Shown: piece after piece, positions 1 to 64,000 of the stretch
Layout of the letters: the number at the start of each line of letters is the position of its first letter
Position numbering within the stretch: the first letter of the stretch is position 1
Virus record (IMG/VR): IMGVR_UViG_3300017917_002762
Location: 61,947-125,946 of that record
DNA length: 64,000 bases
Strand: one strand, 5' to 3'
Origin: a virus
Made by a program: the position numbers and the translations under genes
The notes under the pieces: model-generated
The model's input: the letters and a program-made list of their open reading frames with translations, nothing else
What the model was told of the DNA's origin: nothing
The model's database searches: none

Positions 1-2651
1 TAATTTTTAGGAATTACTAATCCATGTTTGGCTGTAAATTCAGTATTACCATTTCTAATACTTACACCATTTTTACCAATGGTTAAATCTACCCCACCTT
101 CTTTATGTGTGGGATAACCTTTTAAATCTTTTACAAGTTTCCATTTACCACCTTTAGTAAAGTTAGTTTGTAAACCTTTTTCAGCTTTTAATTTACCTCC
201 ACCACAATCTTTTTCTATTTTATTTTCTTGTTCAAGTTGATTTAAAACACTAATATACAAATTATTATCCATTTCTCCAACTTTACTATCAGGAAATATA
301 GTATCAAGATAAGAGCTATAAAGTTGTTGAGCTTGTTGTTTATTTTTTAACTGTATTTCAAAATAAGTACCTTTATCAACAGCATAACTTTTATCTAATA
401 AAGATTTCCAAACTCTATTTGCAGCCTCATTAATATCTGCTTTACCAAAAGCTTCTGATTTTAGTGTCTTACCTTCTTTAGCTAATTGTTCTGCTAAAGC
501 TATATAAACTTTTGTACCAAATCCTTTACCTTGAAATTCTTTTTCTAATTCTACTCCAGCCATCCCTATAGAAGATGATATATAGCCTTCGTTATCTACA
601 GAAATAATTCCTGCATATTTACCATCTATTTTAATAGGATAAGATATTGCTTCTGGATTATCTGGATTAAATCTTGGTTTATCTAGTTGTATTTCAGAAG
701 TATTAATTAACCCTAAAGCTTCATATACAGAATTAGCAAGGTCTTGATTAGATTCAAATAACTCTTCTACTCCTGGTTTTATTTCTTCTGTAGCTTTATT
801 TTTTTTAGACTGTTGAATTTGAAAGTAAACAAGCCTGTCATTAAAATCAGGAGGAAGAATAGATTTATCATCGTAATAGTCCCACATTTGATAATCAAAT
901 GCATCTTTTGCCCTACCCATCATGTTAAGCTTTTCGTAAAAAGCATAATTAAAATGAGCTAAAGAAAGACCAAATTCAGAATCTTCTATTCTTTTATATT
1001 GTTCTGAAGACTCTGGACGTAAAAAGAAATCAAACAGATAAATTTGTTTTAGTTCTTCTTTAGTGAAATTCTCTAAACGCTGATTGAAAGAACCTGTATA
1101 TGACTTAAATCTATTTTTTAATTCTTGATTTTCACTCCAAATAGCATTGATTGTAATGTAGAAAGCATTTGCTTTTTCATTATAGAAGGAATATAGAAAG
1201 TCAGTTTGAGGAAACTCTTTTTTAAACTCTTGTAAAACTTCTACATTATCAATTATTTCATCAATGTTTAATCTAATATTTCCTTTTAATTTATATTTTT
1301 TAGCCTCTTGATAATTTCCTTCTGAAACGTACTTGTAATATAATCTACTACTCTCTAGTTCTTCAGGAGATAAATAATTTGCTTTATTAAGATTAATTTT
1401 GTGCACATCAGATGGTACAATATTATCAATATCATGAAGAGCATCTATCTCTGGTCTATAAGTTGTTCCTTGAAGTCTATAAGCTAATGATCCAGTAATG
1501 AGCATTCCTTTTTTAGAGAACCATTGCATAAACTTTAGTGCTTTTCCACCATCTATTTTGTTTTGATTTTTTATAGTTTCAGAATAAGATAGTAAGTTGT
1601 AATTGGATGTATCTTTCTTTATCCTATCTAACTTATCATAATTCTTATTTAATATATCTTTTGCAATAGAATCAACTGTAGTGTTCAAAGAAACATTATC
1701 AATTCCTTTAATAAGATTTAGAATATAGTCTATTACTTTTTGAACCTTTGCCCAAAATTCTGTATCACCTTTTTGAACTTTATAATTTCTAACAAGAGCA
1801 ATACCAATAGCTTGTCCAATAGCTTCTTTTTTAATTTTATAAATGTCCATATTACCTTCTTTGGTAACATATACATTTTTGTAATCTCTTAGCACACGCT
1901 GATATCCATCCCATTTATCAATGTTATCAAACATGTATTTGAATAATGGGTTGTCTGCTTTTTTATTGCTTATACTTCCCAAGAGCTCTACAAACACATG
2001 TCCATATTCTTCAGGAAGAGTTAGAAGACTTCTATTTTTAGAATAGTAGATTGTTTTAGCAAGAACATCAAACACCCCAACAGAATCTACACCAAACTTT
2101 TCTTTTAAGTTATCAAGTTCTTCTCTTCTTATTTTAAATCTATCAAAATAATTTATAAGAATATTTTCTAGTTCGTTGGATAGAGGTTCATCAATAGCTT
2201 TGTAGTATTGTCTGTCTGAATCTTTTACAAACTCTTTTAAATAAGAAGATAGCACTTCAGAAACTTTTAACTGTCTTAATGAAGGGTTTTCTTTTACTAA
2301 CTGAATAAATTGTTTTCTAATATCTGGATCAAGGCCTGCTTTCTTTAGAACATCATCTATGTTTTTTTCAGAGCCCATAGAATTGATTGTTTTATTAACA
2401 GGTTTTAGCTTTGCCTCAATCTCATTAGCTGAATTGAATATGTTTTTAATTTGAAACAAATAGTTGTTTGTAAAATCTATTTGAGCTTTTTTAGCATCTT
2501 TTTCTTGAACACCTGGTTTAATTTGTGGAGTATATTCACTTTCAGGAACATTACCTTTATACTTATCCCATAAGTAATAAGACATATCTTCTCCTCTAGA
2601 AGCTACTAATGATTTCCAAGAATCTAAATTTATATTAGGACATGTTGCCAT
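1..2651 (-). CDS. Multidomain (polyvalent-type) putative virion cargo protein, about 883 aa: zincin-like EExxH segment, pol-beta-type nucleotidyltransferase, GNAT acetyltransferase, C-terminal HxxGG module. The stop falls at or just beyond the window edge.
   Basis: Not in the ORF track; translated by hand. ATG at 2651-2649 lies 2 nt after the stop of the 5123-aa gene (MATCPNINLDSWKSLV...). Motifs in one frame: TLPEEYGHVF (~1992-2021), LITGSLAYRLQG...LHDIDNIV (~1416-1502), GRAKDAFDY (~895-921), EFQGKGFGTKVY (~504-539), YPTHKEGGVDL...KHGLVIPKN (3-116). The next codon begins TA, compatible with a stop. Confidence 0.85.
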   Translation of the reverse strand, partial: MATCPNINLDSWKSLVASRGEDMSYYLWDKYKGNVPESEYTPQIKPGVQEKDAKKAQIDFTNNYLFQIKNIFNSANEIEAKLKPVNKTINSMGSEKNIDDVLKKAGLDPDIRKQFIQLVKENPSLRQLKVSEVLSSYLKEFVKDSDRQYYKAIDEPLSNELENILINYFDRFKIRREELDNLKEKFGVDSVGVFDVLAKTIYYSKNRSLLTLPEEYGHVFVELLGSISNKKADNPLFKYMFDNIDKWDGYQRVLRDYKNVYVTKEGNMDIYKIKKEAIGQAIGIALVRNYKVQKGDTEFWAKVQKVIDYILNLIKGIDNVSLNTTVDSIAKDILNKNYDKLDRIKKDTSNYNLLSYSETIKNQNKIDGGKALKFMQWFSKKGMLITGSLAYRLQGTTYRPEIDALHDIDNIVPSDVHKINLNKANYLSPEELESSRLYYKYVSEGNYQEAKKYKLKGNIRLNIDEIIDNVEVLQEFKKEFPQTDFLYSFYNEKANAFYITINAIWSENQELKNRFKSYTGSFNQRLENFTKEELKQIYLFDFFLRPESSEQYKRIEDSEFGLSLAHFNYAFYEKLNMMGRAKDAFDYQMWDYYDDKSILPPDFNDRLVYFQIQQSKKNKATEEIKPGVEELFESNQDLANSVYEALGLINTSEIQLDKPRFNPDNPEAISYPIKIDGKYAGIISVDNEGYISSSIGMAGVELEKEFQGKGFGTKVYIALAEQLAKEGKTLKSEAFGKADINEAANRVWKSLLDKSYAVDKGTYFEIQLKNKQQAQQLYSSYLDTIFPDSKVGEMDNNLYISVLNQLEQENKIEKDCGGGKLKAEKGLQTNFTKGGKWKLVKDLKGYPTHKEGGVDLTIGKNGVSIRNGNTEFTAKHGLVIPKN

Positions 2652-2652
2652 A

Positions 2653-5600
2653 TTAACATATTGTTTTTAAAATATTACCAATTTGAAGTGGTGTATAACC
2701 CATGCTTTCTAAAAGCTGGGAATTTATTTGTGAAATAGGATAAGAATTACCATCCATTAATTTTATCTTTCTTTCTTGTTGACCTTCAGCTTCAGTTGTT
2801 ACACCTTTAGATATAAGACCTGTTTTAGTTTTATCTAATTCTGTTATTAATCCAAAATTATCATATAATTCTTTTTGTAACCATTCAGCAAATCTTGTTG
2901 GCATTTTAGCAAGACCTGTTCCAAAACCTTCTGGAAATACAACTTTTGATTTTCCAGATTGTTTAATCTTTTGAATTAACTCTGTATTAACAGATTTGAA
3001 TTCTTCAAAATCAGATTCACTATTAGAATAATCTACATTTTCTCTAGTATTATAATCATATTTTTTCTTAGTCACTATAGCATATGCATTTAATTCTGGT
3101 CTAATTACAGCGGTACCACCCCCTTCTTTATCAGGAAATGCTGTTAAACTGTAAGTGTTTTCAGTATAAATATAAGCAATATCTGGATTTTTTCTTACTA
3201 ATTCTCTAGTATATTTTTCTTTACTTATAGATACAGATTCAAATCCATATCCTTTTATAGATTTAGGTTGAAGATTTGTATACGCTTCAGCTAAAGCTTC
3301 TATAAATTTATTTTTTCCACTTTTAGTTTCCCAAAATTTATCAGTTCCTTTTACATCATGTGTTGATGCATTTATATATTTTAAACCACCTCTATCATTA
3401 ATGCCTTTAATCAGTTCAGGATGTTGTTTAAGTTTTTCAGTAAGTATATCAACCATAAGTTTATAATTAATTTTTATATTAACTTTTTTACTACCTTTTG
3501 GTTTAAACTCATTTGATTTAAAAGCTGTTTCATCAAATTCTCCTGATTTCCAAGTTTGATAAGCATGTTCTGCATTTCTAAAAGTAACATTTCTAAATTT
3601 AATAGCTAAATTATTTCCAGGATTAGTTAATTTCTTAGCAAACTCTGAACCAGAATAAGATATATTTTCACCACCTTTTTCTGATAATTGTATCATATTA
3701 GGAGCAACAGCTGCTTGTGATTGATTTTGAAACATTGGTAAATTTAATGCCATTTGTTTAAATTGTTCAATTGATGCAAGTTTCATTTCAGTAGAGCTAA
3801 TTGGTGCTGCTATCATTGGTGTACTTGCTACAGTTTCTGGTGTATAGTTACTTCTACGTTTATATCCTTCTGCTGTAAGAACATTATTTTTTTCTAAAGA
3901 TGATTGAACTAAATTATAAATAGAAGTTTCAGTATAATTTCTACCATCACCTAATGGAATTAATGGATCATATTGAGCATATTCTTGTCCTTTAATTGTT
4001 GTATATCCTGTTCTTTTATAAATCCAATAATCAAATGCTTTATATCCTTTTTTAAATTTAGACAAATTATTAATATCTTCGCTAGTAACTCCCATTTTAG
4101 GTGCAGATTGTATTATAAATTCATAATTAGAATCTGAATAATCTGCATTTAAGAATATACTAGCACTATATTTTTGCTTCTTAACAAATTTAGGTTTTTT
4201 ATTAATATTTCTATCAAACTTATTATTTTGATGAAATTGTTGCCATATTAAATTAGCATCAAAACTTTCATCAGATGCTTGATATACTGTTAACAATTCA
4301 TTAATAAATCTACTATATAAATGTGCTGGAAGTACTTTTGTATAGTTAATTGTACTATTCTGTAATCCTGATTGAAGTATTGTAAATATAGTAAGATTAT
4401 TAACAAAACTTTCTAGTTCTACATTACCACTTGCTTTTGCATAATCTAATAAATTATTTATTGATTCAATAAGTACATCATTTTTATATGTATCCATTTT
4501 ATTTCTAAATAATTTAATGTTATCTTGACCATCTACATTATTAGCAAATATAGGAAGCAATTCTTTAACAATTAAGTTTTGTGATATATTGTAATCAGGA
4601 GATTGTTTAAGAGCTAATAATTGATTAGGTAAAGATTCGCTACCACGCATTAAAATATCAAACATATCTGATATTCTTGTTTCAACTTCACCATATTTAA
4701 ACGGTGTATTTTGAATTACATATGCTATAAAGAAATTTTGATATTTATTTATTAATAATGATTTATCATCATTTGACATAAATATGTCTCTGTTTTCTAA
4801 AAAGTTATAAAGTTTTTCAAATACAGGTAAAGCTTTATCATCAAGTGAAATAAACATATCTTTAAACAATGGGAACAGATCTTCTTTTTGTTTTTTCATT
4901 TCACCAATAAATGTATTATTAAGAATGCTTTCTGGATTTGCAATAAATCCTCCATCTACCATTCTTTCCCATTTAATTTGTTGAAGTTTATTTTCGATAA
5001 GAGTTTTTGTTTTTTGATTATCATATCCTATTGAACTAATAAACTCTGTAAGATTACTAGATTGATCTTGATATTCTAGATAATCTGAAAGCATTGTTAT
5101 TTGTAATTCAGCATCTTTTTTTGTAAATTTATACTTAGGATTATTTAAATTTTTAATAGCATCTTCAAGTTCTTTTATAGAAGGTTTTTTATTTTCTTTT
5201 CTTATCCTAGAAATTTCAGAATACAATTTAATTTTTTCAGATTTAAGTGCAACATTTATATTTATTATTTCTTGTCTATCTAAATCTTCGTTATTATTAA
5301 GTTTGCTTAATAATTCATTAATACTTGAAATTAATTTAGCATTTTCATCACTAAGCATTCCAAAATATTTAGAAATAGATTCAATATACATATGCTCTCT
5401 AAATACGCTATCATTATTAACAGATTTAAATATTGATTTATTAATGTTTTCTAAACTCATATATTTTTCAACAGCAGGTTGATTAAATAAATAAGCTATC
5501 TCTTTCATTGGAACACCTAACTTCTGTAAATAAAACCATGTTCCAGCTGTATTAAAATTAATATTTAAAGAAAATACAAATGGATCTTTAGCAGCATCAA

Positions 5601-8600
5601 CAAATCCAGAAAGGGCTTCTGATATATTTTCTGATATCCATCTTCCTTCAGCATCTGTTTTAGCATTTAAATAAAACTGACCAATTTTTGTTTCATTATG
5701 TGAAAGATTAATACTAATAGTTCTTTTAATTTTACCATTTACTGTTTCTTGTGATTCTCCCTCATATTTAACCATAAATTTAACATTACCAACATCATAT
5801 TTTCCTGATAATATTATATCAGCAATTTGACACATAACATGACTTGTAGATTGTAAAGCAGCAATACCAACAAGACGTTTTCCAGTTAAATACCTTTCAC
5901 GTGTTTCAGCAGATTGTATAAATTTACGCAATGCTAACATAGAATTTTCAGAATCTTTCTTTCCTTTTAATTCATTTATTTTATTAGCAAGTGATTTAAG
6001 AGTAGCAGTACTATTAGGCATTACAAGCTGACGATAGTTTTCTGGCATAGATACAAGATCTTCCATTATTTCCCTAAGTTCATTTTGCAAAGATTCTTTA
6101 GTATCTTGACCTGCTTCAATATAAAGTATATCTTCAACTATAGGTTTAAACTCTTTCTTTTTATTTTTATTTTCTTTAATAATATTTCTACGATAATCAT
6201 TATACTCAACTAATGAATTTTTTAATTGTGTATACATATCATATTCTTCACCCGTTATATTATTTTCTTTTAAATATTCTTCTAAATTACCAAACTTACC
6301 TTTTCCACTAGTAATTGAAAAATTATTTAAATCATCAATAAGATCAGCAAATTGTTCTTCAGATAAACCATTTATTATTTTTCTAATTGATTTTGAAATG
6401 TTATCAAAAAAAGGACTTTTCTTAAAATCAACTATTTCTTCTTTTGTAAATTTAGAATACTTTAATACATAATTAGGAATATAAAGATTCATTTTATCAA
6501 TATCAAAGTCAGAACCAGCCTTACCTACTATTTCTGTTGGTACAACAATCATATCTCCACTTTCTCTAGGTAAGAAACCTTTAACCACTATACTTTCAAT
6601 AGAGTTCATACCTTGTGTAGGAATACGGAAACCAATCATTTGTAGAAGTCTACTATCCATATTTTTTGGTATTTCATATACTCCATTTTTTAATTTAAGT
6701 CCAAAATCTTCTGGATCAATACCTTCAAAAAACCATGGCATATATATTTCCATCTTTGAAATTTTACCATTTTTTAATTCATAAAATTTCAAATCAGATG
6801 ATGTAGGTATAATTGTTTTTTTCTGTTCATCAGTTAATTTTTCAAGATCATCAACTTCAGTATAAACATCATTATCAAGATACATCATTTTTCTATTAGT
6901 AGAATTGTATCCAGATGATGCAACTTGAACAGCTGGTTTACCAAACATTTTAGCAGATATAACTCTTGAGTCAACTATTTTATTTAATATATTGTCAATT
7001 TTTTCTCTGTTGGCAAGAGTATCAAATTTATATAATAAACCTTTAGTCTCTGAATTTATATTTAAAGCATCAACAAGGTTAGATGGTAAATCTCTTTTAA
7101 TCAATTCATCACGTAATAACTTAATCATTTTTGTATAATCAAGTACTTCATAGTTATTATTAGAATCTACTGTAATTCCTAATTCATCAAGTAATTCTTC
7201 TTTACCTTTAGTTACAATTCTTTCTAACACTTTATTATATCTATTAACTAAATTTTCAGCTTTTGAATTAACATATTTACCATTAACTTTAAAGTTAGAC
7301 ATTATAAGTTTTGTAACCTGAGTACCTCTTACAACTTTATCTTTGTATATAGCAGGTTGTTCAGATTGTATACCATAATATTTAGTATATAATTCTTGTA
7401 TACCAAGTCCCTCTGGTAAAGACCATGACTTAGTTTTTTTATTATATTCAACATTTATAGAACCATCTTGTTTATGAAAATCAATAAATTCACCAGTTTT
7501 AGGATTTACCAATGCTCCAACTTTTTCACCTGATTCAAATCCAATAATATCAATTTGTTGACTTTGTGCAGCTATATATAATTTTTCATATTCTGTACCT
7601 TCAACATTTCTATAAAATTTAGGTTGAACAGAGTGTTTTAAAAACACAGGATGCATCATAGAAGTATTGACAGCATATCCAAAATATTGTGGTTTAATAA
7701 CAGGAAGTGGTACATTTGGATTTCCTTTTTCTAATATAGATTGGGCCCACTTTAAAGTGTATTTACCTTTTTTATATTCTTTATATCCAGCATCTGTTTT
7801 AGGTTTATTTGAACGTGCATTAATTTCATATGCTAATTCGTAATCTATTTGCTGAAGTTGTTTGTTTGAAAGTTTACTACTTAATAAGAGCATATCACGA
7901 TACATATCTGCCATAACCCATCCTTGACCATCTGCTTCATTTAATTCTATATAAGCTTTAATTTCTCCAGTAAATTTACCTTTTTCTAAAATAAAATTTT
8001 TAAAAGATCCATCTTCGTTAAATTTAGCACCAATTCTGTTTTCTGCTTCTTCTTTTGATAATTCATCTCTTCTTATTGAATCATATAATCCTTCAGCAAT
8101 TTGTTTATAATAATTAGATACAGCTGTTACATCTTTAAATGCTATATTTTTAAAGGTTTGAATTTTATTAGTACTTCTAATCTTAGAATCAAATCTTGGA
8201 ATTAATCTATCATATTCTTTGATAATCATAGGATTATCAACTATAGCATCTTTAGATGAATTAATACCATTAGCACGTTTTGCAAGATCTTTATAAAATG
8301 CAGGATGACCATACAATAATTTATGTTGTTCTGTTACAGCAAGTTCTTTATTAATTGTAATATATGTAACAAGTTTTTCTACATCATTATGTGTCATGCT
8401 AGTAGCATCTATATTAAAATAATTTTCTAATACAGTGTTATCAATAGCGTTAGTTGAATAAATAAAATTATTAATATTATCACCAGATCTATTTAGTATT
8501 CCAAGTTTAACTAATGATTCAATTGTATAATCAACTGTTTCATTAAGATCATTTTTTATAAATTCTGAAATACTTGGTTCTGCTAAAAATTCATCTTTAG

Positions 8601-11600
8601 TAATTTTACCACTAAGAAGCATTTCATATCTTTTTTGTAAAAATGATTTTTTTAAACCACTTTCTTTTAATTCTTTTTCAGTTTTAAATTGTAATACATC
8701 TTTAAAATGACCAAGATATTTAACAGAAGTAGAATAATTTTTAATATTAGATTTAGAATCAACTTCCATTAATGCAGCATCTATTTCATCAGAAAGATGC
8801 TCTAAATATATATTTAATACATTACTAAACTGACTACTATTAATTCCATATCCAGCAATATTAGGACTGATAAAAGGTTTTTTAAATGACAATGCAAACT
8901 CAGAACTTTTATCAGAATTAATAATTGTAAAATAAATTGGTTTTAATCCTTCTTTATCAGCATTAAGTATATAATTTATTTCTTGCATTATACGGTCAGG
9001 ATATGTTAAATTAGCAGTATCCGTACCATTTGTATCCATAGAACTAACACCAGATATAAGATAATAATTTATACCGTTTTTTTTATCTCCACGTTCATCA
9101 AATATTAAACCTCCTGGTTTTAAAAGTTGTGAATTATTTTGATAAGGATGTAATACTATAACGGGTTGTCCATCTTTATAATCTACCGTTCCAAATTGAG
9201 GATTAGAAAGAACAAATTCTTCTAGATTTTTTGATTCATTTAATGATGAAAGAACATAATTTATACTAGCAGGTAATGTTATAGAATATTGATTTTGACC
9301 AGAAGCAGTAGTAGACATTAAAATACTATTGTCTGTTCTCATCATAGTTTCTACAGCAATTAATTTTTTCATATTATTTGACTCAGGACCAACAGTTGAA
9401 AATAAATCATCTAAATATTTAATGCTATTTTCTTCACTACTAATTATAGAATTTTTAATATTTTTAAAAGACTCTATAATTGTTGCTTTATTAAAATTAA
9501 TAACTGGAGGAAATGATGATTTAAGTTTTCCATTTTCATCTGTTGTTCCACTAAATATAATTCCTAAATCTTTTAAATATTCTAATACAGTTGGAAGAAG
9601 TAAATTTCTATCAGCATCAGCTTTAAGACTTTGGAATTTTTTATATTGTTGACTATTAGGGTCAAATACTATATTACCCTCATTATCAAATCCCAATATT
9701 TGATTATTGTTTTGAGACTTATCCATTAAGAATTTAAGATTCCTAGGAGTGTTATTCATCCATTCTTCTCTGATTCTTTTTTCATTAGATTCATCCAATG
9801 CATCTATAGAATAAATATCTCCATTTTTATTAATGATAGTTCTTAATGGATTATTCTTTTTGTTCATTAAACTTTTTTCAAATCCAATTAAAAGTTTAAT
9901 ATCATCTATATTTAAAGTTTCTTGTGTAAAATATCTTCCTTCTTCTCCAGCATATTTCAATCTATTTTTTAATCTCTTGATCCACACAAAATTATCAATA
10001 TATAAACCTTTACTTTTATCAAAATATTTATTATCAAGTTTATCAAACATTGCAGATAATGCATCATAAAAAGTAATGTCACCATTTTTAACAATCATTC
10101 TTGAATATGTACCATTAAGTTCATTTAATAATAAATTAAAAGTTGTATCAAAATCTACAAGTGATGGTAAATCTAAATTATTTCTTTTTGCTTTTATTAC
10201 TAAATTACCTTCATCATTTTTAAAATATGCATCATTTGTTAAACTTCCAACCAATATATTAAATGATGTAGCTGTTAATCTTTTTGGATCAATGAATATT
10301 GTATCTCTAATGCCGCTATTATCATTAACTTCTAATTCATCTGTAGGTTTATTTCCTTCTTGATCTTCAACACCTTCAACTTCTTTAAACTTTAATCCAT
10401 ATTTTTGAAGAGATTGTTTTAATATATTATAAACTAATAAAGGATTTTGTTGAGCACTATCAAACATTATAGCAAATCTATTTTTAGATTTAAACTCAGC
10501 TATAGCTTGTGACCATAAATCATTTGCTTCATCTTGTGTCAGATCTCTTCCATTATATTTTATTTGTTTTATAGCTAATGGAGCATAATATCTTTGATAA
10601 CAAATGGAATTTTTTCCATAAATATTATCCCATACATTAGCCATACTTTTTTCAAAAAGTTCTTTTAAAAGTTTATTATTATTTGAGTCTTCAGATAATA
10701 AAGTTTCTATATTAGATTTTATAAAGTTTCCTTTAGAATCTTTAAGAAGATTTGGATTATGTAAATTGGTAAAAAAGTGAGCTGTCAAACCTTCAACAAA
10801 TTGATTGGTAAATTCTTGTGTAGTATTAGGTATTGTTTTTGTAATATCTTCTAATACTGCTTCTCTATAAGTAGTACCAATTTCTGAAACATTTCTTGCA
10901 AATCTAACATTAGCGTAAGAACCATTATTTATTTTATTAAATACACTATGAACAAGTGATTCACCTTCTTTCTTTTCTTTAGTAGATAAACCAATATATT
11001 TTTTAATTGTATTCCATAAATCTCTAAAAAATTCTTTAATCTTTCCTGTTAAAGATGTTTCTTTTTCAGGGGTTATATCATATTCTTCATTTAAAATATA
11101 AGTTCTAAATTCTTCCGCAAGCATTTCTCTAACATCATAATAAGAAGCATCTGCATAATTTTTTGTTTCTTTAGTAAATGGATTGGTAAAAGTACCAGTT
11201 CTATTTCTAAATTCATTTATTAAATCTGCTTGTTCAAATTGATTAAGATATGCATTCCAAATTGCTTCAAATGCTTCATGAAATCCTGTACCTATTTCAG
11301 CATTTTCATATATGTATACAATTCCATTTTTAAAAGCACCCCAAGCTTTACCATCTATTAATTCTGCAACTTTAACTATTTTAATATTTGGTAATTTAGA
11401 TTTAAACCAAGCTTCCATTTTTGCAAAATCTTCTGTTTGCATTACTGTATTGCTTAATCTTTCTCTATAAAACTCTTCGTTATTATTTGCAGGATTACCA
11501 CCTAAATTGTTAGGTTGTGTACCATTAATAACAGTATTTAATTCAGTACTAGATATTGGAGCTGGTTCAACAGATGTTGTTGCTGGTTGACTAGATGTTG

Positions 11601-14600
11601 GTATAGAAACACTTATACCTTGACTTTGAATAGCTAATAACTGTTGTTCTGGTGTAGAAGGTTGTGTAGAAGTTATAGGTTGAGTTTGAGCTTGTGTTTG
11701 AAAACCTGTAAAACCACTTTTCCATAAACTTGCACCTGTAGTTGGAGATGCATTTTGTTGATTATTTTGAATATTGTTATTTATATTAGTTTGTAAATTT
11801 TTATTTTCTGAATTTTGTGCAGCATTATCAAATTTAACATTAATAGGTTGACCTGGACTTAAAAGAACTACGTTACCAGTTCCTCCTTTTAATGAAGGTA
11901 TTGAACCTTCTGCTTTTAATTCTTTATTAATAATGATAGGTTCAAAAGGATCTTCAGGATTATTAAAAATAATATTTACACTTTTTAATTGTGGTGTAGT
12001 TACATCTGTTTCACTATATTCTGGAACATTTGTATATATAACAGGTTCTGATGTTTTAAATAAATACTCTGTATAATTTTCATATTCTTTTTTAATTATA
12101 GGATTACCATCTTTATCAATACCCATTTCAAAAAATGGCTTATTTGTTTTATTTAATAAACTACTATTAACCTGATGATATAATCCTTCTGTAAGTTTTT
12201 CTGCATTTTCATCAATATCTGTTGCACTTAATGTGTATCCCACACCTCCTCTATAAAGTTTATTATCAGAACTACTTATATAAAATCTATTTTGAGATTC
12301 ACTTTTATTACCTTCTGTTGTCCAAAAAATTAATCCTTGTAAATAATTAAGTATATCTTCTCTTGATTGTAATTGATTTTTAGTTAATGCTAAAGGATCA
12401 ACAGCTTCTATTGCATTTATTTTAGCAATGTATTTTAATAAATCAATAATGGTATTTTTTTCATCTGTATTAAGTTCTCTATTAAACACTCTAAAAATCT
12501 GACCATCATCTCTTTTCATATATAGACGACCTTCTTTAACACCATCAGATTTATCTGTTGCAACTTCAAGTTTAATACCTTGACCATTTGGGTGCATTAA
12601 GTTAGAATAATCATTAGTTCCTTTCATGATTAATCTATTTTCTAAACTATGTTCTTGAGGTAAATCAGTTTGAGCATCTTTAGGAAGAATTACTTGTGTA
12701 CCTCTAGTTTTACCTGAAATAGGAATAATGATTTGTTTTCCTTGTTTTATATTTTCACGTGTATTTTTAATAAAACTAATATACCCAATTACTATATTAG
12801 ATATTTGTTCTTTAGTTAAACCTTTAGTTGTAAACTTACTTTCTACCCATTTAATTGCATTTTCAAGTGGACCAAATAATTCAGTATTCATCCTAAAACT
12901 TGTATATACAATATTATCAGCATTAGGATTATCTAATATTTGACCTGTTATGTCAACAGGTTTATATTCTCCATCATCATTTTTAACAACTATAACTTTA
13001 ATATCATTTTCATCATAAGTTATTCCGTAATTATCAGTATCTTTTGTAATTGGCATTAAGAAATACTCACCACCACTTAAGTTTAGATTATCTGTAAATT
13101 TAAAAAATCTTGCATTACCATTTTTTAAGTTTATATCTGTATCTTCTAAATCATTATAATGTAAACCTGTAGTAAGATAAAGTCCAGTTAATCTTAATAA
13201 TGGTTTTTTTAATTGATCAGGATTATTAAACAACTCTCCTTCATTAGATATTTCTACAAGATTAGCATCTGGATTTTGTTTTAATAATTCAGCTCTTCTT
13301 GCAGAAGTAATTTCTGTTTGTAATCTTCTACGTTCTTGTATGTATGATACTTCAGAAAATAATTCATCCTGAATATATTTTAAAAATTTAATTCTATCTT
13401 CTAATTCAGAATACTCTTTAAGTTGTTCTGATGCTTTTTGAAGTCTTTGTAGTTTTGGAAACAGCTCAGTATTAATTTTATTAAATGCTTCTTTTGCATT
13501 TTTAAACCCACCAGCTAATTCTTTGGCAATTTGAAAATCAAGATTATTATTAACAATTCCTCTCCTTAAAAATTTTAAAAATTCTATTTTATCATCATCT
13601 TGACTTTTTTCTTCTTCTTCTTTTAAATACTTTGTAAGCCATTTTTTACTATTATCACTATTAAGAATATCAATGATATCAATATACTTACTTAATTTTT
13701 TCCAAATATCTTTAGCTTCTATAGCAAATTTTTCAAACTTTTGAATTATTTCTTTAAGTTCTTCTATTTCAAATTCTGTATCAAAAAGAAATTTATCAAC
13801 CTCTTCTTTAGAATATCTTTTAGTTATAAGATTTTCTCTTAAAGATTCTGCTTTTGTTTCTTCTGTAGTATAAATGTTACCAGATGAATCTTTTTCAAAT
13901 GCTTTATTGGCTTGTTCAATTTCATCAAGTGCCATATAATATGCATCTCTTGATGTATTTAAACTATCATAGAGTTCTGTTAATGATGTAAGTTCTTCTT
14001 TTAAATCATTAATTAAAGTTTCTATACTATTAATTTTTTCAGGAAAAGAATCAATAGTTTCTTTCATTTTAAGATACTCATTACTACGTCTACCAGACTT
14101 TTTTGGTGGATTTTTTTCTATGTATTGTTGAGCAGTTTGAAGATCTTCACGCATTAATTCTACTTCTGCACGTAAATCTTCTAATCTTTTTGTATTATCT
14201 TCTCTTTTCTTTTTTGTGTCTTCAAGATTTAATTCTACTCTATTAATTAAATTAACTAAAGCTTGTTTTTGATCTTCAATATTTTGTATTTGTTTATACT
14301 TTTCTTCTTCTAAAAGTTGATCTTTATAAAATTCATTAATAGTAAGTCCATTACCTTTGCTTTGTCTTTTAGAAGCATATTTTTCATAATATTTTAAATT
14401 AAATAAAGGTGTAAGAAATTTATTCTTAAACTTATATTTCATTCTAATAACAAAATTTCCATCTTCATCATATTCGCCAACTAAAGTTGCGGTGACCATT
14501 TTACTTGTATCACTATAATCTTTATCATCTAATTTATGAGGAGTTCCATATTTTTCATTTACTTTAATATCAAATTGTTTATCACGATTAATATAATAGA

Positions 14601-17600
14601 ATCTTTCTAATATAGTTAATTCTTTAAAGTTTTTAAGTAAACCAAATTCATTTGCAAAGTCTTCTGCTTTTTTTGTAAATGTTTCTGGTTCATAATTAAG
14701 TTGATATGTTATATTTCCATCTTCAATTGAAATAATTTTAATTACATCATTTGAAAATTTAGATTTTCTTTTTTGATCTACTTTATCTACAGTTGATTTT
14801 TCTTTTAATTTTTCATATAATTTACCATCATCAGTTAATTCACCTTTTTCATTTTTAAAAATTTCTTTATATGCTTGTATTTCAGCATCTTCTTTAGGCA
14901 TTCCATTCTTAACTAAACCTTCTATTCTTTCATCTAATTGATTTTGTAATTGATCTAAATTATATTTTTCATCTTCAGTTAATTTTTCTTTTTTAATTTT
15001 TTTCTCTTTCTGTTTTTCTTTTTCTATTTCTTCTGTTAAATAAAAATTATTCTCTACAATTTCAATAGTGTGATCATTGCCTTCATTATCCTTTACATCT
15101 ATTTTAATTCTATTTGCATTTTCATCATATGTTTCATCTAATAATTCTAATAAACTTTCAGCTTGTTCTTTAGTTTCATGTTTACTAACTACAATACCTT
15201 TAGGAGAATATATAACATATTTACTATTTACTTTTAATATAAAGTGTTTATTATTTTTTGGATTTTTTTCAATATAATCAGCACCTGCTTTTTTAACTGC
15301 TTCTTCATCACCAAGCATGTCCATTAATTGTCTTAAATGTGCTTTATGTAAATTTTCAAAATTACTAGGATTAGCAATTAAATTAAAATAAGAAAGAATA
15401 TTTTCATAATCAGTTTGTAAATGCAAATAGTCAAACATATTACCAACTGTTTTATTTAAAATATCAGTTGTTAAATTTGTAATACTTTTATCTTTATTAT
15501 CTAAAGAAATAATATTAGAAATATCTTGTGCATTTTCATTAATAAAATTTGCTTTTATTTCTGATATTTTATCAGTGTTATTACCTGCTTCTTCTAGTTC
15601 ATTTATAAATTTTTCTACACTTTTTTTATATTTATTTAAAAGATCTAGTTTAGATTTTTTTTCTTCTTTAAGTGTAGGATCAGATATAGCTTCAAATTCT
15701 TTTTCTAAAATTTCAATTTCTTTTTTAAGAGTAAGAGAAGGAGATGTTAATGAATATAAAGAATTAAAATTAATACCAGGAAGATTTTCTTTAATTGCAC
15801 TTAATATTTCAACTTGTCTTTTTGCAATATCTTTATATGTTCCTCCACTAAATGCAATATGATCTATTGCTTGTTCAGCAGCCATATAATTTGCAACTTC
15901 ATCTTTATATTCTTCAGTTCCAATTTTATATTTTTTAGGATTATATGGATTACCATAATTATTTCTTATATTTTCATATGTATTTTTAACTTCTTTAACT
16001 TTAGATTCAAATGTATTTACAAGATTAGTCATTGTTTCTTTAGCTTGTTCTTCAGACATACCTTCATATAAAGAACCAGCATAAGCTTGTTTAAATTCAT
16101 CTAATGTAAGATCATTTATTGATTCTTTCATTCTATCAATAACGACATCATCAACACCAGACTTAATTATACTTAATACATATTTATTAATAAAATCATT
16201 TCTACTATCCCAATAATCTTTTTTTCTACCATCTTTTGCCGATTCATCCATAGATGCATTAAGTTCAACCAATGATCTATAAAAATCAGTTTTGTTATTA
16301 GTTGCTTGATTTAATGTTGAAACTAATTTAGTTCTTTCTTCATTTGCTCTTTGAACACTTGATTTATAACCATCAATGTTCATTTTTCTTTCATAAAGAT
16401 TTTTACCAGTTCTTATTGTACCACCAAGAACGTTCATTATACCACCAGTTAAAAAACCACTCATGAATGTTTTTAAACCATCCATTGTAAGTTGTTCTTT
16501 TGCACCAGCATATAAAAAATCATTAATACCTTTTTGATTTAATCTTTGTTTTTCTGTACCATAATTGTATAAATACCATTGTTTTGTAGCACTGTCTATA
16601 ATATCTTGTCCAGTTTCTTGGACACCTTCCATTAAATTTGTTTTAGTGTAAGTTATAGGTGCTTTTAATAATGTTTTAAAAGGAGAAGTTTTAAGTTGAT
16701 GAGTAAAAGCTGAAATTCCTGTTTTTGCAACAAAAACATCTTCTCCAGCTTTAATTGCTTTTTTACTATTAATAAAAATACCTTTTGCAACTAATCCATC
16801 ATCTAAAAATCTAGTTCCTTTAAATGTTTTAAATACACCATCAAAAGCAATTTTATCTGTAAGTGCAATCCAAGCAGCTTGAACAGCACCTTCTGTTTGT
16901 ATAGTTTCAAATGCTTTTTGTTTTAATTTTTGTTTTATTGCTTCATTTGGTTCAACACTATTTACATTTTTATATTCATTAAGAGCCATTTCATATGCTT
17001 CATCCATAACAGGAGCAATTGTTGCTTTTGCTTCTGTTATACCAGCATTAATCATTCTCATATCGCGATAAAATGCTCCAAATCCCCTAGCTGTAGTTCT
17101 TAATGTGGCTACTGTTGGATTAAATACCATTTTATCAACTCTTGCTAATTTTTTTGCATCTCCTATAAATTCTGTTACATTATTAAAAGGATTAATAAAT
17201 TTAGTAAAAGAATTATTAAATATTTTTCTTAAAGTACTAGCACTTTGTAATGATTTTTCTACTTCTCTTGTCTTATTAATTACATTTCCTAGTTTAGATG
17301 CAAGTTGTAAACTTCTTGCAGCTTGAAGTTCACTTGCACCACCAAACGTTGCAGTAGTTAAAGCAGAAAGAGCAAATTCTTCAGCAGCCATTTCAAGTAC
17401 AGCACCTATAGCATATCCACTTTGCTGAATCATATTAGCAAAATTAGATACATTAAAAAAAGTGTTTCTATCTTCTTGTGTTTGAAAAATATGATATTTA
17501 TTATTAAAATCATTTTGCCAAGCATTAATAGCTTCTAATTCTGATTGTTTAAATGGTGATTCACCTTTAAACATATTTATTGTATCACCCCAAGATAAAA

Positions 17601-18024
17601 ATTGATCTTTAATTTGATTAGCTGCTAATACACTACTTCCTACTATTGCATTAGATATTTTATCCCAATTTGTTTGTGCTTTACCATATGTTTCTTCAAC
17701 ATCTATTCCAGGAAATACACCAATGTCTTGAAAATATGGTGAAGATTTAGCAAGATCATATCCAGGAATTTCTGGAGTTTCATATCGTTGAGCTTGAAAA
17801 AAAGGACTTTGAGAATATTTATTAATATTATTTTTAATATTATTTTCAATATTTTGATCATTAGCTCCTACTAATGTTAATTCAGGATTACTTGTTGAAG
17901 ATAAACTTGCAAATGGATTTTCTAAAGGATCTGATTGTGTAAATGGTACGGGTATATTTTCTTCTGGTCCATTAACAAATGAATTTTCATTTTGAGAAAT
18001 ACTTGATGTATTAAGATCAATCAT
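2653..18024 (-). CDS. Giant (5123 aa) virion-associated RNA polymerase polyprotein of crAss/phi14:2 type, with an N-terminal ejection-protein-like region, a central zincin-like domain and C-terminal NADAR-like plus macro-like domains
   Basis: GKAGSDFDIDKMNLY with DFDID at 6496-6510, the catalytic DxDxD form known from the phi14:2 gp66 RNAP. Also GFRIPTQG and EADGQGW motifs, zincin-like GFHEAFEAIW (~11260-11290), hydrophobic Gly/Ala-rich N-terminal segments, and a position directly after the tail/cargo genes as in crAss-like phages. Confidence 0.9.
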   Translation of the reverse strand: MIDLNTSSISQNENSFVNGPEENIPVPFTQSDPLENPFASLSSTSNPELTLVGANDQNIENNIKNNINKYSQSPFFQAQRYETPEIPGYDLAKSSPYFQDIGVFPGIDVEETYGKAQTNWDKISNAIVGSSVLAANQIKDQFLSWGDTINMFKGESPFKQSELEAINAWQNDFNNKYHIFQTQEDRNTFFNVSNFANMIQQSGYAIGAVLEMAAEEFALSALTTATFGGASELQAARSLQLASKLGNVINKTREVEKSLQSASTLRKIFNNSFTKFINPFNNVTEFIGDAKKLARVDKMVFNPTVATLRTTARGFGAFYRDMRMINAGITEAKATIAPVMDEAYEMALNEYKNVNSVEPNEAIKQKLKQKAFETIQTEGAVQAAWIALTDKIAFDGVFKTFKGTRFLDDGLVAKGIFINSKKAIKAGEDVFVAKTGISAFTHQLKTSPFKTLLKAPITYTKTNLMEGVQETGQDIIDSATKQWYLYNYGTEKQRLNQKGINDFLYAGAKEQLTMDGLKTFMSGFLTGGIMNVLGGTIRTGKNLYERKMNIDGYKSSVQRANEERTKLVSTLNQATNNKTDFYRSLVELNASMDESAKDGRKKDYWDSRNDFINKYVLSIIKSGVDDVVIDRMKESINDLTLDEFKQAYAGSLYEGMSEEQAKETMTNLVNTFESKVKEVKNTYENIRNNYGNPYNPKKYKIGTEEYKDEVANYMAAEQAIDHIAFSGGTYKDIAKRQVEILSAIKENLPGINFNSLYSLTSPSLTLKKEIEILEKEFEAISDPTLKEEKKSKLDLLNKYKKSVEKFINELEEAGNNTDKISEIKANFINENAQDISNIISLDNKDKSITNLTTDILNKTVGNMFDYLHLQTDYENILSYFNLIANPSNFENLHKAHLRQLMDMLGDEEAVKKAGADYIEKNPKNNKHFILKVNSKYVIYSPKGIVVSKHETKEQAESLLELLDETYDENANRIKIDVKDNEGNDHTIEIVENNFYLTEEIEKEKQKEKKIKKEKLTEDEKYNLDQLQNQLDERIEGLVKNGMPKEDAEIQAYKEIFKNEKGELTDDGKLYEKLKEKSTVDKVDQKRKSKFSNDVIKIISIEDGNITYQLNYEPETFTKKAEDFANEFGLLKNFKELTILERFYYINRDKQFDIKVNEKYGTPHKLDDKDYSDTSKMVTATLVGEYDEDGNFVIRMKYKFKNKFLTPLFNLKYYEKYASKRQSKGNGLTINEFYKDQLLEEEKYKQIQNIEDQKQALVNLINRVELNLEDTKKKREDNTKRLEDLRAEVELMREDLQTAQQYIEKNPPKKSGRRSNEYLKMKETIDSFPEKINSIETLINDLKEELTSLTELYDSLNTSRDAYYMALDEIEQANKAFEKDSSGNIYTTEETKAESLRENLITKRYSKEEVDKFLFDTEFEIEELKEIIQKFEKFAIEAKDIWKKLSKYIDIIDILNSDNSKKWLTKYLKEEEEKSQDDDKIEFLKFLRRGIVNNNLDFQIAKELAGGFKNAKEAFNKINTELFPKLQRLQKASEQLKEYSELEDRIKFLKYIQDELFSEVSYIQERRRLQTEITSARRAELLKQNPDANLVEISNEGELFNNPDQLKKPLLRLTGLYLTTGLHYNDLEDTDINLKNGNARFFKFTDNLNLSGGEYFLMPITKDTDNYGITYDENDIKVIVVKNDDGEYKPVDITGQILDNPNADNIVYTSFRMNTELFGPLENAIKWVESKFTTKGLTKEQISNIVIGYISFIKNTRENIKQGKQIIIPISGKTRGTQVILPKDAQTDLPQEHSLENRLIMKGTNDYSNLMHPNGQGIKLEVATDKSDGVKEGRLYMKRDDGQIFRVFNRELNTDEKNTIIDLLKYIAKINAIEAVDPLALTKNQLQSREDILNYLQGLIFWTTEGNKSESQNRFYISSSDNKLYRGGVGYTLSATDIDENAEKLTEGLYHQVNSSLLNKTNKPFFEMGIDKDGNPIIKKEYENYTEYLFKTSEPVIYTNVPEYSETDVTTPQLKSVNIIFNNPEDPFEPIIINKELKAEGSIPSLKGGTGNVVLLSPGQPINVKFDNAAQNSENKNLQTNINNNIQNNQQNASPTTGASLWKSGFTGFQTQAQTQPITSTQPSTPEQQLLAIQSQGISVSIPTSSQPATTSVEPAPISSTELNTVINGTQPNNLGGNPANNNEEFYRERLSNTVMQTEDFAKMEAWFKSKLPNIKIVKVAELIDGKAWGAFKNGIVYIYENAEIGTGFHEAFEAIWNAYLNQFEQADLINEFRNRTGTFTNPFTKETKNYADASYYDVREMLAEEFRTYILNEEYDITPEKETSLTGKIKEFFRDLWNTIKKYIGLSTKEKKEGESLVHSVFNKINNGSYANVRFARNVSEIGTTYREAVLEDITKTIPNTTQEFTNQFVEGLTAHFFTNLHNPNLLKDSKGNFIKSNIETLLSEDSNNNKLLKELFEKSMANVWDNIYGKNSICYQRYYAPLAIKQIKYNGRDLTQDEANDLWSQAIAEFKSKNRFAIMFDSAQQNPLLVYNILKQSLQKYGLKFKEVEGVEDQEGNKPTDELEVNDNSGIRDTIFIDPKRLTATSFNILVGSLTNDAYFKNDEGNLVIKAKRNNLDLPSLVDFDTTFNLLLNELNGTYSRMIVKNGDITFYDALSAMFDKLDNKYFDKSKGLYIDNFVWIKRLKNRLKYAGEEGRYFTQETLNIDDIKLLIGFEKSLMNKKNNPLRTIINKNGDIYSIDALDESNEKRIREEWMNNTPRNLKFLMDKSQNNNQILGFDNEGNIVFDPNSQQYKKFQSLKADADRNLLLPTVLEYLKDLGIIFSGTTDENGKLKSSFPPVINFNKATIIESFKNIKNSIISSEENSIKYLDDLFSTVGPESNNMKKLIAVETMMRTDNSILMSTTASGQNQYSITLPASINYVLSSLNESKNLEEFVLSNPQFGTVDYKDGQPVIVLHPYQNNSQLLKPGGLIFDERGDKKNGINYYLISGVSSMDTNGTDTANLTYPDRIMQEINYILNADKEGLKPIYFTIINSDKSSEFALSFKKPFISPNIAGYGINSSQFSNVLNIYLEHLSDEIDAALMEVDSKSNIKNYSTSVKYLGHFKDVLQFKTEKELKESGLKKSFLQKRYEMLLSGKITKDEFLAEPSISEFIKNDLNETVDYTIESLVKLGILNRSGDNINNFIYSTNAIDNTVLENYFNIDATSMTHNDVEKLVTYITINKELAVTEQHKLLYGHPAFYKDLAKRANGINSSKDAIVDNPMIIKEYDRLIPRFDSKIRSTNKIQTFKNIAFKDVTAVSNYYKQIAEGLYDSIRRDELSKEEAENRIGAKFNEDGSFKNFILEKGKFTGEIKAYIELNEADGQGWVMADMYRDMLLLSSKLSNKQLQQIDYELAYEINARSNKPKTDAGYKEYKKGKYTLKWAQSILEKGNPNVPLPVIKPQYFGYAVNTSMMHPVFLKHSVQPKFYRNVEGTEYEKLYIAAQSQQIDIIGFESGEKVGALVNPKTGEFIDFHKQDGSINVEYNKKTKSWSLPEGLGIQELYTKYYGIQSEQPAIYKDKVVRGTQVTKLIMSNFKVNGKYVNSKAENLVNRYNKVLERIVTKGKEELLDELGITVDSNNNYEVLDYTKMIKLLRDELIKRDLPSNLVDALNINSETKGLLYKFDTLANREKIDNILNKIVDSRVISAKMFGKPAVQVASSGYNSTNRKMMYLDNDVYTEVDDLEKLTDEQKKTIIPTSSDLKFYELKNGKISKMEIYMPWFFEGIDPEDFGLKLKNGVYEIPKNMDSRLLQMIGFRIPTQGMNSIESIVVKGFLPRESGDMIVVPTEIVGKAGSDFDIDKMNLYIPNYVLKYSKFTKEEIVDFKKSPFFDNISKSIRKIINGLSEEQFADLIDDLNNFSITSGKGKFGNLEEYLKENNITGEEYDMYTQLKNSLVEYNDYRRNIIKENKNKKKEFKPIVEDILYIEAGQDTKESLQNELREIMEDLVSMPENYRQLVMPNSTATLKSLANKINELKGKKDSENSMLALRKFIQSAETRERYLTGKRLVGIAALQSTSHVMCQIADIILSGKYDVGNVKFMVKYEGESQETVNGKIKRTISINLSHNETKIGQFYLNAKTDAEGRWISENISEALSGFVDAAKDPFVFSLNINFNTAGTWFYLQKLGVPMKEIAYLFNQPAVEKYMSLENINKSIFKSVNNDSVFREHMYIESISKYFGMLSDENAKLISSINELLSKLNNNEDLDRQEIININVALKSEKIKLYSEISRIRKENKKPSIKELEDAIKNLNNPKYKFTKKDAELQITMLSDYLEYQDQSSNLTEFISSIGYDNQKTKTLIENKLQQIKWERMVDGGFIANPESILNNTFIGEMKKQKEDLFPLFKDMFISLDDKALPVFEKLYNFLENRDIFMSNDDKSLLINKYQNFFIAYVIQNTPFKYGEVETRISDMFDILMRGSESLPNQLLALKQSPDYNISQNLIVKELLPIFANNVDGQDNIKLFRNKMDTYKNDVLIESINNLLDYAKASGNVELESFVNNLTIFTILQSGLQNSTINYTKVLPAHLYSRFINELLTVYQASDESFDANLIWQQFHQNNKFDRNINKKPKFVKKQKYSASIFLNADYSDSNYEFIIQSAPKMGVTSEDINNLSKFKKGYKAFDYWIYKRTGYTTIKGQEYAQYDPLIPLGDGRNYTETSIYNLVQSSLEKNNVLTAEGYKRRSNYTPETVASTPMIAAPISSTEMKLASIEQFKQMALNLPMFQNQSQAAVAPNMIQLSEKGGENISYSGSEFAKKLTNPGNNLAIKFRNVTFRNAEHAYQTWKSGEFDETAFKSNEFKPKGSKKVNIKINYKLMVDILTEKLKQHPELIKGINDRGGLKYINASTHDVKGTDKFWETKSGKNKFIEALAEAYTNLQPKSIKGYGFESVSISKEKYTRELVRKNPDIAYIYTENTYSLTAFPDKEGGGTAVIRPELNAYAIVTKKKYDYNTRENVDYSNSESDFEEFKSVNTELIQKIKQSGKSKVVFPEGFGTGLAKMPTRFAEWLQKELYDNFGLITELDKTKTGLISKGVTTEAEGQQERKIKLMDGNSYPISQINSQLLESMGYTPLQIGNILKTIC
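2845..3230 (-). other. Macro-like (DUF7831-type) domain within the RNAP polyprotein
   Basis: ELVRKNPDIAYIYTEN...GGGTAVIRPELNAYAIVTKK...VVFPEGFGTGLAKMP. This resembles the small phage family with yiFgdN / GgQA.iR...NA.gi.TK / fP..GiGTGlA motifs; the GxGTGxA loop is macrodomain-like. Confidence 0.55.
3270..3660 (-). other. NADAR (YbiA/DarG1-like)-type domain within the RNAP polyprotein
   Basis: FRNVTFRNAEHAYQTWKSG...LMVDILTEKLKQHPEL...DKFWETKSGKNKFIEAL matches the NADAR pattern F..aEH.YQa.K / lM..il.aK..Q.p.l / D.fW...G.N. Confidence 0.7.
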
Positions 18025-18060
18025 TTTTAATAATTTTTATTTTATAAAATTAATATAATA

Positions 18061-21000
18061 TTAGTAATTATTTGCGTTTAAAATTCTATTTATGTGATTT
18101 TCTGAACTTTCTCCTTCTTTCTTTTTAAAATTTTTTAATTTAGTAGATTTATTTTCACTTTGTTGCTTTAAATAATTATAAATAGCTTGTGTATTTGGCA
18201 TAAATCCTTCTCTTAAAGATCTTAATATATTATCTACACCAATTTCTTTTGGATAAGATTGAGGTTCAAATTCAGTCCATTCAAATGTATTTGATGTAGG
18301 GTCATATTTTTTAACTTTATATCTAACATTAATTTGATCATTAGAACCCAAAGTTAATGTATAATCATAATGTAATTTATTTTTTTCATAATCAGAAGCT
18401 TTAATACCTTTAGATAACATTTCATCCGTAATTACAGATGACATATAATCATCTTTAGCATATTTTAAAAATACATTATTATCTACATTTAATTCAACAC
18501 CATTAATAACAAATGATTGTGCAATTCCCATCAATTGTTTTTCTTCTGAAGAATTTGGTTTAAGTTGAAAATTCTTTTTAATTAAATTATTTAAATTATC
18601 AGAATCAAAAATTAATTTTACTAATGATTTATCAGAAGTTTTTCCAGAATAAGATAATTCTGTTTTACTTAACACTTTATCTAATTCAGTTGGGTTTTTT
18701 AAAATTATTTCTAATACTTTATTTACATCATCTCTATTTTGATTTTTAATTAATTGATTATAATTATTTGGTAATATAACACCATCAGTTTTTTCAATAA
18801 TGTTACCTTGATTATTAGATATAGCATCTTGCGCTATTAATTTAGAATTTTCATTTTTTGGTGTAGAAGGATCATTTGTATATTGTAAAGTTTTGTTTAA
18901 AACAAAACTTCTATCATATTGAGGATATTTTTTTTCTAAAAAAGAATTAAAATCTAAAAATAAAACATCATTATATTTATTAATTTTTTCTTTTAATTTT
19001 TCTGGAACTAATCCGTTTAATTTTTCAACTAAATCTGTTAAATCCCAAATACCACCATCTTTATCTTTATATTCATATCTTTTTGTGTTTATTCGATCCC
19101 AACCTTCATCACTTGTAGTATATTCTTTTCTATAAACTTCATCAACTTTTAACCTACCATCAACATATGCTTGTGCTATATCTTTTGGTAATTTACCATT
19201 ATATAAAATTTTAGCATTTTCTAAAGATCCTTTTCTTTCATTTACATTATCACCTAATACATAATGACCAAGGTTTCTTCCTTGTTCCCACCAAGGAAGT
19301 TCTTTATCTGTTAATTTATAAACAGTTTCTGCTAAGTTAACAACATCATCTGCATTAATTATTCTATTATTTCCTTTTTTATCTTTTTTTAAAATAGTTT
19401 TAAATTCAGGATTAATTTTAGATTTTTTATTATATTCTTTAAAATCTAACATTATCCCATTACTCATAGTAAATTTAGAAGCTGCATCATCAATTAATGG
19501 TCTTAGGTTTGCTCTTTCTAAACTAGGGTTAGTTGTTGAAGCGTCAATATAATCTAATAATGAACGTAATTGTAATGATGGTGTAGAATTATAACTTTCA
19601 AAATTTTTAAAATAATCTTTTGTATTTTCATTATTTTTTAAATCATTAAAAGTCTTTTTTAAATTTTCTTCAGAAGGAATATTTTTATTTAAAGCAGTAG
19701 TTCCATTAATTAAACTTGATAAATAATCAACATATTTATATATTGAAGGAAAATCACTTCCTAATTTACTATCAGTATTTATATATTGAGCAACTCCTGA
19801 TATAAATAAATCTCTATTTTTTTGAATATTTCTATTAAAATTAATATAAAAACTTTTTTCTAAATCTTCTTGGGTTGTTTTATTATTAACTACAATTGGT
19901 ACATCTGCTTTTTTTTCTGAAATTTTAGAAGCAGATTCTTTAACGTTAGTTTGTATATTTTCATTTGATTGAAATGTTATATCTTCTGGTATACTAGAAG
20001 ATCCATTTTCATTATATCCTTTTTGTGTAATTACAACATTTCCTTTATTATCAGTTCTTACTATTTCTTGTATAGCACCATATTTTCTATTTTGATCTTC
20101 CTGGTGAGCTATCATTTTCATTGCTGCAACTGCTTCACTATCATTTATTAATTTTTCAGTTGTTGCAGCAGCTCTTGTTAAAGCGACATTTTCAGAAAAA
20201 ATATGTCTGTATTGTTCAGCAAAATAACCATTAAGATTAACATCAGGTCTGTTAAAATCATCACTTTGTAAATCTTTTAATACAGATTTATATTTATTAA
20301 TTTGTTGATTTATACTTGAAATTTGAGTTTGATATTCTTTAAACTCATTTAATTTTTCAATAGTAGGTTCTATACCTTTATCATAATCATTACTAATTTC
20401 AGTACTTAATTTAATATATTTAGATTCTAAACCATCATCATTTGTAGTTCCTTTTAATATAGAATTATAATTATTAATTTTACTTTCAAATTCAGAAGTT
20501 TTAGTAGCTATATAATTTTTTTTAGCATATTGTTCTGCTTCTTCTTTAGTTATATTTGGATTATTAAATCTTTCATTATTAACCATATTTTGAAAGTCAA
20601 CAACACCTTCAACCATAAATATTTTTTGTAAATCTGGTCTATTTTTAATAAAATTATCAACTACAGCACTATAAGTTTCTTTAGAACCTGGTCCATTTGT
20701 TACTAAAACAAGACGACCATTTTCATTTTTAATAGAAGTAATTCCATCTTTATAACCAGATTCATTTAGATATTTATTAACTTCAGCATGAACATCTATA
20801 TTTGGAACATATTCATTAACTTTTATTTTTTGAATAGATCCATCACCTCTTTTAGCAAGTTTTAAATTTTGAAGTGTTAACTGAACAAATTGTAATCCTT
20901 TATCCCAAGCTCTATCTCTATCTTCTTTTTTATCTGAATTTTTTAATTTATTATATTCTTGAATTTGCGATTGATATTGCTTAGTAATTTTATAATCAGC

Positions 21001-21315
21001 AAGGATATCTTCATCTTCCCATAACGGAGTAAATAACTTTTCAGCTTCATCAACATTTTGTTTTAATGAAAGATCTTTTGATGAAAGTTGTTTAATTTGT
21101 TCTTTAGTATTTTCTAAAAATTGATTTACATATTCATTATTCTGAGGATTAGATAATGAATTAACAAGTTTATCATAATTACTTGCTATTTCATTATAGT
21201 TAGTATCATATTTAGCTTGTGCTTTTTGTAAAGCATTAGCCATATATGAAAAATTAGGAGTGTATTGTATTGGATTAAATCCTGTATCGGTAGCACCTTG
21301 TAAATATGTTGACAT
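18061..21315 (-). CDS. Putative virion cargo/ejection protein (1084 aa)
   Basis: Long helical, N/K-rich ORF directly upstream of the RNAP gene. Its N-terminus (MSTYLQG...YTPNFSYMANALQKAQAKYD) resembles crAss-like cargo proteins. No catalytic motif recognised. Confidence 0.6.
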   Translation of the reverse strand: MSTYLQGATDTGFNPIQYTPNFSYMANALQKAQAKYDTNYNEIASNYDKLVNSLSNPQNNEYVNQFLENTKEQIKQLSSKDLSLKQNVDEAEKLFTPLWEDEDILADYKITKQYQSQIQEYNKLKNSDKKEDRDRAWDKGLQFVQLTLQNLKLAKRGDGSIQKIKVNEYVPNIDVHAEVNKYLNESGYKDGITSIKNENGRLVLVTNGPGSKETYSAVVDNFIKNRPDLQKIFMVEGVVDFQNMVNNERFNNPNITKEEAEQYAKKNYIATKTSEFESKINNYNSILKGTTNDDGLESKYIKLSTEISNDYDKGIEPTIEKLNEFKEYQTQISSINQQINKYKSVLKDLQSDDFNRPDVNLNGYFAEQYRHIFSENVALTRAAATTEKLINDSEAVAAMKMIAHQEDQNRKYGAIQEIVRTDNKGNVVITQKGYNENGSSSIPEDITFQSNENIQTNVKESASKISEKKADVPIVVNNKTTQEDLEKSFYINFNRNIQKNRDLFISGVAQYINTDSKLGSDFPSIYKYVDYLSSLINGTTALNKNIPSEENLKKTFNDLKNNENTKDYFKNFESYNSTPSLQLRSLLDYIDASTTNPSLERANLRPLIDDAASKFTMSNGIMLDFKEYNKKSKINPEFKTILKKDKKGNNRIINADDVVNLAETVYKLTDKELPWWEQGRNLGHYVLGDNVNERKGSLENAKILYNGKLPKDIAQAYVDGRLKVDEVYRKEYTTSDEGWDRINTKRYEYKDKDGGIWDLTDLVEKLNGLVPEKLKEKINKYNDVLFLDFNSFLEKKYPQYDRSFVLNKTLQYTNDPSTPKNENSKLIAQDAISNNQGNIIEKTDGVILPNNYNQLIKNQNRDDVNKVLEIILKNPTELDKVLSKTELSYSGKTSDKSLVKLIFDSDNLNNLIKKNFQLKPNSSEEKQLMGIAQSFVINGVELNVDNNVFLKYAKDDYMSSVITDEMLSKGIKASDYEKNKLHYDYTLTLGSNDQINVRYKVKKYDPTSNTFEWTEFEPQSYPKEIGVDNILRSLREGFMPNTQAIYNYLKQQSENKSTKLKNFKKKEGESSENHINRILNANNY

Positions 21316-21388
21316 AATTTTATATTAATATGAATATACTAAAAAAAGTTAAAAATAAAAAACTAAACTTTTAAAGTTTATATTATTA

Positions 21389-23533
21389 TTAATCATCTTC
21401 AAAGTTAATATTGTTATTATTATTTTTATTTTTTAAATATCTAGATGTATAAATTTTACCATATATTTGAGCTAATGTATCATCTGTTGCTCTTGGAAAC
21501 GATTTTCTTAATGTTTCTGGATCTATATTAGAATTAGCAGTAGCACGTTTTTTAAGATAATTATCTCTAGCTTGTGGAGATTTAAAGGTTATCCTACCAT
21601 TTCTAGGATCTATAAAATAATCTTCAGATGTTGTTCTATTTATATTATATAATGAAGATGCATTTTCATGACCTTGTGCAAATGATTGTAATAAAGCAAG
21701 TCTAGCTTGTCTCACTGCATTTTGATATTGTTGTTCACCAATTACACCAGCATCATATAATCTTTTAGCTCTTTCTGTATCAAATTGCATTTGTTGATTA
21801 GCAATTTGAGCTTGTTGTTGAGAAGCTTGATTTGCTAAAGGAACATTCATTCCTGCATATTTGTTCATTATTTGTGAAACATTTTTAGCAGTGTTACCAG
21901 ATAAATTTAAATATCTAGCTTGTGGTCCAGATAACATATTATATGCTTGTTGTGTAGCATACGCGTTGGCAGCATTTTCTGATAACTCTTGAGTAGGATC
22001 ATAATAAGTTACTTCAGGACTTTTTAGTTTTGCAACTGGTTCCCAAGGAGTAGCTTTTTTTATAGATGCTAAATTATAAGCAGAATTTAATAATCCTAAT
22101 TTATCAGGAGTAGTCCATCCATAAGGAATTTCATCAACATTATTATCAGAATCATTATCAGAATCATTATTTAATGATTTAACTTTTAATGCTGCATTTT
22201 GAGCATTTGAAATTAAATTAGCTGTAGGATTACTTAATTCAACAGGTAAATTTCTTATACCAATTGATGGTATAGTTTTTAATTTATTAGCATTATAATC
22301 ATAATAATGTAAATCATTAGTTCCAGGTTTTTCTTTAAAATATTTATTATGAAAATTAATAACCTCTGGATTATTTACATCAGATAAATATTTAGCTTTT
22401 GCTAAATCTTGTAAAGTATATCCTTGAGGAGCATATTTTTTAACAGACATTTTCCAAGAATTAGGATCATAGTTTTTACTTTTTTGAGCAGTTGTTAACT
22501 CAATTAATTCAGAAGGTTCTCCATCTTTATCATAATATACATAACCATCGTCATCAGTTTCTTTTTTAAAGTTATTAAGTAATCCTGATGTAGCTAATGA
22601 AATAGGAATAGGTTGATATTTTATATTATTTTTTAACTTATAATTTATACCTTCTTGAGCTTTTAATAAACCGCCTCCATATTTAAAACCCATACCATCC
22701 ATAGCAACAGGCATTTCTTCTTGCATTTCATCACCTTGTTCTTGAATATTATTAATTTTATTATAATATTCTTTTGCTATTTCAGGAATGCCTTGAGGAA
22801 ATCCTTTTTTACCTTCTTGTGCTATTGCTAATTGCGATAATTTTGTATTATAATTATCAATCATTAGTTGAGCAGTTCTTTTCATTATAGCATCAGCTCT
22901 AGGATTATTTAATATAGTTTGATATTTATTAATATCATATTGCTTTGCTAATTGTGCAGGTGTATATTTTTTATCTGTTTTATCAGATTTACCAAAAACT
23001 TTTAATACATCACCACCTAATCTCATTTTAGGAGTATCAGAAAAAACAAAACTTCCTTCAGGTACATTTAAAGGAGTTCCTCCTTGAGAATGTTTTTTAC
23101 CACCAATTTTAAAATGATATTTGCCACCTTTATAAGGAGTAATAATAGTTTCACCTTTTTCTGCTTCAATATTAGCTTCTTCTCTTGGTACTTCTTTTAT
23201 ATGATCATTTAAAGTTTTTTCTTCATCTTGATTCATATATAATCTACGAGAACCTAAATCTAAAGCATGACCCATTTGACCACCATATTCAGCAGTTTCT
23301 ATTTCTTCTTCTGATTGCATATTTTCTTGCTGATTAGATACAGCAACATACATTTGTTGTAATGCTTGTTGTTGTTCATTAGGTTGCATTTTTTGAAGTT
23401 GCAACAAAATAGTTTTAGGATCAACACCAGTTTTTTGAGCATATGCTTTTACAACTTCAATAATTTGTTGTTGATTTTGCTCACCACCATTTTGGTATTC
23501 AGGTTGTTTTATTATTCTTACTTTATATTTCAT
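21389..23533 (-). CDS. Putative virion cargo protein (714 aa) with an AEKGE...HSQGG module and a Q/A-rich helical C-terminus
   Basis: EANIEAEKGETII...GGKKHSQGGTPLNVPEGSFVFSD is the E.E.gE/H..GG module typical of crAss-like cargo proteins; cargo-block position. Confidence 0.6.
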   Translation of the reverse strand: MKYKVRIIKQPEYQNGGEQNQQQIIEVVKAYAQKTGVDPKTILLQLQKMQPNEQQQALQQMYVAVSNQQENMQSEEEIETAEYGGQMGHALDLGSRRLYMNQDEEKTLNDHIKEVPREEANIEAEKGETIITPYKGGKYHFKIGGKKHSQGGTPLNVPEGSFVFSDTPKMRLGGDVLKVFGKSDKTDKKYTPAQLAKQYDINKYQTILNNPRADAIMKRTAQLMIDNYNTKLSQLAIAQEGKKGFPQGIPEIAKEYYNKINNIQEQGDEMQEEMPVAMDGMGFKYGGGLLKAQEGINYKLKNNIKYQPIPISLATSGLLNNFKKETDDDGYVYYDKDGEPSELIELTTAQKSKNYDPNSWKMSVKKYAPQGYTLQDLAKAKYLSDVNNPEVINFHNKYFKEKPGTNDLHYYDYNANKLKTIPSIGIRNLPVELSNPTANLISNAQNAALKVKSLNNDSDNDSDNNVDEIPYGWTTPDKLGLLNSAYNLASIKKATPWEPVAKLKSPEVTYYDPTQELSENAANAYATQQAYNMLSGPQARYLNLSGNTAKNVSQIMNKYAGMNVPLANQASQQQAQIANQQMQFDTERAKRLYDAGVIGEQQYQNAVRQARLALLQSFAQGHENASSLYNINRTTSEDYFIDPRNGRITFKSPQARDNYLKKRATANSNIDPETLRKSFPRATDDTLAQIYGKIYTSRYLKNKNNNNNINFEDD

Positions 23534-23543
23534 TGTTACAAAT

Positions 23544-25952
23544 TTAATCTAAAAATTCAAGCTGTCCACCAGCTTTTAAAAATTGTTGTATTTCATTCTC
23601 ATCCATTTCTACTACTTGTCCACCAAGTTGTTGACCTCCATATTTCATAATCTCATAATTTGTTCCTGCTAATTTATTATATGAATTTAATTTATTTTTA
23701 AAATCAACACCCCATTTTAATTTATTTCCATAATCTTTTCTAGGAATTATATTAAATACAGATTTATCTCCTTCCATTGCTCTCTTTGCAAAAGCAGGTT
23801 GATACCATGCACCTAATGCATATACACCATAATTTTTAATATGATCAGACATTAAAGATCTTGCAGCAGCATATTCAACATCAGGATTTGTATCAAATGC
23901 GGATTTAAATTCATTAAATGTTTTAAAATTAGATCTTAAATTTTTATCATTTTTAAATATCTGTTTTAGTGTATCTGTTGTAATTTGATATGTTCCAGAA
24001 GCAGTTGCTCTTTTACCACCTTTACCAATAAGTCTTGTTCTAAATCCTACTTTAGTTTGACCAGGTTTTACACCAGATTCATGTCCAGAAACAGCTTGTA
24101 ATGCAAGATCTACATCAATAGGTCCATCAATAGATCTATTTTTATTAATAGTATATGAAGGACTATTTAAAGGAACAACTGGTGGAGCTACTCTTGTATT
24201 ATCATGTAAAGCTGAAGGAAGTGAATATAAAGATTCATAATTAATTGGAACTGGAATATTTTCTTCTGGACTTTCTAATCCATAATCTGCTAATGTTTCT
24301 ATTTGTGGTTCAAATCCACCAACAGCATATTTAGGAACTTCCATTCCATATTTACCATACATACCTTTAAAAGACATATTAGAATAAGATATTTTTTTAC
24401 CTGTATTAGGATCATAATCTCCTTTACTTGCAGAAGGTGCATTTGAAAATATAGAATCTGTAGAACCTTGTGATATTAATGAATTGTTATAATCATCATT
24501 TAATCTACTTTGTTCCATAGAATTTGTAATTAAATCTCCTATACCAATAAGATTAGAATTAAAATCAGAAATACCTCTCATTGTTTTTTGAAATTTAGTT
24601 TTTCCATTATTCCATCTATCAATAAAAGAAGATTTATTATTTGTTATATCATATGGATCAGATGCATCAGATGTTTCTATTACATTACTTCTATCAGAAT
24701 AATATTGAGAATTATCTTGATTATTATTTGTATTCCAAGTGTTTACAAAACCATTATCAGGAGATATTTGAATTTCTTCACCATCATTTATTTTTGGACC
24801 GCCCCCTTTAAAATAATATCCACCAGCAGAAACATAAGTACCTGAATCAGAATTTTTATGAAACTTACCATCCATTCCATAATATCCCCCATGTTTAAAA
24901 TTTCTCATAGCAGGAAATACATTTCCTCCTTCTTCATGAAATCCGTGATGTTTTTTAAATGTTTGTGCAAGATTCCATTGAGGACTTCCTTTAGGACAAT
25001 CATAATTAGGAGATCCTGGTGTACATCTTCCTGGATGTTTAACAGCACTTTGTATCCAATTACCTCCTGTTTTATATTCTGGTATTAATGGACCACCATA
25101 TTTTCTCATTAAATTATTATAATTTGTATTTGCTATTTCAGGAGCAGGAGTTCTATTTATTCTAAAAGGATTATTAGTACTAGAAACTGATCTCATAGTA
25201 TTAGCTGGTGACATAGGTTGTCTATTTGCAGCACTATAATTTACAGGATTAGGTTTTGTATTTTGATATTCTGTATTTTTTTCTACTTCCCAATAAGGTT
25301 GTCCTTTTAAAACTGTTGTACCAGGACCATATGTATCTGGAATAATACCATTTCTAAAAGCACTATCTATTTCGCTTTTATTCCAATTTCCTTCAAAAAT
25401 AGGTTTATATATTTTTTGAGCAGATGTTTTACCAAAATTATCTTTATAATAATTAGGTGAATTTAATAATTCATACCTTATTTTTTTACTTGGTGCTGTA
25501 GTTTTTTGAAAATCATTAAATATAGCAGCACTTCTTGCACCTAACATATTGTCTGGTGCAAAAGATTGTACACCATTATAATTAACAAATCCTGCTTTTG
25601 CTGCACCATATTTGTTAATCATTTGTTTCATTAATTCTGGATTATTACTAGAAATATGTTTATACATATCTTCTTGAAAATTTCTAGCATTATCAGTTCT
25701 CCAACCATATTTTTTACCAGCTTCCATTAATTGTTCTGGTGTTATATTTTGAGTATTATTATAAAAAGAATTATTTTGACCTGTAGGTGTTAACTGACGA
25801 CCAGATGTATAAACTTGTATACCATTTTGTGCTTCTTGTAATTTATCACACGCTTCAGGGTAATCATTGCAAAATGATTCTTGGTCAGGATAATAATTAT
25901 AAAACTCATTTTCTGTTAAACCTGTAAGGTTTAATATTTCTTGCTTATTCAT
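23544..25952 (-). CDS. Modular putative virion protein (802 aa) with a C-terminal lysozyme/lytic-transglycosylase-like domain
   Basis: ALQAVSGHESG...ATASGTYQITTDT...AAARSLMSDHIKNYG...GAWY (~23790-24110) fits the SLT/lysozyme pattern (catalytic E in ES, A.G.yQ). Also a small NWIQSAVKHPGRC...DCPKGS module. Confidence 0.65.
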   Translation of the reverse strand: MNKQEILNLTGLTENEFYNYYPDQESFCNDYPEACDKLQEAQNGIQVYTSGRQLTPTGQNNSFYNNTQNITPEQLMEAGKKYGWRTDNARNFQEDMYKHISSNNPELMKQMINKYGAAKAGFVNYNGVQSFAPDNMLGARSAAIFNDFQKTTAPSKKIRYELLNSPNYYKDNFGKTSAQKIYKPIFEGNWNKSEIDSAFRNGIIPDTYGPGTTVLKGQPYWEVEKNTEYQNTKPNPVNYSAANRQPMSPANTMRSVSSTNNPFRINRTPAPEIANTNYNNLMRKYGGPLIPEYKTGGNWIQSAVKHPGRCTPGSPNYDCPKGSPQWNLAQTFKKHHGFHEEGGNVFPAMRNFKHGGYYGMDGKFHKNSDSGTYVSAGGYYFKGGGPKINDGEEIQISPDNGFVNTWNTNNNQDNSQYYSDRSNVIETSDASDPYDITNNKSSFIDRWNNGKTKFQKTMRGISDFNSNLIGIGDLITNSMEQSRLNDDYNNSLISQGSTDSIFSNAPSASKGDYDPNTGKKISYSNMSFKGMYGKYGMEVPKYAVGGFEPQIETLADYGLESPEENIPVPINYESLYSLPSALHDNTRVAPPVVPLNSPSYTINKNRSIDGPIDVDLALQAVSGHESGVKPGQTKVGFRTRLIGKGGKRATASGTYQITTDTLKQIFKNDKNLRSNFKTFNEFKSAFDTNPDVEYAAARSLMSDHIKNYGVYALGAWYQPAFAKRAMEGDKSVFNIIPRKDYGNKLKWGVDFKNKLNSYNKLAGTNYEIMKYGGQQLGGQVVEMDENEIQQFLKAGGQLEFLD

Positions 25953-25997
25953 AATAAACGATGTATAATATAATTTACTAAATTTTAATGATTTTAT

Positions 25998-28900
25998 CTA
26001 ATTTTTAAGAAAGTCTAACCAGTTTCTATTATCTTTTTTAACCACTGGGTTTAATGTTGATTGTCCACCTATTGCCATTATCTGTCCACCTTGTTTTTTA
26101 TAACCTTTTGATTTCATATAATTTAAAATTCTTTTATATTCTTTTTCTGATATATCTGGTTTTCTTCCTGGAGCAATCATCTGATGAGTTATAATATCTT
26201 TAACTGATAAATTATATTTTTTAGCAATTGGAGTATAGTATTCAATAAATGATTCTATTTGTTGTTGAGTTAACGGTTGTTTATTTGTATCACCTTGAAA
26301 CTCAACACCTATACTAAAATCATTTACATTATCTCTATTATTCCATTTAGATTCTCCTGCATGAAATGTTACTTGTTCTGGAGATGCATATACTGTTCTT
26401 TTACCATCTTCTTCAATAACTACATGTGATGTATTTGCATTTGGACTCATATATTGTTTTCTAACTTCTTCTTCATTAGTCAAAGGATTTGTATAAGCTG
26501 TATGATGAAGTACAACATTCTTTATTTCATTTTTAAGTTTATGTCCTTTTTTATAACTATCATCTTTAACAGTTCTTACATTAGGTGTTTGTAAATAAGT
26601 TTCAGGATATTTATTTATTGGTTGTTTATAATCATAAATATATAATCCATTACCGCCACTTGTATTTTCTAAATCATAAGCTTTAAGTCTATCTGGAGTT
26701 AATTTTTTATCTTTATAAGATAAACCTCTAGAATATGTACCATTATCAAGAGTATATGCCTCTAAATATTTATTATTACCTTTTAATCTTTTAAATTCAT
26801 TTTTTATATGTTCAACACTTCCAGAAACAAGATATTGTTCTTTTGTTGTTGGATTTACAAATAATATACGACCACCTTGTACTTGACCATAGTAATCTTT
26901 TTTATCATCTCCTTTAACTAATATATTTAATGAACCATCAATAATTTTTCCATTATCATCCAATACCTTTATTTTTGGTTGTTTATATGCAGGATTTCCT
27001 GATTTTGCTCCATCAATATATTCATTTTTACCTGAAGACTCAGCAAAATCTATAATATTATTTTTAAATGTTTTGCTAAATACATAATCTTTATTATTCT
27101 TAAAATCCTTATATTGACCTGTATGTAAATTACCATCTTTATCTAAAGCTAATACACTTGTATTATCTGGTAATTGATTTTTACTAAAAGGATTAAATGT
27201 TGTAATTTCAAGACCATCTGTATTTATGTCTTTATAATCACCTCTATTTCTAAAACCAAATTTAACATTTGAAATAGGTAATAATTGTTGTTTATAAGTT
27301 CTTCCAGAATTACCAGGTGCATTTATTGTAGTTATTTCTCCAGGATATTTTTGATTATAATATTCAAATACTGTTTTTGGTTTATCTGATTCTTTAACTT
27401 TTACATCATTGTCGCTACCTGTATGAGTAGCAAATTTACGTTTAATTCCATTTTCTGCTGTAGTATATAGATCAGAAAGATAATTAAATGAATTATCTAT
27501 TGTATTAAATATATTACTGTTAGATTGTGTAATATTTTTATTATTGATTAATGTTGAACCATGTGTAATATCTCCTTGAAATAAATTATTTTTTGCATCT
27601 GTTACTGTAATAATATAAGGATTTATTTTAAGATCATTTGATTGAATTTTATTATCTTTTTTAGTATTATTTACTGGATTATATGATAAATAATTTTCAT
27701 AAACTGTAGGTTTATATTTATAAAAAGGTGTCTGTAAAATATTTGTATTTGGAGATTTTAGATTAGTTTGTGTATTATTTAAATAGATTTGTTTTTCATT
27801 ACTTCCATAACCTGCCCAATAATTATTTTTATTTATAAATTTAAGAAGATTTTCTCTTGCTATTTTATTATCTGATATATCAGCCCATGTTTTACCATTT
27901 TTAGTTTTATAATAAGTTTTATTTCCTTCTATTATATAATCATAATGTGGACTATAGTTATCTATAATTATTTTTTTATTATCTGTTGTTGGTATCTCTT
28001 CAAATCTTAATTCTCTATCAAATTTTTCAGGAATAATTAATTTATTTCCAGATTTAATTAAATTTGGATTCTGTATATTATTAGCATTGGCTAATGTATT
28101 TAAAGGAACATTATATCTATTTGATATATTTGATAGCGTATCTCCTTTTTGAATTTGATATGTACTACCTCCTTTTTGATATTCCATACCATACATATCA
28201 TTAGCTGCACGTTTATATCCTTTTGTAGCAAAATAATCTGCTACATCCCAAGAAGGTGCTTCTATATATTCTTGTGTTTGATAAGGTTGATAAGATAGTT
28301 GTTCAGGACCTGTTTGTATAATAGTTGGATATACTATATTATCACTACTACCCATTAACAATGTTGATATGTCATTGCTATTAGGATCCTGTCCAGGAAT
28401 ATATTTTGTAGGAATACCTCCTTGATAACCAAATCCAGCAGCACGTTGCATAAAGTTTTTACCTAAATTTCTTTGTAACAAAACTTTAGAAATAGCATCC
28501 ATGCTTGGATCATTCACCATAGGCTTATTAGTTCTCCAATACACTTCTTTTCCTGTCTGTGCTGTTATAAATGGTCTTTTATTATTAGTTTTTGCAATTG
28601 TATTTAAGATATTTATGATTGTTTCGTCATCATAATAGTGTCTTAAATCTTCTAAAGGGCTATAAATAGAATCATTACTTAAAATTGACTTATCAACTTT
28701 TTGTCCAGGTTTAAGATTAAGAGTTCTTCTAATATCCATTATTCTTGGATACATTCCATCTTTATTTAAATATTTTTCTATTTTTTTCCAAACATTATCA
28801 TAAAGTTTAGGAACTCTTTTATATATTTCTTCAAAAGTTTCTTTTGTAAATTTATTTGTTTTTGGATTATAGTTAGATATTCCCATTTGTTCTACAAAAC

Positions 28901-31900
28901 GAGCTTTAGAATCTTTTTTATTAAAATATTTCCAATCAATAACATCTTCCATTGCTTTTTGTAAAGGTTGTGCTGCATGTACTCCTTCATGAGCAATTGT
29001 TCCTGGTAAATTAAAAGAATTAACTATAATTTGTTTTGTATTTGGATTATAACTTCCTAATTCAGATACTCCTGTTATATAATTATGACTATTAAAATAA
29101 GGATTTCCACCAAATGTACTTGGAGATTTCCATTCTTGTAACTCATTATTATATTCAAGATCACTTGCAGAAACATCAGCTTTTTTAACAAGTTCTCTAC
29201 TAAAAGTTGGAGTATTTTGTAAAATATTTATAGCTTGAGAAGTTAACTGACTTGGATTTGTATTTTGGTGAAAAAAACTCTCTTGTAAGTTTTGTTTTAA
29301 TCTTTTTTGTGTTTCTGAATTTTGATACCAATTTTTTAAAAATGGATCAAGATCATTATACATTTTATATGTACTTTGAACATTATCTAAATTATACCAC
29401 CAATCTAATATAGTGTTACCTCTTTTTTTACCAGTTGTACCACCACCTTGATAACTATTTTTAATCTTTCTTTCTTGTTCCAACATTTCTTTTGTTGGAG
29501 CTTTACCAGATCCTCTATTGGCTCTAATATTATCCCACAATCCTCTTCTAGAATATGATCCATCTGCACGTTTTATCATTTCACCACCATCTTCATATTC
29601 TTGAAATATCCCTTGTTGTTTTAATTTATTAATTTCTTCTGGAGTATAATAACCAATTTGAGAAGGTAATAAAGAAGTATTATAACCAATTAATCTACTA
29701 TCGGGAAATTTAGTATACACTGGTGCTCCTGATGGTTGTAATATAAAATAATTTTTTTGTGGAATAATTTTTTTATTTGTTAATTTAGGATTTATAGAAT
29801 AATTATTATATGTGGGAATTTGATTTAAGTTTTCTTTTTCTTTATATAATACTTGTTGTACTGGTTTTTTATATTCATGCACTCCATAAGTAGCTGTATT
29901 TCTATCTATCCCTGCATTTATTAAATCCTGCCTAGTTAAATTAGTAGGTCTTCTATTTTTATCTACTAAAAACTCCCCATTTGAATTTTTTTGCATAATA
30001 ATACTATACCCCCTTATAGGCTTAATTTGTTCATCCGAAATTGGAGTATAAACACCTGACAAAAGATTGTTACTTTTTATAAAATTTAAGTAATTATTTA
30101 CTTTAGGATGACTACTTGTATATAAACTCAAACTATCATCATAAGCTTGTTTTCTTTTTTTATATTCATTAATATCAGATGTAATAAAAGGTGCAACATT
30201 TCCACCACCTTGCATCATAGGATATTCATCTACATAATTAGCTCCAGGAAAATAGTAATCTTGTTCTGGGTACATCATAGTAGTCATACCATTATTAGCT
30301 TTAGCTAATACAGGATATGGTACATTTTGCATAGTTATATTTTTACCTGATATTCTAGTAATTTCTCCAGGATGTGCCCATTGTCCTCTGTTATCTTTTA
30401 TTATACCACCATGTTTATGTTGCTTAACTCCATAATGAGGAAGCATTACATGTTCTCCTTTTTGAAAAGGTCTTGATATGTCTTTTGGAATTACACCTCT
30501 TTTTACTTGCTCATCTATTTCAGAGTTTAGATATTTTGAAATATCATCTGCTCCATATCCATATTTTGATAAAAATCCCATTGGGTTCATCGGTTTATAA
30601 CCAAGAAACTGAGGATCTCCTTTAGTGTATTTAAACACTTGTTTTAACTGAGGAAGATATGAACTATGTGATGTGTTTGTACTTCCTGTAAATACATCTC
30701 CAGACTTAATACCTTCAGGAGCAAAGTTAACTTTTTTAGAAACATTTTTTAAATTACCTGATTCTGCTAAAAAAAGATCTGGAACTTTTTCAAGAACTTC
30801 TCCAGGATGATATGGATAATCTTGTATATTTTTATTTATAAAGTTTTTTAACTTATAATTAATAATTTGACTAGTTCGTCTTTTTTGATTAACATATCTA
30901 TTCCAATCATCACCTAAAGTTTGAAAAAGTGTTCTTCTAGATTCTTCTTGTCCTGGAATAAGTGTTCTTCCTCTTCTAGAACCAGTATTTATTTCTGAAC
31001 TATAATTATCTAATGTATGTCTAAGAATATCACTTCTGTTTAGAATATCACTTCTGTTTTGTGTTGGCATAGTAGACCTAGCAAAATTAATAAGTTCTTC
31101 TTCTGTCATACCAGCAAGAGCAGCAAAATTTGATATTTCTTCAGGAGAACTATTCATTATATCAATCGTTGTTTGGATTGGAGTAGAGGTTCTTCTTGGA
31201 GGTCTTTGTAAATTTATTCTATTTATTATATTATTAGATTCAGCAGTTTCTCTTCTACCAAAACCTCTATCTAATAAAGATTGAGCTTCTTCTTTAGATG
31301 CACCAAATAATTTTTGAAAATGTTCTTCTGGAAGATTATTATTTAAACCATATCTCATTTGTTCAGCATATGATGCATTAGTTGCTCTAAGTCTACCTAT
31401 TTCTTGAACTTTTCTAAAAGTTTTAACATCTTCAGGATTCATTCTTGGAATATCTTTTTTTAAAGGGATACCATTAATTCTTCCAATTGCTTCTTTAACG
31501 TTTTCAGCTCTTGGAATATCTAAAAAAGTTTTAACTACATTTTGTGTAATAGGATGTTTAATTAAATTTGGAACACCTAAAGCCATATTATTTAAAAATT
31601 CAGCATTAGAAACTTCATTGGTCCAAAACTTTTTACTAATTGGATTTATACTTCCAGATCCCATAGATCTACCCATAACTAATGGAGTGGCAATAGCTGT
31701 AAGATATGGAAGAATAGAGTTAGATTGTTGAGCTTCATAAGGAGCTTGCGCTAAATTTCCTGCTATATCTCCAACCCATTGAACAGGATTTAATGCATGA
31801 GGTAATTTATTTATTTTTCCTCTTTGTTTTAAAGCATTTCCTCTAACATAATTTTTTTCTCTCCAATTCATTTTATCAAATGTTTTTCTTTGACCATTTG

Positions 31901-32147
31901 GTAATGTATATGGAAGATTTTTTTCTATTGTTTCTATAGGATTTGAAGTAGATATAAAAAATTTATTAGGATATGCATCTCTTAATACTCTTTGATTAAA
32001 AGCATATTGTTCAGCTTCTTTTTTAAATTGTTCTTTTGTTTTATTAATAATAGGTCTTTTTACAAATGTATTATCTGATAAAACAGGAGATGTATAGTTA
32101 TATACAACTTCATTTCCTAATTGATATTGATCTAACCATTTTTTCAT
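25998..32147 (-). CDS. Modular putative virion protein (2049 aa): zincin HExxH, LysM and C-terminal N-acetylmuramoyl-L-alanine amidase (Amidase_2)
   Basis: GTIAHEGVHAAQ (~28970-29005). LysM: TYQIQKGDTLSNISNRYNVPLNTLANANNIQNPNLIKSGNKLIIP (~28030-28165). Amidase: VVLHHTA...SHVVIEEDG...FHAG...NDFSIGVEFQG...IITHQMIAPGRKPD (~26150-26530). Ends in TAG. Confidence 0.85.
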   Translation of the reverse strand: MKKWLDQYQLGNEVVYNYTSPVLSDNTFVKRPIINKTKEQFKKEAEQYAFNQRVLRDAYPNKFFISTSNPIETIEKNLPYTLPNGQRKTFDKMNWREKNYVRGNALKQRGKINKLPHALNPVQWVGDIAGNLAQAPYEAQQSNSILPYLTAIATPLVMGRSMGSGSINPISKKFWTNEVSNAEFLNNMALGVPNLIKHPITQNVVKTFLDIPRAENVKEAIGRINGIPLKKDIPRMNPEDVKTFRKVQEIGRLRATNASYAEQMRYGLNNNLPEEHFQKLFGASKEEAQSLLDRGFGRRETAESNNIINRINLQRPPRRTSTPIQTTIDIMNSSPEEISNFAALAGMTEEELINFARSTMPTQNRSDILNRSDILRHTLDNYSSEINTGSRRGRTLIPGQEESRRTLFQTLGDDWNRYVNQKRRTSQIINYKLKNFINKNIQDYPYHPGEVLEKVPDLFLAESGNLKNVSKKVNFAPEGIKSGDVFTGSTNTSHSSYLPQLKQVFKYTKGDPQFLGYKPMNPMGFLSKYGYGADDISKYLNSEIDEQVKRGVIPKDISRPFQKGEHVMLPHYGVKQHKHGGIIKDNRGQWAHPGEITRISGKNITMQNVPYPVLAKANNGMTTMMYPEQDYYFPGANYVDEYPMMQGGGNVAPFITSDINEYKKRKQAYDDSLSLYTSSHPKVNNYLNFIKSNNLLSGVYTPISDEQIKPIRGYSIIMQKNSNGEFLVDKNRRPTNLTRQDLINAGIDRNTATYGVHEYKKPVQQVLYKEKENLNQIPTYNNYSINPKLTNKKIIPQKNYFILQPSGAPVYTKFPDSRLIGYNTSLLPSQIGYYTPEEINKLKQQGIFQEYEDGGEMIKRADGSYSRRGLWDNIRANRGSGKAPTKEMLEQERKIKNSYQGGGTTGKKRGNTILDWWYNLDNVQSTYKMYNDLDPFLKNWYQNSETQKRLKQNLQESFFHQNTNPSQLTSQAINILQNTPTFSRELVKKADVSASDLEYNNELQEWKSPSTFGGNPYFNSHNYITGVSELGSYNPNTKQIIVNSFNLPGTIAHEGVHAAQPLQKAMEDVIDWKYFNKKDSKARFVEQMGISNYNPKTNKFTKETFEEIYKRVPKLYDNVWKKIEKYLNKDGMYPRIMDIRRTLNLKPGQKVDKSILSNDSIYSPLEDLRHYYDDETIINILNTIAKTNNKRPFITAQTGKEVYWRTNKPMVNDPSMDAISKVLLQRNLGKNFMQRAAGFGYQGGIPTKYIPGQDPNSNDISTLLMGSSDNIVYPTIIQTGPEQLSYQPYQTQEYIEAPSWDVADYFATKGYKRAANDMYGMEYQKGGSTYQIQKGDTLSNISNRYNVPLNTLANANNIQNPNLIKSGNKLIIPEKFDRELRFEEIPTTDNKKIIIDNYSPHYDYIIEGNKTYYKTKNGKTWADISDNKIARENLLKFINKNNYWAGYGSNEKQIYLNNTQTNLKSPNTNILQTPFYKYKPTVYENYLSYNPVNNTKKDNKIQSNDLKINPYIITVTDAKNNLFQGDITHGSTLINNKNITQSNSNIFNTIDNSFNYLSDLYTTAENGIKRKFATHTGSDNDVKVKESDKPKTVFEYYNQKYPGEITTINAPGNSGRTYKQQLLPISNVKFGFRNRGDYKDINTDGLEITTFNPFSKNQLPDNTSVLALDKDGNLHTGQYKDFKNNKDYVFSKTFKNNIIDFAESSGKNEYIDGAKSGNPAYKQPKIKVLDDNGKIIDGSLNILVKGDDKKDYYGQVQGGRILFVNPTTKEQYLVSGSVEHIKNEFKRLKGNNKYLEAYTLDNGTYSRGLSYKDKKLTPDRLKAYDLENTSGGNGLYIYDYKQPINKYPETYLQTPNVRTVKDDSYKKGHKLKNEIKNVVLHHTAYTNPLTNEEEVRKQYMSPNANTSHVVIEEDGKRTVYASPEQVTFHAGESKWNNRDNVNDFSIGVEFQGDTNKQPLTQQQIESFIEYYTPIAKKYNLSVKDIITHQMIAPGRKPDISEKEYKRILNYMKSKGYKKQGGQIMAIGGQSTLNPVVKKDNRNWLDFLKN
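31024..31059. repeat. 18-bp tandem duplication (NRSDIL x2) in the 2049-aa gene
   Basis: agaatatcacttctgttt is repeated twice, in frame. Confidence 0.9.
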
Positions 32148-32153
32148 TTTATA

Positions 32154-35100
32154 TTATTTATTTGATATTTGTAATTTTGTATTAATAAATTTAAATAACA
32201 TTTTTATATCATGTTCTGTTATTTTTTCACATTGAGGTGTATTACAAGGATTTTCTTGAGGTATTAAATTATACCCTTTAGGACATTGATAATCATATTT
32301 ATAAAATGATGTTTTACCTTTTGTACTAAACAATATATTTAAACTGTTATCTGATGTTGCAGATATTATTTCACTATTTGTATTGTTATATATTTCAGCA
32401 GCAAACATTCCAGGATTACCTAAATCCATAGCTTCAAGAGATATTTTATGTACACCAGCTGTTAATGTTACAGGAACAATTAAAAATAACTGATATGGTC
32501 CAGCAATTGAAGATTCAAATATAGAATTTGCTGGACAAGTTGGACATAAAGGATTTAATGAACTAAATGAAGGTTGTAATGTATAATTTTTAATAACTTC
32601 ATAAGGATCAATTATTCCTGTTATTGAATTTGGTGTTGTAGATTCTAAAGATAAAATAATATTATTATCTAATTTTAATCTGTATAAATTATCAGCAGCT
32701 ACGCCTATATAATAAGTTTTATCTGCATCCACTGTAAAACATTCTTCAAAACCTATCCATGTATTTATAGGAGAACTATTACTCCAAACAGCAATATCAT
32801 TAATTTTTTGTTTCCAATAATTAGTTGATAATATATTAATATTATTTATTATTCCATTATAAGAAATACTAGGTGCTAATGCTGCCCCAAATTTACCCCA
32901 ACTTATATATTTAACAGGTATTAAATTATAATTAGTAGGTGGTGTTGCAGGAATACTTTCTACAGGTGGTGGTGTATTTTTTCTTAATAATACTTTATTT
33001 ATATTATGTCTAAATTTTTTATGTTGTATTGCACTTTTATAATAATCAACTGCACTTGGATTTATGTACCAAACATATCCATTATCTAATGTAACAATTA
33101 AATTATTTTTAACATTAGTAAATTCACCTCTATCTTTTGTTATATCATAAAATTGATTTAATCTATATTTTTGTTCTTCTTTTGAAAATAAAATTTCAGT
33201 AGAACCTGTAGGATTAATAATAGGATAATTAAGATATACAAATGGATTATTTTTTGGTTTTATATTTAAATTTAATAAACCAGAAATTTGTTCTGAATTA
33301 TAAACAATTGCAGAATCAAAATTATAATCTAATACGTGAAATTTATCTTGACCATTATTATTGTATTTATAAGCTTCTAAATAATATTCAATGTTTTTAA
33401 TAGTTGTAATTTCAGATCCTGTAGATACAACATATTCTATTTCAAATGGATAATTTTTATTGTAAAAATTACAATAACTATCCCATCTATTATTATGTTT
33501 CCACAATGAACTATTTTTACCACATTCATTATAAGAAGTTAAAAAATGTGTTTTAGATGGTAACATAAATGTAGGATGCCAATCATGAAAACTTAACCAT
33601 TGTTTATTTTTTAAATCATAAGATATGGTCCAAGAAACATCTTTAAAATAAGTTGTATCACAAGTTTTAATTGGTATATAATTTACTTGTTGAATTGGTG
33701 GTTGTGTTACCTCTACAGGTGTTAATGAAATAGTATCTAAAATTGTAGAGCTATTTACATAAGTTTCTCCAGGGACAAATGTTTTATTTGGTGCTAAAGT
33801 AGCATCATAATCATAACTTGTATAACTAATATTAGAATTATCAGAACGATATGTTGTAAAAATAGGATTTAAATCATCTAAAGATGTTGCATTTATTAAA
33901 TCATTTAAAGTATTATTTAAAACCATTATACCACTTTGAGCTAATGCTTTAAATGTTATAGTATGTTTACCAGCAGATAATGTTATTGGAAAAATATGTA
34001 AAAAAGAATTATAAAAATTACGAGCATCAAATCCTGAATAAATTGAAGTTGGAAATAATAAATTCATTTTTGAATTAATAAAATCACTAATTCCTAAATT
34101 AATTATTTCTTTATTATCTACAAGAAGTATGATTCTATTAGTATCTGTTATTTCATTACCTGAACATAATGCTACATAATAAGTAACTTCATTTTCTAAA
34201 TTTAAAAAAACATTATATATAGGGTTTTTAATATTTGCATGTTCTCTCATTAATTTTTTAACAACATTATTTGGATCTGGATAAGTTACATTTTCATTTA
34301 TCCAAAATCTATTTATTTTTCCTATATTAGTAAATGTTCCAAATCCATTTAAAAGAGGAGTTGTTGATAAATTATCATTAAAATTATTATCATAAACTAA
34401 TGTTCCAAATTTAGTCCAACTGTTTGTTGTAGTATTATTTTCAACGTTTCTTAATGTATTATTAAATGTTACTAAATTAACTTGAGTATTTTGATATTTA
34501 ACACATTCACAAATAGTACTATTAACATTATAAACAGGAACATAACCTTCAAGACAAGCTGTATTTAATAAAGATTGTTTATTAATATTACTAGTAATAT
34601 TTGTAGGTATAACAAAACCAACACCAGAAATATATTGTATATCTTCTCTTAAAGGAATGTAGTCTTTTTTAGTTATATAAACTATTTCATTAGTATTATC
34701 GTAAGTAGTAATTACACCAGCACCTTCTACAGTGTTATCATGTTCTGTAAAATTTGGAAAATATTTTTTAAGATTACTTGGTAAATATCTGCTAAACCAC
34801 CATTTCATTCCAGAATTAGATATTTCATTTAAAGAACCACCCCATAAAAATACTTTACCTTGATCTTGACTTACATAAAAAACACCTTGAGGTGTACTAA
34901 CAACACTTCTTGCATTTTGACAAGAACCATATTCAAAAATTTCATCTGAATTAACTTGACTTTGTAAAGGTTGATTAAATAATCCACCATCACCAATTGT
35001 TACTTTGGTTCCAGCATCTGTTTCCATTGTATCAACACCCACCATACTTAATGGAGATTTATTTTCCATTAATATTATAGCACCTGTTTTATTAATTTGT

Positions 35101-38100
35101 TTTACAGTGTTTACAATAGCTGGAAAATCTTTATAATTATTTGCTAAATAAACAACCCAATTATCTTTTTTTAATTCTTGTGCTTGAGGTAAAGAATAAT
35201 TAATTCTTCTTGGATAATAAGAATAACACGTTTCTGCTTTACTAGGATCAAAAGATCTTGGTAAAACATATCCCCAATTTACATATTGATTGTAAAGTTT
35301 ACTTGCTGATAATGAATAATCGTATTTAAATACTTCAGGATATTTAATATTATCACTTCTAAACATTAAATCTAAAGATGCATTGTCACTTGTATAAGGT
35401 ATATAAGATTGATTGTTAGCATCTTCCACCCAATCTCTATATCCAACATTAACTTCTGATTCTACATAAAAATTTCTAATTCCATTATATGAAACAAAGA
35501 ACGAACCTTTTTCTACATGTATGCTAAAATTAATATTATTAAAACCTATAGAGCTACCTGAAGTTTCATTATATAAATTTCTGTAACTATTAACATTTTC
35601 AAATATGTTACCAAAACCCACAATCATTCTTTCATTATTTACATAATATCTTACATTAGGTATGTTTTGATATTTTCTATAATCGTATTGATAATCATTA
35701 GGTTGTTGAAATAACCAATCATTAAAAAACGTAAAGTTATTTTTTTCAGTATATCTATTAATATAAATATCTCCTGAAAATAATAAATCAGAAGTTGTAT
35801 TATTTGTTTCTTGAACACAACTTGTTATAGGTATTTGTCTAATAGAATCTATTTGACCATATTGACTTGTTAAATTTAATTTTATAGCAGCATATTTAGA
35901 TACTAAATTTGAATAATACGTGTTACCTGTTTCTCCTAATAAAATAGATTTTTCAGGTGAAGTTGATAAATTACTATCTGTTTTTAATAAAACATATTTA
36001 TTTCTATATAAATTATTAACTAATTTACCATTAAATGAATAAACACCATCTTTTATATAACTATAATTGTTTACACTTAATTGTTGTGTACTAGCTTTAT
36101 ATGTATTATAATTACCAATCGAATCCATTTGAACAGCATATTGTCTAAATGGTGCTAGATTTTTAAATATCTCTAATAATTTTTGTTTTATTACTGGAAG
36201 CATTGCTGTATTATATGCAGTTATAGCGACAGCCTGAGCTATCCATAATGCAGTTGTAGCAATATTTTGTAAAGTAATAGAAGGATCAGCAGGTGAACTA
36301 TTATTTAATAATAATGGTGGTAATGGAGCAATTGTACTAGAAAAAGGTAAATCACTAGATGCTGCTAAAGTAGTTGAAAAAACAGGAGTGCCAGAAAAAG
36401 TACTAGCATAATTTAATAAATTTAATATATTAATTAAATTATTAGCAAAATTATTTAATAGTCTAAATTGAGGATGTTTATAAACTTCTTTAAAATTACC
36501 ATTTGCTTCTCCCATAATATCTAAATAAACTTTTAAATCACACTTTCCTAAAAAAGGTTGATTAAAAGTTGTATCTGGAGAATGAAATGATAAATAATCT
36601 TGTTTTAAAGAAAAAGAAGTGTTATAAAAAGGATCATTAGAATTAGAATCGTTATAAGGATAGTTTTGAAATAAACTATTATCATTATTATAACTCTTCA
36701 TATTATTAACCATACCCTTAGCAATAATAGATTTATTACCTTCTCTCGAACCTCTTAATATTTCATATCCTACTATTCCAGGAATTAAAGGACTTAATGG
36801 ATTATGAGGATCTTTTCTAGGAGGGTTAATATTTTCAAATTTAATTCCTAATACATTAATTGTATCATCAGAGTTAAAATGTGGAAGTACATCATTAGAA
36901 GGAAATCTATGATGCACTATATTTTGACCGCACAAATTATATAAATTATTAGAAACCAATGATGAATTCCAAATTAATGGTTTATCATCAGGATATTTTT
37001 CTGTTGATGTATATGATAATGTATAACCTTCTTTAGTAATTATACCACCATCAGGTAATGTTTGATTAAGATTAACAGCATTAGTAAAACTACTTATACA
37101 AGGTATATGATAACTTGCTGATTTATCACCTGTATTGTACACCCACCTAATAAAAAATGAATATACTTCATCGCGCATATAACCAACATTAGCACCACCT
37201 TTATTATAGTAGTTGCCTGGATATTTAACATTAACCCATTTAGCTCTAATATAATTAGCAATAGGTTGATAATTTATTTCAGGTTTTGTAGATGGACCAA
37301 TTCTTAAAGCATAATTATTAACAGCAGATATTTTATCAGAACTTTCAATAACTGGAGTTTGTAATGGTATATATTCTATAGGTATAGATATAAGAGCATT
37401 ATTTAAACTATCAATATAAATTGAAGATTGTCTTGTTGAATAAATACCTAATCTTTTTGCATAAACTTGACCATTAGTATTAGCAATAACCACAACTTCT
37501 ATTTCTGAATAATCTCCATCTAAATTAGATAATTCAAGATTTAAACCACCAGCAGTACCAGAATGATCCCAAATAGAAACAGCATTAGATATTTGTAAAT
37601 AATCTGTAATTTTAATTTCATTAACCATATAAGCTACAGCAACTTGATATGTACCATTCATTAATGTTCCTGTATTTCCTTTTGTTAATGATAAACATGG
37701 TACACTTAGTAAAGGAGCTATTCTTAATTTTTCACAATCTAATTGATTTGTTGGAACACATGTTACACAATTATTAGTTGTTGTACAATTCTGTACCCAA
37801 GGTATATTATTTATATCTAAAACTCTATCAGGATTACGTCTTCCATCAGACCAATATACTTTTTTAGAACAATCAAATGTTTTTCTAAAAACACCTGTAA
37901 TTAAATTTTTAGTATTAAAATTTAAACATGGGCTATTTACTAATTTAGTATAAGTACAATTTAATTCTTTAAATAAACCTATTTCTGAATCTGTGTTATT
38001 TGTAGTAAATAATACCCATTCATCATCATCTGTTGAAATACAACCAATTAATGTATATGGTAAATCAATACAATGTAAATTAGAAGGTTCGTTTCCTATA

Positions 38101-38252
38101 ACACCAACATTACCATCATGAGAATTATTAACTAAATTTCTAGCATGAGTCCAAATACCTTCTCCAATATAAGAATCATTAGTATCTTTAATCATTCCTT
38201 TAGTAAAGGAATTTGTTTTTTGAGGTATATTATTAGTATTATTATTTTCCAT
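32154..38252 (-). CDS. Tail stabilisation/muzzle protein (crAss-like, P22 gp10-like position), about 2033 aa, with two inserted paralogous beta-sandwich modules
   Basis: N-terminal SFTKGMIKD...ARNLVN...GVIGNEPSN; later GYMRDEVYSFFIRW, GYEILRG, FSGDIYINR and WLSFHDW motifs characteristic of this protein class. ATG at 38252 is preferred over the track's TTG at 38264. Confidence 0.7.
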   Translation of the reverse strand: MENNNTNNIPQKTNSFTKGMIKDTNDSYIGEGIWTHARNLVNNSHDGNVGVIGNEPSNLHCIDLPYTLIGCISTDDDEWVLFTTNNTDSEIGLFKELNCTYTKLVNSPCLNFNTKNLITGVFRKTFDCSKKVYWSDGRRNPDRVLDINNIPWVQNCTTTNNCVTCVPTNQLDCEKLRIAPLLSVPCLSLTKGNTGTLMNGTYQVAVAYMVNEIKITDYLQISNAVSIWDHSGTAGGLNLELSNLDGDYSEIEVVVIANTNGQVYAKRLGIYSTRQSSIYIDSLNNALISIPIEYIPLQTPVIESSDKISAVNNYALRIGPSTKPEINYQPIANYIRAKWVNVKYPGNYYNKGGANVGYMRDEVYSFFIRWVYNTGDKSASYHIPCISSFTNAVNLNQTLPDGGIITKEGYTLSYTSTEKYPDDKPLIWNSSLVSNNLYNLCGQNIVHHRFPSNDVLPHFNSDDTINVLGIKFENINPPRKDPHNPLSPLIPGIVGYEILRGSREGNKSIIAKGMVNNMKSYNNDNSLFQNYPYNDSNSNDPFYNTSFSLKQDYLSFHSPDTTFNQPFLGKCDLKVYLDIMGEANGNFKEVYKHPQFRLLNNFANNLINILNLLNYASTFSGTPVFSTTLAASSDLPFSSTIAPLPPLLLNNSSPADPSITLQNIATTALWIAQAVAITAYNTAMLPVIKQKLLEIFKNLAPFRQYAVQMDSIGNYNTYKASTQQLSVNNYSYIKDGVYSFNGKLVNNLYRNKYVLLKTDSNLSTSPEKSILLGETGNTYYSNLVSKYAAIKLNLTSQYGQIDSIRQIPITSCVQETNNTTSDLLFSGDIYINRYTEKNNFTFFNDWLFQQPNDYQYDYRKYQNIPNVRYYVNNERMIVGFGNIFENVNSYRNLYNETSGSSIGFNNINFSIHVEKGSFFVSYNGIRNFYVESEVNVGYRDWVEDANNQSYIPYTSDNASLDLMFRSDNIKYPEVFKYDYSLSASKLYNQYVNWGYVLPRSFDPSKAETCYSYYPRRINYSLPQAQELKKDNWVVYLANNYKDFPAIVNTVKQINKTGAIILMENKSPLSMVGVDTMETDAGTKVTIGDGGLFNQPLQSQVNSDEIFEYGSCQNARSVVSTPQGVFYVSQDQGKVFLWGGSLNEISNSGMKWWFSRYLPSNLKKYFPNFTEHDNTVEGAGVITTYDNTNEIVYITKKDYIPLREDIQYISGVGFVIPTNITSNINKQSLLNTACLEGYVPVYNVNSTICECVKYQNTQVNLVTFNNTLRNVENNTTTNSWTKFGTLVYDNNFNDNLSTTPLLNGFGTFTNIGKINRFWINENVTYPDPNNVVKKLMREHANIKNPIYNVFLNLENEVTYYVALCSGNEITDTNRIILLVDNKEIINLGISDFINSKMNLLFPTSIYSGFDARNFYNSFLHIFPITLSAGKHTITFKALAQSGIMVLNNTLNDLINATSLDDLNPIFTTYRSDNSNISYTSYDYDATLAPNKTFVPGETYVNSSTILDTISLTPVEVTQPPIQQVNYIPIKTCDTTYFKDVSWTISYDLKNKQWLSFHDWHPTFMLPSKTHFLTSYNECGKNSSLWKHNNRWDSYCNFYNKNYPFEIEYVVSTGSEITTIKNIEYYLEAYKYNNNGQDKFHVLDYNFDSAIVYNSEQISGLLNLNIKPKNNPFVYLNYPIINPTGSTEILFSKEEQKYRLNQFYDITKDRGEFTNVKNNLIVTLDNGYVWYINPSAVDYYKSAIQHKKFRHNINKVLLRKNTPPPVESIPATPPTNYNLIPVKYISWGKFGAALAPSISYNGIINNINILSTNYWKQKINDIAVWSNSSPINTWIGFEECFTVDADKTYYIGVAADNLYRLKLDNNIILSLESTTPNSITGIIDPYEVIKNYTLQPSFSSLNPLCPTCPANSIFESSIAGPYQLFLIVPVTLTAGVHKISLEAMDLGNPGMFAAEIYNNTNSEIISATSDNSLNILFSTKGKTSFYKYDYQCPKGYNLIPQENPCNTPQCEKITEHDIKMLFKFINTKLQISNK

Positions 38253-38604
38253 TTCCAATTTCAATTTTTTTTGATTTTATAAAATCATATATTTTTTCTG
38301 TTATATACCCACATAACCAAGCTCTTGTTTCTTCATCATCAATATCTCTATCTGCTGTTATCATTGTAGCTGCATGATATATTTCATGGGCAATTGTATT
38401 ATGAGTTAAATATTTTTTATCAATTAATAAATAATAAATTAAACCATTTACAGATACAAAAATACCTTCTAATTCTATTATTTCATTATTTTTTAATTTA
38501 TGTTTTTTATATATATTAGATATATCTTGACTTATATTATCTGTTACAATAAATTTTAATTTACAACTAAATGTATTAATAGAAATTAATTTTGATAAAG
38601 ACAT
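38242..38604 (-). CDS. Small zincin-like metallopeptidase (120 aa)
   Basis: TIAHEIYHAA (HExxH) followed by DEETRAWLCGY (downstream Glu ligand pattern E..AwL.gy). Confidence 0.7.
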   Translation of the reverse strand: MSLSKLISINTFSCKLKFIVTDNISQDISNIYKKHKLKNNEIIELEGIFVSVNGLIYYLLIDKKYLTHNTIAHEIYHAATMITADRDIDDEETRAWLCGYITEKIYDFIKSKKIEIGNGK

Positions 38605-38607
38605 ATT

Positions 38608-39477
38608 TTAATAATAATAAAATGATTTAAACATGTTATAATATTTACCATACATTGCTTCTCTGTTTAATTTCCATAAATTATACATTTCTTGAAAATC
38701 TGGAGTATTAACAATTGATAAAGCATTGTTTCTTGCAGGTCTTACTCTTTGTTCTATTAATTGTAATTTAACAGAAACATCCTCATTATTCATCAATAAG
38801 TTCTCAAGAATACGTTGTTTTATAGAATACTCATAATAATCATTAATCATAGGATGATCTAAAACAAGAAGGTTTCCTTGATCATCTTCCATGTTTCCTA
38901 AATAATTTAAATAAACTGTACCTGTATCTATTCCTGTTATATATAAATAATTACCTTTTAATTCTGCTTCTAACCAATCATTATAACTACCTGATTTTTG
39001 AGAACATATAGGATCAACTGCTTTAGCAGGTCTTACATATAATCTTTTAAATTGTGTATATTCTCTTGTTACATAATTTTTTTTATGAATAACTTTAATA
39101 TATTTATTTTCACAAGTAGTAACTACTAAATCACAATTACAACTTGTAGATAATTCATTACAAGTTGTACAAACTGTTGTATATACATCTTCAGTATGAG
39201 TTCCTTGTAATGCTTCTTCTTTTACTTTATATTCAGCACATAGTAATACCATAGTTAAAACATAAAAATCATCAGGAAGTCTTACTTTACCATTAGAAAC
39301 TTCCAAAATTTTTTGTTTTTCTGTGTGTATTCTTAAACCAAGATCATAATTAATTTTTTGTGCAATTTTAATTAATTGTGCTGGTTCAATCATACCTTCT
39401 GCTTCATATACATAAAAGTCATCTCTTACAGATTCCATTAATTCATCAAAAGTTCTATATTGAATTTGTGTTTTCAT
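38608..39477 (-). CDS. Putative tail ring/adaptor protein (289 aa)
   Basis: Position next to the muzzle gene; YRTFDELMESV...V.LPDDFY...YLNY...LLVLDHP...YYEY pattern like crAss-like ring proteins. Confidence 0.55.
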   Translation of the reverse strand: MKTQIQYRTFDELMESVRDDFYVYEAEGMIEPAQLIKIAQKINYDLGLRIHTEKQKILEVSNGKVRLPDDFYVLTMVLLCAEYKVKEEALQGTHTEDVYTTVCTTCNELSTSCNCDLVVTTCENKYIKVIHKKNYVTREYTQFKRLYVRPAKAVDPICSQKSGSYNDWLEAELKGNYLYITGIDTGTVYLNYLGNMEDDQGNLLVLDHPMINDYYEYSIKQRILENLLMNNEDVSVKLQLIEQRVRPARNNALSIVNTPDFQEMYNLWKLNREAMYGKYYNMFKSFYYY

Positions 39478-40157
39478 TATCGTAATACGTTTTTATTATC
39501 TTGTAAATTATCCATAGGAATTTGCATTTGTATAGATAAATCTTTCAATACATTAGATTCAATTTCTCCATATAAATAATCAGGAATGTTAATAGTTTGT
39601 TCTTGTCTTGGTTTACAATAAAATTCAGAAGAAGGACAATCAGCACATTTGTAAGATGATATATCATCTTCAAACACACCTTCTATTCTTACAGTTTTCC
39701 AAATTAAATTAGGAAAATATAAATAATCATTTAAATACCAATAATATTGTGTTTTATTATATTTAAAAGATTTTGATTTAGTCATACTAATATATTGAGA
39801 TGGCATTGTAGGTTGTAAGTTAATTTGACCATCTATAGAAGTTACTTGTCTAATTAATGGTCCCCAATATCCTTGCATAAAAACTGGAATTTTTTCTTTT
39901 GTTCTCATCATTTTAATTCCACTTTTTAAACCTATACAATTAGCTTCTACATTATCAATTTCTATTAATTCAACATTATCTAATGTTTGCATAATAGAAC
40001 TAAATTGCATTAATTTATTTTTACTATCTTCACGTTTCATTAACCATTTAGCGTGTTTAGTATATATGCTATATATATACCTATCAGTTATAAAAGCTTC
40101 TTGACGTAAAGCTTTTATTTGACCACGTATTCTAGAAATAACTTCACTTATTTTCAT
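39477..40157 (-). CDS. Putative tail ring protein (226 aa)
   Basis: MKISEVISRIR...FITDRYIYS...YYWYLNDYLYFPN...VRIEGVFED; TAATG stop/start overlap with the next gene at 39475-39479. Confidence 0.55.
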   Translation of the reverse strand: MKISEVISRIRGQIKALRQEAFITDRYIYSIYTKHAKWLMKREDSKNKLMQFSSIMQTLDNVELIEIDNVEANCIGLKSGIKMMRTKEKIPVFMQGYWGPLIRQVTSIDGQINLQPTMPSQYISMTKSKSFKYNKTQYYWYLNDYLYFPNLIWKTVRIEGVFEDDISSYKCADCPSSEFYCKPRQEQTINIPDYLYGEIESNVLKDLSIQMQIPMDNLQDNKNVLR

Positions 40158-40163
40158 GTTAAT

Positions 40164-40745
40164 TTAATTTAAATCAAATTCATCATAATCATTTAATAAT
40201 AAATCTGTTTCTATTTTTAATTTATCTTTTTTTATTGAACTCCTAAATATTTTAGAAATTTTTACATAATTATCAACAATTACATATTTCTTCCAATTAA
40301 TAGGATATTCTTTACTAACTTTTCTTTTAAAATCTCTAACTGCTTTAAATCCCCAATATTGATGATATTTAAATTTATATTTAGTTTCATAATTTGTATA
40401 AAAAATTTTAGCAGTGTATTGATCAGATTCCCAATTTTGATGTTGAATTTTAACACCATAATCTATAGATTTTTTATTATCAGGATTGTCATTCTTTTTT
40501 TTCTGACAAGTTCCTATAAATATATAACCTAATTGTTCTAATAATTCAACACCATCTCTTTTTTCAATAACAGATTCCCAAATATTATTATTAAACATTT
40601 TAATAACTTCTTTAATCTGGTTATTTGTTAAATCTTTACAATTTTCATTTTTTTCTTTAATTTTATTACAAAAATTTACATTTAATAAATTATATCTTTT
40701 TGGTCTAAATCTTGGAGCATTTAAATCTGGCTTATTAAAAATCAT
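40164..40745 (-). CDS. IHF/HU-like DNA-binding protein (193 aa)
   Basis: IKEVIKMFNNNIWESVIEKRDGVELLEQLGYIFI helix-helix-strand pattern, basic composition. IHF-like genes occupy this position in crAss-like structural modules. Confidence 0.55.
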   Translation of the reverse strand: MIFNKPDLNAPRFRPKRYNLLNVNFCNKIKEKNENCKDLTNNQIKEVIKMFNNNIWESVIEKRDGVELLEQLGYIFIGTCQKKKNDNPDNKKSIDYGVKIQHQNWESDQYTAKIFYTNYETKYKFKYHQYWGFKAVRDFKRKVSKEYPINWKKYVIVDNYVKISKIFRSSIKKDKLKIETDLLLNDYDEFDLN

Positions 40746-40802
40746 ATTCTATATAATAATTTACAAATATTTTTACTTTTTTCCTATTCAAACTTTTAAT
40801 AT

Positions 40803-42068
40803 TTAAAATATTATTTTATGTTCAAATATTCTTTTTGTGTCTTTTTCTATAATGTCAAAAGAACATCCTGGATGTGAAGGACCAAAATTTGTAGAAATCC
40901 ATTTAGAACCACCAAATAAAGAAAGTACATTTCTATATCTAAAATTATAAGTATCTTGAGAATTGTTTATATGTAAATCCCCTTTTACTAAACTTACAAA
41001 TTTATTTTTAGAATCAAGTTGATGATAAATTATATACTTATTAATATAATTTTCTACTTTATCATTTACATTTAATGGTAAACCATGTTTCATATCTTCA
41101 GTATCTTTACCATGTGTTAATAATAAAATATGTTTTCCATATTCAATATGCTCAATAAATTTTTCTTGTATTTGTATTTTTACAAAAGGATACTTAATAT
41201 TAATATAAAGTTCTAAAGTTTTATTTACTATATAATCAAAAAAACCACCGTGATTACTATTAGCATTTAATAACACTGTATAATTATTAGCAAAATCTGA
41301 TGTAAATACATAATCATAAAAATCTTTTTCTACAGATAAAGCTGTATTAAAAGCTTCTTTATTTGATAAATTTTGGGGAAGTTTATGACCACCTCTTGTA
41401 GTTTGTGCATTTAAACCATCCATCTTATCACCAAGATCTATAATAAAGATATCTTCAAAAACACCAAATAAATTTACTAAATAATTAATTTCATGAATAA
41501 CTAGTTTCATTCTAGCTTGAAAAGTTAAACCATCATATTTATTTTCATAAATAGATTCTTGATTATCAACATAAGCAGCAATATGTTTATCAGATGTATA
41601 AACAAATAATGCTTTTTTATTTGTAATTTTATTTATTTTATTTTTAATAAGTGATATATTATTATTATCAAAAGTTGTTTTAATAATATTTTCTAAATCA
41701 GAAAATGATAATTCATTTTCTTTTTTTTGTGATACTAATGCAGATATAGTCCAATATTCATTTCCTTTAAAATCACTATGTTGTTTATTCCAATATGTAG
41801 ATAGTTTCCATTTATCAGTATCAATTTTTAATATTTTTTCAATGTCTTCTGCTGATTTAGGTTCTACATAACTTATTCCTGAATATTTTGCAGTGCCTTC
41901 ATTTAAATTTTCTGAAAATTCTGTTATTTTTTGTTTTATAAGATTTTCATTTTTATAATGATTTTTTAAATTTATCCATTCTTCAATAGAAACACCTATT
42001 CTATTTGCAGAATATTTATTAGATTTTTTAGATTTAATAAGTTTTAAAACTAATTCTTTTGAAATCAT
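40803..42068 (-). CDS. Calcineurin-like metallophosphoesterase with N-terminal extension (421 aa)
   Basis: Ordered metal-binding motifs SDKHI, DLGDKMDG, NSNHGG, THGKD, GDLH. Confidence 0.8.
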   Translation of the reverse strand: MISKELVLKLIKSKKSNKYSANRIGVSIEEWINLKNHYKNENLIKQKITEFSENLNEGTAKYSGISYVEPKSAEDIEKILKIDTDKWKLSTYWNKQHSDFKGNEYWTISALVSQKKENELSFSDLENIIKTTFDNNNISLIKNKINKITNKKALFVYTSDKHIAAYVDNQESIYENKYDGLTFQARMKLVIHEINYLVNLFGVFEDIFIIDLGDKMDGLNAQTTRGGHKLPQNLSNKEAFNTALSVEKDFYDYVFTSDFANNYTVLLNANSNHGGFFDYIVNKTLELYINIKYPFVKIQIQEKFIEHIEYGKHILLLTHGKDTEDMKHGLPLNVNDKVENYINKYIIYHQLDSKNKFVSLVKGDLHINNSQDTYNFRYRNVLSLFGGSKWISTNFGPSHPGCSFDIIEKDTKRIFEHKIIF

Positions 42069-42083
42069 ATTTTATAATTTTAA

Positions 42084-42091
42084 CAAAGATA
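42084..42091 (-). promoter_or_regulatory. Bacteroidota sigma70-type -7 box (TATCTTTG) upstream of the metallophosphoesterase
   Basis: Matches TAnnTTTG, 15 nt upstream of the ATG, just past a terminator. No clear -33 element. Confidence 0.6.
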
Positions 42092-42104
42092 AAAAATATA
42101 TTTA

Positions 42105-42132
42105 ATAAAAAGTCTGGATAAAAATCCAGACT
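42105..42132 (-). terminator. Intrinsic terminator after the FN3 protein gene
   Basis: AGTCTGGAT-aaaa-ATCCAGACT 9-bp stem, followed on the minus strand by a T run. Confidence 0.75.
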
Positions 42133-42173
42133 CGTCTTCAGAAAACCAAAATAAAACTGTAGACTAAATATTT

Positions 42174-43682
42174 TTAACAATCACTTTTTATTTGACAAAA
42201 AATAATTTTAAGCTCTTCATTGTTTTTAATTAATGTTAAAAATTCTTTTATAAAAGCTTTACTATAAATATAACAAAATTGATTATTTAAATTAGTATAT
42301 ATTTCATTTAAATTATTATTTTCTACTTTTTCAGAATCATTTACATTTACAATAACATCATGAGTTACATTAGTATAATAAGGAGTTGAACATGTAATAT
42401 TTTTATCAAAATATACACAACCTGATGGTATATTATATTCGCATACAGGTTCATTACATTCTATTGTATTATTTATAGTTATACAACTTTCTTCACAATA
42501 TACGGTATCAAATGATTTATTATCACCATAAGCTGTTAATGTTGTATTTGAAATATTAGTTTTAGCATAAGCTCTTATATGATATGTTGTTCCTGGAGTT
42601 AAATTTTGTAATAAAACCAAATAATTATTTGTATTTCCAGGATAAGCATCTAAAACAACTAAACTATTTGTTATTGTAGGATTAGGGTATATACCTATAC
42701 AAATTCCTCTTTCAATAATACTTCCTCCATTTAAATTTATAATTTTACACCCTGATATAGCAGAAGAAGCTTTTATAGAATAAGGAGTAATTGTTTCTAT
42801 AGTTGCACCACCTAAAGTTGTAAAATTATAAATAGCACCATAAGATGTTCCATTATTATTAGTTGCATATGCTTGTACATAATAAGTAGTACCATTTGAT
42901 AAACCTGTTATTACTGATGTAAATGTACCAGTACCATTTCCTGAAGGTACATTTGTTGAAGAATTCATTGTTGAAAATAAACTCCATCTTATACCTCTAG
43001 AAGTAACAGAACTTCCACCAGATGATGTAACATTACCAGAAACAGAAGCACCATTTAAAGATATATTAGTAATATTTGAATTAGTAGTTACTACAGGATT
43101 TGTTGAAAGTGTTGTAAAAGTAATTTGACTACCATAATACGTTACACCATTACTAGTAACATAAGATCTAACATAATATGTTGTTTCTGCTAATAATCCT
43201 GTAATATTACTTGTAAAACTATTACCAATTAAAATATCAGATGTAATATTATTAGAAATTGTAGGAGAAGTAGATGTATTCCAACAAACACCTACAGCAC
43301 TTATAGAAGTAAAACCATTTACAGATGTAGCACCAGATATAGCTGTTGTAGATGTAATAGATGTAGCAGCAGTTGTTGTTAATCCTAATGTAGTAAATAC
43401 AACATTTTGTCCATAATAAGTTCCAGAATTATCAGTAACATAAGCTCTAACATAATAAGTAGTCCCTGATGTAAGACTTATTAATGAACTTGTAAAATTA
43501 CTAGATCCTGTTCCATTATTTGTTTTTGTAGATAATGCTGTAGTTGGATTAGCACTTGTACTCCAACAAACTCCTTTAGCAGTAATACTTCCTGTAACAG
43601 TTCCTAAAATACTATTACCACCACAAGTAGCAGTGGTGGTAAGAATAGATGATATAGGATTTGTTGTTATAAATAGTGGCAT
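42174..43682 (-). CDS. Thr/Ser-rich protein with four FN3-like repeats and a Cys-rich C-terminus (502 aa); putative tail fibre/adhesin
   Basis: Repeats ending LTSGTTYYVRAY, LLAETTYYVRSY, LSNGTTYYVQAY, LTPGTTYHIRAY, each preceded by G(V/I)CW or GIRW. Confidence 0.8.
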   Translation of the reverse strand: MPLFITTNPISSILTTTATCGGNSILGTVTGSITAKGVCWSTSANPTTALSTKTNNGTGSSNFTSSLISLTSGTTYYVRAYVTDNSGTYYGQNVVFTTLGLTTTAATSITSTTAISGATSVNGFTSISAVGVCWNTSTSPTISNNITSDILIGNSFTSNITGLLAETTYYVRSYVTSNGVTYYGSQITFTTLSTNPVVTTNSNITNISLNGASVSGNVTSSGGSSVTSRGIRWSLFSTMNSSTNVPSGNGTGTFTSVITGLSNGTTYYVQAYATNNNGTSYGAIYNFTTLGGATIETITPYSIKASSAISGCKIINLNGGSIIERGICIGIYPNPTITNSLVVLDAYPGNTNNYLVLLQNLTPGTTYHIRAYAKTNISNTTLTAYGDNKSFDTVYCEESCITINNTIECNEPVCEYNIPSGCVYFDKNITCSTPYYTNVTHDVIVNVNDSEKVENNNLNEIYTNLNNQFCYIYSKAFIKEFLTLIKNNEELKIIFCQIKSDC

Positions 43683-43684
43683 AA

Positions 43685-44884
43685 TTAGCTATTATAATAT
43701 ATATTACAGTTTATTTTATTAAGTTCTGCACCTGTATATGTACCATTTAATCTTAATGGTAAACCTTGATAACAATTTAAATTATTAGTTTTTACTTGTA
43801 ATAATAATACATATTGTTCTCCATTTATATAACTTGAAGTAATTACATTGTTTGATCCTATAGATGCACTTTGAGTAAATTCATAATGTCCAATATAAGT
43901 GTAAATATCTCCTGATGACGTAGCACCAGATGTTGTTTTTTTATACCAATGAAACAAATAACTTATAGGAGAAAACCAATTATTAGTTGAAAAAGTAGAT
44001 AAATTTAAATAATTAAAATTAAAAGTTAATGTAGAATTATTTAATGTAAAAGTTACTCCAGATACACATAAACAATTATTAGTGCAACAAGATAATACGA
44101 CAGGTGATGTGATTGCTACACCACAAATTTGAGGATTATATATTAAATTATTAATATTACCATAATCTACCCCTGAATAACAACCATTTTCATTTCCTGG
44201 TTCATAAACTTTAATAGTAATTAACCATTCATCTGTATTAAGTAAAGTACCAGTACTTAAATTTACAGTAATTGATGTAGTAGGAAAAGGTGCACTTGTA
44301 ATAGTTGTAGTATTATAATAATCATAACCACCAGTATTATTTTTTCTGTAAGCTTTTATTTTATAATGCCTAGTTAAAGGATTTCCTGATATAGCTTGAA
44401 AACTTATATTTAATGTACCACTTGAATAACTAACGTAAGTATAAGAAACTTGAGTATTAGCAGGACAAGTTAATGTACAAGCTTCATCACATGTAATTTG
44501 ACAAAATAAAGTTTTAAGATCATAATCACTTTCATCATCTCTAATTAAAGTTAACATTCTAGCAATATAATCTTTAGAAAAAAGATAACAAAACATAGAA
44601 TTTATATTTTGTAAAGCAGATTCTAAACTATTATTAGTAGAATTAGATGATATTAATGTATGTGTTATATCTGGATAATTATTTACAGATTCTAAACTAC
44701 ATTGTAATGTAGGTCCTTCATAAATTACACATTGCGCTGGATATATTTCACTACATTCTGAAGGTTCAGAACAAGTAGTTGTTTCAGGCATAAATGTAGT
44801 TTCTACAGGACAAGAGCATTCATTACATGCATTATTACATGTAGTACAATTTATAGTATTTGTTTGTTCACAGTTACAACTCAT
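43685..44884 (-). CDS. Cys-rich putative tail-associated protein (399 aa)
   Basis: ORF track; N-terminal Cys cluster plus a CVIYEGPTLQC...FCYLFSK..I..MLTLI module shared with its neighbours; two beta-rich C-terminal domains. Confidence 0.55.
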   Translation of the reverse strand: MSCNCEQTNTINCTTCNNACNECSCPVETTFMPETTTCSEPSECSEIYPAQCVIYEGPTLQCSLESVNNYPDITHTLISSNSTNNSLESALQNINSMFCYLFSKDYIARMLTLIRDDESDYDLKTLFCQITCDEACTLTCPANTQVSYTYVSYSSGTLNISFQAISGNPLTRHYKIKAYRKNNTGGYDYYNTTTITSAPFPTTSITVNLSTGTLLNTDEWLITIKVYEPGNENGCYSGVDYGNINNLIYNPQICGVAITSPVVLSCCTNNCLCVSGVTFTLNNSTLTFNFNYLNLSTFSTNNWFSPISYLFHWYKKTTSGATSSGDIYTYIGHYEFTQSASIGSNNVITSSYINGEQYVLLLQVKTNNLNCYQGLPLRLNGTYTGAELNKINCNIYYNS

Positions 44885-44895
44885 TTTTTATTATT

Positions 44896-46104
44896 TTAAG
44901 GACTAGGTGTAGTTATTTCTTGAGTATTACATTCATATTCAATATTATTAATTGTTTTTATTTTTAATTTTAATCTATAAAGTGTATTTGGTAATAATGA
45001 AGATATTATTCCAAAAACAGTAGAATTAGGATTCATATAACGAGCTACAACAGTATCACCATTATAAATTCTATATTCACCATTTATTCCTGGTTTAGGA
45101 ATAAATGTATAACTTATAGATGTTGTAGATAATACTGTGTATATTGGAGGAGCATCAGGACAAATAGGATCTATCGTAGCAATAACTGATTTAACAACAT
45201 CAGGTTTATTACAAACAGTTACACCATTTGTAAATTGTATATTTTTTAAAGTTATTGTAATAGTACTAGATATAAAATTTAAACTTGTATTATTTAAATA
45301 AAAAGTTACACCACTTGTATTTTTATTAGCTTCTGTAATATTAACATATGAATTAAAAGAAGTTGTTCCATCAGAAATAGTAATCATTGCTCCATTATTA
45401 TCAACATCTCTATATCCAACAGGTATTGTAGTTAAACCTATAAAATTAATAGTAACAGATTTGTTTTCTCTACTTACAAAAGGTGCAAAATCAATAACTA
45501 TATTACTACAATTTAAAGTAGACATACTATCAATATATGGTTTTACAGCTTTTCTTATATCTAAAATTGTAATCCACATATTTTTAATAGTGTCTGACAA
45601 TTTACGAGAAGGAGAAACCCAACCTGTATATTCATGCATTGGTTTATTTTCATTATTAGGATCAAATAACATAGTTTGATTTCCTAATTCATTAGGTTCA
45701 TATAAAATATTTTCAAAAAGAACAGCATCTGATAATTCTTCAGAATTAAAATTATTAACTAATACATCTTTAAGATTTTTATAATCTTCTGCTAAATTAT
45801 ATAAAGCAAGATCCATTCTTATAGAACCGTTTGTTAAAGGATCTATATCAACATAAGGAATTGATAAACCATTGCTCTCTAATGAAGAAACTCTTGTATT
45901 TAATGAATTATAATTAGCATAAACAGTATTTAAACTACTAATTATTTGTGATATGTTTTGAGTATTTAAAATAATTTTGCCACCAATAAGTCTACAATAA
46001 TCTAATGTTTGATCTGCATCATTAAGAGGTAATATAGTAGTTGCAGGATCTGGTTGAAGACCTTGCAATAAATTAACTAATATATCTAATTTAGGATTTG
46101 GCAT
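44896..46104 (-). CDS. Putative tail-associated protein with C-terminal FN3-like domain (402 aa)
   Basis: ORF track; ends ISYTF...ISSLLPNTLYRLKLKI...ITTP (FN3-like). Confidence 0.55.
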   Translation of the reverse strand: MPNPKLDILVNLLQGLQPDPATTILPLNDADQTLDYCRLIGGKIILNTQNISQIISSLNTVYANYNSLNTRVSSLESNGLSIPYVDIDPLTNGSIRMDLALYNLAEDYKNLKDVLVNNFNSEELSDAVLFENILYEPNELGNQTMLFDPNNENKPMHEYTGWVSPSRKLSDTIKNMWITILDIRKAVKPYIDSMSTLNCSNIVIDFAPFVSRENKSVTINFIGLTTIPVGYRDVDNNGAMITISDGTTSFNSYVNITEANKNTSGVTFYLNNTSLNFISSTITITLKNIQFTNGVTVCNKPDVVKSVIATIDPICPDAPPIYTVLSTTSISYTFIPKPGINGEYRIYNGDTVVARYMNPNSTVFGIISSLLPNTLYRLKLKIKTINNIEYECNTQEITTPSP

Positions 46105-46110
46105 AAATTA

Positions 46111-46368
46111 TTATAATTTATTTATAATAGCTTGTAATATATTTAATGGTGTTTTAGTACCATCACCAGGTAATTCTAAACCTGTAGTATCTAAACTTTC
46201 AAGATTAAGTAATGTTTTATGATAACATAATTCTTCAGATAATTTTTTGATTATATCTGATAATGTATCATCTTGACAAACTTTTATACAACATAATTCA
46301 GAACCTTCCCAAGAAACACAATTACTTGAACTAGGTAAACAATTATTATTTTTATTCAAAGGTTTCAT
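46111..46368 (-). CDS. Small Cys-rich protein (85 aa), stand-alone copy of the shared tail-protein module
   Basis: CLPSSSNCVSWEGSELCCIKVCQDDTLSDIIKKLSEELC is similar to segments of the 399-aa and 502-aa proteins. Confidence 0.6.
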   Translation of the reverse strand: MKPLNKNNNCLPSSSNCVSWEGSELCCIKVCQDDTLSDIIKKLSEELCYHKTLLNLESLDTTGLELPGDGTKTPLNILQAIINKL

Positions 46369-46422
46369 TATATCACACTTATATTATAATATACTAAAAA
46401 ATATTGAAAATTTTTATTTTAA

Positions 46423-46668
46423 TTAAATTAAAGTTAAGTTAAGTTTATTAGCAGCCCATTGTAAACAATAATTATTATCTGCTCCCCAACCTGAAAATTC
46501 TTCAGGTGTCATAGTTAAATTTCCTTCTGCACATTTTTTGTTTTCTTCAGTTTCTACTGAATAATAAAATGTAGCAGTAATATCGTCCATTCCGAAAGGA
46601 AGAACTCTTAAGTTTAAATCGGTAGCCGTACCTATGATTGGAAATACGACTGGTTGAATTTTTGCCAT
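46423..46668 (-). CDS. Small protein downstream of the tail fibre, possible fibre assembly chaperone (81 aa)
   Basis: ORF track; position immediately after the fibre gene; shares the elevated GC/CpG content of the fibre 3' end. Confidence 0.5.
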   Translation of the reverse strand: MAKIQPVVFPIIGTATDLNLRVLPFGMDDITATFYYSVETEENKKCAEGNLTMTPEEFSGWGADNNYCLQWAANKLNLTLI

Positions 46669-46679
46669 ATAATTAAATT

Positions 46680-48524
46680 TTAATAAAAGTTATTCCAACC
46701 TGTACCATTGTACCCTTGGTGTCTGTTTGTTGTTGTGTTGTAAATTATTAAACCAGCGGCGGGATTTACTATCGCATCCCTTTCACCACTTGACATTCGT
46801 GGTGGCATAAATCCTTTTGTAGTAGAAGTTATTTCCATTATTGCACTTGTTTCCGTTGGTGTACCAACACTTAATTTATCTTGTATTCTTGCAGTACCAT
46901 TTACATCCAATCTAAATCCAGAATCAGTAAATGTTCCACCGTTTTGAAGTGTAAAGTTACCTGTTGTAGCAAAGAATTGACCGAATTGTGAAGTGCTACC
47001 CACAAAGAATTTTAATGGTGTGGTTGATGATATTGTTTTGAGTTGTGTTTCTGCCGATGATGCAAATAAAACATCCACATCACCGCGTTTTAAATAAAGT
47101 TGGTTGGTAAAGTTAATAGATGCGTTGCCTATTAAATTAATCCAATTATTCTTAACACCTGTAAAAGCTCCGTTTGTAAAGGTAGGGTTTATTTCTAACC
47201 CAACGAGTACATCATTGTTTGCACTTGCTACAAGTGTTGGATTTAAATTCACACCTCTTGCAATTGCTCCACTAGTTTGTACTGTAGAGCTAACTTGCAA
47301 AGGTGATGTCGGGGCAGAAGTACCAACTCCCAATCTACCATTAGCATCATCCCAAAATAAATTGTTAGACCCTGTTTGTGTTGTTGTACCATTCCAAAAT
47401 GCCACTTGACCACTAACTCCTGTACCTGTAACAGGATTAGTGAGAGCGTTTTGTTTATTGTTAAATGTATTCCAATCTGTAGATGTTAAAAATCCTTTTG
47501 TTGAACTAGATGCTGCTTGTCCATTAGTATAATCTATACTAATAACACCAGATGTAGAATTAAAATCTGAAGCAGCAAATGTTGCAGCTCCTTTTGTAGA
47601 TCCATCTGCTGCTGCATCTTGTATTGAAAATGCACCTGTTAAATTATTATAACTTAATGGAGAAGATGCAGTTAATGATGTTAATTGTATAGGTGTATAC
47701 CCCAACACAGTTGATATAGATGCGGTCTTCCATTGGTTGCTTCCAAAGTAATACAACACATCATTAGTAGCAGGTGTCTGAGCTTGTACGTTGTGCAACT
47801 CATCTAACTCATAGCCATTTTGTATTTTAACAAATATCTCACCTACTGTAGTACTTTTTCTTGTTACAACACCTATATAAACTAAATGATCAGGAGCATA
47901 AGGTTTATTTGTTAATCCATATATAAGATTTCCATTTGTTCCTAACCATACAGGATCTCCAACAGTTGCACTATTTGTATTTAATGGTTCACTTCCAGTA
48001 CCAGTTAATAAACCTTCTGTAATAATATATCTAAAATCATTTGTTACACCTGAAGTTATTAACAACCCCATTGTTTTACTAGATGTTGCTTCAGATGTAT
48101 TACTTGCTTTACTGACAATCATATTTGTACCACTACTTCCTGATACATATACTGCTTGTCCTTTATTTATTGTTTCACCTAATTTTACTTCATGTCTAAC
48201 TTGACTTGTATAATTATCTATCCATTCTACATTATAATCTGTACTATTAATTTTAGCTAAAATTTGTCCTGTTGTACCACCAGTTGGAATACCATTACTA
48301 CCATCTACTGTATCCCATGTATTAGTAGATCCATTCCAAATATATAATGTATAATCTGTAAGATCATATACAACATACCCATCATAATCTTTTGTAGGAT
48401 TTGCTATAAAAAATGATGCTAATGCTAATCTTTGAGCATTAGTTAAATTATATAATCTAGCTGCTTTTAGCTCATTAGAGTCTAAATCAATATTATGATA
48501 ATATTTTTTGTCTATCGATGCCAT
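46680..48524 (-). CDS. Tail fibre / receptor-binding protein (614 aa), mosaic
   Basis: N-terminal YHNIDLDSNELKAARL; GIPTGGTTGQILAK linker; KGQAVYVSG...GEIFVKIQNGYELDELHNV module; RLGVGTSAP and GFRLDVNGTARI repeats; C-terminal TTKGFMPPRM...GLIIYNTT, typical of fibre ends. Confidence 0.8.
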   Translation of the reverse strand: MASIDKKYYHNIDLDSNELKAARLYNLTNAQRLALASFFIANPTKDYDGYVVYDLTDYTLYIWNGSTNTWDTVDGSNGIPTGGTTGQILAKINSTDYNVEWIDNYTSQVRHEVKLGETINKGQAVYVSGSSGTNMIVSKASNTSEATSSKTMGLLITSGVTNDFRYIITEGLLTGTGSEPLNTNSATVGDPVWLGTNGNLIYGLTNKPYAPDHLVYIGVVTRKSTTVGEIFVKIQNGYELDELHNVQAQTPATNDVLYYFGSNQWKTASISTVLGYTPIQLTSLTASSPLSYNNLTGAFSIQDAAADGSTKGAATFAASDFNSTSGVISIDYTNGQAASSSTKGFLTSTDWNTFNNKQNALTNPVTGTGVSGQVAFWNGTTTQTGSNNLFWDDANGRLGVGTSAPTSPLQVSSTVQTSGAIARGVNLNPTLVASANNDVLVGLEINPTFTNGAFTGVKNNWINLIGNASINFTNQLYLKRGDVDVLFASSAETQLKTISSTTPLKFFVGSTSQFGQFFATTGNFTLQNGGTFTDSGFRLDVNGTARIQDKLSVGTPTETSAIMEITSTTKGFMPPRMSSGERDAIVNPAAGLIIYNTTTNRHQGYNGTGWNNFY

Positions 48525-49135
48525 TATGATAAATATGCATATCCATTTACAGGTTCAGAAAATTCAATTATTATTGTGGAAATAGTAGCTGTTGTAACAA
48601 CTCCAGATATTTCATCACCACTAGTATTAGTAGTAAGAACATTTGGAACAAAACCAAGATTATGATTAATGGTCCAAACATTAGAAGCAGTGGGTATATA
48701 AAATTGATATGATCCACCGTTTATTGTAATATTAGGATTTACATTAATTCTTGTAAAACAACCACCAACATTAATATCTATAATATTAGCACTTGTAGAA
48801 CCATCTTCTGTTGTATAATTCATTCCTAAATTACAAGGAATTACTGGACCACCATTACATGTTTGTCCTGCTGTAGAAAATCCTCCAATATATGCTGCTG
48901 GATTACCATTATAAGTAACAGGTAGCCATGACATATAAGCAATACTTACTTGAGATAATGCATTATTATCTTCATTTTCAGCCCATTTAATAATGTTATG
49001 TCTTAATATAGATAAATAATCTGGTGTTAAACTACTTTTTACAGTAATACCATAATTATTTAGCATGTAATCTTTAACAATACATTCTGCAAATTCTATA
49101 TTATAACGTTCTTTATTTATTAAAAATTTATTCAT
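48524..49135 (-). CDS. Putative tail hub/fibre-attachment protein (203 aa)
   Basis: C-terminal WTINHNLGFVPNV...FSEPVNGYAYLS small fibre-associated domain; TAATG overlap with the fibre gene. Confidence 0.5.
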   Translation of the reverse strand: MNKFLINKERYNIEFAECIVKDYMLNNYGITVKSSLTPDYLSILRHNIIKWAENEDNNALSQVSIAYMSWLPVTYNGNPAAYIGGFSTAGQTCNGGPVIPCNLGMNYTTEDGSTSANIIDINVGGCFTRINVNPNITINGGSYQFYIPTASNVWTINHNLGFVPNVLTTNTSGDEISGVVTTATISTIIIEFSEPVNGYAYLS

Positions 49136-49277
49136 TTGTATTTGTTGGCGGATTTATTTGTGTTATTTTAATTTCATAAGTATTAATACAATTACTACAA
49201 ACTGTAGTTCCATTAGAAGCTGTTTTAATTTGACAACCACAATAAATTACACTTCCACAATTAGTACAATTTTTCAT
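49128..49277 (-). CDS. Unlisted Zn-ribbon microprotein (49 aa)
   Basis: Hand translation: MKNCTNCGSVIYCGCQIKTASNGTTVCSNCINTYEIKITQINPPTNTNE*. It has six Cys in CxxC/CxC/CxxC, fills the gap between two minus-strand genes and overlaps the next start by 8 nt. Confidence 0.8.
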   Translation of the reverse strand: MKNCTNCGSVIYCGCQIKTASNGTTVCSNCINTYEIKITQINPPTNTNE

Positions 49278-49293
49278 ATATTATTTGGTTTAA

Positions 49294-49872
49294 TTAACAA
49301 TTATTACAACCTGTTCTATAAGAATCAAGTCTTTTTTTAGCATATAAAAATAATTCCATAGCTAAATTTGGTTCATGACAATCTTCTGCTTTAATTTTTG
49401 CAGCTTCAAAATAAGATTTAATTAAACTTAATTCATTTAATCTTGCTTTAACTTCTACAGAAGGTTCGTATGCTCCTAATTCTAATTTGCATAATTCTTG
49501 ATTATAAATATTATAAGTTTGACTCATTCTTAAAAAATAATAATCAACATATACTTTATCATTAGGACTTACAGAATATCTTATTTTATAAATACCATCA
49601 GGAATCGATGGTAAATTATCTTGTTCATTACAACCATTTGCTAACAATCCTAATGTACAAGCATTTAACATTATATTAAAAGATCCTACAGTATTATTAG
49701 CAAAATTAGTAACATCTATTTCTACAGGAATAGTATATCCTGGAGATGTAATTTGTAATTTAGCACATTTAATTTCTAATCCATCTGCATATATACTAGT
49801 ATCAATTATTCTAAATACACTAACGTTATTAGTTTCAGGAATATTAACTGATAAATGATGTTTAGAAGGCAT
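49294..49872 (-). CDS. Putative tail hub protein (192 aa)
   Basis: IPDGIYKIRYSVSPN motif and helical C-terminus, resembling crAss-like tail hub proteins; position among tail genes. Confidence 0.5.
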   Translation of the reverse strand: MPSKHHLSVNIPETNNVSVFRIIDTSIYADGLEIKCAKLQITSPGYTIPVEIDVTNFANNTVGSFNIMLNACTLGLLANGCNEQDNLPSIPDGIYKIRYSVSPNDKVYVDYYFLRMSQTYNIYNQELCKLELGAYEPSVEVKARLNELSLIKSYFEAAKIKAEDCHEPNLAMELFLYAKKRLDSYRTGCNNC

Positions 49873-49916
49873 ATTATTAAATTTAATTGTACATTAATAA
49901 TATAAGATATTTTATG

Positions 49917-49924
49917 CAAATATA
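49917..49924 (-). promoter_or_regulatory. Possible Bacteroidota -7 box (TATATTTG) upstream of the tail hub gene
   Basis: Matches TAnnTTTG immediately downstream of the 49933-49964 terminator. Confidence 0.45.
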
Positions 49925-49932
49925 CAAATAAT

Positions 49933-49964
49933 AAAAAAGGGAAGAAATAAATCTTCCCTTTTTT
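49933..49964 (-). terminator. Intrinsic terminator (potentially bidirectional)
   Basis: AAAAAAGGGAAGA-aataaa-TCTTCCCTTTTTT perfect inverted repeat, 20 nt after the stop of the 675-aa gene. Confidence 0.85.
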
Positions 49965-49983
49965 ATTTTATTATAAGAAATTA

Positions 49984-52011
49984 TTAAATCATTTCTACAA
50001 ATTGAGCACCACCAGCTGTTTGCGAAGCTTTTAAAATATAATCTCCTAAAAGTGCATTACTACCAGTTGTTGCTGAAGTTATTGTACCGCCAGCAGTATA
50101 AGATGAATTATAAATTAATTTATCAATAGTAATATTACTTGGAACAGCAATTTCAATTAAATATTGATCATTATCAAATGTTGTAGTAGGATTGTTAAAT
50201 CTAGGAACATTATGAAGAATGCAAAGTTTATTGTAAAGACTGTTTCTATTAGAAAGAGTCATCATATCCATTACACCTGGATTAGCTTCAATTTCACGCA
50301 TACGGAATTGATCAACATTAGTTCCATCTCCAAATGCTTCTTGACGATATTTACCAGTAAGAATTAATTCACGAAGAACTGTTTCACCAATACCTTGTGT
50401 TTGAGCAATTGTTTGAATTTCTTCACCTGCATAATATGTTACACCATTTGAAGTTATAGCTTTACCAAAACATTGAGGTTGATTAGGATTACCTGTATCA
50501 TCAGTAAATGATGTAAAAATTCTAAGTGGCTCTAAATCATAATTATCTGTTACAGTAAATGTGGCATTTCCAAATTTAGTTTCTACATAAGCAGAAGTTA
50601 ATTCTAAATATGCATTAATAGAACTTGTAAATACAGATGGTGATATTGATTGTGCAGTATATACATAAGTTCCATTTCCAGCTGTACCAGAAGAAACAAC
50701 ACTTGAAATTACACTTGTAAATGTTGTACCAGCAGTTGCAGAAATACTTGCCGCAGATATTGTAGTGCTAGAAGGTGTATATAAATCTGCTGCTGCTACT
50801 AAATTAATATTACCACTACCTGTTGTAGCAGTATGAGTTGAAGCAACAAAGAAATAAGCTCCTAATGTACCAGCTGCTGGTCCAGTTATTGTTGTAGCAG
50901 GTACATTTTGTGAAATATTAACTTCAAAAGTTGAATTAGCAGCACCACCATTACCAGAAAGTAATCTTACAATTTTAGTTCCTGGAATTACCCCAGTACC
51001 AGTAATTGTCATACCAACAGTAAAAGGAGATGCAGTAGTTGCAGTAACAACTGTAAAAGTTGTTCCTGAAATTGTTGAAGAAGCACTAGATGGTTGTGCA
51101 GTTAAAGCACAAAATACTCTATCTCCAGGTAATATACCATCTTGTGTAGCTGTAATGTAAGTCTGAGTAGTAGTTGCAGTTGGAGTTAAACTTGCTGTTT
51201 GATTTAAAAGTTTAGCAGAAACTAAATCTTTTGTTAAAGGAAAAGTATTAATCTGAGTTCTCCATTGATCTAAAATAATAACAGGATCAACAAAATAACC
51301 ATCAGTTCCAAGAACTTGACCATCAACTGTACGATATACATTATGTGATAAAAAACGTAATGCAGGTGATCCTTTAAGATCAATACGCATTCTATATTGT
51401 GTATTTGCATAAGGAGCTACACTTGTAGAAGCTGATAATGTAACATTAGTTTGAACTTTTACAATGTTATTTTGAGGAGCTTTAGCTTGTACCCAAAAAA
51501 TACGACTAATATATTTTGGATTAATCATTTTAGATTTAACTGATTCTTTATAACCACCATGAGCACCAATTGTATCTGTAGTATAATATGATCCTTGTAT
51601 AATATAAAATGGTGTTGAAGGAACTGTTGCTACTACATTATCTATTGGAGCAAATGTATTAGTATAAAGACCAAGATAACCAGCAGGCAATGCATTAGAA
51701 TTTAATAAAAAAGATCCAGCAGTACCAGTAATACTAATGCTAACAGTTGAACTTCCTAAATCAACTGTAAAAGTTGTTGTTGAAGGAACAGCTGTTACAG
51801 TCCAAGTACCATTATAACCAGCTGGAGTAACTCCACTAATAGTAATAATATTACCAACAGATAAGTTATGTACTGATGCTGATGCAATTGTATACAAAGT
51901 TCCTACTTTTGTAGTAGTTTGATTATTAATTGCAATTTTTGGATAAGTTGCCAATGAACCAGATACACTTTTACCTAATAGGGTTTTGCGAAATGCGTGA
52001 CTAAAATACAT
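49984..52011 (-). CDS. Major virion structural protein (675 aa; auxiliary capsid/fibre-like) with inserted Thr-rich beta modules
   Basis: ORF track; codon usage like highly expressed genes; followed by a strong terminator; insertions such as VHNLSVGNIITISGVTPAGYNGTWTVTAV and FTVGMTITGTGVIPGT. Confidence 0.6.
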   Translation of the reverse strand: MYFSHAFRKTLLGKSVSGSLATYPKIAINNQTTTKVGTLYTIASASVHNLSVGNIITISGVTPAGYNGTWTVTAVPSTTTFTVDLGSSTVSISITGTAGSFLLNSNALPAGYLGLYTNTFAPIDNVVATVPSTPFYIIQGSYYTTDTIGAHGGYKESVKSKMINPKYISRIFWVQAKAPQNNIVKVQTNVTLSASTSVAPYANTQYRMRIDLKGSPALRFLSHNVYRTVDGQVLGTDGYFVDPVIILDQWRTQINTFPLTKDLVSAKLLNQTASLTPTATTTQTYITATQDGILPGDRVFCALTAQPSSASSTISGTTFTVVTATTASPFTVGMTITGTGVIPGTKIVRLLSGNGGAANSTFEVNISQNVPATTITGPAAGTLGAYFFVASTHTATTGSGNINLVAAADLYTPSSTTISAASISATAGTTFTSVISSVVSSGTAGNGTYVYTAQSISPSVFTSSINAYLELTSAYVETKFGNATFTVTDNYDLEPLRIFTSFTDDTGNPNQPQCFGKAITSNGVTYYAGEEIQTIAQTQGIGETVLRELILTGKYRQEAFGDGTNVDQFRMREIEANPGVMDMMTLSNRNSLYNKLCILHNVPRFNNPTTTFDNDQYLIEIAVPSNITIDKLIYNSSYTAGGTITSATTGSNALLGDYILKASQTAGGAQFVEMI

Positions 52012-52090
52012 AATGTTTAAAATTTAAATGTTTATAAATAAAAAAAAGTTTACAATAATAATATAGTATGTTAATTTAAATTTTCCAAAT

Positions 52091-52555
52091 TTATTTTAAA
52101 AATAATAATTTATATTTTGTAGAATTTAATGAACTTTTTACATTATCAAGATCATTTACTATTTCTGAATAAGGCATTTTACCTTGAAGAGTTGTTACCA
52201 TAGAAGTTAATTCTCTTAAATAAGATAGTGCTTCTGATACAGAAGCTAATACTCTTGGTGCTGTGTCTGAATATTCTAATATTTTTTCAGCAGCTCCTTG
52301 AAATCCTTCAGCAAGATCATCTGCATGATCTGGAAGTGCATCATATAATTCATTTAATGCTTTATGTCCAGCATAAGAACCTATACCTTGTATTTTTAAA
52401 TGTAATTTATGAAATGATGTTGCAGCATTCATAAGTTCTGAAACACAAGCAGCAGTCATTGTTTCTAATGATGAAGAACTAGATGTGCCAGAATAAGAAG
52501 CACTTGTTGATTTTCCATCACGTTCAAAAATATTTGGTCTATTAATTGTTTTCAT
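52091..52555 (-). CDS. Dps/ferritin-like four-helix protein (DUF5856-like, 154 aa)
   Basis: SFHKLHL...YAGHKALNELYD.L.DHADDLAEGFQG matches the Dps-type H..HW...H..l.e.Yd......D.laE pattern. Confidence 0.75.
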   Translation of the reverse strand: MKTINRPNIFERDGKSTSASYSGTSSSSSLETMTAACVSELMNAATSFHKLHLKIQGIGSYAGHKALNELYDALPDHADDLAEGFQGAAEKILEYSDTAPRVLASVSEALSYLRELTSMVTTLQGKMPYSEIVNDLDNVKSSLNSTKYKLLFLK

Positions 52556-52567
52556 TTTTTAATATTT

Positions 52568-53272
52568 TTAATTATTTCTTTCTGAATTTTGTAATTCTCT
52601 TTGATATTGAGCCATTGATTCTATATCTCCTGCTAATATTGCAGCAGCACCATCTATTAATTTTTCTACAATATCATCTTTAAACTCTGATATAACATCA
52701 GAAGAATTAACATTTCCTGTAGTTAAATTAATACAATTAACAAATTCTACGTTTTTAGGTTTTCTATAATAAGTTAATGTAGGGTTTATAACTTCAAATT
52801 TGTTATTTGTATATATTCTAATTTTATTATTTACTATTGTACAAAAAGTTTCTTTCCATTCAAAACTAGGTTCTGTATTTTTATCTCCTAATAAAATATC
52901 TACATCTGATTCAGATGCTAAATAAACTATCATTTTTCTTTCAGGACAATCCTTTGTTTTTGCAAAAAAAGAAACTCTTTTAAAATTTAAATAATCATCA
53001 GGAATAACTTTTGATTCATAATAAATTTCATTTTCAGTGCTTTTAGTTAATTTAAAATTTGTAATTAAAACTTGTAAATCATCAATAGAGTTAATTGTTT
53101 GTTCATTACCTTCTAGTTTAGAATTTAATCCTGCAATTCTTCTTGATGAAAATTCTAATTGCTCTTTATTAAAAGCTTCTGCAATTTGCCAACATTCTAA
53201 ATTATCATAGTCAAAACTTGATAATTTATTTAAACGTTGTTTAATTTTTATTTGTAGCAAATTGTTATTCAT
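52568..53272 (-). CDS. Putative head-tail ring/adaptor protein (234 aa)
   Basis: LQIKIKQRLNKLSS...LPDDY-like IPDDYLNFKR...LTYYRKP...EFKDDIVEKLID.AA.IL pattern of crAss-like ring proteins. Confidence 0.6.
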   Translation of the reverse strand: MNNNLLQIKIKQRLNKLSSFDYDNLECWQIAEAFNKEQLEFSSRRIAGLNSKLEGNEQTINSIDDLQVLITNFKLTKSTENEIYYESKVIPDDYLNFKRVSFFAKTKDCPERKMIVYLASESDVDILLGDKNTEPSFEWKETFCTIVNNKIRIYTNNKFEVINPTLTYYRKPKNVEFVNCINLTTGNVNSSDVISEFKDDIVEKLIDGAAAILAGDIESMAQYQRELQNSERNN

Positions 53273-53282
53273 TATTTAAATT

Positions 53283-54299
53283 TTATTGATTCCAAAATTT
53301 TTCTACTTGTGTTTGCACATCAATTAGTATTTGTTCATTTAATGGATTTTTGAAAAATTCCACAGCATCATTTGAATTTCTACCAATCATTGTTGCAGAT
53401 GACAAATGATAAATAAAACCATCTGCTTTTGTAGCAATCATTTTATAATAAATAGCATCTTTAACCAATGCTCTTATTTTAAGATTTTCCATATCAAGCT
53501 TACAAACTTCTAAGAAAGTTTCAGCTGTTTTTTTCTTATCTTTTGTTACTAATTCACCACTAATATATTTATCCATATTATCATAAATAATATCATTTGG
53601 TGTTGATTTTTTATATTGAGCACTATTTATATCTAGTATTTTAGCAATATAAAATAATTTATTTTGATTTTTATCAAATAATTTATGAAGTTCAGCAGCA
53701 GCTTTATTTCTTAATTTTTTAAGTTCTGTATTTGTACTTGCTGTTTCTTCAAGTTTATCTAAATAAAATTTAGGAGGTTTATTCATAGATTTAGCTTCTT
53801 CTAAAGATTTAGCAATCATACTAAAACCTTTATTTTCAATTGCATATAATTTAATTAAATCATATGGGTCTAAAGAAGGATCTAAAAATACTGGTTCATT
53901 ACCACATCTTAATTTTATTTTATCCCAAAATTCTGAATTATCAGGTTTAAGAAGTTTAACTTTATTCCAAAATTCTTTATCTTCAGGATCTACTACATTA
54001 GAATTAAGTTGTTTTTCTAATTGAGAAACAATTATTCTAATTTGTTTAATTTTAGCTTCTCTTTCTTCTGGAGATAAATCATAAAGTTCTGGTGCAAATT
54101 CATTTAACCCTGTTAAATATCTTTTGATACCATTAATTTCTAAACATGCAATTTGTTCTTCATGAAAAACATTGTCAAAAAGAGCTAATCCATAATTTTG
54201 CAATCCCATATTATCTACTTTTGGATCAAAAAATGGTCTAATTGCAATTTTTGATTTTTTGTTTTGTGGATACATTTCCACAATAGTCGGTGTACTCAT
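53283..54299 (-). CDS. Conserved virion-module protein of unknown function (338 aa)
   Basis: ORF track; position two genes after the MCP, as in crAss-like genomes; no motif recognised. Confidence 0.55.
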   Translation of the reverse strand: MSTPTIVEMYPQNKKSKIAIRPFFDPKVDNMGLQNYGLALFDNVFHEEQIACLEINGIKRYLTGLNEFAPELYDLSPEEREAKIKQIRIIVSQLEKQLNSNVVDPEDKEFWNKVKLLKPDNSEFWDKIKLRCGNEPVFLDPSLDPYDLIKLYAIENKGFSMIAKSLEEAKSMNKPPKFYLDKLEETASTNTELKKLRNKAAAELHKLFDKNQNKLFYIAKILDINSAQYKKSTPNDIIYDNMDKYISGELVTKDKKKTAETFLEVCKLDMENLKIRALVKDAIYYKMIATKADGFIYHLSSATMIGRNSNDAVEFFKNPLNEQILIDVQTQVEKFWNQ

Positions 54300-54330
54300 A
54301 TTTGGTTTTTTATTTGGTTAATTATTTTGA

Positions 54331-54430
54331 CCCCAATGAAGGTTGCCAGTCTTCTAAAATAGGCTTATATTGGGGAGCGTAAAGATACTATCTTTACGGG
54401 AGAGTTATTGTTTTAAAAGTTAGCAACCTT
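54331..54430 (-). other. Structured intergenic RNA element (hairpins plus possible pseudoknot)
   Basis: Complementary pairs: 54331-54337 with 54369-54375 (CCCCAAT/ATTGGGG); 54378-54386 with 54390-54398 (9-bp stem); 54339-54346 with 54423-54430 (AAGGTTGC/GCAACCTT). Confidence 0.45.
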
Positions 54431-54461
54431 TCTTGCCACCTTTCTTTCCTTTTCCTTTCAT
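54420..54461 (-). CDS. Lys/Gly-rich micro-ORF, MKGKGKKGGKKGC (13 aa)
   Basis: ATG at 54461 lies 10 nt after the upstream stop, behind an AT-rich leader; TAA at 54422-54420; highly non-random K/G composition. Confidence 0.5.
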   Translation of the reverse strand: MKGKGKKGGKKGC

Positions 54462-54471
54462 GTTATATTAA

Positions 54472-55056
54472 TTATGGATTAATTGAAAATGCACTAGCAG
54501 CTGTTCCAGAACATACAGCTATTCCTTCAACTGACCATAATGTAGTTGATAAACATGTAAAACGTAATTTAGTTCCAGTAAGACGGCCTTTTGTATCTGC
54601 ATCCATTAAAAATGATTTATTACCAGTTGCAAGAAGACTTTGAAATACATTATTAGTTGAACCTGATCCAGTATATCCACCAATTAAAAGTTCTGTTGCT
54701 GCTGCTGGAACTATTTTATATGTTCCTGTTCCATTAACAGTTACAACAAAATCAAAATACATACCTATAGTAGATGCACTAGCTGTTGGAAGTGTAAAAG
54801 TAATACCAGCTGCTCTATCCATTAATATTAAAGAACCTGATTGAGCTGTAGTTAAAGTTACTGTTGCTCCACTACCAGAAACAATATTTAAATCTTGACC
54901 TTTAACTATTGTCATACCTGTAGTAGAATTATAATCTACAGAAGCATTTATATAATCAACTAAAGAATTTAAATGTCCAAATTTAGCAAGAGCCATGTCT
55001 GACTGTGCTTTTAAAAAGGTATCTGGAGATGTAGGAAAAAATTTTGTATATGCCAT
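54472..55056 (-). CDS. Putative capsid decoration/auxiliary protein (194 aa)
   Basis: Follows the MCP (after the HEG insertion); LTTAQSGSLILMDRAAGITFTLP beta-rich pattern typical of phage decoration proteins. Confidence 0.5.
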   Translation of the reverse strand: MAYTKFFPTSPDTFLKAQSDMALAKFGHLNSLVDYINASVDYNSTTGMTIVKGQDLNIVSGSGATVTLTTAQSGSLILMDRAAGITFTLPTASASTIGMYFDFVVTVNGTGTYKIVPAAATELLIGGYTGSGSTNNVFQSLLATGNKSFLMDADTKGRLTGTKLRFTCLSTTLWSVEGIAVCSGTAASAFSINP

Positions 55057-55094
55057 TTTATTTTAAATTTATAAAGTTATAAAAAATTGTTTAT

Positions 55095-55934
55095 TTATTT
55101 GAATTTGAGATATGTTTGATATTTGCGTTCTAAATATATTGAAGAATCTTTATAAAGTAAGTCTAATATTTGTTTTGCAACATTGTTAACAAAAGCTGTT
55201 TCATAATTGTTTTTAGTTCCTTTTTTAAAACGTGCTGTTGTAACATCTGTTTTTATATTATTATATTTTACAAATTCAATAAAACATTGTACTGTATCAA
55301 TTGTTCCACACAATCCAAGCCATGTATATTTATACTGTCTAGTATGTGTATAACTAATCCAACCATCACCATCTATTACACCTCTCCAAAAATCTCTTGA
55401 ATTTACCAAGTCTTTATGAACAGTAGCATCATATGTTTTATTATTTGTAAAATTTAATGATGTTAATCTATCATAAATAGATTTACTAGATATAGTAATT
55501 ATAGATGTTTGATATTCTTTTATTTCCCCATTTACATTCTTTTTTCTTATATTATCGCGAATAGTAACTCCTGCTGATAAAAAAGATTTAAATTTTTCTA
55601 GATGATGTCTATCTTTAGTATTAATGTCAATGGATATAAGATATCTTCCATTTTTACTATAAATATAACCATCTGCATAGATAAATCCAATCCAATATAA
55701 AGATTCTGGAGTAAGAATATCAAAAGCATTATGTTTCAAAGAACCAGATCCGTTATCAATAAGCTGTTGCTCTGATTGTGTTCTTAATTTTAAACCTTCA
55801 TTAAGAATCACATTACGGACTGTTTTTTTACTTACACCAAGGGCATCTATAATTTTACTTATAGAATACCCTTGGTTTAAATAAAGATCTAATATTTCTG
55901 ATTTTTTTTCTTCTGTTCTTTTTTGTAGTTTCAT
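55095..55934 (-). mobile_element. Free-standing double-motif LAGLIDADG homing endonuclease with N-terminal HTH (279 aa)
   Basis: YWIGFIYADGYI and FWRGVIDGDGWI motifs; N-terminal YSISKIIDALGVSKKTVRNVI HTH; C-terminal LYKDSSIYLERKY; inserted between the MCP and the next structural gene. Confidence 0.9.
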
Positions 55935-55953
55935 TTTTGTATGTATTATAATA

Positions 55954-55984
55954 CAAAGATAAAAAGTATTTTTATATTTTCCAA
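55954..55984 (-). promoter_or_regulatory. Bacteroidota sigma70-type promoter (TTG-N20-TATCTTTG) upstream of the homing endonuclease
   Basis: TATCTTTG at 55961-55954 and TTG at 55984-55982; 19 nt upstream of the HEG ATG. Confidence 0.6.
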
Positions 55985-56013
55985 GAACAGAGGTAAAAAA
56001 AATCCACCTGTAC

Positions 56014-57657
56014 TTAGAAACTTGATCCAGTAATTGGATTACGCATTACAATTTTCAACACTTTAGTTGGATCTTTCACCCAAATTGCTGGCATTGTTTG
56101 AGACATCATTACACGATATCCATTAAAGTTACCTGAACTTTGGAATCCTTGTGTACGACCCATATAATCCATAGTACCATTTTGATAGAACCATTTCAAT
56201 TGATTATCCCAAGATAATTTCAACAAGAAAATGTTGTCATTTGTATTATCTGTAATATCAAAGATAATGAAGTTATAAGATGATAATGGGAAACCATCAA
56301 TCAATGGATTTTCAATATCGTTAGTATGTACATTATCAAATGCTGGATTCAATACAAATTTAACATTTGCTAAGAATGGAATTACATATTGTGTATAAGC
56401 AAATCCAAAATTTAAATCCATACCTTGACCTGTAATAGCACCTACTTCGCGAGCATTAATTACCATACCAGAAGCAACAGCATCTTTCTTAATTGCTTCA
56501 TTGATAAGTTTCATACCACCCATACCTGTTTGTACTACAAGACTACGTTGAGGATCTGGACCTTTAAATTCAACTTTACCATTAAAGAAGTTAAAAATTT
56601 CTGCTCTAAACAAATCTAAATCAAAACTAGATTTATTATAAATACGCTTGTAAGAATTATCAAGTTGTTTCCAAAGACCAATTGATAAACGCATGTCATC
56701 TGGACCATCTTGTTTAATTCTACCACCTTGACCCCACATCAAATAAGTTTCAATGTCATTTGCAATTTTACTCAAGTGAGCTGCTTCAAGTGTAGTTAAG
56801 AAAGTGCGAGATAATTGACCACTTTGATATGCTTTTTTAACATAATCAGGTCCCATTTTCTCAGCCATTTTTTCAAGAGAAGTAATTGAAGGATCTAATG
56901 ATTTATCAAAGTTTCTCCATAATTCAATTACTGGAACTGTACCATCTGCTTTCATACCACCTTTCATCATCATATCAGCTTTAGAGCTAATTGAATAATG
57001 AACGTGTGCTTCAGCACCTCCTACGAAATTGTAGAATTCACGAAATCCAGAACGTACATCACCAATATCAGAAAAACGTTCACCATATTCTCCACGTGCA
57101 GAACCTTTACGGAATACTTTAGCACCTGTTTTAAAAGGATTAGCTGCTGTTTGGTTAATAGCTTTTGTACTATCGTTATTTACAATTTGCACAGTGTATA
57201 CAAATGAATCACCAGCTGGAACAATATCATCAGCAGTGATGTACATTTCAACACCATTGTATTTGTCATAAGTGATAATATCACCATGTCCAAATGTACG
57301 TTTGTTCAAACGAATTTTAAAAGTAGTACCATCAGCACCATAAGTTGAATTTGTTGAACCACCATTGGTTACATATAATTCTTCTGTTAAATATGGAAGA
57401 TCTTGTGCCACTGGAACTTGCCATTTGTATTCTCCACGTGCATTATCTACCATGATTACATTTTTACCTCCAAATGAACTCATTTGATAAAGAGGCATTT
57501 CTACTTTTTGGGTCATTGCCCAAAGATCTACTGGACCAAGATCCATAGGTTCTGCTGATTTCAGCATACTTGTCATGTGGTATGAATCTACATGCGAACT
57601 TGTTTTATAACTGTTATCGCGTAAAAATATACCATTGTTTAAAATTGGTGTACTCAT
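56014..57657 (-). CDS. Major capsid protein (547 aa)
   Basis: Position after portal and scaffold-like genes, highly-expressed codon bias, ETYLMWGQGG...SIGLWKQL and VLNPAFD motifs as in crAss-like MCPs. Confidence 0.85.
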   Translation of the reverse strand: MSTPILNNGIFLRDNSYKTSSHVDSYHMTSMLKSAEPMDLGPVDLWAMTQKVEMPLYQMSSFGGKNVIMVDNARGEYKWQVPVAQDLPYLTEELYVTNGGSTNSTYGADGTTFKIRLNKRTFGHGDIITYDKYNGVEMYITADDIVPAGDSFVYTVQIVNNDSTKAINQTAANPFKTGAKVFRKGSARGEYGERFSDIGDVRSGFREFYNFVGGAEAHVHYSISSKADMMMKGGMKADGTVPVIELWRNFDKSLDPSITSLEKMAEKMGPDYVKKAYQSGQLSRTFLTTLEAAHLSKIANDIETYLMWGQGGRIKQDGPDDMRLSIGLWKQLDNSYKRIYNKSSFDLDLFRAEIFNFFNGKVEFKGPDPQRSLVVQTGMGGMKLINEAIKKDAVASGMVINAREVGAITGQGMDLNFGFAYTQYVIPFLANVKFVLNPAFDNVHTNDIENPLIDGFPLSSYNFIIFDITDNTNDNIFLLKLSWDNQLKWFYQNGTMDYMGRTQGFQSSGNFNGYRVMMSQTMPAIWVKDPTKVLKIVMRNPITGSSF

Positions 57658-57674
57658 ATTTATTTGTTTTTAAA

Positions 57675-58898
57675 TTATCTTTGAAATATATTTCTTTGTC
57701 TTGTTAATTTTTTAATTTCATTATTTTGTTCTACGTTAATAGAAACATTATTTTTAGATCTAGATTGTTCTGTTTTTAAAGCTCTTACAGTTTGTTCAAT
57801 TTTTTCATTTCCTCCTAATCTTTTAATATTATTTCTATAATCTTCAGGATTAGAAAGTAACCACAAAGCTTCTGCAATTAAATCATATCTAGGTTCTACA
57901 TATTGATATTTTTCTAACAAATGCCCTAATAAATTTGTAGGATTACCACTAATAGAAGGGTATTGTGTTTGAATCAATCCATTATATAAAAAAGATTGTA
58001 CTTTTTTATCAAGTTTTAATCCAGCTAATTGACCAGGTCTTAATGCTTCAAAAACATTTTCAACATAAGCTTGTGCTGCTTGTTCTTGTTGTTGTTTAAT
58101 CATTTCTTGTTGTGCAAGTTTTGATTGAATAATCTCTTCTTGCATTGCATCAAGTTTAGGTTTGAATTGTTTTGCTTTTTTTTCAAGTTGACCTAAATCT
58201 TTCCAATTATTTAATTCTTCTTCAATTTCTTCAGCATCTCCAAAATTAGTAGCTTGAAGATAAGATCTTACAATTGTTTCTTGATCTCCATCATTAGAAG
58301 GATCCATTTCTCTAACTTGTTCTACTTGTGCAAGTACTTGAAATAATCCTTTTAAATCTTGACCTCCATCTGCTACATATTTAGCAGCATATTGTAATTC
58401 TTCAGGAAGACTTTCAAAAAATTGTGCAGGTGTTTGAGAAGCAACTTCTTCTTTTAAATTAGAAATATTTGCTTGCCACAACTCATCAACATCTTTTTCA
58501 CTCAAAGAACTTAAATAGTCATCTAAAGATTGTTTGCTTTCATCAAAATCATCAAATGCAAACATTTCATTTGATTCTATTCTTTTTTTAAGAAAATTTA
58601 CAAGTCCTGATTTTTCTGATTTTGTTTTATTTCCATCAAATTTTTCAAAATCATCTTGTTCTGGAACTTTACTTATTTCTTCTATTACATCTTTAGATTC
58701 TAAAGAATTTTTTTCTTCTCCTTCCTCATCTAAAAATGAAATATCTGTTTTTGCAGAAGAAAATATATTAGGTTTTTCTTCTGTATTTATTTCTGGTGTA
58801 ATTATTGAATCTGCTCCAGGAGCACCAATCCAACTATCAATATCCAGATTAATTTTTTCTACAGATGTATTATCTGTATTTAAATTTTGCTTTTCCAT
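57675..58898 (-). CDS. Acidic scaffold-like protein (407 aa)
   Basis: E/D-rich, coiled-coil-like; directly upstream of the MCP. Confidence 0.6.
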   Translation of the reverse strand: MEKQNLNTDNTSVEKINLDIDSWIGAPGADSIITPEINTEEKPNIFSSAKTDISFLDEEGEEKNSLESKDVIEEISKVPEQDDFEKFDGNKTKSEKSGLVNFLKKRIESNEMFAFDDFDESKQSLDDYLSSLSEKDVDELWQANISNLKEEVASQTPAQFFESLPEELQYAAKYVADGGQDLKGLFQVLAQVEQVREMDPSNDGDQETIVRSYLQATNFGDAEEIEEELNNWKDLGQLEKKAKQFKPKLDAMQEEIIQSKLAQQEMIKQQQEQAAQAYVENVFEALRPGQLAGLKLDKKVQSFLYNGLIQTQYPSISGNPTNLLGHLLEKYQYVEPRYDLIAEALWLLSNPEDYRNNIKRLGGNEKIEQTVRALKTEQSRSKNNVSINVEQNNEIKKLTRQRNIFQR

Positions 58899-59006
58899 TT
58901 ATTATGTTTTTTGGTTTATTACAATTATAATATAATTATTAAATTTATAAAATTTATAAAAAGATATATTTTAATTTTAAAATTATGGATAATAGAGCTA
59001 TAATTT

Positions 59007-59663
59007 TTATGTGTCATTTAATGTTTTAAGAATTTCTTCTACAATAGGATCTCTATGATTAGTTTTAAGTGCTATAGTTTCTATACCATCAATAAAACTA
59101 AGTTTTTTACTCATCCAATCAAATCCACTTTGTCTTTTATCTTTTAAATCTATTTGAGAATTATCTCCTACAAAAATCATTTTAGATCCTATACAAAGTC
59201 TTGTTATAATTAATTCTAATTGTGTTTGAGTTATATTTTGTGATTCATCTATTACCACTAAACAATCTGAAAAATTTCTTCCTCTCATAAATCCAATAGG
59301 AACAACTTCAATATTTCCTTCTAAAATTTCTTTATCTATTTTTTCTTTATTATACAATCTATACATATTATCATATATAGAAGCTGTATATGGTGCTAAC
59401 TTAGCATCTTTATCTCCTGGAAGAAATCCTATTTCTTCACCAGCTGTTACTACTGGTCTTGTAAGAATAATTTTTTTTATTTCTTTTTTAAACAAAAGAT
59501 CTAATGCTATTTGTGCTGCTAAAAGAGATTTACCAGATCCTGCTTGTCCTTTTAAAAAAGTTATTTTTGAAATTAATATTTTTTCTTTAGCTTCTTTTTG
59601 TTCAGAATTTAAAGAGATAGCAAATCTAATTGGATTTTTTGGTTTTGATTTTTCTAATGACAT
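59007..59663 (-). CDS. phoH: PhoH-like ATPase (218 aa)
   Basis: GQAGSGKS Walker A; RPVV...IGFLPG; FMRGRNF; VVIDESQN; TRL...SKMIFVGDNSQID; NHRDPIV. Confidence 0.93.
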   Translation of the reverse strand: MSLEKSKPKNPIRFAISLNSEQKEAKEKILISKITFLKGQAGSGKSLLAAQIALDLLFKKEIKKIILTRPVVTAGEEIGFLPGDKDAKLAPYTASIYDNMYRLYNKEKIDKEILEGNIEVVPIGFMRGRNFSDCLVVIDESQNITQTQLELIITRLCIGSKMIFVGDNSQIDLKDKRQSGFDWMSKKLSFIDGIETIALKTNHRDPIVEEILKTLNDT

Positions 59664-59666
59664 TTA

Positions 59667-62405
59667 TTACTTTTTAGAAGATTTAGAATCATATTTATTT
59701 TTATTAGTTCTAGCAATTTCTAATTGTTTATCAGCAATTTCTTTTTGAGTTTGAAGTTTTTGTCTTTCAATATCTAATTTTTGTTCATTAAATCTTGTTT
59801 TATTAACTTCTTGTTCTCTTTTGAAATTTGTTGTATCAGTATAATTTTGTTGCTGTTGTATTTTACTTAATGCATCTTGATAATCAGATATTTGATTTTC
59901 ATTAATATCTACACCAGCACCCATACCAGCAGCTCTGATTTCTGCTTCTAATAATCTTACTTGTCTATCTTTATCTTTTTCAGAAGCTTCAAATTGTTGT
60001 CTCATCAATTCTTGTTGTTGATCAGCTTCTATTTTTTGTTGTTGTAATTGTTTTTGACTTTCTTGTTCTTGTTGTCTAATCATATTTGCTTTTTCTTCTG
60101 TTCTTTTCAAAACATTAGTTAATTCTGCAATAGATTCCGATTTAATAATATTACCTAAATCATAAATACTAGCACCTGTAGTATTGTTATTAAGAGCTAA
60201 TGATTTTAATTGTTCTAATATAACTCTTGAATTTGTTTTAGTAGTACAAAATATATTAATATCTCTTAATAATAAATTAGTTCCATTTATTTGGAAATTT
60301 ATTTTTTCATCAGCTGATGTTATATATTGTAAACGTAATGAAGGTTTTGTAGAATTATAAAATTGAGCAAGCTCTGTTCTCATTTGATGTACGCGAGGCA
60401 TAAGATTATCACTATGCTGTACAAAATAAACTTCTGTTTGATTATAAGAAGAATTAACAGCTTGTTCTACTCCAGTTGCAGTTTGTCTTGCAATTTCTTG
60501 TCCCATTCTTTGAGCATTAATACCAATAGTTTCAAAAGCTTGCTGTTTAAAATAATTAGCTAATTGAATTCTTGATAATAATCTTTGAGTTTGTTCTAAG
60601 TTTAAAACTTGATAATGTTGGAAATTTAAAGCATTTTCAGTGTTTGTGATGGAAGTATCCAACGGAAGCATCTGAAAATTCTTCATTGCAACATAAGCAT
60701 TAGCTAAATTATTTTTTCCCCAATCTTCACCCATTGAGTGACGTGGTAATGCATTTTGATCAAATAAAATTACTGTACCAAGTTCGTCTATTAATATATC
60801 TGCAATTTGATTATTTACAATATTATATCCTATTTGATAAGGTTTCATTAAATCAACCATTGCTACAGATTTTGTATTTCTATCAGAAAATACAGAACCT
60901 TCTACAGGTAATTTACAACCATATAATGAATAATCACCTTTAAATTGAAATGGTAATCTACCTGGTTTTCCACCATTCATACCTAAATAAATTGGATTAA
61001 AACCTCCTGGATTATTCATACCCCAGAATGATGGTCTATTTGGTCCAACTTTAATACCACCCCATGTTTCATTAATCCAAATCCAATCTATATGTTCACC
61101 AAAAATTAAATTATCTTTTGTTTTTTCTTTATATACAGTTGTATCATAAAGTGGTTTTTCTGTAATTTTATAATCTTCAGTTACAATATCTTGTATTAAT
61201 TCTCCTATTTCTGTAATTTTAGTAAGGTGTCCAACACGTCTTTGTGATTTCCAATATACTGTAGTACATCTTAATAAATGTGCATTACCCCAATCAAACA
61301 AATCTTCAGATTCATTAAGAATCATTTGGATAACATCACCACTCCAACGCGTATTATCATAATTGCTCATAAATTGTCTATAAGACAATCCTGGCATTTG
61401 TGTATTCCAATCATGAGATCTTGTACCATCATAATAAGAACCATCGTTTTGCATACCTTGAATTGCATATCCAGCAGATCTTACTGGATAAATTACTTCT
61501 AATGCTTTTAATTGTTCTTCATTCATCATCCATCCATACTTATCTATAACATCTGCTACAGATAATAAATCAATATATCCTACCCAATGAGATTCTGATA
61601 TATATCTTGCTCCAGGAGATTTATGATAAAATACTTGTACAGGGTTCCATAGTTCAACTTCATAATCATCTTCCATCATTCTAAAATGCCAAAATTCCCT
61701 ATCTGTAATAAGCATATCTCTAAATGCTCTTTCTTCAAGTTCTTGCATTTTAAATTTTTCTTCATCTACTTTATGTTGATGATGTGCCCATTCTTCATAT
61801 ATATTTCTATAATCTTTCTTAAAAAATTGTTCAATTTCAGGTAATGATTTTAATTTTTCTGGACTCATTTCTTGTTGAAACTCTTCAGAATTAGGATCCA
61901 TACCCATAGTGATGAGTTTATCCATCATTTTAGCTTGTGCTTTTTGCATAAGCACTTCTTCTATCATGTTCTTTTTTTCTTCTAACATTTCATTATAAGA
62001 AAGATCATCGACTGCTCTAAACATAATTTTAGAACTTCTCTTGCTAAATTCAGAACATAATACATTAATTACATTAGGAATAATAGGATAAAATTTTAAC
62101 TCTAAAGCACTACTATCTTCTTTAGTTAAAACATCTATTAATTCTGCATTAGGATTTTCTTCATCAGGAATATAATCTTTTTTATCAATAATACCTTTAG
62201 CTAATTTATAATTTTTTAAAAGTTTTGTAGATGTACGTCTTAATTGACGCATACCTTGCCATTCTAACCAATCTAAATTCCAAGCTTTCCACTCATCATC
62301 TTTTTCTACTTCAGGTAAAAATTGAACGGGTTGCATAAGCGTACCCATTTTATTATATTCAACTTTTTTACCTGATTTTAAATCTAACGCATTATATATA
62401 TTCAT
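59667..62405 (-). CDS. Portal protein (912 aa)
   Basis: Follows the terminase; FYPIIPNVINVL.SE, FRDMLITDREF and S.VDLMKPYQ..YNI.NNQI motifs of crAss-like portals; Q-rich coiled-coil C-terminus. Confidence 0.88.
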   Translation of the reverse strand: MNIYNALDLKSGKKVEYNKMGTLMQPVQFLPEVEKDDEWKAWNLDWLEWQGMRQLRRTSTKLLKNYKLAKGIIDKKDYIPDEENPNAELIDVLTKEDSSALELKFYPIIPNVINVLCSEFSKRSSKIMFRAVDDLSYNEMLEEKKNMIEEVLMQKAQAKMMDKLITMGMDPNSEEFQQEMSPEKLKSLPEIEQFFKKDYRNIYEEWAHHQHKVDEEKFKMQELEERAFRDMLITDREFWHFRMMEDDYEVELWNPVQVFYHKSPGARYISESHWVGYIDLLSVADVIDKYGWMMNEEQLKALEVIYPVRSAGYAIQGMQNDGSYYDGTRSHDWNTQMPGLSYRQFMSNYDNTRWSGDVIQMILNESEDLFDWGNAHLLRCTTVYWKSQRRVGHLTKITEIGELIQDIVTEDYKITEKPLYDTTVYKEKTKDNLIFGEHIDWIWINETWGGIKVGPNRPSFWGMNNPGGFNPIYLGMNGGKPGRLPFQFKGDYSLYGCKLPVEGSVFSDRNTKSVAMVDLMKPYQIGYNIVNNQIADILIDELGTVILFDQNALPRHSMGEDWGKNNLANAYVAMKNFQMLPLDTSITNTENALNFQHYQVLNLEQTQRLLSRIQLANYFKQQAFETIGINAQRMGQEIARQTATGVEQAVNSSYNQTEVYFVQHSDNLMPRVHQMRTELAQFYNSTKPSLRLQYITSADEKINFQINGTNLLLRDINIFCTTKTNSRVILEQLKSLALNNNTTGASIYDLGNIIKSESIAELTNVLKRTEEKANMIRQQEQESQKQLQQQKIEADQQQELMRQQFEASEKDKDRQVRLLEAEIRAAGMGAGVDINENQISDYQDALSKIQQQQNYTDTTNFKREQEVNKTRFNEQKLDIERQKLQTQKEIADKQLEIARTNKNKYDSKSSKK

Positions 62406-62412
62406 TTTGTAT

Positions 62413-62532
62413 TTAATTTATTGTGTTTACAATAATAGTTGTTGTAAAACTACAAACAACAGAAGAACCAGTATTTGTTTCAGTATAACAAATAGAAGAT
62501 TTTGTAAATAAATTTTTAATAAATTTTATCAT
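62413..62532 (-). CDS. Possible 39-aa micro-ORF between terminase and portal
   Basis: MIKFIKNLFTKSSICYTETNTGSSVVCSFTTTIIVNTIN*; starts 1 nt after the terminase stop and ends 7 nt before the portal ATG. Confidence 0.4.
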   Translation of the reverse strand: MIKFIKNLFTKSSICYTETNTGSSVVCSFTTTIIVNTIN

Positions 62533-62533
62533 A

Positions 62534-64000
62534 TTATTTCATGTTTTTAAAAGGATTTCTTGTAAAATTTTTATTTAAACTTTTATTGTTTGAACCAATG
62601 TTATGAAATGGACTTCTTATAGATAATTTACTTAATTTTTGTGTATTTTCCAATTTATCTGTACTTATTTCTAATCTTGTAGCTCTACCTCTATTATTTT
62701 GTTGTATTTGAGCAAAAGCTACAAGTGCACAAAAAGAAACTAAACGGTCTACGTTTAAACCTGGTTGATATTGTTTCATTTCTTCTAATAACATTGGATC
62801 TGGAATTCTTTCTATACCAAAATTAGTTTTAAGAATTTCTCCATTTTCATTTGTTTGTATATCTAATTCTTCTTGTGTAAATTGGATACCATAAGAAATA
62901 AGATGTGTTTTAAATAAAGTTCCTGTATTTTTCCAACCATATGTTGAAAATACATTTGCATTACTAGATAATTCTTTAAGAAAAGGAATTTGATCTTTTG
63001 GTACCAAATATCTTTGTTTTCTTTTGCTTATCATATATTGTATAAAAGTACTGACATTATTTTCTACAAGTGTCCATGCTTTATACCATTCTATCATAAG
63101 TTCTAATCTTTCATGTGTTTTTTGTAAATCATCAAATCTTCCACACCAAGATGCTACAATAGCATCTCTTTCAAAATAAGATTTTACATTACCTTTTCCT
63201 TCATCTTTAACTACTTCTGTAGGATTTTTATATATATAAATACTACATAAAGAATCACTAGTGGTTGTTTTTCCTTCTCCTACTGGGTCAACAGAAGCGT
63301 AATAAGTTCCCCATGGTGCATTTGGAATTGGTCTTTCATAAATACATATTACACCAGATTTATCTTCCATTGTTTTATCAACAGGAAATTTTTTAATTGG
63401 ACCTTTATTAGATTTTTTAGCTACAATTTTATTTTCAGCATCTGCATATAAATCTAAATATTCTACAGGATATTCTCCTTCTTCTATACGTTTAAGTTGA
63501 TGTGAAATGAGATGGGGTGGAAACACAGATTCTTTTCTTGTAGCAAAAGCTTCTTCAATATTTGTTGGTTTTTGAGAAATACGAAGTTGATATTGTTCAG
63601 GACTTAAATCTTTTTTCCATTGTTTACGTTCCTCATATATAGCATCTAAAGCTTCTTTTACTAAAGAATTACCATATTTATCTATATATGGAGGCATACT
63701 CCATTGTTCAGGAATAAATAATCCTGTTTGACTTATAGTTTTATTAGCATCTAATAAATCAGTAGTGATAGCAAACATTCCATATTTATTGGGATATAAC
63801 ACCATTTCTTTTAATGGAATACATTGATCTAAATCACCTACTGAACCAGCAGCAATAAATGTACCTGTAGTAACCATACCAGATTGCATAGCAGGTCTCA
63901 TAAATTCATAAGTATCCATCATTTTTGGAGCAATACCAGCTTCTTCATGAAAAAAATAAGTTACTGGTCCACCGACACCATTAGTAGGATCTTTTTCAAA
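62534..64000 (-). CDS. terL: Terminase large subunit (5'-truncated by the window edge)
   Basis: The frame stays open to 64000 and adds the Walker B YFFHEEAG. Also FIAAGSVG and RNase H-like nuclease motifs YASVDPV, LVENN, NVDRLVSF. Confidence 0.92.
   Translation of the reverse strand, partial: FEKDPTNGVGGPVTYFFHEEAGIAPKMMDTYEFMRPAMQSGMVTTGTFIAAGSVGDLDQCIPLKEMVLYPNKYGMFAITTDLLDANKTISQTGLFIPEQWSMPPYIDKYGNSLVKEALDAIYEERKQWKKDLSPEQYQLRISQKPTNIEEAFATRKESVFPPHLISHQLKRIEEGEYPVEYLDLYADAENKIVAKKSNKGPIKKFPVDKTMEDKSGVICIYERPIPNAPWGTYYASVDPVGEGKTTTSDSLCSIYIYKNPTEVVKDEGKGNVKSYFERDAIVASWCGRFDDLQKTHERLELMIEWYKAWTLVENNVSTFIQYMISKRKQRYLVPKDQIPFLKELSSNANVFSTYGWKNTGTLFKTHLISYGIQFTQEELDIQTNENGEILKTNFGIERIPDPMLLEEMKQYQPGLNVDRLVSFCALVAFAQIQQNNRGRATRLEISTDKLENTQKLSKLSIRSPFHNIGSNNKSLNKNFTRNPFKNMK

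Follow-up and report, generated by a model that had tools for sequence, protein, structure and literature searches.

A putative polyvalent-type protein with nucleotidyltransferase and acetyltransferase domains encoded beside the virion RNA polymerase gene of a crAss-like phage

Genomic setting and gene organization

The gene described here, P0001, lies at the start of a 64,000-nucleotide stretch of DNA (hereafter the window; bases 61947-125946) from a virus record of 125,946 bp that carries direct terminal repeats. Its source is an uncultured aquatic crAss-like phage. Such phages are among the most abundant known and, to our knowledge, little is known of what they eject besides DNA and RNA polymerase. 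A first-pass annotation of the window had pointed to an 883-aa frame adjoining the RNA polymerase gene and expected that the sequence would have to be extended to reach its stop. The frame is indeed single and open (window 3-2651, minus strand), with no in-frame stop of the kind that the annotation had named as a potential refutation. Extension proved unnecessary, because the stop codon straddles the first base of the window and the gene is already complete. In the extended sequence, P0001 again measures exactly 883 aa (genome 61946-64597).

P0001 is located in the virion/vRNAP operon, and its start follows the upstream 5123-aa frame across the junction TAA-T-ATG, a gap of 1 nt. Residues 3500-4300 of the upstream protein match the 'putative RNA polymerase' of crAss001 at 8e-23. 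The vRNAP motif in this genome is DFDID, and a search of the genome for a DxDGD motif found none. The other neighbour, which comes next, encodes 382 aa, and the next-gene family carries cell-wall domains. Features of the locus are collected in Table 1.

Table 1. Position of P0001, its modules and its upstream neighbour in the window
Feature	Residues	Window	Strand	Details
Complete P0001 coding sequence	883 aa	1..2651	minus	ATG 2651-2649; stop straddles the window's first base
crAss-like vRNAP polyprotein (upstream neighbour)	5123 aa	2653..18024	minus	DFDID at residue 3839
N-terminal leader module	1-45	2517..2651	minus	Starts M-A-T-C-P-N; N-terminal in 14/14 relatives
Helical domain, weakly zincin-like	~150-358	1578..2204	minus	EExxH 214-218 (window 1998-2012), E276
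Pol-beta-fold NTase	359-612	816..1577	minus	G387-S388, D407-x-D409, D541, K574, R580-x-K582-D583-x-x-D586
Linker 1	619-648	708..797	minus	KPGVEELF...YEALG
Short GNAT acetyltransferase domain	650-770	342..704	minus	Motif A Q-G-K-G-F-G 707-712
Linker 2	768-812	216..350	minus	...YSSYLDTIFPDSKV...
C-terminal junction module	813-883	3..215	minus	HKEGG; single copy in genome

Domain architecture

All motifs singled out in the first-pass annotation occur in P0001: EEYGH (residues 214-218), LITGSLAYRLQG (384-395), HDIDNI (406-411), LFDFF (539-543), RAKDAFD (580-586), FQGKGFG (706-712), and HKEGG (849-853). They exceed chance expectation, since key residues are 94-100% conserved across homologous domains.

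The nucleotidyltransferase (NTase) assignment is the firmest. Residues 359-612 adopt an alpha/beta NTase fold in which the hG[GS] element and the subsequent [DE]h[DE]h strand correspond to G387-S388 and D407-I-D409 (98-100% conserved, 94 domains), separated by 18 residues compared with the classic 9-13. The third Asp, previously suspected in LFDFF, is D541, which is 98% conserved and sits on a predicted strand (residues 538-544). Conservation reaches 97-100% for G387, S388, R399, H406, D407, D409, D541, K574, R580, K582, D583, and D586 across 111-115 homologous domains. Judged by the general form of the motif and by the fold match only, K574 and R580-x-K582-D583-x-x-D586 may correspond to the C-terminal AbiEii/MenT motifs III/IV (Lys, Arg/Lys-Asp...Asp helix). 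A helical insertion of ~70 residues follows the DxD strand.

The closest solved structures are MenT1, LnuA, TglT/MenT3, and ANT(2''), and poly(A) polymerase, TUT1, the CCA-adding enzyme, and Trf4 appear among other structural neighbours of the zincin-like + NTase core; Foldseek matches of this core in the PDB are all sub-threshold. Profile searches of the core against PHROGs, PADLOC, NCBIfam, and PDB sequences found nothing. Within P0001, the Pfam model PF08843 (AbiEii/MenT, DUF1814) had no match at E<=1, PADLOC and PDB-sequence profile searches returned no AbiEii/MenT match, and neither neighbouring gene is a paired antitoxin. By fold, the NTase belongs to the MenT/AbiEii/LnuA structural neighbourhood, and its set of catalytic residues is full.

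The preceding domain (residues 150-358) weakly resembles a zincin. Of the earlier proposal that EEYGH marks a zincin-like site, the motif stands and is conserved: E214, E215, and H218 are 94-96% conserved in 111-115 homologous domains, as is E276. The likeness to zincins itself is faint, and the canonical HExxH metal-binding/catalytic motif is absent, its first position being Glu in 109 of 115 domains. A paralogue of the domain occurs within a 1748-aa protein encoded three genes downstream.

The proposed GNAT domain was corroborated by fold, profile, and motif. PF00583 (Acetyltransf_1) scores 22.8 bits with whole P0001 and 25.1 bits with residues 619-883 (cut-off 20.7), and FR47 scores 23.8 against a cut-off of 22.1. 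The top structural matches of residues 650-770 are all GNATs, and motif A (Q/R-x-x-G-x-G/A) is present as Q707-G-K-G-F-G712 and kept in relatives. The alignment spans approximately 105 residues, against chains that are 145-190 residues long, and the Pfam match begins at profile position 25-26 of 116. Either the N-terminal, acceptor-binding beta1-alpha1-alpha2 arm seems to be lacking or the linker helices seem to take its place.

The truncated GNAT and the lost HExxH could indicate that the enzyme-like domains survive mostly as structural remnants, with P0001 mainly providing cargo or ejectosome scaffolding. The N-terminal domain of anthrax lethal factor, one of the structural neighbours, shows that a zincin-like module can be inactive. 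We nevertheless regard this explanation as very improbable: every NTase catalytic residue is retained at the levels given above, the GNAT has kept an unbroken motif A that its relatives conserve, and the conservation of EExxH and E276 points to a retained site.

Linkers and the C-terminal junction

Two linker-1 copies flank the core, the shorter one being KPGVQE at residues 45-50. In relatives, the linker 2 junction precedes either the C-terminal module or an ART-PolyVal-type start (KDIVYHGT). The C-terminal module had been read as a cargo-type HKEGG module, and a tag common to several cargo proteins was considered. This was rejected, as an HMM of the module run against all six-frame ORFs of the genome matched P0001 alone. 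It is better described as a single-copy junction module that in every case immediately precedes the next gene's conserved N-terminus. An Atlas search with the module gave no usable match, and AlphaFold models it with low confidence (pLDDT 34-74).

The module starts with a conserved Cys, and the next protein has an invariant Asn18-Ser19, features that recall split inteins.

A split intein at this junction was considered and set aside, because its 69 + 18 residues fall far below any HINT domain, Pfam support is absent, and the segment is simply contiguous in fused relatives. The intact junction sequence consists of the stop codon, 4 nt, and ATG, and at the nucleotide level an island of ~410 nt across it shows 86-91% identity. 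Recent gene conversion was considered as the cause of this island; the synonymous-codon match was 0.73-0.93 in the island and still 0.62-0.84 in the poorly conserved flanks, where the high values result from strong AT codon bias.

Relatives and mosaicism

No Pfam or PHROG model covers the P0001 protein family, which comprises hundreds of metagenomic relatives, often inside the vRNAP chain itself. The zincin-like + NTase core behaves as a fixed pair (35-84% identity), and the GNAT position is a variable effector slot in which relatives carry ART-PolyVal, ParB, or kinase modules instead. The mosaic of polyvalent type suggested by the first reading, with zincin-like, NTase, and GNAT domains in one chain, is borne out and extended by the module exchange among relatives. 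Core and vRNAP share one chain in 21 giant relatives, which indirectly supports packaging and ejection.

This fusion may also be read differently. The core could assist the transcription machinery of the virion by tailing or protecting early phage transcripts at their 3' ends, or by activating or processing the vRNAP polyprotein, with only the downstream slot (GNAT, ART) acting as an effector. The fixed pairing within vRNAP chains, the polymerase-type enzymes among the structural neighbours of the core, and the annotation of the equally placed gp65 of Cellulophaga phage phi14:2 as an 'RNA polymerase associated protein' would all agree with such a role. However, the best structural matches of the NTase are toxin-type and resistance-type enzymes rather than polymerases. 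Moreover, the NTase occurs in only 3/67 related viral loci with the same linkers, many with a DFDxD vRNAP in view, and tblastn finds it in no GenBank crAss-like phage, so the machinery does not universally include it. A related-locus search with the single P0001 protein as query returned one locus. Overall, we consider an accessory role unlikely.

Proposed function and delivery

Our preferred reading, to which we assign a probability of roughly 60%, is that P0001 is a modular polyvalent-type protein composed of a leader, a zincin-like domain, an NTase, a GNAT slot, and a junction module, which is packaged, ejected, and acts on the host. Most likely, the protein travels inside the virion and is injected into the host. 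Indirect support for ejection comes from the vRNAP fusion, the position of gp65, and the cell-wall domains of the next-gene family. Production late in infection, with action inside the infected cell (anti-defence or nucleic-acid metabolism) and neither packaging nor ejection, appears improbable. The sequence itself offers no proof of packaging, the C-terminal module is single-copy and not common to cargo proteins, and we know of no recognisable capsid-targeting signal in crAss-like phages. Yet P0001 lies 1 nt from the vRNAP gene within the virion operon, relatives have its core in one chain with a packaged protein, and gp65, which holds the corresponding position, was detected by MS/MS as a virion protein.

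Under the preferred reading of an ejected effector, P0001 would be packed into the capsid together with vRNAP and enter the host before the DNA or along with it. The NTase might then add nucleotides to one of the host's macromolecules; by analogy with MenT, the likeliest acceptors would be the 3' ends of RNA such as tRNA. The GNAT might acetylate a protein of the host, an aminoacyl-tRNA, or a small molecule. Together, these activities could shut off the host or blunt its defence. The zincin-like domain may cut P0001 at the KPGV linkers on either side of the core.

A more elaborate and rather doubtful version combines these steps. In it, toxin-type NTase and GNAT activities delivered with vRNAP would act on the 3' ends of host tRNA or other RNA, and also on aminoacyl-tRNA or proteins, the EExxH domain would perform self-cleavage at KPGV, and the ultra-conserved C-terminal module would re-dock the split polyprotein. 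If so, the phage would turn abortive-infection toxin chemistry on its host, or repair tRNA damaged by defence systems, and docking of the C-terminal module onto the N-terminus of the next gene product would reassemble a split polyprotein in the capsid.

The P0001 family places a MenT/AbiEii-like NTase with interchangeable GNAT, ART, ParB, and kinase modules in what is probably ejected cargo. Should these activities be confirmed, it would supply a defined and testable panel of enzymes for early host takeover or against defence, and the polyvalent-protein concept would then also cover virion polymerases of the DFDxD type. Through the conserved linkers and junction modules, the shuffling, splitting, and possible processing of such proteins can be approached.

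Comparison with known systems

The survey of polyvalent proteins of phages and conjugative elements by Iyer et al. 2017 (PMC5512222) names both GNAT and pol-beta NTase among their domains. P0001 resembles these proteins in combining a zincin-like domain with variable enzymatic modules among late/virion genes, and their hallmark ART-PolyVal domain occurs in its relatives. At least two conflict-type domains, variable architectures, and a place in the vRNAP operon, the features by which membership was judged, are all found. Differences lie in the enzymes and their context. The surveyed NTases are minimal, NTox45-related, and confined to polyvalent proteins that belong to conjugative elements, primarily in firmicutes (PMC5512222), whereas the P0001 NTase is larger, MenT/AbiEii/LnuA-like, and phage-encoded. 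P0001 is linked to a crAss-type (DFDxD) vRNAP instead of the N4 type, and its zincin-like motif is EExxH rather than HExxH or HExxxH (PMC5512222); Pfam LPD and MPTase models gave no match to P0001.

Like P0001, phi14:2 gp65 lies directly downstream of a DFDxD vRNAP gene, on the same strand and near the end of the virion block, and it has been reported as zincin-like. The gp65, crAss001 cargo, and RNAP-associated set comprises three proteins that are fused in some phages (PMC10172136). Sequence similarity to P0001 is marginal (13 bits; Foldseek E 0.12). In addition, gp65 has a canonical HEIMH, which does not align with EExxH, and neither an NTase nor a GNAT was detected there. Sequence homology was consequently not adopted, and gp65 is kept as a positional analogy.

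Compared with MenT/AbiEii toxins (MenT1, 8an4; TglT/MenT3, 6j7n), the P0001 NTase has no antitoxin gene and no Pfam or PADLOC match, and it is embedded, with its insertion, in a multidomain phage protein. The GNAT shares fold and CoA-binding motif A with AAC(6')-Ib (1v0c), RimL (1s7f), and AtaT (6gtp), but spans only ~120 residues and has Trp at the usual motif-B Tyr position. Taken together, P0001 is a variant of the known polyvalent/vRNAP-associated protein class.

Reading frame and genomic setting

The window covers bases 61947-125946 of a 125,946-bp virus record with direct terminal repeats; GC content is approximately 26%. On the minus strand, 883 codons run from an ATG without an in-frame stop, as the first-pass annotation had proposed. 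Sequence fetched past the window start again gives a P0001 ORF of exactly 883 aa. Hence, the stop codon straddles window base 1 and none of the gene is missing; the suggested extension located the stop but added no residues. The claimed adjacency to the RNA polymerase gene also stands: the upstream 5123-aa ORF ends in TAA, followed by one base and the ATG of P0001.

Residues 3500-4300 of the 5123-aa protein match the crAss001 'putative RNA polymerase' (8e-23) and many crAss-like phages of Bacteroides, Flavobacterium, and Cellulophaga, with DFDID at residue 3839. Protein gp66 of Cellulophaga phage phi14:2 aligns with residues 3000-4185 (5e-30). From these polymerase matches, the source element is classified as a crAss-like phage and the upstream product is its virion RNA polymerase (vRNAP) polyprotein. 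DUF7831 (residues ~4935-5044) and phrog_1017 (~4808-4914) also match this polyprotein, and BLAST hinted at a weakly matching zincin-like copy in residues 708-979 (E 7e-5).

Three further same-strand genes lie downstream of P0001, before a strand switch. The 1748-aa product contains a paralogue of the P0001 zincin-like domain (E 4e-15; EExxH type, residues 224-462), and a P0001-type core and a 1748-like protein form one chain in the relatives P0039, P0040, and P0162. An acidic DDDDD run occurs close to the C-terminus of the 1748-aa protein. One related viral contig has the order vRNAP, core protein, 382-like gene, homing endonuclease, and 1748-like gene. Across related contigs, one to three such GIY-YIG/NUMOD3 homing endonuclease genes occupy varying junctions of this block.

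Features of the P0001 locus
Feature	Coordinates	Strand	Remark
vRNAP polyprotein (5123 aa)	window 2653-18024		
P0001 (883 aa)	window 3..2651; genome 61946-64597	minus	
Shorter KPGVQE copy	P0001 residues 45-50		
Zincin-like domain	P0001 residues ~150-358		part of core
Pol-beta nucleotidyltransferase (NTase)	P0001 residues 359-612		part of core
Linker 1	P0001 residues 619-648		KPGVEELF...YEALG
GNAT domain	P0001 residues 650-770		
Linker 2	P0001 residues ~775-791		...QQLYSSYLDTIFPDSKV
C-module	P0001 residues 813-883		C-terminal junction module with HKEGG
~410-nt conserved block	window 1-215 + genome 61747-61946		covers stop codon, 4-nt spacer, ATG
382-aa gene (P0176)	genome 60793-61941	same as P0001	4 nt past P0001 stop
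GIY-YIG/NUMOD3 homing endonuclease, free-standing, 221 aa	genome 60128-60793 (contig L003 10129-10794)	minus	between 382-aa and 1748-aa genes, just before window start
1748-aa protein	genome 54885-60131	same as P0001	PD-(D/E)XK nuclease domain 510-733

Domain content of P0001

All motifs quoted in the first-pass annotation occur at the expected positions. GNAT was the sole domain recognised in sequence-library scans, and searches of PHROGs, PADLOC, and NCBIfam with P0001 gave no match. Acetyltransf_1 scored 22.8 bits on residues 663-749 (cut-off 20.7). When residues 619-883 were scanned alone, it rose to 25.1 bits and FR47 reached 23.8 (cut-off 22.1). The domain is short (~120 residues), appears to lack the usual N-terminal arm, and has Trp where motif B usually carries Tyr. 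The C-terminal 70 residues of P0001 were modeled poorly, as four short strands with pLDDT 55-74.

Profile searches and structure prediction, both recommended earlier, recovered the GNAT by profile and the NTase by structure; the NTase had no sequence-library match. AlphaFold modeling of residues 140-620 with 32 homologues reached pLDDT 83 and pTM 0.81. Foldseek matches of the core model in the PDB all lay above E 0.06, although NTases and anthrax lethal factor were over-represented among them. NTase structural matches comprised MenT1 (9.0, 161 aa aligned), LnuA (8.2), TM1012 (8.2), TglT/MenT3 (7.7), JHP933 (7.5), ANT(2'') (7.3), Megavirus poly(A) polymerase (6.9), and a fungal NTase-like protein (6.2). 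A separate Atlas structure search had AbiEii, NTP_transf_5, and Aminoglyc_resit clusters among its matches. Residues G387, S388, R399, H406, D407, D409, D541, K574, R580, K582, D583, and D586 are 97-100% conserved in 94-111 homologous domains; hence, the proposed GS...DxD, LFDFF, and RAKDAFD assignments hold.

Mosaic relatives and linkers

A word-index search returned 38 relatives, approximately 30 of which share residues ~65-615 at 55-84% identity and differ in their N- and C-terminal additions. An exhaustive search gave 830 cluster representatives (E<=1e-3). Among the best 150 of these, from which architectures were read, many proteins of 2000-6000 aa contain the core (33-43% identity), the zincin-like domain is also found alone, and the GNAT also occurs as a small stand-alone protein. 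In the same 150, a stretch matching the last ~85-110 residues of P0001 (60-88% identity) forms the C-terminal end of numerous proteins, 140-2800 aa long and otherwise unrelated. In relatives, Pfam scans placed ART-PolyVal (down to 2e-20), ParB_N, AAA_33/Zeta-toxin kinase, and DUF7831 at the variable positions. This swapping of domains is a polyvalent-protein architecture, in agreement with the original label. Many small relatives (P0072, P0077, P0111, P0121, P0149, and others) begin M-x-C, followed by a ~40-residue C-x-N-x-x-H-P...L...W pattern that resembles the P0001 leader; this leader is N-terminal without exception.

Searching 50,697 GenBank phage records with P0001 by tblastn gave no match. 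Structural matches in BFVD included a cr108_1 protein (1e-5) and the phi17:2 'Structural protein' (3.5e-4), with phi14:2 gp65 only at E 0.12.

The core is bracketed by linker 1 and the shorter KPGVQE copy. Linker 2 is followed in relatives by the C-module or by KDIVYHGT, where an ART-PolyVal-type domain seems to begin in those relatives. The linkers KPGVEELF...YEALGF and QQKQQAxQLYSQYLDTIFPDSKV occur in the large majority of 67 IMG/VR loci (L007-L073; contigs of ~12-140 kb), and lie within the DFDxD vRNAP ORF itself in at least 24-25 of the 67. They resemble universal joints of these polyproteins and apparently mark where modules are exchanged; they could also be processing sites. The EExxH domain may cut at the KPGV linkers; Iyer et al. 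2017 (PMC5512222) proposed a cleavage role for the MPTase domains found in polyvalent proteins.

A conserved junction with the 382-aa gene

The first-pass domain reading describes a real finding and is largely right, except for the 'cargo-type HKEGG module'. A cargo tag common to several proteins is ruled out, as this genome has a single C-module copy. In each of the eight viral loci that have a full copy, the C-module closes the protein encoded directly before a 382-like gene. The DFDxD chain itself terminates in the C-module at two loci, and fusion to the 382-like N-terminus is seen at two loci and in the relative P0124.

The first 65 residues of 382-like proteins are 83-94% identical in L007 and L009-L011 and 71% in L008 (remainder 25-38%), with many positions invariant in eight phages, including N18, S19, G21, D22, and P27. 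At the nucleotide level, the ~410-nt block is 86-91% identical to L009, L010, and L011, with flanks devoid of nucleotide similarity. A codon-identity test is compatible both with recent conversion and with protein-level constraint plus AT codon bias; the cause of this island may be a homing site, constraint on the protein, or co-conversion. A second such island lies at the junction of the homing endonuclease and the 1748-aa N-terminus.

In locus L008, a 710-bp GIY-YIG gene is inserted precisely into the 4-nt spacer that separates the C-module stop from the 382-like ATG. We read this boundary as the conserved junction of a polyprotein split at different places, whose two termini probably still work together. 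Homing endonucleases target conserved sequence, and possibly helped make the split.

Proposed packaging, ejection, and function

With frame, folds, conserved catalytic residues, mosaic family, and vRNAP fusion in relatives established, a mechanism can be outlined. P0001 would be packaged and ejected with vRNAP. The evidence for this is indirect and includes the three fusions of the core to a 1748-like protein and the gene order of the related contig. In 21 giant relatives, the core shares a single chain with a homologue of vRNAP residues ~3300-4200. Virions of crAss001 hold ~5.5 MDa of cargo proteins, including RNAP-associated ones (PMC10172136). A YkuD L,D-transpeptidase domain occurs in two of eight 382-like proteins, and a PG_binding_1 match below threshold lies at the C-terminus of the 382-aa protein of this phage. 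Such domains fit proteins acting at the cell wall during entry, suggesting that the 382-aa product is a cell-wall-acting ejected protein.

Inside the host, the NTase would move nucleotides onto a host macromolecule, most likely RNA or tRNA 3' ends, by analogy with MenT1, MenT3, and MenT4, enzymes that transfer nucleotides to the acceptor ends of tRNA (PMC10435456). Structural neighbors acting on small molecules leave other substrates possible. The GNAT may acetylate a protein, aminoacyl-tRNA, or small molecule. In the main rival explanation, the core would work for vRNAP itself by tailing transcript 3' ends or activating the polyprotein. Of the 67 linker-sharing loci, only 3 showed the NTase and 10 the zincin-like domain; these counts are lower bounds since most loci are ±8 kb stretches. 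The core is thus accessory rather than universal, which disfavors an essential transcription role and favors an effector role.

Comparison with known systems

P0001 is assigned to a known class, the polyvalent or vRNAP-associated virion proteins. Its gene occupies the same position, directly after the RNAP gene, as that of phi14:2 gp65. In that phage, g065 directly follows the RNAP gene g066, encodes 1421 aa, was detected in virions by MS/MS, and is annotated as RNAP-associated. A vRNAP structure preprint describes gp65, gp66, and gp67 as virion proteins that form one fused polyprotein in some phages, with a zincin-like protease domain in gp65. As in P0001, GNATs and pol-beta NTases are among the domains of the polyvalent proteins surveyed by Iyer et al. 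2017 (PMC5512222). However, the NTases of that survey are minimal, resemble NTox45, and belong exclusively to conjugative elements, whereas that of P0001 resides in a phage. P0001 carries an NTase type that the 2017 survey did not report for polyvalent proteins of phages, and is further distinguished by its variant EExxH zincin-like module and conserved junction module.

Follow-up and report, generated by a model that had tools for sequence, protein, structure and literature searches.

Three large proteins in the cargo slot of a crAss-like phage consist of exchangeable modules linked in series through one short conserved peptide

The cargo slot and its genes

The window, a 64,000-nucleotide stretch of the IMG/VR record IMGVR_UViG_3300017917_002762, comes from the complete 126-kb genome (125,946 bp) of an uncultured crAss-like phage. 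Three ORFs, A, B and C, occupy the cargo-protein slot of this genome (Table 1), and their large products are probably carried in the particle and injected. Motif-rich ORFs sit between a muzzle-like ORF and a ~1030-aa ORF in the ten related loci listed.

ORF A consists of an N-terminal leader, a 68-aa cassette, a beta domain, a flexible region and a long helical C-terminal part. ORF B has a conserved helical N-domain, a motif-punctuated low-confidence region of ~400 aa, a lysozyme/lytic-transglycosylase-like fold and a conserved C-terminal tail. The modelled fold at B 608-770 bears a weak resemblance to soluble lytic transglycosylases, and in most related loci one of the cargo ORFs finishes with the tail, VVEMDENEIQQFLKAGGQLEFLD. 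In ORF C, the 43-aa mini-module is common to many mosaic proteins. The HExxH module of C has no Pfam or PDB sequence match; H1053, E1054 and H1057 are invariant in 10 homologues. A minimal zincin may be encoded by the small ORF that overlaps the beginning of the muzzle-like gene.

Table 1. Features of the cargo slot and its upstream neighbours, with window coordinates
Feature	ORF and residues	Description	Position	Strand
Small HExxH ORF		120 aa; invariant HExxH, conserved RD..EE..AW; overlaps start of muzzle-like gene	38242..38604	-
Muzzle-like gene		2036-aa muzzle-like virion protein; upstream border of cargo slot	32154..38264	-
ORF C		2049-aa cargo protein; polyvalent chain with HExxH module, LysM and Amidase_2	25998..32147	-
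Joint HKHGG	C 577-581		30405..30419	-
IIKDNRGQWAHPGEIT cassette	C 582-643	Motif on either side; kept in homologues	30219..30404	-
Joint MMQGGG	C 644-649		30201..30218	-
Joint YEDGG	C 851-855		29583..29597	-
KRADGSYS..GLWDNIRA mini-module	C 856-898	43 aa; motif on either side	29454..29582	-
Joint YQGGG	C 899-903		29439..29453	-
HExxH module	C 904-1200	Conserved; closed by TAQTG (SAQNG in homologues)	28548..29438	-
Joint YQKGG	C 1323-1327	Ends 3 residues before LysM	28167..28181	-
LysM domain (Pfam)	C 1330-1373		28029..28160	-
Amidase_2	C 1873-1998	N-acetylmuramoyl-L-alanine amidase domain	26154..26531	-
Joint MAIGG	C 2024-2028	After KKQGG, before C-terminal tail ending NWLDFLKN	26064..26078	-
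ORF B		802-aa cargo protein	23544..25952	-
Joint YKTGG	B 293-297	Start of widely shared WIQSAVKHPGRCTPG mini-module	25062..25076	-
WIQSAVKHPGRCTPG mini-module	B 298-338	Common to ~100 otherwise different proteins, 60-90% identity	24939..25061	-
Joint HEEGG	B 339-343	End of WIQSAVKHPGRCTPG mini-module	24924..24938	-
Joint FKHGG	B 352-356	G355 and G356 nearly invariant	24885..24899	-
Joint YFKGGG	B 380-385	Closes 28-aa cassette YYGMDGKFH...	24798..24815	-
Joint YAVGG	B 542-546	Low-confidence segment ~60 aa before lysozyme-like fold	24315..24329	-
Modelled helical fold	B 608-770	Confident, pLDDT 83-93; GHES motif	23643..24131	-
Joint MKYGG	B 769-773	Between lysozyme-like fold and C-terminal tail	23634..23648	-
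C-terminal tail	B 774-802	Conserved, ...VVEMDENEIQQFLKAGGQLEFLD	23547..23633	-
ORF A		714-aa cargo protein	21389..23533	-
N-terminal leader	A 1-12	Conserved, basic, MKYKVRIIKQP type; runs into first motif	23498..23533	-
Joint YQNGG	A 13-17	Predicted disordered segment; end of leader	23483..23497	-
68-aa cassette	A 18-85	Ends AEYGG; G84 and G85 invariant	23279..23482	-
Folded beta/alpha domain	A 108-262	pLDDT 75-87; contains FKIGG, HSQGG, MRLGG	22748..23212	-
Joint FKYGG(G)	A 283-287	Disordered segment 263-355; G286 and G287 nearly invariant	22673..22687	-

A short motif at the joints between modules

A preliminary description of this DNA reported a recurring [YFHM]-x-x-G-G motif in the three cargo proteins, and all the examples it quoted lie where it placed them. 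ORFs A, B and C hold 19 matches against 2.4 expected (A, 5 against 0.35; B, 7 against 0.91; C, 7 against 1.16), at 17 distinct sites, two pairs overlapping. The enrichment it expected in cargo over non-cargo proteins is found: the other 26 ORFs of the window have 8 matches against ~6.5 expected, the muzzle-like protein shows no enrichment, and 19 of the 33 matches in the whole genome fall in the three cargo ORFs. Shuffling inside 40-residue blocks gives P <= 0.0005 for each of them. Met, Phe, Tyr or His (Phi) stands exactly three residues before GG (-3) in 57% of all GG sites, against a background of 13%; the figure is 4% for non-cargo ORFs that lie, in related loci, downstream of the A homologue. 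A register control confines the excess to -3. Enrichment at that position is 3-8 fold for H, M, F and Y and is not seen for L, I, V or W; Phi is followed mostly by Lys, Ala, Gln or Glu. The enrichment is reproduced 6-8 fold by 238 homologues. Across 80 related loci there are 1056 matches against 168 expected in motif-rich ORFs, which were picked by motif counts so that their position is the test, and the enrichment is confined to the cargo slot. C1 homologues of cultured gut crassviruses are enriched as well (DAC15, 6 against 1.2 expected; Rudgehvirus, 8 against 0.25), which makes the motif testable at the bench. Glycine codons at the motif are ordinary, and selection therefore acts on the protein. 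The signal is real. Our reading is that Phi-x-x-G-G marks joints at the level of the protein and is restricted to the cargo proteins that crAss-like phages eject. No prior description of it was found in the literature searched.

In AlphaFold models, 14 of the window sites qualify as joints, lying at domain edges or in segments predicted to be flexible, although the low pLDDT there rests on shallow alignments and is not proof of disorder. The expectation that the sites map to module boundaries fails for the other three, FKIGG, HSQGG and MRLGG (A 141-145, 148-152 and 170-174), which are invariant structural glycines inside a folded beta domain. The described placements of YQKGG before LysM, YEDGG before EMIKRADGS, YQGGG before the HExxH module and YKTGG before NWIQSAVK all hold. 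KKQGG (C 2017-2021) does follow the amidase, by 19 residues, but has no M/F/Y/H at -3; YAVGG is upstream of the lysozyme-like module but not directly at its edge. The proposed AQEG/AQNG/AQTG variants flank the HExxH module in homologues, but their count in the window is weak support (4 against ~0.7 expected).

The homologues show what the joints delimit. Joint glycines are invariant or nearly so down to ~32% identity, and homology blocks begin at Phi and finish at the second Gly. In related loci, whole cassettes have been gained, lost, duplicated or moved between neighbouring ORFs exactly at joints. For instance, the A homologue of locus L016 lacks the 68-aa cassette of A, a module that in this locus stands at the head of an ORF of its own, and the indel falls exactly between two motifs. 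The motif also serves to attach the short conserved peptides, leader or tail, with which the proteins begin and end. Where a module itself forms the protein end (L036, L028, L011) the motif is dropped, and it is not present on a Tlr6F-like module that a cyanophage carries fused to its portal protein; the motif therefore belongs to the joint and not to the module. Tandem copies exist, as do copies within the first 7 residues of small ORFs, and no ORF ends exactly at GG. Each cargo protein is thus a chain of cassettes, each made up of a small module, in our view an independent folding unit, and then the motif in a segment predicted to be flexible. The earlier suggestion of string-of-beads genes whose modules are swapped at the motif is borne out by homologues and loci.

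Likeness to known delivered proteins

Cargo proteins C1 (gp45) and C2 (gp46) of Bacteroides phage PhicrAss001 (Bayfield et al. 2023, PMC10172136; PDB 7QOG and others; Pfam PF25725, crAss_CARG1) share with the window ORFs the slot between the muzzle gene and the virion RNA-polymerase genes, and they too are mostly unstructured chains with few small ordered pieces. Pieces of gp45 were docked twelve-fold in the tail barrel (residues 214-245) and portal (425-552), and the authors read gp45 as one chain spanning the portal (PMC10172136). By our own mapping, these pieces lie between GG sites 209/263 and 427/562, so that gp45, like the window proteins, has GG sites bracketing its two cryo-EM-resolved pieces, besides a motif at 17-21. 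The IHIK..KGKFT mini-module of window-clade relatives also occurs in gut crassvirus C1 proteins. However, the window proteins have no detectable sequence or profile similarity to gp45 or gp46 (PF25725 matches none of A, B and C), and they are much more complex chains that reach 2049 aa and include LysM, amidase, lysozyme-like and HExxH modules. The published PhicrAss001 work mentions neither a joint motif nor processing (PMC10172136). Large cargo proteins of PhicrAss001 stay whole, as seen from bands of 150, 270 and >300 kDa on virion gels (PMC6235969); these proteins are the RNA-polymerase ones and are not clearly motif-enriched (gp49 and gp50, none; gp47, 4 against 1.07 expected).

The polyvalent proteins of phages and conjugative elements (Iyer, Burroughs, Anand, de Souza and Aravind 2017, PMC5512222) are likewise delivered chains of great size, in which enzymatic and binding domains of unrelated kinds are combined in changing order. 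They often contain HExxH modules, and autoprocessing by zincin domains has been proposed; P1 DdrB is cleaved ahead of packaging (PMC5512222). By its features the HExxH module of C weakly resembles the LPD23/LPD1 domains (score 0.84), which is no more than a lead. Unlike in polyvalent proteins, MPTase-PolyVal (PF18818) is unmatched in the genome. That paper describes no conserved inter-domain joint peptide or junction motif ("linker" occurs 0 times) and left out crAss-like phages ("crAss", 0 times; PMC5512222).

Pfam profiles also found no C5 (adenain), C48 (Ulp1), C39, S78, ClpP or eCIS_core in the complete genome; S77 had no match, but its control was silent too. No recognisable GG-specific or prohead protease was found there. 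Gly-Gly cleavage codes belong to the adenovirus protease (adenain, C5), ASFV pS273R, SUMO/Ulp1-like proteases (C48) and bacteriocin double-glycine leaders (C39), and several RNA-virus papain-like proteases use Gly-Gly sites. The analogy with adenovirus and ASFV drawn in the preliminary description stands as far as the hydrophobic residue a few positions before Gly-Gly at boundaries of virion-internal proteins. It does not extend to the proteases, and no cleavage was observed here; the window Phi, if the cut came after GG, would be at P5 and not P4, and it is M/F/Y/H rather than M/I/L. T4 internal proteins carry a short N-terminal capsid-targeting peptide that is cleaved, and phiKZ-like phages have cleaved inner-body proteins. 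These, like the window proteins, have a short conserved N-terminal peptide and then a defined short motif on head-packed, injected proteins. However, a prohead serine protease (S77 or related) cuts them at motifs with a terminal Glu. The window motif is repeated along the whole chain, in a genome in which no S78 or ClpP-like protease was found.

How the joint may be read

We tentatively favour, at a probability of about 0.4, an uncut joint that is also a docking handle over a cleavage site. The specificity at -3 fits a motif that is read rather than a plain spacer, and the tandem and N-terminal copies suit a handle better than a hinge alone. The lack of a recognisable protease in the complete genome was counted for this reading, and so were the large PhicrAss001 proteins that stay whole, although these are not clearly motif-enriched. 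The portal-bound piece of gp45 as reported starts A425-F426-G427-G428, hence that site appears uncut after GG. This ordered site, WNAFGG, is non-canonical, with Phi at -1 and not -3. For the handle, no binding partner of the motif was identified, nor a structure with the motif in contact. Counted against it, modules that abut GG exactly, the N-terminal leader with its motif and the HExxH excess described below would equally suit a processing system.

Such processing is possible but less likely. An endoprotease would recognise the motif, cut behind GG, between the two glycines or beside Phi, and divide the chains into modules, either inside the capsid or once they have been ejected into the host. 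Candidates for this enzyme are a phage HExxH module (C 904-1200, 38242..38604 or equivalents elsewhere in relatives), a phage protease that escaped recognition and a protease of the host. Counted for this reading, the motif is short and position-specific, lies in flexible joints and directly abuts the modules, and the conserved leader of A ends in the motif, like the cleaved T4 peptide; in gp45 the motif at 17-21, FDTGGQ, follows a leader of different sequence. HExxH strings in cargo-slot ORFs of related loci number 48 against 3.1 expected, a 15-fold excess, and HExxH is invariant in both window modules. The polyvalent-protein precedent and the viral Gly-Gly proteases also speak for cutting. 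However, of 5 complete relatives with motif-rich cargo, 3 lack the small ORF at 38242..38604, named earlier as a candidate protease, and so do 3 cultured crassviruses in which the motif is present. The C-type module occurs in only 1-3 of 80 loci, and motif density is the same with and without any HExxH (p = 0.89). Neither HExxH module is coupled to the motif in relatives. The protease families not found in the genome, a Phi set back by one residue more from GG than the adenain or PLpro consensus has it, the reported continuity of gp45 425-428 with the portal-bound domain and the lack of ORFs terminating at GG also argue against cleavage. The preliminary interpretation is partly supported, in its modules swapped at motif-marked boundaries; a protease site or a loading tag is a possible function of the motif.

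A passive linker kept by descent, a preferred sequence (e.g. helix stop plus hinge) copied with its cassettes and read by nothing, is improbable. It would agree with a motif that is joint-specific, dropped at protein ends, placed in low-confidence segments and taken along behind cassettes, and for which no reader protein was found. It accounts poorly for the strong residue specificity at -3 and at -2, or for glycines that are invariant in otherwise unalignable segments of homologues of 32-50% identity. Tandem copies have nothing between them, and small ORFs need no hinge at their very N-terminus; to our knowledge, typical natural linkers carry no conserved aromatic residue. A chance or compositional artefact of Gly/Tyr/Asn-rich low-complexity sequence, conceivable for a pattern defined after the fact in proteins of which B is Gly-rich (9%), was tested by the shuffles, register control, homologues and loci, cultured phages included, and does not hold.

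If the motif does stay uncut in the virion as we favour, Gly-Gly would be a flexible hinge, allowing the long chain to be laid along the portal and tail channel and later threaded bead by bead. The preceding Met or aromatic residue would turn each joint into a small putative docking handle, which other cargo chains or a virion component of twelve-fold symmetry (portal or tail-barrel rings) would read during loading. Loading and passage would then depend on the joints and end peptides and not on the modules; therefore any module between joints would be tolerated, which would explain the turnover of cassettes.

Enrichment of the motif in the cargo proteins

The complete phage genome, of which the window is the right half, is 125,946 bp long with direct terminal repeats. 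The window has a G+C content of ~26%, carries all large genes on the minus strand and encodes several further virion structural proteins identified by PHROG matches; among deposited phages, only crAss-like ones show similarity. On the minus strand the order is portal, muzzle-like ORF, C, B, A, a 1084-aa ORF and a 5123-aa ORF (Table), and from the muzzle-like ORF onward this is the order of gp44-gp50 in the Bacteroides phage PhicrAss001. The ORFs C, B and A thus follow the muzzle (gp44-like) gene and precede the virion RNA-polymerase genes, in the slot of the crassvirus cargo proteins C1 and C2. This synteny, with the cell-wall enzyme modules, suggests that all three are packed in the virion and ejected. 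The portal-binding domain crAss_CARG1 (PF25725) had no match in A, B, C or 46 A homologues; a partial B homologue, P0081, matched it at E 1e-5, below the curated cut-off. The A profile matched neither PhicrAss001 gp45 nor P0081 in hhalign, and none of 50,697 deposited phage records matched A, B or the small zincin candidate in tblastn.

Table. Coordinates of the features discussed. Positions with an L-number refer to records of other phages.
Feature	Position	Strand	Remarks
Portal	59667-62405	-	PHROG phrog_6547, E 9e-86
120-aa HExxH ORF	38242-38604	-	overlaps start of muzzle-like gene by 23 bases
Muzzle-like ORF	32154-38264	-	2036 aa; phrog_37948 and phrog_15100; weak collinear BLASTP to gp44
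N-terminus of C with WLD.Y	32093-32147	-	
Cargo ORF C	25998-32147	-	2049 aa
Cargo ORF B	23544-25952	-	802 aa
C-terminal tail, ~25 residues	23547-23633	-	
Cargo ORF A	21389-23533	-	714 aa
883-aa ORF	3-2651	-	after giant polymerase gene
PhicrAss001 Gp4	L085:1145-1537		annotated as 130 aa
Portal protein, Aphanizomenon phage vB_AphaS-CL131	L084:1902-6083		cyanophage; contains Tlr6F-like module

The preliminary description had pointed to a di-glycine motif, Phi-x-x-G-G with Phi being Met, Phe, Tyr or His, in these three proteins. Counts of [YFHM]xxGG against shuffled expectation are 5 vs 0.35 in A, 7 vs 0.91 in B and 7 vs 1.16 in C, each with P <= 0.0005 when shuffling is confined to 40-residue blocks as a control for local low complexity. 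The remaining 26 ORFs of the window, pooled, hold 8 matches against ~6.5 expected; A, B and C together hold 19 of the 33 matches in the whole genome. The most telling evidence is the register control. Phi lies exactly three residues upstream in 57% of the GG dipeptides of A, B and C, compared with a background of 13% and with 4-25% at other offsets; in related loci, non-cargo ORFs that lie downstream of the A homologue give 4% at -3. Across 238 homologues the motif is 6-8 fold above expectation, with H, M, F and Y enriched 3-8 fold at -3, no enrichment of L, I, V or W, and mostly K, A, Q or E at -2. Recurrence above background therefore stands on the shuffles, the register control and the homologues, which also rule out a compositional artefact. 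A comparison of cargo with non-cargo proteins, proposed with the original observation, finds the enrichment confined to cargo ORFs, both in the window and in 80 related viral contigs, where the enriched ORFs lie between the muzzle-like gene and a ~1030-aa gene (ten loci listed) and these two flanking genes show none. A recombination site at the DNA level is ruled out as well: the glycine codons of the motif are the usual GGT/GGA mix and the flanking codons are variable, and selection therefore acts on the peptide and not on a DNA site.

TKGG and HKEGG had also been placed toward the end of the ORF at 1..2651. Both are located near the C-terminus of the 883-aa ORF, with borderline enrichment (2 vs 0.34, P = 0.044). 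Its only Pfam match is GNAT (E 1e-4), and sequence and profile searches against the PDB gave nothing clear.

Modules exchanged at the joints

The A and B homologues are mosaics. Along B, subject coverage rises from ~30 to ~100 exactly at YKTGG and drops again at HEEGG, FKHGG and FKGGG. All-against-all BLAST of 241 proteins, a check of homology breakpoints called for in the preliminary description, showed that internal alignment starts peak at Phi and ends at the second Gly. Some related proteins, such as P0046 and P0033, are nearly pure chains of mini-modules of 30-80 residues with the motif abutting both sides, and these mini-modules include DUF5754 (Tlr6F) and DUF5872. In A, residues 18-85 form a 68-residue cassette that directly follows the leader's YQNGG and ends in AEYGG; locus L016 encodes an A homologue without this cassette and has the module at the start of a separate ORF upstream. 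Homology blocks, mosaics and this cassette indel bear out the earlier view of beads on a string with the motif at module boundaries. Where a module lies at the very end of a protein (L036, L028, L011), the motif on that side is missing, and a Tlr6F-like module fused within a cyanophage portal protein has no motif. The motif thus belongs to the joint, and the idea that it forms part of the modules is ruled out.

Like the polyvalent proteins described by Iyer et al. (2017), these giant polypeptides combine several unrelated effector or enzyme domains: LysM, Amidase_2 and HExxH in C, and a lysozyme-like fold in B. The homologues bear SLT, YkuD, DUF5754, DUF5872 and DUF2958 in varied order. Outside the window, DUF5754 and DUF5872 are beads in the crAss-like cargo proteins P0046, P0033 and P0254-P0262; in giant viruses and polinton-like viruses, from which they are otherwise known, they are small proteins that stand alone. 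That a Tlr6F-like module is also fused into what is annotated as the portal protein of Aphanizomenon phage vB_AphaS-CL131 (Table) suggests a place inside the head for Tlr6F.

We compared the sites with domain edges, using AlphaFold2 models of A and B built with family alignments. Fourteen of the 17 distinct sites act as joints, in keeping with the earlier placement at domain edges; the other three, FKIGG, HSQGG and MRLGG, lie within a confident beta domain of A as structural glycines. In B, the helical N-domain and the 608-770 fold are both confident, residues 204-607 have pLDDT < 50, and every joint falls there or at a fold edge. The 608-770 fold has a GHES motif and a weak likeness to lytic transglycosylases; Foldseek and VIA-align matched the whole B model weakly to lytic transglycosylases (best E 0.42), and the whole A model returned generic helical hairpins only (best Z 7.4). 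The A sites at 13-17, 81-85 and 283-287 are in low-confidence segments, and among 46 sequences G84, G85 and Q86 never vary, and G286 and G287 hardly do. In C, LysM begins three residues after YQKGG, and the HExxH module starts directly after YQGGG and ends at TAQTG (SAQNG in homologues).

Cargo ORFs of the clade also share a few conserved leaders (MKxYKVRIK..P..[MY]xxGG, MKKWLDKYxxGG or MNKQ.IL..TGL...FY..YPD) and conserved tails (...VTPEQL..L...GY.FEII or ...QFL.AGGQLEFLD; GGWLDNY), each joined through the motif. In most related loci (L002-L081), one cargo ORF ends in a tail of ~25 residues, acidic and then V/L-T-P-E-Q-L..L...G-Y/G-x-F/L-E-I/F-I/L, which looks like an address or oligomerisation peptide. 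WLD.Y adjoins the motif at both kinds of end, N-terminal in MKKWLDKY..GG, as at the start of C, and C-terminal in ..GGWLDNY, as in ORFs of L051, L052, L059, L061 and L064, a hint that cargo chains pair head to tail or have a docking site in common. Another recurrent end cassette is a zinc-ribbon-like CxC...CxxC peptide, MKGKV.CTCGWSWNKSD...YICHECG, that starts two homologues of the C HExxH module (P0250 and P0252) and is followed by MKNGGWLDNY.

Proteases and the fate of the joints

The motif recalls known di-glycine processing sites, and cleavage at the joints is a reading that we hold somewhat less likely than an uncut joint; the cutting might be done by a host protease or by one that escaped recognition, or might come only after ejection. 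In adenovirus and ASFV sites, (M/I/L)-x-G-G|x, P4 is the hydrophobic residue; here H, M, F or Y is at P5 and L, I and V are not enriched. Their cognate clan-CE cysteine protease (Peptidase_C5, C48) was not found in this genome. The C39/PCAT double-glycine leader occurs once, is N-terminal and has hydrophobic residues at -4, -7 and -12, whereas the present motif is repeated internally with Phi at -5, and the C39 peptidase domain is likewise not found. In the complete genome, searches for C48 (PF02902), C5 (PF00770), C39 (PF03412), S78, ClpP and eCIS_core detected no domain. MPTase-PolyVal (PF18818), the zincin of the polyvalent proteins, was matched nowhere in the genome (E <= 0.1), with a positive control in B. 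thetaiotaomicron; two orphan HExxH modules are present. The S77 search gave no match in the genome, but its control was silent too, which makes this one search uninformative.

The two HExxH strings of the cargo block, at residue 1053 of C and in the 120-aa ORF, are both invariant in homologues, and the modules had no Pfam match, no PDB match in sequence and profile searches, and no family assignment. The 120-aa ORF, which may be a minimal zincin, combines the invariant HExxH with a conserved RD..EE..AW in seven homologues and has a confident Atlas model (pTM 0.83). PhicrAss001 Gp4, which is annotated with DUF4157 (eCIS_core, an HExxH domain) and lies far from the cargo genes, could be its counterpart. 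Of 7 related contigs tested, 4 have the 120-aa HExxH ORF; it is missing from three complete relatives whose cargo is rich in the motif, as well as from PhicrAss001, DAC15 and Rudgehvirus. The C-type module occurs in 1-3 of 80 loci. Among plus-strand ORFs upstream of the A homologue in L002-L081, HExxH strings are 15-fold over chance (48 vs 3.1). They stand in typical zincin contexts, such as VVAHELGHS, LVHELGHAS and QIHELTHKM, and belong to several types of unrelated sequence; cassettes resembling metallopeptidases of diverse kinds are thus common among the cargo of the clade. Motif density is equal with and without HExxH (4.5 vs 4.3 per 1000 residues, p = 0.89). Together with the absence of the small ORF in motif-rich relatives and the rarity of the C-type module, this gives no sign of a link between motif and HExxH; the HExxH modules therefore behave as another exchangeable effector cassette.

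C1 homologues of cultured gut crassviruses carry the motif as well: 6 vs 1.2 expected in DAC15_59, 8 vs 0.25 in Rudgehvirus gene49 and, more weakly, 3 vs 1.2 in PhicrAss001 gp45, which has several [AF][YF]GG sites in addition and FDTGGQ at residues 17-21. Cryo-EM resolved gp45 residues 214-245 in the tail barrel and 425-552 on the portal (PMC10172136). In our mapping these pieces fall between GG sites 209/263 and 427/562. The reported portal-bound piece begins A425-F426-G427-G428, so this site appears uncut after GG. Virion gel bands of 150, 270 and >300 kDa have been reported for PhicrAss001 (PMC6235969), and we re-analysed the peptide-mass fingerprints of bands 1-10 (supplementary file 14 of that paper). 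The fingerprints recognise gp50/gp47, gp49, gp44, gp26, gp22, gp25 and gp23. The three large bands are assigned to gp49, gp50/gp47 and gp44, so large ejected proteins stay whole; gp45 was never above shuffled controls in any of bands 1-10.

Taken together, we favour, at a probability of roughly 0.4, an uncut joint that acts as a hinge and as a docking or loading handle. It is improbable that the joint is only a passive linker, a reading that the low-confidence segments around many sites would suit and that the invariant or nearly invariant glycines of A speak against.

Meaning for crassvirus cargo

No phages of the human gut are more abundant than crassviruses. Their particles are loaded with ~5 MDa of protein that is pushed through the tail, and structures of the ejection proteins were still called for in a 2026 paper (PMC13434306). 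No description of the motif was found in the literature searched. It is a five-residue joint signal confined to proteins predicted to be ejected and kept in environmental relatives and cultured gut isolates alike, and it marks the exact points of module exchange. The motif is thus a handle on loading and ejection, predicting the places at which chains bend, dock or are cut. With it, cassettes can be delimited by rule in thousands of giant phage proteins that lack annotation, and it would still be a useful annotation rule if it were only a linker. A bolder reading, to which we give little credence, is that end peptides and Phi-x-x-G-G joints make up a portable code for loading into crassvirus particles and for release. 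Any flanked module would then be packed in the cargo zones of capsid and tail and delivered, either threaded through like a bead or released by a cut once ejected, and the code by itself would suffice to bring a foreign reporter protein into a crassvirus virion. Such a code would explain the continued exchange of injected effectors among these gut phages.
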